From the NCBI GenBank assembly GCA_051362555.1, contig CM120640.1, positions 66,194,788 through 66,258,787 on the forward strand: DNA of 64,000 nt, written 5' to 3'. How positions within the stretch are numbered: position 1 is the first letter of the stretch; every line of letters begins with the position of its first letter. This document shows positions 1 to 64,000 of the stretch, in pieces. The notes under the pieces are model-generated. The model had not been told where the DNA came from. It searched no databases and saw nothing but the letters and a program-made list of their open reading frames with translations. Made by a program: the position numbers and the translations under genes. Source of the DNA: Lingula anatina (Eukaryota > Animalia > Brachiopoda).

Positions 1-985
1 CTTTAGAATACAACAATTATAATTATAGGACATTAAAAAATTATGCAAATATTACATAAAATGGCAATGGAACTGACATAACTCAAGCAAATGAATGAGC
101 CATATATGAACACCAACTTTTCAAACAGTACCTGTAAAACTTATAAAAAATCTACTAGTACTTGTTTGACTAAATTTTTAGCTAAAAAGACCCCCCATTA
201 ACAAGCTGTTCACCTTCACTAGTTTCCAGGGTATAATGGAGGTAAGCACACTAAGGGGACATCTGTGGGAAGACCTGGTTAGACAATATAAAACAATAGC
301 CTGATAGGACAGAGATGCAATGGAAATTGCCAATGATAGACTAAAAGCAAAAATCACAGACTCAGGGGCCCTTTTCCAAGTGATACACTTATAGATGGAC
401 CAGTTTTAACCTGTCTTTAATAAGGGGATGTGACTCCCTTTCCCAAGTTCTCCACAAGTTTGCTTCTTGCTGTTTAATCATTTTATTGGTACAGTTGTGC
501 ATGGAGGTTCTGTTCAGGTGACTCTCTAAATAACAGCCAGGCTATTAAGTTGTCAAATTAAAATGACAGTCAGCTAGTTCAAGGTATGTTACATAAAACA
601 CAATGCCACATTTTTACTGGCTGGAAAAAAACTAAAAAACTACAATCAAGCAGGATGAAAAATTGCTCGGCCTACACGATCATTCATGAATTTGCTGTTA
701 GGCAGGAAACAACCCTGATATTTTTCTTATATTCACATTCTGCTCATTCTATCTTCAACAGGTATATGACTGATTTCACAGCAGCATTACATAACTGACA
801 TACCAGCATGTTTATATAGCCTTATTGACAGTACTGTTGATAGCAAGACTGGATGGCTTTTCAGCAAATGATACATATCAGAAAATCTTGCAAGAAGCCC
901 TGCTGCATAAAACATTGTGCAAGCCTAAACCCTAACTTGAAGGTAGCTACTAAAACTTACTTATTAGACATCACTTAGTAATTAA

Positions 986-1322
986 AGGGATAATAACTCT
1001 TCGTATGAGATCTATATTTCACAACAAAAATCTTGTGAATAACTCATAGAAATATAATATATTCTGTTTTACCACAAAAACAGCAGTTATAGCTATTATC
1101 CTGATATCTGAGCTTGTCTTTAGACCACGTGACCTCCATTGATGGCTATACTCTGTTAAAATCTCTTAAGAGATTTTAACAAAAAACCAAACTTTTTAGA
1201 AAAAAAACAGGGACCAACTTTGAATGTAAAAATGGATTCATTAACCATTGGAAAGTATGGGAAAATTGTTGTTTACTCCAGGAAAATTCATTTTTTGGCC
1301 GAAACGAAGAGTTATTATTGCT
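986..1322. mobile_element. Non-autonomous DNA transposon (MITE) with TTAA TSD, Kolobok/piggyBac-type
   Basis: Left end ttaa|AGGGATAATAACTCTTCGT and right end ACGAAGAGTTATTATTGCT|ttaa form an imperfect TIR of about 19 bp, with TTAA on both sides. No ORF. Confidence 0.65.
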
Positions 1323-1745
1323 TTAAACATAGCAATATAGTATACTAGTACTAACACTAGTAGTTCATCAAATGAAGTATAAAATAGATCCACATAATAA
1401 TATTTATTTCGTAACTAAAATTTAATTGGTACATATAGTATGATATACTATTAAAAGTGATAGCAGATACTAAAACACAAACAATATCTACTAGAATTAA
1501 GTGGTTTGAATATCAAACCATTTTATCTCCTTAAATTGAAAACTTCAAGGCGATTGGGTTAATACATCAATATTTGTGGGAGCCCATGGAAAAACGTCTT
1601 TGCAGGTCTCACGGTTCTAGGTTTTGAGACTCCTATGTCACTCAGGGCACATACTTTCCAACAAAGACAAAGCATACAGTTGTGAAGGCAAATAAAAAAC
1701 TTCTCAATGACTTCACACCAGTGGATTTAAACATATGGTACTCAC

Positions 1746-1860
1746 TTTGTCTTTCGTTCTGCAACCCGTTTCTTTGTTGTAAACATTAAATATCGAATTA
1801 TAGTCGATCGAACATTTTCGGCATAATTTCCCAGAAATGCATGCAACTTCCGGTATGTAA
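1746..1860 (-). promoter_or_regulatory. Putative bidirectional promoter and first exon of a divergent transcript
   Basis: Perfect ETS/GABP-type motif ACCGGAAGT (- strand, 1846..1854) about 220 bp upstream of the THOC6 ATG, in a locally CpG-rich stretch. On the - strand an ATG at 1786 (MFTTKKRVAERKT) is followed by a consensus donor GTGAGT at 1745. No downstream exon could be confidently joined. Confidence 0.35.
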
Positions 1861-2073
1861 AAGTTTGGAACACATTTTGTTGCCTGTGGGAACGTCCTTT
1901 ACGGAAAAATAAAATTTAAGATCTTATTTTGCAAAACTATATTTTGGTAGAGACTATAAAACAAAACAATTAATGTGTTTTTTATCATTAAGAAATATTT
2001 ATCTTATATTTTACTCAAAACTGAAACATCATTTGCGTAGAAATTCTTTTACTACTATGAACCCTTGTTAATC

Positions 2074-5000
2074 ATGGCGGGTACTTTGCAGTTTCGAGAC
2101 CACGATGTAAGTGGGGGGGGGGGGGGGGGGGCTGTAGCAATCACAGTTTACAAGAAATTAAATCAATTAATAAATCACAGTAAGCAAAACCTTATTCATA
2201 TCTCATTGAAAATGCAAGTTGAAAATAACAAATAAGGAAGAATAAAAAGCTGCATTCATGGGTCACATTGAATGCATTGAATGGGGTGATTCAGTAATCA
2301 CACTTAATAAAGTGAACATGTCAAGCATTTCGAGAGAAAATAAAAAGTGACTTTCATGGGTAATGAGATTACCCAGTGGGACCCTGAATAGAAATTGACA
2401 TCCTAACAATGGTTTAATGTTAAACAAAAGTGAAAAGGAAGAGGGATATAAAAAAATTACAAAAAAATTTCCCCAAATTTCTCCCAAAATCTTACATGCT
2501 GGTTAAAAACACAAGTCCTTGTTCTTATGTATACATATATTTCATCTTGCTACTAAGTACCCTTTGCTGACCTTTTAGATGCAATCAGTTAAAATATTTG
2601 TCTTCTAAAATTTTCACTTTTGCCCTTCCCTAGTTGACAAAGGTTAGTTCCTAGTTTCCAGTGCAGATGTTGAAAAGCAGCATCATGCATGCAATGTAAA
2701 AACGGGTAGAATTCTGGTACCTGATAAAGACTTTTTATTGCAGTTTGTGAAAATAAACAACTTGTGCCACCTCTGACAACCTGTGATTCCTTGTCTATGT
2801 TACAGTTCAGTATGTTTGTAAGTTCTTTAACACGTTTAACTTTAACAGCTGAGCTCATTGAACAGCAACTGTCATCACTCATGCCAGGTCATGTATTGCC
2901 ACTTGTTGGAGCCACTCTGAGTTAAATTTCAGTGCATATTCATGACAAATGTTCACAAGAAATATTGGTAGATATCTGATGATCTTCAGTATCTACTGTC
3001 CAGTCCAGTCTCTGGGTATATATAGCTACTAGCATTATAATTGTGGTTTGAGAGAATCTGAAAAACCATTTCACATGAAATACCAATTTATATTGAAAAG
3101 AACCTTTTGCCATTATTGTGGGATTCTTATGCAATTAATATTTTATTGTATTAGTCCTAAGCTTAATGTTATTGTCATCATATTTGTGTGGCTTATATAA
3201 TGAATAAATAATAAACCTAGTTGTGATGTTATTCAGGGTGCCCAGGAAGCCATTAGGAAGCAGCTCCACACTACAATCTTCAGCCAAGCTTTTTCTCCTG
3301 GTGGCAAGTACCTGGCTGTAGGCACTAGTTTTGGTGAAATAGCAGTTTTCAAGTGAGTCTGTTGATAGGGACATGAGGACATGTAACTGTTGAAGCCATC
3401 CTGTCAGCCCAAAAAAAGTTTTAAAATTGCACTTTCAAATTGTAGATTTGACTTATCCAACTTTCCCTCTATTCTTAAAAGTCCACCAAATGACTATAGC
3501 ACAAAAAGAAAAAATATCTGTTTAAATATAATTTTTCAAGAGTTTTTGATGATTCTTTATGGCATTTCTCTAACATATGCTGTTTGAAATTTGGTGGTGG
3601 CATTTGACCAGGTTAAGTGGCAATTGTTTGACATGTGAAATTGCTTCAAATGCATCTTCATGAAATTTATGTTCTTATTGTTCTTAATTATTTTGAAGCA
3701 TATCAGCTAGCTTAAGCAGGAACAGCAATGAAGAAGACATAAAACCTACTTTTTTATTTAAAGGTAAGTCAGTTCATTCCAAATTATTATGAAATCAAGT
3801 TATTATCTAAAATATGTCAGAAAAGTTTGTACACTAATTCCAGGGTATATTTATTTCATAAGCTTCTCATGTCATTAGATAAAGACCGATTGTGTTAGAT
3901 GTTACTGTGATTGTACCGATTTCTGCTGTGGATTGTTGTAGTAAATACAGTCTACAAAAGAAAAAAATGTCACTTAGATTTGTTACAAGCCTTTTGTGTT
4001 CTTAAATTGATCTAATACCTAAAATAAATAAATTCAAGCTGCCTTGTTGAAAAATTGAGTTTATCCATCAGATATGTAGATAGTATAAAAATGGTTTCCA
4101 GCTAATTGGAAACACCAGTAGAGATCAACCCTGTCAAGGGACCGGAGAGACATACTAACAATTCTCTCTTTGAACCTAGCGTCAGTCATTTCTGTTTTAG
4201 CCTAAATCAATGCCTTGTGAAAGGTAATCTAGAAATTTCATTGATTCCTTGCTAGTGATGTTTTTGAAGTGAGACATTTATGGACAGTACATATTAGTGT
4301 TCTTATCTGTTTATTATCTTACTTAAAGTAATCCATGGTCTTAATAGTGTATGACATCAGGGCTTATATTGATCTGTTTTTAATCCAAACAACGGCAGCC
4401 TTTAGGTTTGGGAATAGGGTTGACTTTTTTCTTCATTGATAATTGCGCTTGTTTCTAAGCTGTTCATCAAGCTCCTTTTTGTGTTGACCAGCCTTCTAAA
4501 ATTTGAAAACAGTAGAGACCATCAGTGCATGAGAAGTTAAAGATTGCAGTGGTCGGCTGGATACCTGTTGTGAAAGGGGATTATTGGATAGAACTTAATG
4601 GCTTTTAGGATAAATTTCAGATTTTCAATGCTGACAGGAAATGTTTTATCGTAGAGATTTTCAGTTCTGTGAAAGTTACTACTTACCTGTCCTGAACCAC
4701 TATTGTTCTGTAAAGTGCATTGTCTATGTATTGGATCAATAAGTCATGCTTAGGATATTTGGGCATGGTCTTTGTGGACTTAAATACACTGTTCCTATAG
4801 AAGCACAGCATTATAATGGTGCTAAAGCTTAATGCTAATCTTTTACATTTTTTCATTCTATTTTTATCATTTACTCACTTTTCTGTTATCATTTCAAAAT
4901 GAAAAAATAGAGACATATATTAAGTCATACACAGCCATTCTTTTTTAAATCAAAAAAAGTGTTTTTCAGTGTTCACTGGTGTATATCATAACCATGCTGA

Positions 5001-5600
5001 CAGCTTCAGTTTCAAATAGAATATTTTCATTTTATTTCTTAAAATTTTTTATTTGGGGGGGGGGGGGGGGGGGGGGGGGGGTTGGAGGTCAAAATAAAGC
5101 ATGTTTTGGGAGTGATAAGGTTTTTGTGATTTTGATGTTAAATTTGTTTAAAATGCTGAAACTGTATTATAATTAACTTCAAAGTGTGAGATGACAAAAG
5201 GTGTCATGTAATGCCTGAAGTGCAGTCAACAAAATAGAACTGATGTAATTTTGAAAAAAAAAAAATGAGCTTGGTCAATCTGAGAAGAATACAATCTAAG
5301 GAGGACACAAAGGCATGTGATCATAAAAATTTTAAGAGATTTATTAACATTAACATATTGTATAACATACAAGTTTTAAGGGTTTTTTTTGCATTTGACA
5401 CAATACAACAATCGAATATGAAACTGGGAACAGAGTTAGGGAAGGGGGGGTAATCACTTTGGCGTAATTTACTGATAAGAGTTTAACTACCTGTACTAGC
5501 AGGTGCCATGCTCTAGACCACTGTCTGCATCAAGGTTTCTTTTGGTTATACAGACATCGACAAAACTTGTTCCTAAATTAATGTTTGTATTTTTCTGCTT

Positions 5601-5645
<45 letters not shown>

Positions 5646-8600
5646 GAGTAACAATGATTTTACATCATGATGATTATAGTTTTTCACCCAGTCTGCTTAA
5701 CAGTTTATGACTGTTGCGTCATGTTATAAACCCAAACAACAGCTCCTTCATCCACTTCCACATGACATGAGCACCCAAGCATTGTCATTAATCAAATCTG
5801 TTTCTGCTACTTGTCCAATATTCACACTGTGCAGAAAGCAGAGACCAGTCTCTTTTTTGTAACTAGCCCCTGTGCAGTTCACAGTCCCCAGACAGGAAAT
5901 CCCGCATTCTATCCTCGAGGGCGAAGTGTTTGAGGAAAGATTGTACTCTGTAGAATTCAGGTAGACTCCACTTCTTACACAAAATGCCATCTCTCTGCTA
6001 CAGCATCCATTTTGCTGCTGGCATGGAGCGTCACACTGGATGACAGACGGGGAGACTGTGGTCACATCAACTGGTATGGGAAAGACTGATTGAAAAGAAG
6101 TAGAAGAAATTAATGACTGCAAAAAATTTTGAAATTTTGGTATATTACATAGTATTATCACTATATAATTTATAGTTTTTTTCCACAGACTTTGAAATTG
6201 TAGGCTGTGCTGATAATTTTGTATAAATAGTTTTTGTCTAAGAAAAAGTAAAGAGCCATGCAAGTATAATAAGTAGAGAGTTTCCGGTGAAGTTGGGATA
6301 CGACGGCTAGATTGTTACATATGTGCAAATGTATCCAGTAACGCGCTACTCTCTTCACGTTCCGGTAAAGTCCTGGAATGCTGGCGCTTCGCGCCATAGG
6401 TGGCGCTCATTCTAACATAATAACAATATACGGCCCCGTAGCCAGGTAGAGATTCCTTTTTTTTATGAAAAAGGAGACAAATGTTACCCAAAAGTGCAAT
6501 TTTCCCGACAAAAATGGCAGTTAGTAAGAACCAAACGATCAACCCCCGACTACGTGCCTGTTAAACCAAAACTAGCGACTCCTCTCTCTTAAAAAGTCGA
6601 AATTTGCATGAACGTACACCTGAACTATTGTAAAAAAAGTATATAAGGCATATAAATTAGCAAACATAACCTTTGATAACTATTTTCAATAATCTTCCGC
6701 ACTGGCTAGATAGGAGTGCTTGTATTCTGCAGACTAGATAGGAAGACGGTATATGAACGCAGTAAACGTCACAAGTGCGCACAAACCGATGACGTATTAA
6801 TCTAGTTGGCATATCTCACCGGCAACGGAAACTCTCTAGTGAAGTCAGATGGCCAACTAATATCATTTTATACAAATGATTGAACTAGTAGTTTGAATTT
6901 CATTAATGCTAACGGCACATTCCCAACTTTGATAACATTAATGATAAAGAAAAATTTGTATCTATATTGTCAATTTGACAACATAGGACAGAAATTCTTT
7001 TTAGCATAGTTCTAAATATAACAATATGTTTTAAGAAGAGAGATGGATGATAAATGAAAAAACATTAGTGAAAATTTTATTGTATTCCTTTGTTTTTACT
7101 GAGATGTATATTTTCTTTAACTTAAATGTTTATACAATATTTTTAACACAATTTTTATGAACACAACATCCGAGAGTTATTTCTGTCAGAAGAATGGGTG
7201 CAATATATTAATTAAAAATTGGTTATATACTTGAATCATGAATGACAAGCATATAAAATCTGATATTAATATATAAAGAAAGAGTAGAGCTACTTACTTA
7301 AAGCTGCTGAGCCTGCAGATTTGTCCACAAGAAAACAGTGTATCAGTAGGTGAACAGACAGCAACAATTTGAGATACGTAATCATCCTTTGTTTTTCTAT
7401 CATTTGTAATATATGAAATGTGCAGATCAAACAATTATTTTTCCCTAAACTTTATATTCCTGATTAATCAAAATTCACGTTTCAGTTTTTCCCTCGTTCT
7501 TGTTTTGCACCCTCTTGAGATGTAACGGCTACCTGAGTACGTAATTGGAATTGAGTACTTTATAGTCTGTGAATGTTTATTTAGATCAATTTGTCATTAA
7601 TGCTTTGACATCACAGATCAATGACGTTTTAATTGTTTTGTTTATATTGTAATTATAGCCCGAGAATAGAGTTAGCAAAATGGTTATATGTTGCTGTGGT
7701 ACCCAACAAAAAGTGGAATTAAATGTTTTGAGAAATGTCACAAGCAGTGTTTCATGTAATTATGAAAATATAGCTAGTTAATTAAGTAGACTTCCTTTAG
7801 ACTAAAACAAGTATTGATCCAATAACTTGTCAACTCCTTCCTTTTGATGATCATAGTTGAGCTTCCAAGTTTTAATCATTGGGTAAAAGTGATTCTCAGA
7901 TTATTAATCCCTTAAACCAGTTTTCTTTTTAATTATTTTGTAAGGGGGTTATGTTTTGGTTTTATTTTATAATCTCTCGGAGTCATCCGCAGCCCAAGGG
8001 CCAGAAGATCTGAAATTTCCCCATTGTTATGTCTGAAAAGGAAATTGGGACGGCTTCATTCACATGCAATGTCTATTTTCTAAATTCTATTTTCTATTCG
8101 CGGTATGTCTTATGATCACGGTCTTTGCCCTGAATATCCCGCCGCGTAATTACTGGCAGCGCGAGCCAGTTACTATAAGTTACTATAAGTAACTGGCTCG
8201 CGCTGCCAGTAATTACGCGGCGGGATATTCAGGGCACAGACCGTGATAATAAGATAGCGCGAATAGAAAATAGATTTTTAGAAAATAGACATTCCATGTG
8301 AACGAAGCCACAGCAAGTATTACAGAAACTGATCCGATCATATTGTAGTCAATGCAAATAGAGCATTTGATGATATAGATTAAGAAACAGATATTTCACT
8401 GTTTGCTGCCAGTAACGTGGTTACAGCTGCATCTGTAGTGGAGTTGAATAAGAACATGTATTTACCAAGGCATTGCTTTAATATAACACAATAGATCATT
8501 TTTTTACCTCCAGCAACTTAAGATATCTACAAATTAAACAAACACACAGTGTTATTAATAATTGAATTAGAGACTGTATTTATATAAAAAAAAAATACCT

Positions 8601-11600
8601 GTCAACCCTCGGGCTAGCAAGTGTGATTTATGTTTATGAATGCTTCATTTTAAAATGAATCGTTTTGACTAAAGGAAAAGAAAGCTATCTTTATCAAAAT
8701 TAAACTTTTTGTCCTCAGTTATGGATGAATGTTTTTACTGAAAATTGTACCCAAGTAATGGAAGCAACTTAAAGTTTAAATAATGCTCATACTTGCTTGT
8801 ATCTCGGAAGGTCATTAGGCTAAGTTTAAATAATTACTTGTATAATTGCATTTTGTGACAGTACAGTACCCATACTAGAAAAATAGATGTTCTTACTGTG
8901 GGAATGACTTTTATGACTGTATGAGTATCATCATAAATTACTTTCTTTATTTTGTGCAAGGTGGTTGACTGGAGAGGAATAACAGGAAATTAGTGAGAAG
9001 TGTTGATTAACACCAGAATGCGTCACTCTCACACCTGATAGTAAACAGATATGACAAAGACACACTTTTAGTTTATACATGTAGTTGACAGGCCATGTTG
9101 AAGTAGTACGCAGTTAGTTTCTGACTTTGAATACATAATGCACAATTATTGATAAAATTATTGGATATATATGTTTGCGCAACTGTAACAGTTATTTTAT
9201 CCTCTTCGTGAACATTTTTCTTGTTTGTGTATGTTGGTTTCATCAATTTTTGTGTGTATGACAGGTTTTGTGATTCCCACACACAATCAGAAATGAAAAG
9301 AACCATGGTTAAAATTAGAAAGTATTGATGAAATTTGCCCTCAGTTGCAAAAAATCAGCTAGGGGCAATCCATGCTCTTGCTAAAAGACAGAAATGATGA
9401 AAGAATTCTGCCCTCAGTATTTATGGGCCAAGTACGGATGTTATCATTTCACATTGCAATTCTTGCTCCTGTACTTAGAACATAATTGTTTTAACACAAT
9501 GTAACATTTAAAGAAGTTGATATTGCTTTCATTCGTTGATCATTGTTTTTTTTTTTTTTTCTTTTTTTTTTTAACGTTTAGAACATTACAGCATTGAATC
9601 AAGACGTAACAATTCCTTGTTTTTCTAATTCCAGCAACTGATGGCCCTATATACTGTTTAACTACAACAGACAAATTTCTTATAAGGTAGGAAACCATGC
9701 AACATATTTGTGAAACATTTCTTCTTAATTGAAATGATATGATACATACATCATTTTGAACAAAGCAATTTCAAAAGTCTTTCTAAAAATTACCATTTGT
9801 ATTGTTAAGTTAATCTAAGCAATATTGTATATTGCTCATAATTTTCATTTTCATATATTTTCCCCAACCCATCAGTTAGCAATGCTGCATTTGTTTTTGT
9901 TTTTTTTTTCTAGTGCTGGAACAGGTGATGTTATAGCCTGGAACTGGGTAGATGTATTGAGGAAGGTAATGTATATGTAGTTGCTTCTTTTGTTTTAGAC
10001 AACATCATGTCATGTGCAATATGATACAGTCACAAAAATATCGACTAAGTGACTATCATCAATTTCAGCGTCTTGTTTTTTTAATTAAGTTGGTAGTTCT
10101 GCAGCATGGTGTGAAATTCCACTTTTAGTTTGCCTGCCTTGTTGTCAAAGTGCTGATTAAGTATAAATCATATTCCCATTATATCAGGAAAAGTGCATGT
10201 TAGGAAAATGGACAAACGACTCCTGTTGAATCCAGATATGTCATCATTGCTTTGTTAAGAGAACACCTAAAATCCCACTCTGAAACAGCACTGATTTGTC
10301 TTGCAATTGATTCTTTGAAAATGAAACTACCAAACAAGGAACATCACATGGTGTAGACTTCAGTTAGCCACCAACACACATAATACTTGTGATGAGTGAG
10401 GTTTTTAAGTGAATTTATCTTTGATTTTATTTTAGACTCCCAAAGTGGCCTGGTCTTTGCCCATACCCACTAACAGGTAAATACTACAACCACAGGCATG
10501 GGTCTAGGGTTTAATGGGGATGGGTTAATCCTTGGCTCTCAAAGAACAATTAGAACTGTCTTATCAAGTATGAATATATTTCAGTAATGGGTGCTAGTCA
10601 AACTCTCTCAGTCTTTTAATTACATAATTTATATATTCATTAGAAACAGTAATATAGTTACATGTCGTCGATCACTAGGTAAAAAGTGGTGTATTTATCT
10701 TGCAGGTATGGTCTCAGCAACCCAGAGGTCAATTCACTGGCCATTGAGTCCAAGGTAACAGAATTCTTACCTGGGGATCAGTGCAGTTATATTTTATTTG
10801 TAATGCATAGTAACGATGCCTTGTTTTATATATAAACATATTTTAAACTTGTTTAACTTTTAAAAATTTTAATTATTTTATATTGTGAATAAAATGTTAT
10901 TGCGAAATGATTAAGAACGACAGAAGTTAATTTATTATTAATTATAGTTTTCACATATTTTAGGATGGTGGCAAAAGGCTGTTTGCTGGATGTGGGGACA
11001 ACAACACGTACATATGGGACTTGGAGTCTGGGAGTTTAGTTGTATGTACTGTTTCAGTATTTATAAACACATATTGAAAACATTGTATTGTATTGTATTA
11101 TTTACTACACAATAATGTTCATTGAAAGTTATCATTTTAACATTATGTGATCAACATGTTTTTTTCATTGTTGATGTTCATTGCTTTATATATATATAAA
11201 TATATCTTTTTTTTGGGGGGGGGGAGGTGAATGATTTAGACATGAAGCATCTGCTGCATGACGTAATTATTATGTGTACTAAACGCATAACAGTTTATCA
11301 AAATTATTTTAGTACTGTATATAAGACCCCCAATTTAGAGAATACAGGAGGATATCTTTTATGATGGAGTTGTGCCTTGGTTTTTGCTGATTTGTTTGTT
11401 CTTGTTTACCCATAAATTTTGTTCTTACATATATATTGATGAATGTATTATTCATCTGTTACTTGACGTGTGAAGCATAGAATCCCACATTGAATTTGAT
11501 TGATCATATCCTATTAGCTATGCTTCCTCTGCTTCAACTTTTTCTGTGAAGTATTTTCTCTTAAGATGGCTCTAAAGCCTTCTTTTCTTTTCTCAAAATT

Positions 11601-14600
11601 GGTGGGCATACATACAAAAATACTTCTTGTAAAGGATGATACATTTACATGTAATAATTACATCACACATATGTCTACAGTAAATTTACATTTTTATGTA
11701 CAGACACAGATGTGTCTGTACATATAGCCATCATCTGCGTCTGTCGTCGCCGCCGTCGTCGCCGTCGCCGTGCACTTTTACCGATAACACGATAAGTGGA
11801 AAACCATTTTGCCTTTTGATTTGAAACTTGCAGAACTGATGAATATTCATAATACGCAGGTCAAGTTCGAAAATCAGCATGATCGGGTCACTCTTAGGGA
11901 ATTTATGCTGTTTTTTCACTTTTTTCAACATATATGCAGCACCGATAACACGATAAGTGGAAAACCATTGTACCTTTTGACTTGAAACTTACCGAACTGA
12001 TGAATATTCATAATGTGCAGGTCAAGTTCGAAAATCGGCATGATTGGGCCATTTTTAGGGAATTTATGCTGTTTTTTCACTTTTTCAGCATATATGCAGC
12101 ACCGATAACACGATAAGTGGAAAACCATTCTACCTTTTGGCTTGAAACTTACAAAACTGATTAATATTTATAATACACAGGTCAAGTTCGAAAATCAGCA
12201 TGATTGGGTCATTTTTAGGGAATTTATGCTGTTTTTTCACTTTTTTTCAGCATATATGCAGCACCGATAACACCATAAGTGGAAAACCAATTTACCTTTT
12301 GGCTTGAAACTTGCAGAACTGATAAATATTCATAATACGCAAGTCAAGTTAAAAAATCAGCATAATTCGATTATTGTTAGGGAATTTATGCTGTTTTTTC
12401 ACTTTTTTCAGCATATATGCAGCACTGATAACACAATAAGTGGAAAACTGTTTTTTCATTTGGCTTGAAACTTACAGAACTAATGAATATTCATAATACG
12501 CAGGTCAAGTTTGAAAATCAGCAAGATCGGGCAATTTTTATGGAAGTTATCCTGTTTTTTTTTGTTGTTTTTTTTTTTTTTTTTTTTTCAATTTTTTCAG
12601 CACTTTTATAACACCGATAACATGATAAGTGTAAAAATGTTTTTCCTTTCCTTGGATTGAAATTTACAGAACTGGTGAATATTTATAATACGCAGGTCAA
12701 GTTTGAAAATTGGCATGATTGGACTATTTTTACAAAAGTAATGCTGTTTTTTTCCCTTTATTCAGCATACATGCAACACTGATAACGCATTTTAAGGAAA
12801 ACCAATCAGCCTTTTGTCTTGCAACTCACAGGAGTGATCAATCTGACCAGTATACAGATCAAGTTTGAAAATAAGCTTGATCAGTTAAGTTTTGATGAAG
12901 TTATTAGCCTTTTTGTATATAAGTGGTTTTTCTTCAGATTTAATTCTTAAGCATGTTAACAGTCTCATAACGGTACTAATTGGATATGTTAAAGTGTTGT
13001 TTTAACATTTTCTGCTTCTTAACAATATTGTTAGTTGATTATATAAAAATGACGGTAAACCTATTATCCTGCATTGTGTAATAAAGTATCAAAAATGGAA
13101 AGGAACTCATCATTGCAGTTCGTCAGATTCAATCATTTACTATGTTCAGAATCTCCAAATGGAGCTAATTGGACATTATAAATTGTTCTATTGATATTTT
13201 TCCTATGTCAACAATTTTCCTAGTTGATCATTTAAAAATGACAGTTAATTGATGATGGTTTTATGTAAAAAAGGTGTTGAAAATGGAAAGAAAATCATTT
13301 CAGTACAGTTATCTCTTGTTAACATTTTGGCATTTTGAAAGTGTGACCCTAACTTCCATGTCCTTGGAGACCTTTCCATATCACATTTTCTGAATATCCA
13401 TGATACTTTTATTTTTTTATAAAAAATTTGATGGTCATTATGCTGTTAAGTATTATGTTATATTGCATGAAAGTTAAAGAAAACCCTATTTTGGACACTG
13501 CTGCCAGGATAGCTATTAAGGGAAAACCATGTTACTTATGATAATCAACCTTACTGAAAGACTGAAGTGCAGCTTGTGTTGGAAAACCATCGTAATTGTT
13601 TTCTGTTTTGAAAGCAATGCAGTACAGTGCTATTTGGTGCAATAAATGTATATGGATAGTAGGCAGTTAATTCAGGGTTATAAAATAATTTGCTTAATTG
13701 ATTTTCAAGTTATTTCAGGGTTATAAAATAATTTGCTTAATTAATTTTCAAGTGGGTATTAAATGAGATTACATAAACACACATTGAGATTTCATTGTAA
13801 AGCCCCATCGGTTTAGCTTTCTTAACTGTGTCACATAATTAGGAATCCATGATTATTATGCAGGTAAATGTTATTTAATATGGAAAATAAGTTTACAAAA
13901 AAAATTTTGTGTAACGCTTACATTAATATGAGGTCAAGGTCAAGTGAGTTGAAACAACACTGACTCCTCTCTTGTGTTTGTTTCTTAATTTTTGTTTGGC
14001 AAAGTCTTCAAATGTATGATTTGAAGTATGGAGAACTATTGTGAGTATATATAGAACCTTTCTGTGGCAAAAAATTAACAGCAGCACTTCTTGGAAGTCT
14101 GGTTTTTGAAGTTCAAACTTTTGGACATTAAGGACAAAGAACAATGGAGACCTGAAAGTAGGTCAAGGAGGTGGAAAGCTGACATCACTTGAAAGTTGAA
14201 ATGCTGCAAGAACTTGACTCGTATATCTCCTATCTGTTCTGAAAATACGTGGTTGATACAAAATATCTCTACTAGCATCTGAAATGACCAAGAAAAGGAA
14301 TTCTTCAAAGAAAAAAGGCTACTATGCTGTGGCAAGAGGCTATCAAGTTGGTGTCTACAGGACCTGGGAAGAGACTGAGAAGCAAGTTCTAGGCTACTCT
14401 GAAAATCTTCATCAGGGATACATCTACTACTCAGGTGCCAAAAAGTTCATGACAAAGGCTGGGATTCATTCATTCAAAGTATTCGAAAATGGAAAGGAGT
14501 ACGATAACGAAATTTATGAGAAACTTCTAATGGAGGAAAAAACAAAGAGCACTCTTGACACAAGTGGAGAAAATGGAGATGCCCAAGAGGATGAGGAAAC

Positions 14601-17600
14601 ACGTGCTAAAACACAAGGTGAAACAAGTGTGAAAGAGCTCTATGAAGAGAAAAGTACTAAACCCAGGCATGAACATGAAGGGACAGAAAGGGCCTTGAGT
14701 ACCCCCATCAAACCACCAAGTAAAAGCACACCTGCGGCAACAACTACACCAAAGCAGACATTCTTGCTTAAGGCTGAATCAGTCAAGCAGAGATGGTCAG
14801 ATAATTGGACTGAGAACTTTACTTCCATAAACAATGCCCTTGTCAATTTGGAGGCCAGCCAGACAGAACTCATTAAAGTCTTACAGACAAACAATGAGAG
14901 ACATAGTACTGAGAACAAAGAAATGAGAGATACTATCAAGCAACAGGCAGAAAAGATAAACAATCTGAGACAGTGTTTCCCCTGCACTTAAATGAGCGAG
15001 GCGCCCGCCTCGATGATATTTGCAAGCGCCTCGCTGAAATTTGTCAAAAGCACCGCCTCGCTGGACTATATGGAACAACAAAGTATATTTTCACTCATGC
15101 TAACTGAAAATTATATTTATTTCTAAGCAAATATGGCATTTTCTGTTTACATACGTAATCCCATGCTTCTGAACACTTGATTTAGTAGTAACGGAAAGAC
15201 GCATGCGCGTATGCCTAAAAATAACCAGCAGTTACTATCTCCCTGTGAGTGCCTCGTTTTCGCAGTTCTGTGCGTTATTTGAAGTATAAGAAACAGAGCG
15301 AAACGAGGCAACTGTTCTTGACACCATTTAATCACGTGTCAAGAATACACTTTCTCTATCACTTCATGTTCCGAAATTCAGACCGCCTGTTGTTTGTTTT
15401 TATAGTTTACGAATATTCACTGATAAAAAAGGAGCAAATAAAGTGGACTTCGTTGATTTTATAAACTTGGAGAAGATTTTCTATTGATTTACGGGTGAGT
15501 TTTGTGAAAGCAGTAGCGTTGTAAAACTGGGTCACGTCAGTATTTCGCGTGGAAACCTATGCATTGAATATGAATTTCCATGACTGAATAGAACCATATA
15601 AATGAATAAAAGAAGAACTAAAATTGATGATAAGTGTGATTTTCATCTCTTTAATTCCGAAGCATTCATTTAACGGTGTTTGAAGTTGTTGATTATAAAT
15701 TACATCTCAAACTACGTATAACTAGTAGCGGGAGTCGCTTTGCGCTGAACGACAAGAGAGAGAACTTTTGCGGCAGTTTTATATTAGGATGAAGCGCTCC
15801 CACACGCAAAGTCAATTGACCAGTTACTTTCACAAGAATGTGAAAACGGTAAAAACAACATATTTTATCAACTTTTTGGTCAATTTAAAAATAATTCAAT
15901 GTAGTAAGCCCTTTTTCTCGTAAGTATTAAAGTAGTTAACTTTTTTTTTTTTTGAAAGTACTTCTTTTTTTTTTTTTGAAAGAGTATGTTCTATAAACTG
16001 AAAAGGACTAAACTGAGTGAATGCACAGACTGGAAAATAAATTTTGTCCAAACCTTTGTTATGTCATTACTGAATTTACTCCTCAAAACATCTAAAACAA
16101 GACAATTCAGTGCCACATAAAATGTAAAAAAAATCAGTTCTAAATACCCTAAAATGCACCAAATTGCACCTCGATTTAAAAAATTTTCCGGGGGGGCATG
16201 CCCCCGGACCCCCCTAGTATTGCTGGGATCGCGGACTGCCTACCACCTCGCAGAGCTTGAAAGCCAGGGGAAACACTGTGAGAGATACTGTCAAGCAACA
16301 AACAGAGAAGATAAACAATCTCACCCTTCAGAGTAACCTGCTGCAAACAGAGCTGAATGAAATGAAGAAAATTGTAAAAGAGAATGCAGAAAGAATTGAA
16401 AAGAAAGAACTTGATGAAACACACTCAAACTCACACCAACTCTCACAAAATCATACAAACAGTATGATTACAGATGACTTCCCCAAAAACAAGACTTATG
16501 CAGATATGGTTAAGACTACCAACACTGAAAGCCAAGCCCTACAGGGGACAAGTACTAGTATGTGGAAATCTACTGGAAAAGTTACTTCCCAAAAACACTC
16601 CCTGATACTGTCAGACTCAATATTTAGTAGGATGCACGAGACCCGCACAAAAAGTATGCTTGTAGAGCAGCAGTATGTACGTGGTGGGGTAGAAGAAATG
16701 ATAAAAGCTATCCAAGAATGTGATAAAACAGACTTTGACAGTGTTGTGCTACATACAGGGACTAATGATCTGAAATACTTTGCAGATGGCACAATGACAC
16801 CAGGGATAGCATATGATAAACTAGCATCTACAGCTAAGAAGAAGTTTACAAAGGCTTCAATCATCATGTCAAGTATTCTTCCACGGCAAGACAAGAGTTA
16901 CTATGAAATAAACAATGTCAACAGGTCAATTGAGAAAGTGTGTGAGAAACAAAAACTGAAATTTCAAAATAATGACCCAGTTGTCTGTTATAACTCTGGA
17001 AAAGTGAACAAAAGGATGTTTCATGACAATGTACACCTAAATGATAGACATGGACTCCCTCGTCTACTACTTCATACCAAACACTCACTAGGTGTACACA
17101 GATCTGGAATTCCTCCTTTCCATGAAGACAATGACTGCAACACAGCAAAGGGGCAGAACATCCCCGTCATCATACACACCCGCAGAGATGTCAAACCTGT
17201 TAATCATACCCAAGACACTTACCGCCGTCAGACATATGGAGACTCTGGACACTTACTCTCCCCAAAGTCACATCATCAACATAGAAAGTGGGGGAAAACC
17301 AATGTTTCATGGGGATACATACGCAGAAGAGAACCACAGCTATACATCCATGGCAGGCAGCCACAACATGACAGGGATGAGAGACATTGGCCATATAGCA
17401 GACAGCAAATCTTCTCAGGCACTCATTTTGACACTCGCTCCTGGGATTAAATGAGCATATGTAAACATGATAAACAAAGAACTGGAAAAGTATTAAGGAT
17501 AAGTAATGTGTATAATAAGTACTCCAAATGTCCATGCCATATTCTTATCAAGTCCAACCAACTCAGTAAGTACAAAATGTTTTAACCAATTATTACTGTA

Positions 17601-20600
17601 AAAATGTAAGTTGTTCAAATCTGAAATTGTTTAAGTTGTTGTAGGTAATCTTTACATTCATGCATATGTGCACCATTACTATCAGTGTTTAAAAAAAAAA
17701 AAAAAAAAAATTTTTTAAGTTTAATTCCAAATTAAGTGATGTCAGCAAGGATCCACTGCCTTGTTCATTAATATCAGTTTTTATATAATGAAAAAAGTAC
17801 ATTCGGATAGCATCAAAGTTGGCTCATGGAACATCCATGGAGTAGGCTGTAAGCTGGAAGATGCTGAACTAGTGAGGAAAATTTCTAGTTTTGATATATT
17901 AGCTTTAGTGGAGACCTGGTCTGATAATGATAGCAAGATAGAAATTCCAGGCTTTGTATCATACAGTAGTTGTAGAAAAAAATCAAAGAGAGCCAAGAGA
18001 AACTCAGGTGGGATTGTAGCATTTGTTAGAAAATCAGTGACTGCTGGAGTTACCAAGTTAGAAAGCAAGTGTGAAGATATTCTGATTCTAAAATTGAGCA
18101 AATTCTACTTTGGGTTTAGGCGTGATGTCATCCTTGTCACAGTCTACATAAGTCCCCCCAACTCTGTGATCAATGAAAATGCAGACCCATATGATAAACT
18201 TACAGCTGAACTTACAACAGTGTCAGCTAACTGTGATATAATTATCCAAGGGGATTTCAATGCCAGAACGAAAGTTAACTCAGACTTTATCACAGATGAC
18301 AGCACAGACTTAACCTTAATTTCTGGGGCCCATTATCTCAGTGATGCATACAACCCACCCCCTCCTAGAAACTCAATGGACTCCCAAAAATCCAATGCAT
18401 TTGGTGGAAAGCTGCTAGAGTTATGCAAAGATTGCAATTTAAGAATCTTAAATGGCCGTAAACTAGGTGATCTACTTGGCAAATATACTTGTTATCAACC
18501 AGCTGGTAACAGCGTTGTTGATTATGTCATCTGTAGTGCCACTTTGTACAGCACCATCCCATACTTTCACGTCAATGATCTGTCAATATTTTCTGACCAC
18601 GCCCTACTTGAACTTAAACTGTACTGCAAAACTACTTACAACAAACATACAAAATCAATTCAGCTGATACCAAAGCCAACTAAATTCATTTGGGAAAATA
18701 ATTCTCATATTAAATTTGTTGAGGCCCTGGGTAACATGGAAACAAAACAAAAGGTTGATTACTTTATGTCACAAGCTCTCTCCCCTGAAGAGGCATTACC
18801 CTTAGTAAATGAAATATTCACAACTGCAGCTGAAAAGGCTCTTAAATCAAGAAAATACACCTCAGTCCACCCTCGAAAAAACAAGAAAAGGGCAACATGG
18901 TACAGCAATGACTTAAAATCTCTGAGGTCCCACTTAAAAAACTTAGCAAAACTTAGGAGCAAGAAACCCTTTGACAATTCAGTCAATGCATCATACTACC
19001 AAACATTCAATCGTTATAAGAGAGGATGTAAGAAAGCAAAAAAAGAATATAAAAAAGGCCTACTTCAAAAGTTGCAATCCATGGAAAATGCAAATCCCAA
19101 ATGTTTCTGGAAAGCGGTTAAAGATTTAAATATGGAGTCTACACAAACTGAATTTATTGAACCAAGTGAATTTTATGAGTATTTTAAAAGTCTTTGTGAG
19201 GAAACTGAATCAAGTAAACACAACTTTGATAAAGACTTCAAGCTTAAAATAGAAAATAAACTAAGGCAAAGTGAAATAAATTCTCCAGACAGAACTGCAC
19301 TTGACCATGACATTAGTGCTGATGAGATCATGAGCAATATAAAAAAATTGAAAAACGGCAAATCAACAGGGGAAGACAAGGTAACCAACGAAATGATAAA
19401 ATCAGGGAAGGATTATCTTATAGATGTAATTGTAAAATTGTTCAATATCATATACAAAAGTGCTAAGTACCCATCAATATGGAACAAGGCATATATAGTC
19501 CCTATCCACAAATCTGGTGATGAATCAAATGTTAACAACTACAGGGGAATATCTATTACAAGCTGCCTCGGAAAGCTGTACAACTCGGTCCTGTTAAACA
19601 GAATTCAAGCACACGCATCCCAACAAGGGGTACCCCTACCTCATCAAACTGGGTTTAAACATGGTCATGGTACTTCAGATAATATCTTTATATTTAAGTC
19701 CATTATTACAAAATTTATGAAAGGAAAGAAAAAATTATACACATGTTTCATTGACTTTTCAAAAGCATTCGATAGTGTTTGGAGGAACGGACTACTGTTC
19801 AAACTAAGTACTCTAGGAATAAGAGGACTTATGTACAAAAACATTAAAAGCATGTATGAAAACTCCCAAGCATGTGTTAAGACAAGTAGTGGTATATCCC
19901 CGGCCTTTAATACAACACTAGGTGTAAAACAAGGTGACACATTGAGCCCGTTTCTTTTTAATATTTTTATTGATGACCTTCTAAGATCAATTGATGGCGA
20001 AAGTGCTGCAAGTCCAGATATAAACGGAATACCAATACAAGGTTTACTCTATGCTGATGACCTCATCCTTATGTCCAAGACCCCCAATGGGCTAAGGCAA
20101 AGTTTGGAAATAGTAGAAAATTTCTGTAACAAGTGGAGACTGACTGTAAATGTCACCAAAACTAAAATAGTTATTTTCAACTCAAAATCAAAAGCTCACA
20201 GTGAAAAATTTTTTCTGTATGGAAAACCAATCCAAGAGGTCAACAAATACATGTATCTAGGTCTCCTTCTAAATCGATCAGGAAGCTTTACAGAAACCAA
20301 AAATAATCTCCTACAACGTGCTACAAAGGCATTCTTCAGTTTGTCCAAGTCTCTTCCACTTCAGAGTAATGTTAACACATCCTTAAAAGAGAAATTATTT
20401 GATACCCTCATTTCCCCAATCCTTACATATTGCTCAGAGATATGGGGCTACTCGGTGTCAACGGATAACTGCCCTACAGAAAAGTTGCACTTAAAATTTT
20501 GCAAACAAATCCTTGGCCTCCATCAAAACGTATCAAACTATGGTGTATACACTGAACTTGGCCGCCTTCCCCTCTATACCAAAATACAGTTTGCATCTGT

Positions 20601-23600
20601 CAAACTATGGTGTAAAATTATTCAAATGTCTGATGCTACACTAATGAAACAAGCGTACATACAAGAGATAAATAGTTACAAGTTGCTGACACCCTATGTC
20701 CCACCCGCAGTCCACACACTCAGACCAGCTTGTATGTCATGGTCTGAGGGTATTCGAAACATCCTTTTCACATTTGGCCTTGGTGATGTGTGGCTTAGCC
20801 AGTCACCTCCAAAAAACTTCACCACAATTTTCAAACAAAGACAAACTGACCACTTTACCCAAATATGCAACAGCAAACTTCAAGCCAACAGTAAATTATC
20901 TCTCTTCCGTATACTTAACCAAAAGTGTGAAAGGGCAACTTATGTTGATAAAATAACAAATTACGACACCTTGTCAACCCTTGCTAAACTACGTCTGAGT
21001 GACCATAAACTCCACATCGAAACTGGGCGGCACACCAGGCCAAAAACTGAAAGGTGCGACAGAATCTGTCACCTGTGCACACAAGGGGTAATTGAGGATG
21101 AATACCATTTTATATTCCAATGCCCAATGTACAAAACAGACCGAGTCACCTTTTTCAGTAAAACCTCATTCCTAAAAGCTGATTCAAGGTCACCAGACAG
21201 TCAATTATGCCATGTATTTAACAGTGCCAACAAAGATACTTTAGTGTCCCTCTCCAACTTTATAATCAAATCATTCAAGAAAAGAAGTGAAGTGGTTGCT
21301 CTGCTTGGTAACTCCTAGCATATCCCTTAAAATGTCAGTGTATGGTGCCACTGTTGTGAGAAGTGACTCGGCAGTGGGACTGAACATGGCACAATATTTA
21401 TATCTGTGTAACTTATTTACTTATCTGTCTTATGTAATTGTCATTAATCGTAATTATCAATGTCATCAAACTGGCTTTGAACAGCCATGTAAACAGCTAT
21501 ATAACGGTGGTTTTAAGTTTTTAAAAAAACATATTCTTTTTGTGTAACATGTTTATACTATGTTTATGTTAAATTTATAATCACACCAAGGTTTATCTCA
21601 TTGCTTAGATAGAATATTCTATGAGTGATTTTACTAGTACTTATCTTCATTATATAAAGATGGTAGTGCACTAACTGTATTGTATCATCATTTGTATATC
21701 ATATTGTACAAGGTCATGACAATCTATGTACCAGTACAGAAATAAATTGAATTGAATTGAATTGAATTAATGCTAAAGATGAATAACAGTGCCTTATTAT
21801 TCTCAAACTCATTAGGGTTATTCATATCATGTTAGTAATTGTACAGCTAGATTAAAAGTTTGAATAGCAGCTTTATTGGTATTTTTTGTTATGTTTTATT
21901 TTACATTTTCTTTTAATTTTTTTATGCTGTTTTTTCACTTTTTTCAACATATATGCAACATTAATAACACAATATAAGAAAAACAGCTTAGCCAATTGTC
22001 ATTATACTCACAGGAGTGGTCAATCTTACAAAAATGCAGGTTGAGTTCGAAAATCAGCGTTATCGGGCCATTATTTTAGAAGTTGTACTGTTTTTTCAAA
22101 TTTCCTCAGATTCAATTCTTAGGCATGTTAACAGTCTCATTATTGAACTAATAAGATACGTAAAAGTGTTTGTTTGATATTTCCTGCATCTTTACAACAT
22201 TGTTAGTTGATTATGAAAAAATGATGGTAAACTTGTTATCATGTATTGTGTAATCAAGTGTCCAAAACGGAAATAAACTCATATCATTGCAGTTTGTCAG
22301 ATTCAATCATCCACATCTGCCATGATGACCATGATGGGAAAACCGTGTTACTTATGATTGTCAAACTTTCAAAAAAGAAACACAGGACTAAAATGCAGCC
22401 CAAGTTGGAAAAGCAGTCTAATAGGCTTCTTTTTCTGGAAGTTATACATTTTAGTGAAATATTCATTATCTTTTTGGCATATTCATTGTGGGACTCGGAG
22501 CTCCCATGGACATGAAGCCGGATGGTAATCAAATTTTCTACATGTTCATGCTATTTATAGTCAATAATCAAAAATTGGTGATAATTATTCTATAATTTAT
22601 TATGTAATGTTACATCAAAATTGACAATAATCTTTTTGCACTGCTACTGCAAACATTATGAAAAGAAAACTGTGTTATTTATTATTATATTTAACTTAAG
22701 AGTATGATTTTTAGGATTGGCATGCAGTTCAAATTAGAAAGCCAGGTCAATTGGGTTATCATTTATTATTGAATTTAATGCAATTTTGTGTGAAATTTCA
22801 TTTTTCTCATTCTGGCACTTTCTAAGTATAAACTTGAACTCTGATGGGCCTGAAGCCTTATGCTTTTACTTTCGTCGGTGTTACCTGTTGTGCAAAATTA
22901 AAATTTGATGTTGACTGTGCAGTTAAACATAATGTATTATTGCATCAGAAGTGGTAGTCTCCTATTTTGTGCATTATTGTTTTGTGCTCTTCTTAAGTTG
23001 TGACTTATGGGCCTGAAAGACCTTTGAGAGGGTCAGTCTATAAATTTCCCTTGGGTATCACTTCGCTAATTTCAGTTATAAAGTAATTTGCCTAATTGAT
23101 AGGCTACATAAAGCACACTTGTGATTTGAGATTACATAAAGCACACTTGTTGATATTTCCCTGTAAACTCCCATAGGTTAAGCTCTCTGCTAGATTAATA
23201 ATAAGGAAGCAGTGATAATTATGCAGGTAAATTTTGTTTAATATTGCAAATAAGTTTTATATATATATATATCAAACTGAAAGATTAAAAGTTTGAATAG
23301 CAGCTTCATTGGAATTATATTTACCTCTGCCAAGGAGGTTATATTTTCACCCCTGTTTGTCATCAACATAACTCAAAAAGTTATGGACCGATTTTGCTGA
23401 AATTTTCAGGAACTGTCAGAAGTGGGCCAAAGAGGACAAAAATCAATAATAATCAACAATTGCTACCTTGGCAGAGGTCTGCACTCTCGGAGTGCTTTTC
23501 TAGTTTTGTTATGTTTTCCTTTATTATTTTTTCTCAAACACTTGCATTTGTGACTTTTAACTCTCATCCGCCTGAGACTCTGACATTTCTGTTTTTCCAC

Positions 23601-26600
23601 ATAAGCAGTTGTATTGTTTTTTATGTCTTTAAACATTATGTTACTTATGTAATATTATTTTATGCACTGTCATCATTTTTCAAATATTGAGACTTACATC
23701 ATGTGAATTTGAACTCTCATGGTCCTGAAACTGTAATCTTATTGAAAGGGTAGATTGAGACCATCTTCTGGGACTTCCGGAAGACAGTCAGGTTATTAAG
23801 TTTATATTGCCTGGTATCTATTTTTTCTTCTGTTGGAAGACCATCAAAATGGAGGATGGATCAAAATAGATACTTTGGAATACTGTCAGAGAATATCTCT
23901 GGGTCCGCTCATGTTATTGACCATTTTACCTGTTGTGCATGATTATAAAATTCAGTGTTGACTGATAGTGCTATTATAAGCATTATTTATTATTGCATCA
24001 AAATTAACAAAATGACCTTTTTTGCATCTTTATTTTCTGTTTTTTTTCACTTTTTTCAGCATATATGCAGCACCGATAACACGATAAGTGGAAAACCATT
24101 TTACTTTTTGGCTTGAAACTTACAAAACTGATGAATATTCATAATACGCAGGTAAAGTTCGAAAATCAGCATGATTGGGTCTTTTTTAGGGAAGTTGTGC
24201 TTTTTTTCCACTTTTTTCAGCATATATGCAGCACCGATAACACAATAAGTGGAAAACGGTTTTACCTTTTGGTTTGAAACTTACAGAACTGATGAATATT
24301 CATAATACGCAGGTCAAGTTCGAAATTCAGCATGATCCGACCATTTTTAGGGAAGTTATGATGTTTTTTTCACTTTTTTTCAACATATATGCAATACAGA
24401 TAACGCGATAAGTGAAGAACCATTTTACCTTTTGGCTTGAAACTTACAGAACTGATGAATATCCATAATCTGCAGGTCAAGTTCAAAAATCAGCATGATC
24501 AGGCTATTTTTAGAGAAGTTGTGCTGTTTTTTCACTTTTTCCAGCTTATATGCAACACCTATTACACATGTTAAGGAAAATTGATTGGCCAATTGTCTTG
24601 AAATTCACAGGAGTGATCAGTGTTACTTAAATACAGATTAAGTTTTGAAAATAAGCTCGATTTGTTAAGTTTTGGTGAAGTTATGCATTTTTTTGTGTAT
24701 AAGTGTTTTTTCCTCAAGTTTATTTCTCAGGCATGTTAACAGTCTCATTTTTGAACTAATTAGATATGTAAAGTTGTTCTTTTGACATTTTCTGCATCTT
24801 AACAATATTGTTATTTGATCATTTAAAAATGATGGTAAACTTGTTATTGTGTATTGTGTAATAAAGTGTCAAAAATTGAAATAAACTCATATCTTTGCAG
24901 TTTGTCAGATTCAATCATTCACTATGTTCAGAATCTCCGAATGGAGCAAATTAGACATAAAATTTTTCTATTGATATTTTACCAATGTCAGCAGTTTTCC
25001 TAGTTGATCATTTAAAAATGACAGTAAATTGATTATTTTGTTTTATGTAAAAAAAGGTGTTGAAAATGGAAAGAAAATCATTTCAGTACAGTTATCTCTT
25101 GTTTACATTTTGACATTTCATGTCACATTTTCTGAAAATCCATGATACTTTTATTTTATTATTAAAATTGATGGTTATTATACTGTTAAGCATTATGTAA
25201 TATTGCATTAAAATGGATTTTGGACACTGCATGATGACCATCAAGGGAAAACCATGTTATTGATGGTACTTACTGAAAAGTTCATCTTGTGTTGGAAAGT
25301 CAGTGTGATTGTTTTCTGTTTTATAAGCAATGCAGTTCTATAGAGTGCTATTTGATGGTACTGTATGGATGGCAGTCTATGAAATTGCCCCTTGGGTGAT
25401 CACTAATTAAATTAAGGTCTATAAAGTCTTGCCTGGTAATTAATTTTCAATTGGCCATTAAATGAGATTACATAAAACACTCATTGAGATTTCCCTGTAA
25501 AGTCCCATAGGTTTAGCTCTCTTAACTGTGTCACATAATTAGGATTTGGTGATAATTATGCAGGTAAATGTTGTTTAATATTGCAAATAAATTTACAACA
25601 GAAAAAAGATTTGTGTTATGCCAACATGCTATAGATGAATAACAGTGCCTTATTTTTCTCAAACTCAGTGGGGTTATTCATATCATATTAATAGCTAGAT
25701 TAAAAGTTTGAATAGCAGTTTTATTGGATTTTTTTCAAAATTATTTTTCAAACACTTGCATGTTCAAGATGTGACTTTTAAGTCCCATCCACCAGAAGTG
25801 CTGTTCATTTTCTGTATTTACACAAGTAGTTGTATTTGTTTTCATGTCTATAAACATTATGTTATATTATTTTATGCACTGTCATCATTTTTCAAATATT
25901 GTGATTTTCATTATGTGAATTTGAACTCTCGTGGTCCTGAAACTGTAATCTTATTGCAGGGGCGGATTGAGACCATCTTCTGGGCCTTCTGGAAGACGGT
26001 CAGATTTTAATGTTTACATTGACGGGTATCTTTTTTTTTCTGTTGGAAGACCATCAAAAATGGAGGATGGATCAACAAAGATAATTTGGAATACTGTCAA
26101 AAAATATCTCTCCTGTTCACTCCTGTTTGACCATGTTATCTGTTGTTCATGATAAAAATTTAGTGTTGATTGACAGCATTATTTATTATTGCATCAAAGT
26201 TGACAAAATGACCTATTTTTGCGTCTTTATTTTCTGTTTTTTGTCTGTACATTTGACAGCTTTGCTGCCTTGTTTTTACGTTTGTGTGATAGGTAACTCT
26301 AAAATGTGAACTAGGCTCATGGTTTTAATGTTGTTCCAGCAAACACTAGCTGGCCACACAGACTATGTCCATAGTGTAGCCCTGAAGAGCCTGAGTGACC
26401 AGTGTGTGACTGGCTCTGAAGATGGCACAGTGAGGCTGTGGGGTAAGAGGGCATCTTGCAGATTTAACCATTTACCAACTGATAGAAACCTCTCCTCTCA
26501 TATCTGTTCTGGAGAATTCATTACTACACCCACATGTACAGCCAATTCTTTTTTATTCCTTGACAACTAGCTAGCTGGCTCAAACCAACTCGGTAACTTC

Positions 26601-29600
26601 ATTATCAAAAAGTAGCTTTCAGCTTCTTTAAACCAAACAATTTCATTGTAGTTTCTGCAGTTTATCATGTTATACTAGTTTCATACTTGTTAATTTATTT
26701 ATTTCTTATTACAGACCTGCGGACTCCACAAGAACCAGTTGCAGTAATTGAACCTTATTCTGAAGTGGTATGTTTCTTGAATATGCATGCACACACACAC
26801 ACACAAATACACACACACGTACTTAGACTTACTTATTTAGTAAACACCAGCAAGGAAATTATTTCAAGTCTTTAAATAGTGATAAAACATAATATGTATG
26901 TCAGCGATCTTCACCCAGGAAAAAAGGTCATTTCCCCCCATACTTTCCTTTCAGACATGTGCCAGGTCAGAGTATGGGCGCTGGATAGGTTGTGTAGCTG
27001 TGGACCCCACAGATGATTGGTTGGTAAGATGGGTTTGATCTAGCATCATAAAGGTTATTGTAATTGATCCATCAGCTTGTTAAATATCAGGACCACAGAG
27101 ATAATGGAGTTATATGTGAAATATTAAAATTTTTGGTGAAAAATCTTAAGGTCTGCATTAATTAATCAAAAAGTTCTAAATCTTTTTATGGTCCATTTCT
27201 GTATCACCACTTACACAGATTTGTGACATACATTGAATGTATGTCATAAATATGTTTAACTGGTGATTCAAATGATTGATATATAAGTATGTAAACGTAA
27301 TTAAATTGAATTAACAAATAAATTGTATTTAGATATAATTGCACATTCCAGGTGTGTGGAGGGGGCCCCAAGTTGTCCCTGTGGCACCTGCGGACATTTG
27401 CAGTCACCACAGTATTTGACACACCGGGGGCTTGCCAGCAATATACAAGTTTTTTTGAGGACACTGTAAGTAGATCACACTATATTGGCCTCTCAGGAAA
27501 TGGTGTCTAATTTCTTAACCATCAAGCTTATTCTAAATAGTAGAAGTAGCTAATCATGGACAATTCGAATCATTAGTTATTTCTTAGAGTTAAGCAGATC
27601 ATACATGCACATGCATTACTAGTTGTTATGAGATGTCCAAATTATCAGTTGACCCAATTAATTTAGTCACATTTTGCCATCAGCTTTAAAAAATATACTG
27701 AATAATATACATAGAAATACTTTCCATCATTTTCTATGGCATTAGGTTGAAAGGGGGGGGGGGGGGGGCAAATATATCTCCTGAATAGAGGAATATAGCC
27801 CCATTCTCAAATAAATATGCTCTATGTAGGTATCATAATATGGGAGGCAAACAATTTCAGTACAAGCTGAAGAAAAAATACTGCTTTATTCTTAGTTCAT
27901 AAACCATCTGATGGAATTTTTATGTACAGACACAGATGTGTCTGTACATATAGCTGTCATCTGCGTCTGTTGTCGCCGTCGCCGTCATCGCCATCGCCGT
28001 GCACTTTTACCGATAACACGATAAGTGGAAAACTGTTTTTTCTTTTGGCTTGAAACTTACAGAACTGATGAATATTCATAATACGCAGGTCAAGTTCGAA
28101 AATCAGCATGATCGGGTCACTTATAGGGAATTAATGCTGTTTTTTCACTTCTTTCAACATATATGCAAAGCTAATAACACAATATAAGAAAAACAGATAG
28201 GCCAATTGTCATTATACTCACAGGAGTAGTCAAACTAACTATAACACAGGTTGAGATCGAAAATCAGCATAATCGGGCCATTATTTTAGAAGTTATGCTG
28301 TTTTTTCACATTTCCTCAGATTCAATTGTTAGGCATGTTAACAGTCTCATTATTGAACTAATAAGATACGTAAAAGTGTTTGTTTGACATTTCCTGCATC
28401 TTAATAACATTGTTAGTTGATTATGTAAAAATGATGGTAAACTTGTTATTGTGTATTACGTTATAAAGTGTCAAAAATGGAAATAAACAAATATCATTGC
28501 AGTTTGTCAGATTCAATCATCTACTATATTCATTGTCTCAGAATGGAGGAAATTGGACATTTAACACCGTTCTATTGATATTTTTCCCATCTCATCAATT
28601 TTCTTAGTTGATCATATACAAATGGTAGAAAACTGTTTATTTTGTTTTATGTTAAAAAAGTGTTTTAAAAATGGAAGTAAACCCATTGCAGAACAGTGCT
28701 GTCTTGTTTCAGCATATATGCAGCACCGATAACACGATAAGTGGAAAACCATTTTACCTTTTCCCTTGAAACTTATAAAACTGATGAATATTCATAATAC
28801 GCAGGTCAAGTTCGAAAATCAGCATGATCGGGTCATTTTTAGGGAAGTTATGCTGTTTTTCACTTTTTTCACCATAAATGCAATACTGATAACATGATAA
28901 GTGAAAAATCATTTTACCTTTTGGCTTGAAACTTGCAGAACTAATGAATATTCATATTACGCAGGTCAAGTTTGAAAATCAGCATGATCGGGTCATTTTT
29001 AGGGTAGTTATGCTGTTTTTTCACTTTTTTCAGCATATATGCAGCACCGATAACACGATAAGTGGAAAACGATTTTACCTTTTGGTTTCAAACTTACAGA
29101 ACTGATGAATATTCATAATACACAGGTCAAGTTTGAAAATCAGCACGATCGGGTCATTTTTAGGGAAGTAATGCTGTTTTTTCACTTTTTTCAGCATGTA
29201 TGCAACACCTTTGTGCTATATGATGGTACTGTATGGATGGCAGTCTATAGAATTGTCCCTTGGGTGATCACTAATTAAATGAAGGTCTATAAAGTCACTT
29301 GCCTACTCATTAATTTTCAATTGGCCATTAAATGATATTACATAAAACACTCCTTGAGATTTCCCTGTAAAGTCCCATAGGTTTAGCTCTCTTAACTGTG
29401 TCACAAAATTAGGATTTGGTGATAATTGTGCAGATAAATGGTGTTAAACATTGAAAATAAATTTACAACAAAAAGAATGTGTTATGCCAACATGCTATAG
29501 ATGAATAACAGTGCTTTATTTTTCTCAAACTTGGTGGGGTTATTAATATCAAGTTAATACAGCTAGATTAAAAGTTTGAATAGCAGCTTTATTGGAATTT

Positions 29601-30571
29601 TTTACATTTTATTTAAAATTTTTTAAAATTATTTTTCAAACACTAGCATCTTCAAGATGTGATTTTTTACTCCCATCCACCAGAAGTGCTGTGCATTTTC
29701 TGTATTTTTGTATATAATTGTTATTTCTTCAGATTTAATTCTTAGGCATGTTAACAGTCTCATTATGGAACTAATAAGATATGTAAAAGTGTTGTTTTGA
29801 CATTTTCTGCTTCTTAACAATATTGTTGATTATATAAAAATGAAGGTAAACCTGTTATAATATTGTGCATTGTGTAATAAAGTATCATAAATGGAAAGGA
29901 ACTCATCATTGCAGTTTGTCAGATTTAATCATTCACTATGTTCAGCATCTGCAAATGGAGCAAATTGGACATTGAAAATTGTTCTATTGATATTTTCCCT
30001 ATGTCAACAATTTTCCTAGTTGAACATTTAAAAATGACAGTTTATTGATCATTTTGTTTTAAAAAAGGTGTTGAAAATGGAAAGAAAATCATTTCAGTAC
30101 AGTTATCTCTTGTTTACATTTTGGCATTTTGAAAGTGTGACTCTGAACTTCCATGGCCTTGAAGACCTTCCCAAATCACATTTTCTGAATATTCATGATA
30201 CTTTTATTTTTTTATAAAAAATTTGATGGTCATTATGCTGTTAAGTATTCTGTTTTATTGCATGAAAGTTGAAGAAAACCCTATTTTGGACACTGCTGCC
30301 AGGATAGCGATTAAGGGAAAACCATGTTACTTACGTTACTGAAACTTACTGAAAAGTTTCATAAGACAGAAGTGCAGCTTGTGTTTGAAAACCAGTGTGA
30401 TTGTTTTCTGTTTTGGAGGCAATGCAGGTTTATAGAGTGCTATACTGGCATTTTCAAGTTGTGACTTATCACTCCCATCTGCCAGGAACCCTGTACTCTT
30501 ACTTTGTAACATTTTCTGTATTTTGCTAAGTTACAAGAATGATTCTTAGGATTGACATACAGCCCAAAAAA

Positions 30572-30620
<49 letters not shown>

Positions 30621-31642
30621 AATGATTTTAAGCAACTTTTTTTGTGTGTAATTTTCACTGTACCTCATTCTGGCATTTCCAAAGTTTAACTCTTATCAGC
30701 CTGACACCTTAGGGACTATTTCCAGACCCTATCACGCTAACTGTGGATCGATCTATCTCCATGGGAATTCTCGCTAAATTGCAATCAATGTAAGTGGCTT
30801 AGTTGTCTGTCACGCCTACTGAAACTGGCATGCCAGAATCCTAAGACTCTCAAACTGAAAGCAATTTAGTGAGAAACCCCTTGGAGTTGGATTGTTCCTG
30901 TTAGATTGATCTAGGTATGGGAACTTAGTCTAATGCTTGATACACATTTTACTTTCATCCTAATCCAATGTTATGCAGAATAAGAATTTGATGTTGGCTA
31001 TGCAGTTACAGTAAGCATAATACATTAGTTCATCAGAATTGACATTATCCTATTTCCTGCATTTTTATTTTCTGGTTTTTGTCTGTACATTTGACAGCTT
31101 TGCTGCCTTGTTTATTGACTAGCATTTCTCATTTGAATTGTTCAGATTATATCTGCTGGATCTGAGCCATATGTAAACCACTGGTACATCAATGGAGACA
31201 GGAGATCCAGGGTGCCTTGTACTCCCACCAGTGTCTGCAATGTAACCATCAATAGTGAGGCAGAGAATAACAAGGTACAGTTTGTCTTTGCATGTTGATT
31301 TAATAATTTGGGAGCATTATGAAAATACTGTAAATTGATGTAGACATCATGATGAAGATTTAAAAGTTGAATCTGTAAGCAGTGTGGTAGAATTTACCAT
31401 ACAGGATGTGTAACTGCCATGTTTATATGTATATTGTATTGCAAAATATTTAACCATGTAGATCTGTACATGCATGATCTGTATGAATGGTACTTATATG
31501 TTAAAAAGTATTTTTCCTCCATCATGTGTTGATGTTTTTTGTTTGTTTTTTTTCCTAGGTTCTCAGCGTGGTTGGTAGCAGTGCTAAAGTGGACTTGTGT
31601 ACAAACTTTGGATATAAAGCCTTATCATTAACAGTCTGCTAA
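2074..31642 (+). CDS. THOC6: THO complex subunit 6 (WD40 repeat, TREX mRNA export), 14 coding exons
   Basis: Exons: 2074-2106, 3237-3352, 3699-3763, 9635-9686, 9914-9965, 10436-10476, 10706-10754, 10964-11041, 26340-26442, 26715-26767, 26955-27023, 27352-27465, 31146-31274, 31559-31642. All introns are GT-AG with consistent phases. The translation includes [83 protein letters not shown] and [14 protein letters not shown], collinear with human THOC6 as recalled. Confidence 0.95.
5605..5643. repeat. (CT)n microsatellite
   Basis: Uninterrupted CT dinucleotide run. Confidence 0.95.
5748..7385 (-). CDS. Small secreted PAN/apple-domain protein (141 aa), nested antisense in THOC6 intron 3
   Basis: Exon 1 (7385-7298) reads [29 protein letters not shown], signal-peptide-like, and ends at donor GTAAGT in phase 1. 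Exon 2 (6085-5748) follows a pyrimidine tract + CAG, also phase 1, and the frames join. It contains [30 protein letters not shown], the C-x3-C-x5-C...C-x-L pattern of PAN/apple domains. Confidence 0.8.
6275..6837. mobile_element. MITE in the intron of the nested gene
   Basis: TIR AGAGAGTTTCCG / CGGAAACTCTCT flanked by AGT on both sides (alternatively TA TSD with an 11-bp TIR). CpG-rich interior contrasts with the flanks. Confidence 0.7.
8052..8309. repeat. Long near-perfect inverted repeat (foldback, arms about 120 bp)
   Basis: The inner arm TGCCCTGAATATCCCGCCGCGTAATTACTGGCAGCGCGAGCCAGTTACT is mirrored exactly. The outer arms are imperfect, and the centre has TACTATAAGT twice. Confidence 0.9.
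14284..17450 (+). pseudogene. LINE ORF1 (reconstructed 617 aa): RNase H1 N-terminal hybrid-binding (Cauli_VI-like) domain + coiled coil + SGNH/GDSL esterase; disrupted by an insertion
   Basis: Joining 14284-14970 to 16284-17450 (removing the insertion and one TGAGA) restores one frame. N-terminus [26 protein letters not shown]; SGNH blocks LSDS, GG, HTGTND and DNVHLN. Confidence 0.85.
14971..16278. mobile_element. Non-autonomous hAT-like DNA transposon with 5-bp TSD (hAT5-like)
   Basis: Perfect 14-bp TIR CAGTGTTTCCCCTG / CAGGGGAAACACTG. TSD TGAGA at 14966-14970 and 16279-16283. Subterminal motif ccggggggcatgcccccggaccccct. No transposase ORF. Confidence 0.85.
17788..21318 (+). CDS. LINE ORF2: AP endonuclease + reverse transcriptase + C-terminal zinc-binding motif (1176 aa from first ATG), intact
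   Basis: APE motifs SWNIHG, LVETW, GDFNAR, VDY and SDH. RT motifs [30 protein letters not shown] and LLYADD. C-terminal [14 protein letters not shown]...CHLC...[10 protein letters not shown]. No RNase H catalytic domain seen. Confidence 0.95.
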   Translation: MKKVHSDSIKVGSWNIHGVGCKLEDAELVRKISSFDILALVETWSDNDSKIEIPGFVSYSSCRKKSKRAKRNSGGIVAFVRKSVTAGVTKLESKCEDILILKLSKFYFGFRRDVILVTVYISPPNSVINENADPYDKLTAELTTVSANCDIIIQGDFNARTKVNSDFITDDSTDLTLISGAHYLSDAYNPPPPRNSMDSQKSNAFGGKLLELCKDCNLRILNGRKLGDLLGKYTCYQPAGNSVVDYVICSATLYSTIPYFHVNDLSIFSDHALLELKLYCKTTYNKHTKSIQLIPKPTKFIWENNSHIKFVEALGNMETKQKVDYFMSQALSPEEALPLVNEIFTTAAEKALKSRKYTSVHPRKNKKRATWYSNDLKSLRSHLKNLAKLRSKKPFDNSVNASYYQTFNRYKRGCKKAKKEYKKGLLQKLQSMENANPKCFWKAVKDLNMESTQTEFIEPSEFYEYFKSLCEETESSKHNFDKDFKLKIENKLRQSEINSPDRTALDHDISADEIMSNIKKLKNGKSTGEDKVTNEMIKSGKDYLIDVIVKLFNIIYKSAKYPSIWNKAYIVPIHKSGDESNVNNYRGISITSCLGKLYNSVLLNRIQAHASQQGVPLPHQTGFKHGHGTSDNIFIFKSIITKFMKGKKKLYTCFIDFSKAFDSVWRNGLLFKLSTLGIRGLMYKNIKSMYENSQACVKTSSGISPAFNTTLGVKQGDTLSPFLFNIFIDDLLRSIDGESAASPDINGIPIQGLLYADDLILMSKTPNGLRQSLEIVENFCNKWRLTVNVTKTKIVIFNSKSKAHSEKFFLYGKPIQEVNKYMYLGLLLNRSGSFTETKNNLLQRATKAFFSLSKSLPLQSNVNTSLKEKLFDTLISPILTYCSEIWGYSVSTDNCPTEKLHLKFCKQILGLHQNVSNYGVYTELGRLPLYTKIQFASVKLWCKIIQMSDATLMKQAYIQEINSYKLLTPYVPPAVHTLRPACMSWSEGIRNILFTFGLGDVWLSQSPPKNFTTIFKQRQTDHFTQICNSKLQANSKLSLFRILNQKCERATYVDKITNYDTLSTLAKLRLSDHKLHIETGRHTRPKTERCDRICHLCTQGVIEDEYHFIFQCPMYKTDRVTFFSKTSFLKADSRSPDSQLCHVFNSANKDTLVSLSNFIIKSFKKRSEVVALLGNS
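23321..23503 (+). mobile_element. Short Helentron-type non-autonomous element nested in HINE copy 1
   Basis: 5' TTACCTCTGCCAAGGAGGT; 3' sub-TIR CCTTGGCAGAGGT followed by hairpin GCACTCTCGGAGTGC and CTAGTTT. Confidence 0.75.
27917..31112 (+). mobile_element. HINE family A copy 2 (THOC6 intron 12)
   Basis: Same 5' sub-TIR/hairpin, GTC microsatellite, 161-bp units and 3' end (TGTCTGTACATTTGACAGCTTTGCTGCCTTG) as copy 1. Contains (TA)n at about 30577-30616. Confidence 0.8.
30712..30930. mobile_element. Probable Harbinger-type MITE inserted in HINE copy 2
   Basis: Extra sequence relative to the homologous module at about 22850. Flanked by TTA/TAA, with weak terminal inverted similarity. Confidence 0.4.
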
Positions 31643-31697
31643 CTCCTGCAGCCTCACAGGAGAAATGTGCATAGAACATCTCAGTAAGCTAGCCACC

Positions 31698-31918
31698 ACA
31701 GCCTGGATAACCAGGGGCAAACACTGCCTGGATAACCCACTGGCAGGACAGGCACAGCCAGGATAACCCGCAGGGGCAGGCACTGCCTGGATAACCCACT
31801 GGCAGGACAGGCACAGCCAGGATAACCCGCAGGGGCAGGCACTGCCTGGATAACCCACTGGCAGGACAGGCAGAGCCTGGATAACCTGCAGGGGCAGTCT
31901 TGTGCCTGGATAACCCAT
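31698..31918 (+). repeat. GC-rich dimeric minisatellite in the THOC6 3' UTR (59-bp higher-order unit)
   Basis: Eight GGATAACC cores separated by alternating spacers (about 28 and 31 bp period), starting about 55 nt after the stop codon. Confidence 0.85.
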
Positions 31919-32549
31919 GGTGATGTGAAGGCAGAGGCACAACTTTCACACTCATTGGATATCATTTATTGGATGTTCAAAAGCCTGTGAAAGTTATGGG
32001 ATGGCATTCCTCCTTTTTAAAACACTTATGTTTGTCATCCCTCTAAAAGGGCTGGAGTCAGTTCAAACACATCTCCTTGAGGCATTCTTCCTGGCCATGA
32101 AGTTGGGCAGCAGGAAGACACTAGACTACCTGGGACTATGGAGATCTTTACTAAGTTTACAGAGATTGTCAATTTGACACATGTAATAAGTTTTAAGCAA
32201 CATCATTTATAAATAATGCAAATTTTGAAGATAATGAATGTCAGTATTACTAATATAAGATACAAATGGGACACTGGCAATGTCAACAGTGAAGACATGG
32301 CCAGATAGTTATGCTGCCACTGAGGTCAAATAATTTAACTACAGAAATTAAGAAAAATATTATTTCTATGACACATCTTGAAAGAGATGTTGTGCTTTCA
32401 TCAGTGTTAATATGATCAGTTCAAATATCAAGTTGTGATACCCACAGCACCAGAGGAACACTGTGTACTGACCTGTTATGAAATAGTACAGGGACCTTGT
32501 GCATAATAATTTACTACATTACTATGTCTTTAAGTGGTATTATTAGATA

Positions 32550-32555
32550 AATAAA
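32550..32555 (+). terminator. Candidate THOC6 polyadenylation signal
   Basis: AATAAA followed about 25 nt later by a GT/T-rich tract (ttttcagtgttgtttact). Confidence 0.45.
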
Positions 32556-32763
32556 ATATCATTCTAGAAGTATTTTCAGTGTTGTTTACTTATCGTCGTA
32601 TCAACTTAGTGTTGCATGCACCTAATGGTGTGGTCACTGTTCTTGAAATAAGGTGATTAAATAAGATGATAATGCTGATTTGAACTGATGACACGTTTGG
32701 ATCACTGTACTGTGGTAAACAATTTAATAGCAAATAAATAATCAAGGCTCACAACACATGTTG

Positions 32764-35700
32764 TTTATTGTACCACCAGCGTAGGCGCTGGCGGTACACA
32801 TGGTTTTAGTCCCGACCCGTATGTTCCGCCGGCTCCTGCGGCTCCGCCGGCTCCTGCGGCTCCTGCGGCTCCGCCGCCAAGTCACCGTTACCGCTTCTCC
32901 TCCTAGACGGTAATGGCCTCCATACCCATCTCTTGGATTTAGGTCACCTATAATCTCAACTCGTTCCACGTAAAATTTGGGCTTTGTCGGTATTGGGGTC
33001 TAGGTGTGGCACTCATTGCAATGCACCCTTGTCCAAAAATGGCAAAATTAAATGCTAATTATCTCCCCTACGGAAGGAATTATGGGAAAAATTTCTACAG
33101 ACAGCTTTCCAAAAGTCATATGTGTAGATTTCAAATATGCCCTTGGATTTGACCTTTGACCTTTATTTCAAGGTCAAACGGGCCAAAATTTTCAAAAAAA
33201 CAAAATTTTTGCTGAAAAAAAAATTATTTGCGGTCTTATTCAGACACCACACAGACTTAACTAATAATATTAATGGAAAGTGTTACCCTTCAGGGCATCT
33301 TTCATCTCCGTGAATTTGGGGTCAATCGGTGCATTTTCACGGAATTAGCGGCCATAAGATATCGAAACTGAAAACTGTCTCTAAATCGGGAACCGTTAAT
33401 GCCAGACACCCATTCTTTTTTGCATTTTGTAGAGCATGTAAAGCCCAACACTGGAGGTGGTCTCCGTTTTTTTGTATTCCATACGGTTTTCGAGTTACGC
33501 TGTATCAAAAAGTACATATTGGTGGTGAAAGCAAAATGTGCAGTACGGTAATGGATAATAAATTTTGAACTCCGGAAAAATAAAACATAAGGCTTGGCAA
33601 AGCAGACAACTTGTGGTCAAAAATGACATTATTTCATCAAATTTGAACATCTGGAACTTCAGAGCACCTCCCATTTCAAGAATTTTGACCAAAATGACCT
33701 TTTCTTTATTTTAATTAATTTTTTCTGTAGGAAATTTATGGCACATTATGGTAACTCCAAAATTATAACATTTAGTCCCTTATATCTCCAAAACTGGCAG
33801 AGATAGGTCCATAGTTACTATTGAAGTTGAATAGGAAGACATATACTGGCAATCTAAATGTGACCTTAAAATTGACCTTTGACCTACTTTTCACCATGAA
33901 CTGAACTTTGCAAATTTTGCTTCCCTTTTATCTCCAAAACTGGCAGAGATAGGTCCATAGTCTCTATTGAAGTTGAATAGGAAGTCATATACTGGCAATC
34001 TACATGTGACCTTAAAGTTGACCTTTGACCTACTTTTCACCATGAACTGAACTTTGCAAAATTTGATTCCCTTTTATCTCCAAAACTGGCAGAGATAGGT
34101 CCATAGTCTCTATTGAAGTTGAATAGGAAGACATATACTGGCAATCTAAAAGTGACCTTAAAATTGACCTTTGACCTACTTTTCACCATGAACTGAACTT
34201 TGCATATTTTGCTTCCCCTTTATCTCCAAAACTGGCAGAGATAGGTCCATAGTTACTATTGAACGTGAATAGGAAGTCATATACTGGCAATCTAAGTGTG
34301 ACCTTGAAATTGACCTTTGACCTACTTATTATCATGAACTGAACTCTGCTAATTTCTTTCTCTTTTAACTCCAAACCTGGCAGAGATAGGCCCATAGTTA
34401 CTATTGAAGTTGAATAGGAAGTCATATACTGGCAATTTACTGTGACCTTGGAATTGACCTTTGACCTACCTTACGATGAACTTAACTTTGATTGTACCAT
34501 TTTTAGTAATATATATATTTTTTGCATATTTTGAAAATTCTTGTTGATTGCATTTTTATGTACAGACACAGATGTGTCTGTACATATAGCCATCATCTGC
34601 GTCTGTCGTCGCCGTCGTCGCTGTCGTCGCCGTCGTCGCCGTCGCTGTCGCCGTGCACTTTTACCGATAACACGATAAGTGGAAAACCATTTTACCTTTT
34701 GACTTGAAACTTGCAGAACTGATGAATATTCATAAAACGCAGGTCAAGTTCGAAAATCAGCATGATCGGGTCACTTTTAGGTAATTTATGCTGTTTTTTC
34801 ACTTTTTTCAGCATATATGCAGCACCGATAACACGATAAGTGGAAAACCATTTTACCTTTTGACTTGAAACTTACAGAACTGATGAATATTCATAATATG
34901 CAGGTCAAGTTCGAAAATCAGCATGATCGGGTCACTTTTAGGGAATTTATGCTGTTTTTTCACTTTTTTCAGCATATATGCAGCACCGATAACAGGATAA
35001 GTGGAAAACCATTTTACCTTTTGACTTGAAACTTACAGAACTGATGAATATTCATAATACGCAGGTCAAGTTCGAAAATCAGCATGATCGGGTCACTTTT
35101 AGGTAATTTATGCTGTTTTTTCACTTTTTTCAGCATATATGCAGCACCGATAACACCATAAGTGGAAAACCATTTTACCTTTTGACTTGAAACTTACAGA
35201 ACTGATGAATATTCATAATACGCAGGTCAAGTTTGAAAATCAGCATGATTGGGCTATTTTGAGGGAATTTATGCGGTTTTTTCACTATTTTCAATATAAA
35301 TGCAACACTGATAACACAATATAAGAAAAACGGATTGGCCAATTGTAATTATACTCACAGGAATGGTCAATCTTACTAAAACGCAGGTTGAGTTCGAAAA
35401 TCAGCATAATCGGGCCATTATTTTAGAAGTTATACTGTTTTTTTCACATTTCCTCAGATTCAATTCTTAAGCATGTTAACAGTCTCATTATTTAACTAAT
35501 AAGATGCCTAAAAGTGTTTGTTTGATATTTCCTGCATCTTTACAACATTGTTAGTTGATTATGTAAAAAACATGGTAAACTTGTTATCATGTATTGTGTA
35601 ATAAAGTGTCAAAAATAGAAATAAACTCATATCATTGCAGTTTGTCAGATTCAATCATCCACTATGTTCAGAATCTCAGAATGGAGGAAATTGGACATTT

Positions 35701-36132
35701 AACACTGTTCTATTGATACTTTTCCCATCTCATCAATTTTCTTAGTTGGTCATATAAAAATGGCAGTAAAATGTTTATTTTGTTTTATGTTAAAAAAGTG
35801 TTAAAAATGGAAATAAACCCATTTCAGAACAGTGCTGTCTTGTTTACATTTTGGCATTATCAAGGCGTGACTTTGAAGTTCCATGGGCCTGAAGACCTTT
35901 GCTAGTCACATTTTCTGAATATCTGTGATACAAATATTTTATAATTAAAAATTGATGGTCATTAAGCTGTTAAACATTATGTAATATTGCATCAAAATTT
36001 GAAGAAACCCCTATTTTGGGCACTGCTTCCATGATGACCATTTAAGGAAAATCATGTCACGTACTGTTCTCAAACTTACAGGAAAGAAACATGGGACTAA
36101 AATACAGCTTCAGTAGGCAATGCAGTCTGTTT

Positions 36133-36175
<43 letters not shown>

Positions 36176-36650
36176 GGCAGTTAAACAGTTTTTTGTGAAA
36201 ATTTAATTTTTCACATATTGGCATTTTCAAGGTGTGACTTTTAAAGTTCCATGATCTTGAAGACTTTTGCTTGTCACATTTTCTGAATGTCCATGTTACT
36301 AATATTTTATTAATAACATTTGATTGTCATTATGCTGTTAAACATTATTTAATGTTGTATCAAAATTTGAAGAAACCCCTATTTTGGGCACTGCTCCTAT
36401 GATGACCATTTAAGGGAAATCATGTCACTTACTGTTCTGAAACTTATAGGAAAGAAACATGGCACTTAAATACAGCTTCAATAGGCAATGCAGTCTGTTT
36501 GGTAAATTTTTCTGGCAATTTAACAGTTTTTTGTGAAAATTTAATTTTTCACTTATTTGCATCTTTATTTTCTGTTCTTTGTCTGTACATTTGACAGCTT
36601 TGCTGCCTTGTTACAGCTTGTCAAGCACAAGACTGGTGGCTGTGTTCCTT
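32764..36650 (+). mobile_element. HINE family B with 146-bp tandem array; interrupted by family A copy 3
   Basis: 5' hairpin TGTACCACCAGCG..CGCTGGCGGTACA, then a 9-mer microsatellite (CGGCTCCTG/CGGCTCCGC). Tandem units with GGCAGAGATAGG at 33796, 33942, 34088, 34234 and 34379. 3' end uncertain. Confidence 0.65.
34553..36612 (+). mobile_element. HINE family A copy 3
   Basis: Same termini as copies 1 and 2. Highly homogeneous 161-bp units start at 34663, 34824, 34985 and 35146. Confidence 0.8.
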
Positions 36651-36768
36651 ATTTTGTATATGTGGGGGTCTATACGAATGCTCTTGTTATTTACATGGAA
36701 ACAAGTTTAATAGTTACTTATGCAGCTGAGGAATCCACATACTGACACGTTCTAGTCGAGATGACTTG

Positions 36769-40652
<3,884 letters not shown>

Positions 40653-40791
40653 TTTAGGAAGACTACAACACCACTATTAGAACTTATAGGTTCCGATACC
40701 GATAACAGTTCTGTTGACAAAGCCATGGACTACAGTGGCAATACCCTGGAGGGGTTATCAAGAAAGGATAGAATTGAACAGGTGCGAGCTC

Positions 40792-42058
40792 GGGTACGTA
40801 CGGATAAAATTTAGTCCCAAAATATTACACGTCCCTATATTCCCGTTACCGATAGATACATAAAGGGAAAACTGAAAAAACGTCTTTTTAGATTTAAATA
40901 CCGATAGATCCGATTTTTTACCACCGTCCTATAAATTTGCGTTCCTATAGATACGACGTCCTCATAAACCCACGTCCTTTAAATCCGCATACCTATAGAT
41001 CCACGTATTTTTAGATCCAAATACCGATAGATCCATTACAGGTACACTATTGCTCAAAATGGTTGGTATACTACTCAGTACATAAAATGCACTGTTTAAA
41101 ACGAGAGTACACATATTAATCCTTTCAGCAATTTATTATTCTACTATAGATCGTTTTTACGCAATACTCGGGTAATTTACATTAGGCCTACTAATGCATT
41201 ATCTGACAGAAATTTATGATTTCACTAGATGTTTTGTTATTCTCATGTTACATTCATTTAGTTTTGATTACGAAGGCTTCTGACAGGAACCTAAGATTAT
41301 ATATTTTTTTATAGCGATTAATCCAAGAAAACACACACACACACACACCACACCCGTCAATTAAGAACTCGGCAAAAGTTGATGAAATAATGTTAAGAGT
41401 TTTACAAGTAAACTCTTCTTATTTTATACTGTGTATGATTTATTTGGGCATTTCATGAATGATTCTGCCTGATAACTGTCTTGTATAGGCCTACTTGATA
41501 GAAACCATTACTGTATGGTTGACAAACATACCCAAAGTTTGCAGGCAAAAATCGGCTGTATATATATAGAAGTTACTTACATCTTGGACATAATAACGAA
41601 TTTGTGTCGTTTTTATGTCCAAGTAGTTTACATTGATGAAGTTACGTGCGTACATTGCGGAATGGAGTAAATGATAGTAAACGATAGTAAAGACGTGTAG
41701 ACGCGAACGTACATGTAGGCCTATATCTTGTTTGAACACCTAATAAATATATAAATAAATAAATATCAGGTTGTAATTAAGTCATCTCACTGAGTGGGTC
41801 AGTACTCGCATCCAGACTATCTCTCGAAAGCCTCATACCTGTATCTCAAGTTAATATCGGCATTTTAGCCGATTAATTACGATGTCAGATAGATGGATCT
41901 AGCGGTACCTGGATCTAAAGATAGGTTTATAGGAAACTGTTGGTGGATCTATCGGAACGTAAATTTAACGAGACGTAAATCTATTGAGACGTGTACGTAT
42001 AGAGACGTATCTATCGGGACGAATATTTTATTGGGACGTTTATCTATATGGCGGACCC
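40792..42058. mobile_element. Mutator/foldback-like non-autonomous element immediately upstream of the SDR gene
   Basis: Flanking direct repeat (t/c)GCGAGCTC at 40783-40791 and 42059-42067 (9 bp, 1 mismatch). GGG...CCC termini. Both ends are built of inverted short repeats of about 20 bp (CCGATAGATAC/CGTCC-type vs GTATCTATCGG/GGACG). Confidence 0.65.
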
Positions 42059-42167
42059 CGCGAGCTCATTGCGTTGGTTGTGGTAGCCTGGACACATACT
42101 AGTAAATTGGACAGGACTTCCAATCGCAGATTTTGATTTTGTTTATTATGTCAGGAGAAAGAAAGTA

Positions 42168-43443
42168 GGGGAGACCGGGGCTAGTTGGCCCAGTGAGACA
42201 CTTTTGGCCTTGTAGAGCCAACTAGGAGTGGGTTAGAGTAACAAAACCGGTTTCAAAGTACTGTAAGCCCCATGAACTAAGCTACGTATGCAACGTCATT
42301 ATTTTTCAAATATAATGCCAGGTGGCTCACAATTTGACAAAAAACGCAGTTAACGTCAGGGGGGCCAACTTGCCCCGCCATGGGGCAAGTTGGCCCCAGG
42401 GTCGGGGCAAGTTGGCCCCCCTATACGAAAATGAAGTATATATCCCATGTAAACGCCTTGAAATACATTTTTATAATTTTTTAATTTATTTAATTGATTT
42501 TTGAGAATCTTTGATGAATAAACAGTTCAAATGAGGCAGATTTATTGAGGTTTCCGTACGTCACGTTGTTGGGGGGTATGTGTTGCAAGCATCAAAATAT
42601 CTATCAATAAAATGTGTTTTGTTTTATACATAATGGTATAAAGAAGGTTTTTAATGAATGAAAACGAATAATAAAATTTCTTTTTAAAAGAAAGTAACAT
42701 ATTCAGTTTTAAACCATTGAGTTTGTTTCAACAATGGTCTCTAGCTAGGGAGGGGTGGAAAATCCCCTTGGGGCCACATATAACACTATAAATACAAAGG
42801 GAATCCCCTTACAATGAATTAAGGCAAAATAAATGTTTTTCTACGGAAAGTCCAATGGATTTGCTTTTTAATACTTACAATCAACAGAATATTTCTAATA
42901 TAAATTTTCAAAAAGACACCAGAGAGAAAATTTTAAAAAATCAATCAGACGGTAATAGACACCGGCAAGCTTTGTCTATTTCACCAACTTGTTTATTTCA
43001 AACAGCGTTGCGCGCAAAGGTTTGTGGGTAATATGAGGGTCCAACTTGCCCCGAGTAAAGGGGGCCAACTAGCCCCGGGTGCACATTATTTATTTTAAAG
43101 GATGGTAGCCATTTATGGTGCTAGAATGAGCAACGATGATACATCTCTGTGAAACTTGAAACAATGAGCTTCAGTTTGATGCCCTAAACATATCTTATAT
43201 TCGATCAATAGCCTATGAAAATAGATTTTTAAATCTCTTAAACAAAATTACTTTTAGGTGCAAAAATCGTTTATTTCGACTCACCGCTTAAGTAAAACTT
43301 TTTAACGGCCGACACTTCCTTAGCATTGTAGGCTACGGTCACTTTACAAGAGTATGTGGCCAATTTTTTTACCTCGTAGTTACTTTTTCATAAATTGACG
43401 GGGGGCCAACTTACCCCGGGGTCCAACTAGCCCCGGTCTCCCC
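42168..43443. mobile_element. TA-TSD MITE (Tc1/mariner-pogo type)
   Basis: Perfect 21-bp TIR: ta|GGGGAGACCGGGGCTAGTTGG ... CCAACTAGCCCCGGTCTCCCC|ta. Internal reiterated GGGGCCAACTTGCCCC motifs. Confidence 0.85.
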
Positions 43444-43680
43444 TATCAATATTCATCAACCAACCATAGTGATACATGAGAGAAGCTCGTGAGTGAAATG
43501 TACAGATACTGTTTTGTGGTATATTTTCTTTTGTATTTTAATAAAATGTTTTGAAGATGAAAACATCCAAAGACGAACTGATCATTTATCCTAGACTTAG
43601 AGAAGGAAAAAAATGAAAACGTCAGAAATTGCCTTAGTAGCTTTTTTTAAAGAATAGACCTAACGTTAACTTAAGGTCAA

Positions 43681-43684
<4 letters not shown>

Positions 43685-43752
<68 letters not shown>
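43685..43752. repeat. (TA)n microsatellite
   Basis: Pure TA run. Confidence 0.95.
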
Positions 43753-43756
<4 letters not shown>

Positions 43757-43936
43757 ACGGAAATCTCGCCCATAAAATTTGGGTACGTTTTTATTATTTA
43801 AGCCATCCCAAGCGAACAAAAATGTTATAATGTTTTCTTGGTAAAATCAGTCCCCTAAAGAAAAATATATTAATATAATTTAGCAGATAAACAAATAAAT
43901 AAAACAAAAGGTCCAGTTTTTTATTAGTCATTTTTT

Positions 43937-44189
43937 TTATCTTGTATTATCTTGCGCCATCCGCAGATAAAGTGGCAGCAGTTATGAACGAGGAGTCGTC
44001 GTAAGCCAGAAAACATGCATTTGGCCACTTCATCCACTGTCCCAGGTCGTCCCAAGGCAAAGGTGGTTTTGCAATGCTTTTCAAATTGTGAGAAATAAGG
44101 CATCATATGTATGGTATGCCCAGGGCAGCACATCTGGTGTATTGGTTTAATGCAGCCTTGGACATACAATAAGACGTGACATGAGGAAA
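43937..44189 (-). pseudogene. Decayed partial duplicate of the SDR gene (exon 6 + exon 9 homologs)
   Basis: 44189-44120 matches SDR exon 6 (FPHVTSYCMSKAALNQYTRCAAL). About 44085-43937 matches exon 9 ([14 protein letters not shown]), with a frameshift. The two are separated by only about 35 nt, and the donor and acceptor are degraded. Confidence 0.85.
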
Positions 44190-45812
44190 CTGATTTCATG
44201 ACAAAGTTTACAAGCTCTCTTTTACAGGTTAGATATGCCATTTTGGGGTGAACCTGGACATATTGCAACAGAATTATCTTTTTCACTATACATTTTATTG
44301 AGGTCCCCAAAGTACTACAGGAAAAGTTACGCAAAATCCCTGCATGGGAAAAAATTAAAAATCAAAAATGGCCCACAATTACCATAGGTAATTCTCAATG
44401 TATTGGGGATTTTTTAAAAACTTTTTTTCACTTCTTGTAAAATACAGTATCATTCAAAACCTCTTATTTACATGAAACAAGTATTTAAACCATAGATAAC
44501 GTCTTATATAGGAGTCAAATTAACTCCATGAGGGTCAAGGGGTGCTGGACTCTGACAAGAGAGTCAAATGACTCCCATTTTATTCTCAGTGCACGGAAAG
44601 GTCCGCACAGTATTATAGAGTTATGCCCAGACTGATGTACCTTCACAGGCCACTCCCAATGTATCGAAACCTTACCGCGTACAGGACTGACGGCCCCTCC
44701 AGATATGCTGCTGCAACTAAAGAAAAAAACACCCAGTCCTTTCAGAATGAGGCGCAAATTGCCACCAGAACGCGTTTTTCAAGGCCCTTAATCAACACCA
44801 AACTGGTTTTACCAGGTTAGAATACTAGACGACCTCTAAGAAAGCCACTGTAAACAGCAAAACATCGTCGCCTGTTTCTCTAATGAATTGGGGATCATGA
44901 CCGTTTCTGGGTAGAACAGTGAAACAGCATGGCTTTCTTTATTGATATTGAAGCACGGTTTTAATCCTTATGTTCATTTATCAGTCAGTAACATAGGAAA
45001 AAACTGATGAAAAATGATTTCGAAAAATAATATATCATATTAAATGTCAAGTCTGTAATAAACTTGTGAGGTAAGTCCAAATGAATCTTTCTTATTTCAT
45101 TTCATTTATTTATCTATTTTACAACTTTGTTGAAAAGATTTCTCCTAGCTGTGTGATAGAATAAGGGATGTACACGTACATGTAATATCAGACTAAAGCC
45201 AAGTATTTTTTAGCAAGAATTTTTTAACGTACTTCATTCTTGCTCCAGATAAGAGCTAGTTTGCATTTGTTTGTTTAAAAGTTGTTCTTAGCATTCTCTT
45301 TCTTGTTTTTGTGTTGTTAGAAGCGAGAAGATCAATCTAATGTGGATTATTTTACATAAACTAATCATGGGTTATTTTCTTTTCTTGGAAATACTTAGCA
45401 TCATCATTGTTGAAACTTGAAACTTTTTGTCTGAGACGAGCACCTGTGCTTGTGTGTATAAAATTTCCATAATTATAATGGTCTCACAAAGCTTTTATTC
45501 TTCTAGATCTCTGTTACAATTAACGTCAGCAATATAAATTATATAAGCAGTAAGGCGCTTTTTGAGAAGAATAAATTCTGTGAAATAACACCATGACGGC
45601 ATTATGTAGCGCATAATAATTTCCCCTAGCAAAGCCAAAATGACGGTTTGACAAGATTGCTAGACGACACCTAAGACGTACAGTAAATAATGAAGACGTT
45701 GTATGGACGTACATATAAGCATGATGGTTTCAAATTTAGTTTAGTTGCTTCTTGTACATGTGTGAACACCTGGGGTTAGCTGAGGCACAGAGGTAAGCAG
45801 GACAGGTTTAAT

Positions 45813-46832
45813 ATGAATGAGACTGAGCCGACGGTAGATTTATCAAACATCAGTTCAAATAATACTGGAGTAGAGGTCGGATTGGATGAAAATGTAGATT
45901 CCAAAGTGCTTGTTAATTTTGTTGGTGGAGTTTTGGCTTTCTTCATAGCTTTGGTTGGTCTCATTCTGAACACGACATCTTTTGTCGTGTATCGAAATTT
46001 TAAGGTCAAAAATTCATCGACTTTTTTGCTCAGTTGCTTGGCAGTTGCTGATAATTTGTATCTCCTTTCGCATACTTTTCTTGGCAGCATCCCGTCCATA
46101 TTCTCCTACATTGAGCTAATACCAGGGACCCTTCCCTTTATTGCCAAACATTCACGAGTGATTTGGTCGCTCAACAACTGGCTGGTTCTTATACCGATTT
46201 GGATGTGCGTTCTTGTTACCGTCGACCGCTACCGTCTGATTTGCTCGTCAGTTTCAGAGCTCATGAATACCCCGCCATTGAAGTTGTGGGTGGGGTGGGT
46301 AGTAGTCGTCGTTATTGGCTCTTTCATTAGCGTAATACCGAAGTATTTCTTCGTTGTTTCAGTTGGATTTCAGTCGTGTTCGTTGAACAAGACCTATCCA
46401 TTTTGCTTGAAACCACCCGTTGTCCGTTTTCCCGAGCATAAGTTCTACTGGCTTGCTTTTCACTTTCTTTTTTATTTTTTTTACCCTTTTTTAATCATAA
46501 CGAAATGCAATGTGCGAATAATACGCAAACTGCGTGAAATATCTAAACGCCGTGAAGGGCTTTCCGTGCAAAAATTATCCATTCACAAAGAAATGACAAA
46601 AATTGCTATTTTGATCGCCATCTCTTCACTGGTAATCAATCTAGTGTATTGTTGTTCTTTAATTATTGGGTTCTATCCTGATATATTGCCACAGAATGTT
46701 GTACAGAACATGCTGTTTTATTTCCAATTGCTTAGTCTCTTAGGAGCGCTAAACTCTTCTGTGAATTTTTTCATTTATGGATTGTTCGGTAGAACGTTTC
46801 GATGCACTCTAAAATCAATGTGTTGCTGCTGA
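45813..46832 (+). CDS. Intronless class A (rhodopsin-like) GPCR, peptide-receptor-like (FMRFamide/sex-peptide receptor-like expansion), 339 aa
   Basis: Seven hydrophobic segments and N-terminal N-glycosylation sequons. TM1 GLILN, TM2 LAVADNLYL, TM3 TVDRY, TM7 NSSVNFFIY, helix 8 FR and a C-terminal CCC. Confidence 0.88.
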   Translation: MNETEPTVDLSNISSNNTGVEVGLDENVDSKVLVNFVGGVLAFFIALVGLILNTTSFVVYRNFKVKNSSTFLLSCLAVADNLYLLSHTFLGSIPSIFSYIELIPGTLPFIAKHSRVIWSLNNWLVLIPIWMCVLVTVDRYRLICSSVSELMNTPPLKLWVGWVVVVVIGSFISVIPKYFFVVSVGFQSCSLNKTYPFCLKPPVVRFPEHKFYWLAFHFLFYFFYPFLIITKCNVRIIRKLREISKRREGLSVQKLSIHKEMTKIAILIAISSLVINLVYCCSLIIGFYPDILPQNVVQNMLFYFQLLSLLGALNSSVNFFIYGLFGRTFRCTLKSMCCC

Positions 46833-48957
46833 TGCATACTCCCAGCTGAGACAAACACTCTTAATTTGAGCTAAAAGTTTAAAGACGCTTTCTGATGAAT
46901 GCCTTAATCAAGAGAAAGGCAGATGCGAATTAACGCACCAATATTGAAAATAGGACATAACCCTACTAATTTTTAAATCTTTATACAGGAAATTGAAGTG
47001 AAAGAAAGCGAGTCATTTGAATTAAATTGAAAATACGCAAAATGTAGACCCTAATTTGAATATTTCAATAACTGTTAACGACCACATTATACAGTAAAAA
47101 ATAAAACATTGAGCAAGAAAACTTTGAATCTGAAGTCGTAACAATAGTTGTTTGTCTGGCGGAACGAAATTCAAAGATTGAATTTGGGCAACTTCTTTGA
47201 ATACAATTTTGAAGTGGGCACTGAACTTCAAAGAAAACAAAAAAGAAAAAAAAGAGGACGCGAAATCCGTTTTCATGAGGCCTTTGTACAGTTACAGTGT
47301 AGATTTTGCTCGCTGTTAGTATTATGACATCGCACAACGCTACTCGCATTAAAAATGCGGCAATGAACGGCTATTTTACTATTGAAAATTCATGTTTATT
47401 ATCCTTAAAGAAAGAAGATCGTTCATTTTAATTTAATTAAACAAGTATTATAATTATGATGATCATCGATCTGCTTCCTAATGAGATATATTGTTCACAA
47501 TAAATATTGTGTATGAGAACTCTTGTTTATTTCAGTTAGTATAAATATAGAATACACATTATTTAGTGAATAATATATTTGTGAAGTACGCTGACAGTCG
47601 GAACCAAAGGTGTACTAAGATGCATTATTTGTCTGTAATTAGAAACGATGGATAAAGAACTAGATGTCGGTGTTTTATTAGGTTTAGTGTTTCAATCGTT
47701 ATTATTATATATATTTTGATGAAGTTTATATTTGCATACATATCATAGTTGCAATAAATATATATTATGACGTTTATAAAATGAATTTTAACGTTGATGA
47801 TAGAATATTGCGATATTTTAAAAATATTTACACAAACAAGTAGTTAAGTTTACTTAGAGTAGTTTAATATTTAATCTTTAGCTATAATGGATTTAATTGT
47901 GTTATTTTTATTTGGTAAATATATTTGATCAAACGTATAAATGTAAATCGCTCAATATTAATAAAATGCGTAAGCTCTTAGATAAAAATTAGCTTATGTT
48001 GTTGGATGAATAAAAGAGAGAAATGAGAGGCGCAAGCCAGTAATTTATGATCTTTTGATGGAGATTACAAATGACGCTCTTTTATGAGTGTTTCAGAAAG
48101 TATTTTTGAACTAGGAATTTTTATTGAGCACTACATAATATAATGTACAAAATCAAGTGGCTTAAACTTTTCAGAGCCAAAGATGATAGCATGCATTACA
48201 TTGAATTATACATGATATACCAGTATCGTAAGTTTGGTGCATTTTTATCCACCAGACGTGAGCCATACTTTTGGTGCATAATTGTTGTAATGTGGAGATA
48301 TTCATTTAATCATTGTAACGTTTTGTGAAGTTGGTGTCAGTGAAAATAGCACCAACAAAGTTTATTCTAGAAAAAAGGAACGTAATTATACATAGACTAA
48401 GATATGAGAAAAGACACTTGTTACAGCGCCATGGGCCTAACTGAACTGTAATGTACAGAAGAGAATTTATTCATTCAAGCACCAGGGATATGTGCCCAGC
48501 TAGAAGGACCTATACTGAATCGTTCTGTTGATGCTGTGACACCACAGAACGCTTAAGACTGCAGTGGTCTCGATATACCGTAACAGATACAGACACTTTC
48601 TATTGAAGTGCCCTTTTTATACACGGTATGTGACTTATGTGGTTGATATTTTTATCTTCCCTATTGAAACCTTGAGCCACCTTCAAACATCTGCCATCCC
48701 TATTTTACCAAGTCCCCGTGGTAACGGGCACAGATATAAACATGATCGTGCCTGGTGACCGTCATAACTGTTCTGACGTTTGTTGGTGACAGACCACAGC
48801 TGCCTTCAAGGCAGTGACGGTTCAAGAAACAAATCGCCTTCCGAGGAAATGATGGCGTGACACAAATTTGGTGCGCGTGTCTACATATGTAGGGTGACAC
48901 TCAGTTCCAGTGACAGACTTTAATGTCGACATCTGATAGAAGATGTCTACATTTGAC

Positions 48958-48983
48958 CAAGGAGTTAGGCCTATAACTCCTTG
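48958..48983. mobile_element. Mini-palindromic insertion with 7-bp TSD (putative P-superfamily excision footprint)
   Basis: ATTTGAC|CAAGGAGTTAggcctaTAACTCCTTG|ATTTGAC. Confidence 0.6.
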
Positions 48984-49863
48984 ATTTGACCAAGTGCGGC
49001 AGATGTAAGTAACTCTGCTTTCAACCCATGGATAAGAACAACCAAATGTTATTAATTTCACGTGGACAGAAAAGTGGCGTCATGCAAAGACGTTCGTTGC
49101 CACGTTTAAAAAAAACGTTGGAAAAAGAGGACAAATGGATGGGCCAATAAAGCGGCGCCACGTCACACATGGCTGAACGCATGGCCCCACGATATAGCAC
49201 TTTCAGTCTTAGAAGATCTTTGGAGATTTGGACGATCACAACAGCCAATTGGACTTATAGTTATAAAAAAGCGGCAATAAACTGACACAAATAAAATATC
49301 AAATGGTTGCAGATATGGTGATACCAAATCTTGGCATTTTTTATTTAATACATAGGGCCTATGTAGAACATCAGGTGAATATCCCACGATTCAGACTGAA
49401 GGCCAAATTAATGGTCTACAGGAAATATAAAGAAACTTAGAAAAATATGTTAGATGTAATTTGAAGCCGACATAAAGGTCAATCTATGCTCAGTTCATAG
49501 CCGAAGTACTACCACTACTTGTTAAAACCGGTCGGTTTGTTGACAAGATCTTGGAAGATGACTTTGCATGCTTTGAAATGAACAAAAAGTTAAAGGCGAG
49601 TATCATTCCCTTTTTTTTTTTTTGCTAAATTTATTATTAAAAATGGTATGAAATGGGGAAATGATCAACAGGAAGCTATTGTATAACAAATGGTTTTTGG
49701 GTGGGTAATTATTGTTTAGTCAATTATTGTGATATTATTTCTTTTAAGTCTGTACTTATTTTAAATTATATATATATAATTGTTGGTTTGAATTATTGTT
49801 GATTTGGAATGTTATATTTTAAATATATATTGTTAATTGAATAATGTAATCGTGAAGTATGCT

Positions 49864-49865
<2 letters not shown>

Positions 49866-49901
<36 letters not shown>
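49866..49901. repeat. (CA)n microsatellite
   Basis: Pure CA run. Confidence 0.95.
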
Positions 49902-49903
<2 letters not shown>

Positions 49904-51642
49904 ATAGTAATATGTTACGAAGGTTAAGATAGTTTTAGGTATTTTTTGTATAAGTTTTGTATTCAGGCAAAGATACCTAGGTTCACTTTACACTTCACCA
50001 TTACTGTTAACCAGAGGTCACGCCAGAGACCTGGTCAGTGTTTCACAAAAAAACTTCGGTCAGGTTCCCTGGTTAAAAACTTAATTACCAACGTTACATT
50101 GTCACATGCGTACCTGTACGTCTTACCTATTACGAACAGTTTGACAGCACTCTCATGGAAATCCTAGCCAACTTAGACAGAGAACAGACTTCAGTTGTTT
50201 TGTGAAACTGGGGCGTGTTCCGTTGTTGCGGAAAAACCTTCATCTGGCAGAGAAGAAACGTGCACAGCCAGTGAATAATCAGATAAATATAAGTGAATAT
50301 TTACTGAAAAAACCCTATGTGGCCCTGGTAGAGGGTTGGGCCAGTGTATGTCGATATAGAAAGAGAACAAAAGAAGAGAGCGTGTAATTGTTTATAGAGA
50401 ATTGCCAATCAGAAACTGTGTGATTTTTCTGTCCATATTTTGGAACATTGGGCAGCGCCAAGAGCCTTAGTTTTAGTTAGTTAGTTAATGATGGTTTATT
50501 CAAGCGAGATTACTAGCAGACAGGTTAATTATGATATCACCCACGTACGGATATTGTAACCGAGATAAGCTGCTATCAGCCTGAGGCAAATCAACAGTAG
50601 CTGTTGCAAAACTGCACGGACTTAAGCCGAGTTAAGTAACATTTAGATAGGTATCTTGCAGAAAACTACAATTAAGAGAATTAATTGTATTTATGTAGCA
50701 AATGGTTTGTTTTAGTGGTGCTATTAACTTTTTGGTAATACATCAACGTTTTGTTTGGGTCTTGTGTCTGCACGTTTTGACCTTAAGTAGTTAACCAAGA
50801 CAAGGTGTTAACAGATGTCCAGGGTTAAGGAATGTCTTAGCTGCTGTGTATCAAGGCACACACAAGTATATTCTATGAAAGATGTTTTGGAGATTAATTC
50901 CATCGAGCTGCATTCAGTGAGAAGTCATTCAGCTTTGTAGCTGCGGATATATTTACCCGCAGTTTTAGCAGCTACACTGTATTATTACTTACGTTTCTTT
51001 ATTGTTATTTGTACACTGGTTACCAGTCATCACTTTTGTGGTTCAAGATTTGGGGATGACTATTTGTTACTTGGTGACTATTTTCTTTGGATTATTCAGT
51101 TTTCCCCAGCCACCAGTTTTGGTTTTCAAGATTCAGCGACGGCTGTTGACGGTTATTTGTTACTTGGTGACTTTATTTTATTTGGACAATATTCACTTTT
51201 CTCCAGTCACCAGTATTAGATATTCAAGTTTCGGCGACGGCTGTTTCCTTTTACGGGATGACTTCAAGTTTTGGATCACACACAGGCTAGTATTTGTTTT
51301 CATTCCCCCCCCCTTTTTTCACGTGTTCTTATCAATACATTTATAATTGTTGTGTTATGCAACTACAGTTGTTACCTATTTTGTTTAGGTGTCACTCATC
51401 ATGTTATTTTTGATTTTTTTTTTTTCTTTTGTGTGCATCTATTTTATTTATGTTTATATTCCTATCGGGCCAGGTGTTTTTGCAGTTTTCATATTTCCTA
51501 TTTCCTGGCTGTCATTGACATGCCGTAATCTATTTATATCCTATTTCCGATTGTCTCCGTGTCCGCATTACCAGGTGGAGTATTATTAGGGGTTTCTGGT
51601 CGACTAGGCGATATGCATTTTTGGAGTTTTTATGCTCTTTGT

Positions 51643-52570
51643 TCTGGGTGTACTTCCCAGGTTTTTAACTGTTTGCCTAGTAGTGAGAACCCTGTAGTGG
51701 TATCTGGTATACTAGGTTCTGGGTGTATTTCCCAGGTTTTTTAACTGTTTGCCTAGTAGTGAGAGCCCTTTGTGGTATCTGGTATACTAGGTTCTGGGTG
51801 TATTCCCAGGTTTTTAACTGTTTGCCTAGTAGTGAGAGCCCTTTGGTGGTATCTGGTATACTAGGTTCTGGGTGTATTTCCCAGGTTTTTAACTGTTACC
51901 CCATTCACACTACAGTTGCCAAAATGCGCATTTCTATAATTCGGATTTTTCGTAAGGAATCCGATTCGGTATTGCGTTCACACTCGCTAAGCGAATCCGA
52001 ATCCCATGTTGAAAATTTCAGGTTTAACTTCCTGTTTTGAACACTCGCGCATGCGCCGCACAGGAAATCTTAAAATACCAACAAAAATTTGTGATGACAA
52101 ATGCAACTCAGAAGACATTCCAGCATTCTTGAGAAGTATAAGGTGGCAAAATAAGTTTGTTTCCTCATGTTGTAGTGAGTGGTGACCTCCAAATACGTTT
52201 GGTGCAATCGCTAAAGTAATAAACAAGCGTTCATAGATATCCGCACTTATCAGCACACATGCGCAGTAAGATCTGTACAGGTGTCGATTCCGGTAAGTTA
52301 TCCGGATCGCGCTTAGAAATCCACCTCGCTTGCAGGATTTTGAAAATGCGCATTACAAAAATCCTCTTGCGTTCACACTACTGCATTTATTCGAATTGTG
52401 ACCTAATTCGCAATTTATCCGGATAACTGAGCATAGTGTGAACGGGGTATGTTTGCCTAGTAGTGAGAGCCCTTTGGTGGTATCTGGTATACTAGGTTCT
52501 GGGTGTATTCCCAGGTTTTTAACTGTTTGCCTAGTAGTGAGAGCCCTTTGGTGGTATCTGGTATACTAGG
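51643..52570 (+). repeat. Tandem repeat (about 75-bp unit) in the DIRS 5' region
   Basis: About 5 units of TTCTGGGTGTATTCCCAGGTTTTTAACTGTTTGCCTAGTAGTGAGAGCCCTTTGGTGGTATCTGGTATACTAGG, split by a MITE. Confidence 0.85.
51897..52449. mobile_element. MITE with 3-bp TSD (PIF/Harbinger-like)
   Basis: TIR TACCCCATTCACACTA / TAGTGTGAACGGGGTA. TSD TGT. The empty site (aactgtttgcc) is seen in neighbouring repeat units. Confidence 0.85.
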
Positions 52571-53779
52571 TTTTAATTTTTTGGGAGCTGTTATGCCCCT
52601 ATTCTGGGGAGTCACCCAGCTATATGTTCGTTGCCTAGTCGGTTTTCCAGATATCCCTGTTTTTACGTGCACGGCTAAGCTGAGGCTGTTGCCTGCATGG
52701 ATTTTCTCTGGCGGCGGACTAGGAGATGTTTAATTTTTTGCACTTATTATATCTATATGGCTCATGCCATATCTACCCAGGCTATTCGTTGGGTTTATGC
52801 CGGGTTTATATGTTCTCTGTACAAGTGTATATTTTATTCATATTACTTATTCCGTTTACTTACTTGAATTACCTGGCCCGGGAAATTTTTATTACTGAAT
52901 TGTCTTATATATAAATGCAACTGCCTTCGGTCTTCTTAGTTTCCTTTGTTTTTATGTTACCATGCCTTCCAAGACCCCTCCCGGGTGGAGTACCGTAAGC
53001 GGTCCAGGATGTCGGTTGTCTCCAATGCGCGCTCATTATCCAGCAAACGACGATTGGCTCCTGCATCCACTGCTCCTGGTGGAAAGAAGCCGTGTCACAC
53101 CGGCACAGTAATGCCGTGCGCTTCTTCTTCTCCCGACTCCTCCCTGCAAGAGACTAACGTTCAGCAGCAGATACCCTGTACCCAGTATCAGCAGACTCTC
53201 GACACTGTAAACACACGGGTCCAGCCGATGAAATTGGAAGTGATCCACTTGCCCTCGTAAAAATCGCTGATTTCCCTTTATCTTTGGACTGAAGTTTTTT
53301 TTTTGTTTTTGTTTTTGTTTTCAGCGATTTTCTAACAAAAAATTTATATGATTCTGTAAACTTACTTACGTACGGCTTATCTATTAGAACATTAAGAAGC
53401 TCCTTATGCTAATGCTTGGCGTCTTTATGATGACGCCTTTTGCAACTTACGACCAACACTACTGGTCCCGTGGGATAAGTTATCCCCGTGTTACCGTTAA
53501 AAGTGGCAACCATGAATACCCCCCCCCCTTTTTTACGTCCCTTTTGTCTAGGCATCTTTTTTTTTTGCTTTTTATAAAAGGGAGTAATACACCTTTAGTC
53601 TATGCTAATTTAGCACTGTTGCCAGTACTGGGATCCCATCCTAAAATCTATTGCCCCACATCCCACGCCCAGTTACAGACCCCGCCTACAACATTGTCTA
53701 ACAACTCCAATTACCCATTCCCTGTTACAATTGGTACTTAAGGTTAGGATCCTCATCAGGTGATTTTCTCATCAATATA

Positions 53780-54291
53780 TTTCCAAGGGTTCCTGCCTTC
53801 ATTGCACCACCACTCCTAGCATTCACGCATTTCATAATCATTTATCAGCCCGTACTCATCCTGAAGCGATTTTGGATTATATTAATCAGGTTTATCCTCT
53901 GGGCGGATTGCTGGCCAAATTTTATCTCCCTCTTCCATATTTTAAATGTTCACCATTACCCATTATTACTAACTCTGAACCTTATAAATTCCGTGTTATT
54001 CGCGACCTTTCTTATCCCCACCTGGACTCGGTTAATTCTAATATACCCAGAGTATTTTCTGTACAACTCAATATATTATACGATTATCGCCCATGTCCAA
54101 CATTTCGGCCCTGGTGCTCTTTTAGCTAGGTCTGACATTCTAGATGTTTTCCGCATTTCAGCTCTTAGCCCTTTGGTTTATCATCTTCTTTGTTTCTCTT
54201 GGAATGAATTTTTTATTTTGAAACATGTCTGCCAATGGGTGCAAGTCGTTCGTGCCAAATATTTATCACTGAGCACAGCTCTAAAATGGAT

Positions 54292-54348
<57 letters not shown>

Positions 54349-54473
54349 TGCCTCGGCCATATCCTATATATTGGATGATTTTTCTTTCATTGGACCCCCA
54401 TTTCCAATAACTGTCAAGTTAATTTACAAAATTTTCTTGTATTATGCAAACGGAGTAAGGTTCCCATTAATGG

Positions 54474-54529
<56 letters not shown>

Positions 54530-55030
54530 TTATTCCGACCACTTGTTCAACTACTTGCGGCGTTGAAATAGATTCGCTAGTAGGTCGTGTGCCACAGGAC
54601 AAATTGGAAAAGTATTATGTTTTAGTTTCCTAGCTTTCTCAAAGGAGAATAGGTACAATTAAAAGAGTTACATCTCTTATGGGTTTTAAACTTTGCATGC
54701 TTAGGCGTAGTGCCGGGCAGGGCTTTCTTACGCCGCTAAATTCATTTAACTGTTGGTGTTAGGCGCCCCCGTCATTATATTCGACTCAATAGTGAAGCAA
54801 GAGCGGACCTAGGCATGTGGCTTCATTTTTCACATTACTTAATGGAAAATCGGTCCTGCTGCCTTCATCATGACAATCGTCAGATACCTTACACTTGTTT
54901 ACAAATGCCTCGGGGTCAATAGGTTATGCGGCGGTCTTTGGCTGTCAGTGATTCTTTATGAATGGGTTGCGGTTGTTGCACTTTGGCATATCACAGTTAA
55001 AGAACCGTTTCCTATATTTCTTGCTTTGAA
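53780..55030 (+). pseudogene. Decayed DIRS-type reverse transcriptase / RNase H
   Basis: Fragments KFRVIRDLSYP..SVNSNI, GPGALLARSDILDVFR, CLPMG, YILDDF, NFACLGVVPGRAFLRR, LNSEARADLGMW and HITVKEPFPI lie in shifting frames. Poly(A) expansions at about 54296-54343 and 54476-54527. Confidence 0.8.
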
Positions 55031-55409
55031 TTTTTCGTTATCTCAGCTGTTTGAGTCCGACAGGTACATCTCGCCCTCTCCTTTGCCAAGTGCAAGCCTT
55101 CTTCTGTTATCGACGAACTTTTACGCATATGTTAGGTCCTTTATTTCAGTTTATTGATGGAACACCGGTCACTTATTCTTATGTTTCTTCGTAATTATCC
55201 AAAGCCCTTGCTTTTTCAGGATAGTTATATAGCGGTATTGTTTTTATAATTATGTGTGTTTCATGTTTCAAAAAAAAAAAAAAAAAAAAAAAATACAGGG
55301 TGGGATCACCATTTTACTGCCTTATGCCTTATTTGGCTCCCTTAATTTTATTCATGGTTGCCAGTTTCTCTTCCTATCCCTCATTCACCTGTAGCTAGTT
55401 CTTCATGGG

Positions 55410-55494
<85 letters not shown>

Positions 55495-56787
55495 TAGTAG
55501 CACTCAGGATTCAGATATAATGTCAGATGTTGTTTATCATTCCATTTTTTTTTTTTTTCACAAGCACTCCTCGGTTGGCGGGGATGTGAGCTTCTCTCAC
55601 ATCATATGGCCTTTTATTTTCATTTGCGCCAACTTTTTGCTCCTATAGCTGTTGTGATTTCTCATATTTTTCATAATTAATCCTGGTTACATTTCATTAA
55701 CATACTTTATTATTTTTATATTTAGCACTTATATAGTTTGGGGGATGTTTATTATCTCCCCAGTTTTGTAACTTTGTATCTTATTAGTTTTCGTCATTAA
55801 TAAATGACAATTTCAGTCATATGGACTTATCCTACTTAATTTGGAGCAAAAACAGAGCTTCGTTGTGCTTGTGAACATTTGGCTACATAAAACTACAATT
55901 AAGAGAATTAATTGTATTTATGTAGCAAATGGTTTGTTTTAGTGGTGCTATTAACTTTTTGGTAATACATCAACGTTTTGTTTGGGTCTTGTGTCTGCAC
56001 GTTTTGACCTTAAGTAGTTAACCAAGACAAGGTGTTAACAGATGTCCAGGGTTAAGGAATGTCTTAGCTGCTGTGTATCAAGGCACACACAAGTATATTC
56101 TATGAAAGATGTTTTGGAGATTAATTCCATCGAGCTGCATTCAGTGAGAAGTCATTCAGCTTTGTAGCTGCGGATATATTTACCCGCAGTTTTAGCAGCT
56201 ACACTGTATTATTACTTACGTTTCTTTATTGTTATTTGTACACCCTCCACCCTCCCCTACCACCTGCCTTCATCCTTGTGGTGTTTTTAACACTTAGACT
56301 TATTTACTTTCAAGCGGCACCTGTGTGACATAATTAAGGGGGGCACCTATTTGGACAGTGCCACTTTGCCTCTGGTGGGCCTGCTAATCAGAGGCATATG
56401 AGTTCAGTTATTCAGGAGACAGTTAATGCTCTCCCTCACTTTTCTCGTAAAATTCACAACATTAAGAAGTGCATTATTCAGGAGTTTTCGGCCTTTTATT
56501 TTCATTTGCGCCAACTTTTTGCTCCTATAGCTGTTGTGATTTCTCATATTTTTCATAATTAATCCTGGTTACATTTCATTAACATACTTTATTATTTTTA
56601 TATTTAGCACTTATATAGTTTGGGGGATGTTTATTATCTCCCCAGTTTTGTAACTTTGTATCTTATTAGTTTTCGTCATTAATAAATGACAATTTCAGTC
56701 ATATGGACTTATCCTACTTAATTTGGAGCAAAAACAGAGCTTCGTTGTGCTTGTGAACATTTGGCTACATAAAGTAGATTTTATTAA

Positions 56788-56999
56788 AGGCCCACTCCAC
56801 GGGATTTTCCTTTCCAAAATGAATTTTCTGGTATGAAGAGCAATATTTCCTTACTCAAAACTTACTGTTTGGCCCGTCCCTGTACAGAGTACTTACATTT
56901 GATGCTTTGTTTCATTTTAAATTTGGTTTAAAAAGACTGACCAGACAAAGAAACGACATCTGTCGTCACGTGCATAGCCTCGTTTTTACACAAGAAAAT

Positions 57000-57032
<33 letters not shown>

Positions 57033-57289
57033 GGAGGGTATGGTGGTCCTGTGCCGTGTATAGACAAATATTGCAAGCTGGCAAATTACTACCCAAGGAG
57101 GCTCAAATGATAATAACAACACAAGTTATGCTTAAGATAATCTTTTATCTAAAGGGTTTTATTGTCTTTTGAGTCTGAATTGGGAATTATTATAAGTTTT
57201 ACAGTTCAGTTCATGACCGTGGGGATATCAAAGCTTGGAGAGAACCTCAAGAAATTCATTTTGACAGGAAAATACCATGGAGTGGCTCT
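56788..57289. mobile_element. MITE with TTAA TSD (Kolobok-type)
   Basis: Ends ttaa|AGGCCCACTCCACGGGATTTTCCTTTCCAAAATGAATTT and AAATTCATTTTGACAGGAAAATACCATGGAGTGGCTCT|ttaa. Internal poly-G at about 57000-57032. Confidence 0.75.
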
Positions 57290-57804
57290 TTAAGCCACAG
57301 GCGTTATTATATTGGATACCTGTTATTTGCCTGAGTAGTCCTCTGTGGATTTAAATATACTGATTATCATTGTTATATATTTCTTATATATTAAGTTTTT
57401 ATTTCAACGATGTAAAAACCAAGAACATGTTTTGTTTCCTTCTGAAACTAATAAGTTAGATTATTATTAGATTCTTTATTATTCAAATGTATGTTTCCTT
57501 TACTTTTGATTAAACACTGTTGAATGTCATTTGCACTTTCTTGTCTTTTTAAATTACACTTTTGAAGTGTCATTTTAGAAGTTTTCTTCCATAGGTGTAT
57601 AAATTTTTTGTGGAGAGCATTTAATGCTTCCAGCGCTTTGCCTCCATTTCTTTCGAATAAACGTTGTTATAAAAAAAAAATTCATGCAAGTTAAATCGAC
57701 TTACATGATTTTGCAATAATTCATTTTTCACAAAAAGGTGACCTTGCAATTAGATTTAATAAGCCACTATGACGATTTTCGCACCTGGTCATTTCCTTTC
57801 TCCT

Positions 57805-58730
57805 ACACTCTAAAGTTCGTAAACATGAAACAGAACACATTTTAAGTGTGCAAATGTTACAGTTTGAGAACGCTTTAAACAGTGTTCTGGCACTAGAACA
57901 GTAAGCGTTGTGAAATATAGAACACGGATCTAGGCCGTCTTCTGGGTCTTCTGGTGTATAAATTTTCGGTCAGATTTTCAGTTTACATTGTCAGCCATCT
58001 AGTGTTTTCTGTCGGAAGACGGTCAAAAATGGAAAATGGATCAACAAAGATAATTTGGAAGACTGTCAGAAAATATCTCTGGATCCACCCGTGATTTTTA
58101 TGTTCTTTTTTGTGTTTTGTTCAGAACACATTTCCATGTACATGTAAATTCAGAACACTTTTTACTTGTTTAAATGTTACATTTTGAGAACGCTTTAAAC
58201 AGTGTTCTGACGCTAGAACAGTAAGCGTTGTGAAATATAGAACACATTTTTATGTTCTTTTTTGTGTTTGTGTTTTAGAACACAATTACATATATTTCAG
58301 AACACTTTTTACGAGACCCGGCATACAAATTTGGCAGCAAGTTCTTTATTTTGACACTGTAATCTAAAAGATTTCTTTAAGTAACTTGAGTAAGTATATA
58401 AAAAGCTTCAATTTGACACTGGATTTTGACATGTCCAAAACAAGCTAGCAGCAGCTTAAAAAAACTTACATAAGTGTTTTCTTTGAAGCATGGATACTTC
58501 GTTAATGTCGTTTCAATACCAAGTCCCATATCATCCTCACTTAGGAGTGCCATTTGGTGTGGTCGTGTGCTCCGCAGCAACGCCCTTACATGCTTCCAAT
58601 TTTTCTAAGTCCAAGCAGTCTGCAGTTCCTGCACGTGACGCTCTACATCCTCAGGACTTTCTACATGTTGCTCAACTACTGGTTAGTTCATGTATGTCTT
58701 CATCTTTTTCAATGCTGATGTGGTAGGTCA
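57805..58730 (-). mobile_element. Probable CACTA/EnSpm-like remnant
   Basis: CACTCTAAA-type end at about 57805 and reiterated AGAACAC/GTGTTCT subterminal motifs. A duplicated block of about 75 bp at about 57850 and 58170. A minus-strand decayed exon ESPEDVERHVQELQTAWT*KNWKHVRALLRSTR...KYPCFKENTY|gtaagt resembles SAMD3-like transposon accessory ORFs (recalled, not searched). Confidence 0.35.
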
Positions 58731-59150
58731 GGCCTACCCAACTACCAGACTCAGCACTAAGGATCCTGAATTAACCGGTATATCGGACCACACTACCCGT
58801 TTTCAAGATGTGTGTGTCAGATCGCATTTCGGAGTATCAGTCAGAACACAGACAGGATGAGCCCACGCTCGGCTGTCACCTTGATTGGATAGTAAACGAT
58901 TGTCTTAAAATCGCTATATGATTTTAAAACCACTTTTGAAAGCCACCTAGATGAACCTTAGACTGCCACATTAATCTAATACAATGCAAAAAAAGCCCTA
59001 TCAAAAGTGGTTAAAACATTCAAACCGAATGTCGTAAAGTCCCCATATACCCCCATAGAGACAATAAAATACAGGCCTACCCAACTACCAGACTCAGCAC
59101 ATAAGGATCCTGAATTAACTGGTATATCGGACCACACTACCCGTTTTCAA
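58729..59150 (+). repeat. Direct repeat pair of about 80 bp
   Basis: CAGGCCTACCCAACTACCAGACTCAGCAC...ACCCGTTTTCAAG at about 58729-58807 and 59072-59151. Confidence 0.8.
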
Positions 59151-59176
59151 GGTGTGCGCAAGTGTCTCGATTCCAT

Positions 59177-59267
59177 GGCCCCGTATCTCGAAATAGAATC
59201 GGTTATGGAATCGAGACGCTTGCAAGCGCACGTGCGCAACATGGCGAACCTTTCGAGATACGGGGCC
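59177..59267. mobile_element. Very short Harbinger-like MITE
   Basis: Perfect 17-bp TIR GGCCCCGTATCTCGAAA / TTTCGAGATACGGGGCC around a 57-bp core. TSD not evident. Confidence 0.6.
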
Positions 59268-60178
59268 TGGTCCCCAATTGTTGACAATATGTTGTAGCAA
59301 AAGGAGGCCACTTCTGTGATCATAAAGACCACACCCTTGCAGGGGTCCCATTGACACCGAGGTGGACTTGACCAAATCACTGAATGGAGAAAGTGGTGAC
59401 ATTACAATTTCTTCAGAGATTTTATCTGAAGCTAATTAAATTTACGAATAAAAAAAGTAACTGCATGAAACATTAGTACAGTAGTGGAAAATGACTGAAA
59501 TAAAATGACTGATATATGTCCAAAGAGGTGCATGAACTTTTAATGAAATGTACAGAAATTACCAACACAGATCAATTGAGTCATCATTACATACAGGAAA
59601 ACAATGCTTTTGACATTTTTAATAGAAACCAAAATTTTATTCGTCATTACTTTTAAAAATAATTTCTAGCCAAAATGTAGTATGGCATTCCTGTGTGCAA
59701 AAAAGCAGACTTTCGAGAACTGAAGGAAGTTTTACTGTATTATGTAAGCATGTATATACCTTTATCCACATTCAGCAAAATAGTCTCATCAATCTTGAAA
59801 GGCTCATGGGATGTAGGGCCAGGCTGAAGGATTACAACAAGTCACATCCTGCTCCAAGACTATGCTTATGCCTTGAGACCTGATGAATCATTTCATGATG
59901 TTTCCTCCTAACATGTATATTATAACACTGCCAATTTTTTGTGGTGTAGGCACATGCACCAATACAACAAGCCACTGCAAATTTTTAGTCATGTTGATGG
60001 TTGCGAATAAAATGTTTGCTAAAAAGTTGATAACTGTGATTGGCAATTTCACTTAAAGCACTCTCCTGTCAAAAGACAATAGGTCGCGCTGTGCTTTATT
60101 TCGTGTAAAGTCACGTCATCCACGAATGCGTTCCACGCACCAGTGCACAGGGTTAATTACTCGTGCTTTAAGCCAGAT

Positions 60179-60209
60179 CAAGAAGTTATAATGACATTAT
60201 AACTTCTTG
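60179..60209. mobile_element. 31-nt perfect palindromic insertion with 7-bp TSD (putative P-superfamily excision footprint)
   Basis: GCCAGAT|CAAGAAGTTATAATG-A-CATTATAACTTCTTG|GCCAGAT. Confidence 0.7.
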
Positions 60210-60215
60210 GCCAGA

Positions 60216-60324
60216 TAAAGCACTCGGCGCTGAGCTTTACGAGAACTAGAGCAGATAATTGTCTCGGCTTCGCCTCGCCAATTATCTGCTCTATTTCTCG
60301 TAAAGCTCAGCGCCTCGTACTTTA
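60216..60324. repeat. Palindromic element end with a CGGCTTCGCCTCG centre
   Basis: GGCGCTGAGCTTTACGAGAACTAGAGCAGATAATTG mirrored by CAATTATCTGCTCTATTTCTCGTAAAGCTCAGCGCC. Confidence 0.8.
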
Positions 60325-61399
60325 CCTATACCTTAGACCACGGTGGAAGTGAAGAACAAAAAACCCAGACGTAGTCCCTTACCTACACTGGTCTATCGTT
60401 TCATTGTGTGAAAAGCTCCAGTGGCCAGACAATTTTCACGGTGCCATGAAGATAAACAGTTAAAAAATACCCACAAAAAATTCGGCAACCGTAGGATGCG
60501 CCAACATATAGATAATTGCGATGGTATTTATGCCGAAATATCAAAATGAATAGCCCTGCCGTTCCAATCGGCAATCCTCGACTGTCGAGTGCGGAGACAT
60601 CCGAGTAGTTCCAAGTGCTGCCGTTCTACCCTTTAAACCAATCAAAGCAACGGAAAGGGGTCACGTGATCACTTGACCTACATCTCATCGATGTAAACAA
60701 TGAATTTCCATGCGAAGCTTGCACATTTAATAGATGATTCCCATGCGTTGTTTCAATAAAAAAATAAGTCCTAGGTTTTTAAAATCGATGTCAATATCGA
60801 GAGAAAGATTTAAATAGTTGGAGAATACGTGTATTTTAGGTGTATTTATATAATTGGCTAAATGATGACGTGAATTCACGGTTAAAAGGTATGTAGTATA
60901 GCCCGTACACTGTGCATTGTACCACTTCTACAATCGCACACAGGTCACACTATTACCCAATATAGTGATGATATAATCACTTGCATGTATGTTCAGTAAT
61001 GTTACATTGAATGCATTTTAAATTCTCAGGTGTGTTAAAGCGCATATAATCACTTAAAATTATTTGACTCAATATTTTACACTGATAAATAGTACAAACT
61101 AGGTATTCATGTGGGCTGTCTGTTTATGAAGCTGGCAAGTGCTCAAAAAATTATTTCAAAAATATGTAAGTGCTTCACTAGGTAGAATAATTGAGTTTTT
61201 TATGTTCAAGTTTATCTTTAAATTGCAGAGGTACAATTTTTAAAGAAGTTTGATAATTGCAATTAATTGCAGCATTGTCTAGTAACAACAGCATATTAAA
61301 AGAAATAACAGCTCACATTTAACAAGGCTTTTATGATATATATATAATATATTTTTTCCAACTTAATTATTTAAACTGTGAAATTATAACTTTCTACAT

Positions 61400-61900
61400 T
61401 TCTTGTGCATATCTGAAAAAGATTAATAAAATGCCATTCGAACAGGTACACTTAAAATTTTGCAAATGGATTTTAGGTCTAAGAAAGCAGGCTAGCAATA
61501 CCATTTTTAGAGCTGAGCTTGGCAGTTACCCTATTATTTCAACTATAACTAAACCTGTCTAAAGATTAGTCTTAGACTGGAACAACTACTAGTAGATAAT
61601 AGAACTGTAAATCAGGTGCACAGTCTTGAGCAAGATACAAAGGGAAACACATGGACAGAATCTATCCGAAGATAACAACCCACCAAAGAAATTATATCAA
61701 ATAGAAAACCTTTTGGAAATATTGAACATAAAAATCGAAAAACACTTCTGGCAGGAATTAAATAGCTCAATCTCAAACAAATTAAGGACATACAAAACAA
61801 TAAAAAAATATTATGAATGTGAAAATTACATCAAAATGAGTGTCTCCCCATTAAATATCAAAACACTTGCAAAAATTAGACTAAGTGACCACAACTTTTT
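61400..61900 (+). pseudogene. 5'-truncated, decayed LINE ORF2 3' fragment, related to but distinct from the intact LINE
   Basis: PFEQVHLKFCKWILGL..RAELG and KLRTYKTIK..ENYI..TLAKIRLSDH parallel the ORF2 C-terminus at about 20480-21010. Stops and frameshifts present. Confidence 0.8.
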
Positions 61901-63214
61901 TTTTACAAATAGTGCAGATAGCTGGCAGCACTGGTGACTTTGATATACCAAACCCTGAGACTGATCTCAATTTCTTGGGAGATGGACCTTGTATTTTGGG
62001 AAGAGTATAACTGGTTGATGGTTCTGTAAAAGAAGCAAAATAACATTTTACTTTTCATACCATATATATTAGTGCATTATAATGTGCAGATACTGACTAC
62101 TACAGAAACAACTTTAACGTTGGATAAATATTCAAGTGGGTGTAACAAAGATATGTAAAAATAGTAATGTGCTCAAAATTCAGTTATAAAAACAGTTGCC
62201 CTGTATAAATAAAAAGACAACATAGAATACATATTTCAAATAAAAACATCTGGATACCTGGATACACAAATGATTTAGCAAATACAGAGCAGACCGCAAA
62301 TCCTTGATTGTTGCAAGTGCAATTGTATATACAATCACTATGATTTAACTATAAAATAAATGAATAATAATGAAATAAGATAAGACAGTCGCATGTGAGT
62401 TTATCACATGATTGACACCAAGTGATATTGACAACTATAATTACATATATCCTCATGATTCAAAGGGCATAGGGTAGGTATAGGATTCAATGTATTAGTG
62501 GCTCAGCATGTTCCTTTTATGAGGAACTAAGCTGTAACAAACTATAGGCAAATGAGACCCACTGTTTAATATTTGTTGCAACTAAGACAAATTAATCAAG
62601 CTTAAAGATCTAATAATTAATAGGGAGCCCACTAGCATTCTGCTGCCCAGATTAATATCAGATGCCTTGAATAAAAGTGACTCTTCTCTTTAAACTGAAC
62701 TATATCTACCAGTCACCCTACTCATTATCATTATTCCTTAATTGATACTGTTTGTCAACGTATTTCTTTATTGATACTATTTATGTATACCTTTACTGAT
62801 TCTATTCATAAGGGAAAGTTACAAGGATTATTCCTAACAGTCCTAATTAAATTAATCACATTGCAGCTTGTTCTGTGAAAAGCTATCCTACTTTTTCTGG
62901 CTCACAAGATACAGTAAATATTCCCTAAAATACATTCTCATTGAAGTTGGGCTTAGCCTATACATATTTATATTCACTAATGGTTGCACATGTGCAGCAA
63001 TGTATTGGGGGGGGAGGAACACTCCACAAATAACATAAAAGATTCTACCATGATACTTAAGCCTCTGTCTCATAAAATCCCACCATAACATTTGTTTGTA
63101 TATCTTGTTGTGTGAAGCCTTACATTATTTTGTGTAAATGCAATGCTAATTATGATAAATATGGATGAACTAATAATGAGATGTTAATCATGGCAAGAAC
63201 ATACAGCTAGCTTA

Positions 63215-63411
63215 GGCTGTATTCCCAGAGCTTTTAGATTGATCTGTCCCCGCGGGGAGTCTAACTAGATTACTGTCAGATAATCCGGCTTAAATGTCCG
63301 TCCCGCCTACTACAAGCTGTAAGGGGGTATTTAACTTTCGTGTCCGCCCCACTGACAGCTGTTTAGCGTGAACCCCTAAAGTAGATCTATCTAATCTCTG
63401 GAAATGGGGTC
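63215..63411. mobile_element. Harbinger-like MITE
   Basis: TTA on both sides. Imperfect TIR GGCTGTATTCCCAGAG / CTCTGGAAATGGGGTC. Confidence 0.5.
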
Positions 63412-63628
63412 TTATTCAACAGAGAGGAGTTGTTTCATATCTTAAAACCTTTAAGTATTTACAAATAAAATAATAATAACACTAATAAACTTTTTTATCA
63501 TTTTCTTATTTTCTTTCTTTCATATCACTTTTATCAGTCACATATTGATATGTAACATCAGCCACTTACAATGTAAACATCACACGATCGGGGCTGACTT
63601 AAAAACAAATTACAATATGTTGACATAC

Positions 63629-63988
63629 CTTCTTCAGCAGGACTGCCTTGTTTCTCAGCTTTCTCATACTTCTTTGCCGCCTGAGATAGCCCCTTCTTGT
63701 TAATTAGCTTTCTGTAGCAAGAAAAGTGACATCATGGTTTGGCTTCCAAATCGTCGAATCCTTATCTAAATCCGTACTGTACGGATCCACTGAACAGCAG
63801 CGGCTTCTCTGCTGCCAAATTTCAGCCATTGTTTCGCTGCGACTCTAAAAGTTTCCCAGCGAACACGTGTGATGGTATCTAGAGTCTCTTAATTAGCTAC
63901 CTTCTTCTATGTGCATGCAACACGAAAGATGAGAATTTGGCGAAGATTTCGCGTCTCCCTCCTCAGACTCTTCATTACAGCCGACCAT
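63629..63988 (-). pseudogene. Decayed first coding exon, probably the N-terminus of a DNA-transposon ORF (Academ-like, tentative)
   Basis: ATG at 63988 in the context aaagcagcATGG. Fragments SCCMH, TRVRWETFRVAAKQWL and *CHFSCYRKLINKKGL lie across frameshifts and stops, ending at donor GTATGT. Confidence 0.35.
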
Positions 63989-64000
63989 GCTGCTTTGTTT

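What the first reader, a model, noticed from the sequence alone, without database searches (positions are those of the whole stretch)
14284..17450. LINE ORF1 fusing an RNase H1 hybrid-binding domain to a coiled coil and an SGNH esterase
Seen: the ORF track lists two separate ORFs (14284 and 16257). Removing the 14971-16278 insertion plus one TGAGA fuses them in frame into a 617-aa ORF1. Residues ~12-55 ([34 protein letters not shown]) follow the Y-A-V-x2-G-x3-G-V-Y-x2-W pattern. The C-terminal half keeps all four SGNH blocks (SDS, G, GTND, DNVH). The partner ORF2 is intact but has no RNase H domain. Known: that N-terminal pattern is the hybrid-binding domain of eukaryotic RNase H1 (Cauli_VI/viroplasmin family), which binds RNA:DNA hybrids and dsRNA. 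Esterase ORF1s are described in CR1/L2/RTEX elements. I do not recall a described LINE ORF1 with this domain, though I cannot exclude it. Inference: the element may have captured a non-catalytic hybrid reader to chaperone or shield its target-primed reverse-transcription intermediate, compete with host RNase H1, or target R-loops. The basic KK pair of the host domain is replaced here (HQGY), so specificity may differ.
Basis: partly seen in the sequence, partly recalled or inferred. Interest (0 to 1): 0.85.

Follow-up and report, generated by a model that had tools for sequence, protein, structure and literature searches.

The report
LINE coat protein with RNase-H1 reader
A jumping gene of a brachiopod has, at the front of its RNA-coating protein, the RNA:DNA-gripping domain of the host enzyme RNase H1, which likely serves as its RNA-binding part; related proteins in other animals carry the same domain, some with the whole RNase H1 enzyme attached, a design not found in the papers searched.

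Summary
Confirmed. A 6.5-kb RTEX-type LINE (13924-21769) has an ORF1 split by a 1308-bp TIR element with a 5-bp target duplication. An uninterrupted 617-aa sibling exists (Lingula anatina XP_013418390, 10 differences), and a contig of another study also lacks the insert. ORF1 is: RNase H1 hybrid-binding domain (HBD; Pfam Cauli_VI 40 bits, cut-off 21; 0.6-0.8 A to the human HBD), a 35-aa extension, a coiled coil predicted to dimerise, and an SGNH esterase with intact triad, of the ZfL2-1 ORF1p type. It is no one-off: eight other 50%-identity clusters (one from amphioxus) join HBD and SGNH, and 27 multi-copy relatives carry HBD plus a complete eukaryote-type RNase H domain before coiled coil and esterase; they share the Lingula extension. 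Their link to an ORF2 is inferred, not seen. Schneider 2013 found no structured RNA-binding domain in any esterase ORF1, so this is an exception. Best reading: the HBD is the RNA-duplex/hybrid-binding module of the coat protein, probably left from a captured RNase H1. Shielding the hybrid is less likely, and the lost KK pair is common among HBDs. No binding shown; Repbase not searchable.

The parts
13924..21769 (+). Whole LINE copy (about 6.5 kb without the insert), inserted in a kb-scale tandem repeat; only AT (13922-13923, 21770-21771) is shared at the ends
   Evidence: Left and right flanks are continuous in empty paralogous sites near 25626 and 29492 of the same window
13924..14283 (+). 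5' untranslated region (inferred)
   Evidence: Between the insertion point and the ATG; in-frame stops upstream; contig of run X1 covers it from 14011
14284..14319 (+). ORF1 residues 1-12, basic tail (6 K/R, no acidic residue)
14320..14448 (+). ORF1 residues 13-55, RNase H1 hybrid-binding domain (Cauli_VI); Y14 and W28 kept, FKK replaced by HQG
   Evidence: Pfam 40.3 bits; 1QHK E 2e-6; 3BSU rmsd 0.6-0.8 A
14449..14556 (+). ORF1 residues 56-91, extension (beta hairpin and helix in the model) shared with the RNase H-bearing relatives
   Evidence: pLDDT 93-97; 28.9-bit gain against a mean of 2.4 and a maximum of 13.9 in 167 other HBDs
14557..14760 (+). ORF1 residues 92-159, acidic disordered linker, where the relatives have the RNase H domain
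   Evidence: pLDDT under 50
14761..14970 (+). ORF1 coiled coil, first part (residues 160-229), with the first unit of a 42-bp duplication at 14924-14965
14971..16278 (.). 1308-bp non-autonomous DNA transposon with 14-bp TIRs and 5-bp target duplication; breaks ORF1 in this copy; abundant in the genome
   Evidence: depth 345-1720 against 21.5 for the LINE and many different flanks in reads
16279..16283 (+). Second copy of the 5-bp target duplication
16284..16415 (+). ORF1 coiled coil, second part (residues 230-273)
16593..17090 (+). ORF1 SGNH esterase (residues 333-498), triad S341-D477-H480
17091..17450 (+). ORF1 basic disordered tail (residues 499-617) and stop
17788..21318 (+). ORF2, 1176 aa, intact: APE endonuclease, RT with RTEX-like motifs, C-terminal Cys/His finger, no RNase H
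21319..21769 (+). 3' untranslated region with AATAAA at 21741 and an (AATTG)n tail at 21745-21768

Best explanation
This is a broken copy of an RTEX-type LINE whose ORF1 protein joins the hybrid-binding domain of RNase H1 to a coiled coil and an SGNH esterase, and the domain likely serves as the protein's RNA-binding module, gripping duplex parts of the element's RNA and the RNA:cDNA hybrid of reverse transcription. Shown: the architecture, the uninterrupted sibling, the fold, the relatives. Predicted: the coiled coil forms a parallel dimer, so each coat unit would present two HBDs and two basic tails, making up by avidity for the loss of the two lysines. Inferred: the module fills the role that RRM domains or arginine-rich peptides have in other ORF1 proteins (packaging, strand annealing and exchange), while the esterase targets membranes as in ZfL2-1. 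Inferred origin: an ancestor fused a host RNase H1 coding sequence (HBD, linker, nuclease) to the front of ORF1; relatives that keep the nuclease would remove their own RNA template after first-strand synthesis; the Lingula lineage lost the nuclease, kept the HBD and relies on host RNase H (about 55% for this order, 45% for HBD first).
For: HBD identity by profile and fold. Y14 and W28 are kept; W43A abolishes hybrid binding in the human domain while K59A/K60A costs about tenfold (PMC6846478 passages). Esterase ORF1 proteins have no other structured RNA-binding domain and isolated coiled coil and esterase do not bind RNA (PMC3905857 section 13); RTEX ORF1s have no arginine-rich motif and about 150-350 unannotated residues before the coiled coil (its Table S1). 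The HBD sits at the N-terminus of 9 of 79 SGNH-bearing proteins among the 150 best hits. Between the window copy and P0001, 0 changes fall in residues 1-91 and 2 of 10 in the folded 58% of the protein (p 0.016). Coiled-coil dimer: score 0.57, best of 3 controls 0.00, runs agree in at least 97% of contacts, pLDDT at least 84; the mark was reached by 21 of 30 solved pairs and 0 of 23 single chains in microbes, 17 of 29 and 0 of 30 in eukaryotes. Origin: P0002 aligns with human RNase H1 in one stretch from HBD to nuclease (E 8e-39, against 1e-18 for E. coli type); 25 of 27 relatives keep all four acidic residues; the extension is shared.
Against: No binding was measured. F58-K59-K60 is replaced by HQG, and deleting FKK abolishes binding in the human domain, so this HBD may bind weakly. 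No RNA read covered the HBD in three RNA runs read to 6, 6 and 25%. The coiled-coil pass may come from likeness to solved coiled coils, and a trimer was not tested. On the esterase tree the HBD-bearing proteins are not one clade (p-AU 6e-7) and the Lingula esterase groups with nine proteins without HBD (95/84), while the RNase H-bearing ones form one clade: this fits module swapping and also a late gain of the nuclease. No significant RNase H remnant in P0001 (101 of 500 shuffles score as high). HBD trees leave P0001 unresolved. No locus was obtained that shows an ORF2 behind any relative outside Lingula.
Confidence: 0.5

Rival explanations
1. The HBD is a folded leftover of a lost RNase H1 fusion and no longer binds nucleic acid in this lineage; it stays for structural reasons or by drift.
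For: FKK replaced by HQG; long branch of the Lingula HBD; a nuclease-bearing form with the same extension exists; one of three variants in the X1 contig changes residue 12.
Against: Eight other divergent clusters keep an HBD without nuclease, all with the Trp; no change in residues 1-91 between two copies; QG, KG and KS occur in 82 of 187 other HBDs.
Confidence: 0.15
2. The HBD steers the element to R-loops or other RNA:DNA hybrids in the genome, so that it inserts in transcribed repeats.
For: HBDs read hybrids; this copy sits in a tandem-repeat array; some relatives add a PHD finger, a chromatin reader (P0145, P0222).
Against: One insertion site only; repeat arrays fill much of the window; no genome was available to test site bias.
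Confidence: 0.13
3. The HBD masks duplex RNA of the element from host sensors (Dicer, ADAR, piRNA entry), as a counter-defence.
For: HBD-type domains bind dsRNA and the homologous part of caulimovirus P6 belongs to a silencing suppressor (both recalled); ORF1 coats the RNA in many copies (established).
Against: No evidence here of duplex-rich element RNA or of suppression; the family is close to silent in the RNA runs laid.
Confidence: 0.12
4. The HBD shields the RNA:cDNA intermediate from host RNase H or competes with it.
For: A non-catalytic HBD could occupy hybrids (follows); premature cutting ahead of the RT would truncate inserts (inference).
Against: Host RNase H2 is needed for L1 and ZfL2-2 retrotransposition and RNase H1 partly rescues its loss (PMC6068448); the closest N-terminal relatives carry an intact nuclease beside the HBD; the altered FKK predicts weaker binding than the host enzyme.
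Confidence: 0.1

Closest known systems
Esterase-type (type IV) ORF1p of RTEX, CR1 and L2 elements; ZfL2-1 ORF1p, PDB 4C1B (Schneider et al. 2013, PMC3905857: passages, sections 12 and 13, part 1 of 2 of the supplement)
   Same: Coiled coil before an SGNH esterase with intact triad; 4C1B is the best solved match of the family profile (E 5e-21); the 114-residue coiled coil at 160-273 mirrors RTEX-2_NV (151-264) and RTEX-3_NV (148-261).
   Different: Carries a structured nucleic-acid-binding domain, which that paper found in none of the esterase ORF1ps of Repbase; the dimer is predicted parallel, the ZfL2-1 one is antiparallel.
Eukaryotic RNase H1 (human HBD 3BSU, yeast 1QHK, human enzyme 6VRD)
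   Same: Same N-terminal fold with Tyr and Trp kept; relatives such as P0002 have HBD, linker and nuclease in the host order.
   Different: The Lingula protein has no nuclease, FKK is HQG, a 35-residue extension follows, and the domain is fused to a coiled coil and an esterase.
RNase H-bearing retrotransposons (some non-LTR clades, plant L1 with archaeal-type RNase H, Tat LTR elements; PMC4408406, PMC2881922, PMC6068448: passages)
   Same: Capture of a cellular RNase H by a retroelement, thought to remove the RNA template.
   Different: There the nuclease is in the RT polyprotein (placement in ORF2 partly recalled) and no HBD is described in the passages seen; here ORF2 has none, and the relatives have HBD plus nuclease in an ORF1-like protein.
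Caulimovirus P6/TAV (viroplasmin)
   Same: A reverse-transcribing element's accessory protein with the same small domain (Pfam family name; the rest recalled).
   Different: No other likeness seen; the domain is nearer to cellular and element HBDs in all searches.

Membership tests
RNase H1 hybrid-binding domain (PF01693) | Profile score above the curated cut-off | tested here: met
   40.3 bits against 21
RNase H1 hybrid-binding domain (PF01693) | Three-strand, two-helix fold like 3BSU/1QHK | tested here: met
   Top Foldseek hits 3BSU, rmsd 0.6-0.8 A, TM by target 0.83-0.90, probability 1.00, E only 0.01-0.04; top VIA hit 1QHK, Z 3.6, rmsd 2.3 A, 46 residues
RNase H1 hybrid-binding domain (PF01693) | Binding residue W43 (human numbering) | tested here: met
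   W28; kept in 9 of 9 HBD-SGNH proteins
RNase H1 hybrid-binding domain (PF01693) | Binding residues F58-K59-K60 | tested here: not met
   H43-Q44-G45; but KK is in only 48 of 187 other HBDs
RNase H1 hybrid-binding domain (PF01693) | Binds RNA:DNA hybrid | not testable with these tools
   needs a binding assay
RNase H1 enzyme | Catalytic RNase H domain after the HBD | tested here: not met
   None in P0001 by Pfam or by a profile of the relatives' nuclease; the region is linker and coiled coil in the model. Met in P0002-type relatives
SGNH esterase of type IV ORF1p | Ser, Gly, Asn, Asp-x-x-His blocks and SGNH fold | tested here: met
   Pfam score itself under the cut-off (27.6 against 32.9)
SGNH esterase of type IV ORF1p | Coiled coil before the esterase | tested here: met
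   helix 160-273, heptad pattern, predicted dimer
SGNH esterase of type IV ORF1p | No structured RNA-binding domain (as described in PMC3905857) | tested here: not met
   HBD at 13-55
SGNH esterase of type IV ORF1p | Esterase activity and liposome binding | not testable with these tools
   needs assays
RTEX clade | RT groups with RTEX references in a tree | tested here: inconclusive
   No tree with references was built. By eye the RT motifs match RTEX-10_CGi and a mussel element listed beside RTEX-23_SK, and differ from Proto2 and RTE rows, in the alignment supplement of PMC10294476
RTEX clade | APE plus RT without RNase H, esterase ORF1 | tested here: met
LINEs with RNase H in ORF2 | RNase H domain after the RT | tested here: not met
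   no Pfam RNase H match at E up to 1 and no RNase H among solved matches
hAT5-like non-autonomous DNA transposon (label recalled) | CAG-starting TIRs with a 5-bp target duplication | tested here: inconclusive
   both features seen; no transposase or reference library to confirm the superfamily

The most novel reading that the evidence does not exclude
A class of animal LINEs has moved RNase H1 into the coat protein: one branch carries the whole active host-type enzyme (HBD plus nuclease) in ORF1 and so clears its own RNA template with a many-copy coat instead of an ORF2 domain, and several branches, the Lingula element among them, keep only the HBD as a duplex-reading RNA-binding module, a new type of ORF1 RNA-binding domain beside RRM, zinc knuckle and arginine-rich peptide.
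Probability: 0.5. Interest if true: 0.8.

Novelty: new variant of a known kind. Interest (0 to 1): 0.66.

Why it matters
How esterase-type ORF1 proteins hold RNA was left open by the paper that solved their structure, which found no structured RNA-binding domain in any of them. Here is one, in several lineages from a brachiopod to amphioxus. How LINEs without RNase H get rid of their RNA template is another open point; the relatives give a natural pair, ORF1 with and without a host-type nuclease, with a direct test: the nuclease-bearing element should not need host RNase H2, the Lingula type should. Natural HBD variants on a dimeric stalk could also serve as R-loop probes. The window copy itself is broken and ordinary as an insertion.

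Tried and rejected
Own genome: none held, so copy number, dN/dS and site bias were not measured. Run search listed no RNA holder. Reads were laid on 13910-15400 only; ORF2 and the 3' half of ORF1 were not examined for expression. Loci of relatives: P0002 in genome contigs, 33 pattern matches, none confirmed; alignment A1 in metagenome, viral and genome contigs returned 80 loci each, all matching only the HBD/RNase H part at 24-46% identity, used as outgroups; ORF2 and P0013 in viral contigs, none; alignment A2 had no searchable stretch. RNase H remnant: the WSDNW pentapeptide at 171-175 is identical in P0002 and aligns at the right place, but scores -1.0 bits, 101 of 500 shuffles as high (32 of 500 with the C-terminal half of the profile): not counted. 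One origin of all HBD-bearing ORF1s on the esterase tree: rejected (one search is confounded by fragments, one search kept 37 rows: 9 HBD-only, 5 of 17 nuclease-bearing, 23 others of 400 aa or more). HBD trees (56 and 80 columns, 45 and 26 sampled outgroup rows) do not place P0001. A bacterial origin of P0002, suggested by its record name: rejected, its nuclease is of the eukaryotic type and close relatives lie on Mb-size contigs in many broken copies. Rfam: two weak matches under the gathering score, taken as chance. Whole-protein fold searches reported only the esterase. The Atlas did not hold ORF2. Literature: ten searches listed no paper on an HBD or RNase H in a LINE ORF1; 'Cauli_VI' was searched in joined form and had no occurrence in the listed rows. 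The structure paper of the human HBD was not held. Repbase reports and most subscription journals are not searched; 17 of 33 supplements of PMC10294476 or more, including its curated libraries, were not searched and may hold such elements.


Full report
1. The observation. The window has two frames at 14284 and in the 16200s and an intact 1176-aa ORF at 17788-21318. Between the two frames lies a 1308-bp insert, 14971-16278, with perfect 14-bp terminal inverted repeats and TGAGA on both sides. The halves give 229 and 388 codons. A search with the 5' half among longer proteins returned 1 hit among 1551 candidates: P0001, 617 aa, XP_013418390.1 of Lingula anatina, which differs from the halves at 5 and 5 residues. 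In DNA run X1, of a study other than the likely source, one contig covers 14011-14965 and goes on into the 3' half without the insert. The joined ORF1 is therefore the real gene of the family. The insert sits at the junction of a 42-bp duplication in the coiled coil and is far more abundant than the LINE (depth 345-1720 against 21.5; many different flanks).

2. The element. The flanks join up in two empty paralogous sites in the same window, which sets the ends at about 13924 and 21769 with at most AT duplicated. The 3' end has AATAAA and an (AATTG)n tail. ORF2 has endonuclease and RT matches and no RNase H. Its RT motifs match by eye RTEX-10_CGi and a mussel element listed beside RTEX-23_SK, not Proto2 or RTE rows, in the alignment supplement of PMC10294476 (passages and supplement searches seen); no tree was built, so RTEX is a motif-level call. 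The coiled coil (160-273) mirrors those of RTEX-2_NV and RTEX-3_NV in Table S1 of PMC3905857.

3. The ORF1 protein. Residues 13-55 are a Cauli_VI domain (40.3 bits, cut-off 21), match yeast 1QHK by sequence (E 2e-6) and human 3BSU by fold (rmsd 0.6-0.8 A over 44-46 residues; the wide search ranks 1QHK first at a low Z of 3.6). The full model has three confident parts: 11-91, a helix 160-273 and the esterase 333-498, with disordered linkers and tail. The esterase has the SGNH fold (Z 19.8), S341, D477 and H480 are invariant or nearly so in 36 relatives, and the family profile's best solved match is the ZfL2-1 ORF1p esterase (E 5e-21). Two copies of 155-278 are predicted to form a parallel coiled coil (0.57 against 0.00 for the best of 3 controls; contacts agree at 97% or more; pLDDT 84 or more; mark reached by 21 of 30 solved pairs and 0 of 23 single chains in microbes, 17 of 29 and 0 of 30 in eukaryotes; the pass may be from likeness to solved coiled coils). 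Of the human binding residues, W43 is kept as W28 and F58-K59-K60 reads H43-Q44-G45. In the human domain W43A and the FKK deletion abolish hybrid binding and K59A/K60A costs about tenfold (PMC6846478 passages). KK stands in only 48 of 187 other HBDs of my sample, KS in 45, KG in 31, QG in 6, so the change hints at weaker binding, not at a special specificity.

4. Relatives, type one: HBD and esterase without nuclease. The full-library search gave 375 hits at E up to 0.001, of which 150 were listed; 79 carry the esterase, 80 an HBD and 9 both, P0001 included. Pfam confirms the HBD above cut-off in all 8 others and the esterase at E up to 0.01 in 6 of 8; the other two score 44-45 bits with my profile. 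One is named, from Branchiostoma lanceolatum, with a PHD finger and C-terminal knuckles; the rest lie on unnamed contigs of 0.9-7.2 kb. The Atlas has a 75-member eukaryotic cluster with Cauli_VI in all members, possibly this protein's own.

5. Relatives, type two: with the nuclease. P0002 (2 hits among 6524 candidates) has HBD, RNase H, coiled coil, esterase and an Arg/Asp/Tyr tail. A search with it gave 29 hits, 27 of this kind and 2 LTR polyproteins; 13 of the 27 carry all three Pfam labels. They occur as many whole and broken copies on Mb-size contigs and on 5-7.65-kb collapsed contigs, the size of a LINE; the three named records are filed under lucinid-clam symbionts and are most likely host DNA. 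The nuclease is of the eukaryotic type: one continuous match to human RNase H1 from HBD to nuclease (E 8e-39), outside the bacterial group in a tree, with all four acidic residues in 25 of 27. The Lingula N-terminus is tied to this type by the extension behind the HBD: probability 96% over 78 columns, and a gain of 28.9 bits against a mean of 2.4 and a maximum of 13.9 in 167 other HBDs. I could not fetch a locus that shows an ORF2 behind any relative. Esterases of this kind also occur in Penelope, LTR and Ngaro elements (PMC5408684 passages; scan notes, untested), so 'LINE ORF1' is shown for Lingula only.

6. History. On the esterase tree the HBD-bearing proteins are not one clade (p-AU 6e-7); type two is one clade (100/100); the Lingula esterase groups with nine HBD-less proteins (95/84). 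The N-terminal module has thus been swapped between lineages or lost often, as known for ORF1 (PMC4120745 passages). One HBD tree joins type two with five type-one proteins (98/88) and leaves P0001 unplaced; with the extension P0001 falls in a weaker group (90/82) that also holds three outsiders. A WSDNW motif shared with the nuclease is not significant. Capture of the whole RNase H1 with later loss of the nuclease is the simpler source of the host-like order in type two, but a late gain is not excluded.

7. Selection and expression. Between the window copy and P0001, none of 10 changes is in residues 1-91 and 2 are in the folded 58% (p 0.016); the X1 contig has two silent changes in the HBD and one replacement at residue 12. 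These numbers are small. Three RNA runs, read to 6, 6 and 25%, gave no read over 13910-14609 and about two in the linker, while the insert was covered: the family is close to silent in those samples, whose tissues are not given.

8. Mechanism. Esterase ORF1 proteins lack RRM domains, and their coiled coil and esterase alone do not bind RNA; CR1 types use an arginine-rich peptide, RTEX types have none listed (PMC3905857 sections 12, 13 and Table S1). The HBD with its basic tail, doubled on a coiled coil, is the best candidate for that missing function (0.5). LINEs without RNase H need host RNase H2 (PMC6068448 abstract and passages), and clades with their own RNase H are thought to use it to remove the template (PMC2881922 passages); this makes sense of type two and speaks against shielding (0.1). 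A leftover (0.15), R-loop targeting (0.13) and masking of duplex RNA (0.12) remain open.

9. Novelty. Schneider et al. state that no esterase ORF1p in Repbase had a structured RNA-binding domain. Ten searches of the held library and passages of PMC4120745, PMC13343379, PMC11203168, PMC10294476, PMC6338049, PMC4408406 and PMC5603734 showed no HBD or RNase H in a LINE ORF1; the scan's own notes had no such finding. Repbase notes and most subscription journals could not be searched, and the Pfam label is on the public protein record. Interest 0.66.

Noticed in passing
P0002-P0028 (no window coordinates): Records named as proteins of Candidatus Thiodiazotropha or a Lucinoma symbiont are most likely host retroelement proteins filed in bacterial MAGs; they carry a eukaryote-type RNase H1 with HBD.
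   Followed up: partly
P0145, P0222: HBD followed by a PHD finger before coiled coil and esterase; P0145 (amphioxus) also ends in zinc knuckles.
   Followed up: partly
P0163, P0239, P0237, P0102, P0103, P0112: Other partners of the same esterase: an Impact-type UPF0029 domain behind it (P0163, P0239), a protein kinase behind it (P0237), a UPF0547 zinc ribbon in front (P0102, P0103, P0112).
   Followed up: no
P0195, P0228, P0193: N-terminal HBD with a coiled coil but no esterase found; P0195 ends in a region that looks by eye like another ORF1 type; possibly HBD on non-esterase ORF1s.
   Followed up: no
window 14971-16278: Abundant non-autonomous TIR element with a 5-bp duplication, present in RNA reads with many different flanks; hAT5-like by recall.
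   Followed up: partly
window 14924-14965 and 16279-16321: A 42-bp (two-heptad) tandem duplication inside the ORF1 coiled coil; the insert sits at its junction.
   Followed up: yes
window 11780-12560, 24041-24694, 28703-29209, 34663-35451: Arrays of a 161-bp unit inside a larger repeat of 1-2 kb that recurs at least four times; the LINE is inserted in one copy.
   Followed up: partly
window 45813-46832 (+): Single-exon 339-aa rhodopsin-family GPCR (7tm_1, E 1e-14).
   Followed up: no
window 5751-6314 (-): Stop-free frame with a weak PAN domain match (E 9e-4, under cut-off), probably an exon of a host gene.
   Followed up: no
window 33776-34490, 51641-51897, 31697-31917: Tandem arrays of 146, 75 and 59 bp.
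   Followed up: no
window 17451-17787: 337-bp spacer between ORF1 and ORF2 with a long A run near 17690-17710.
   Followed up: no
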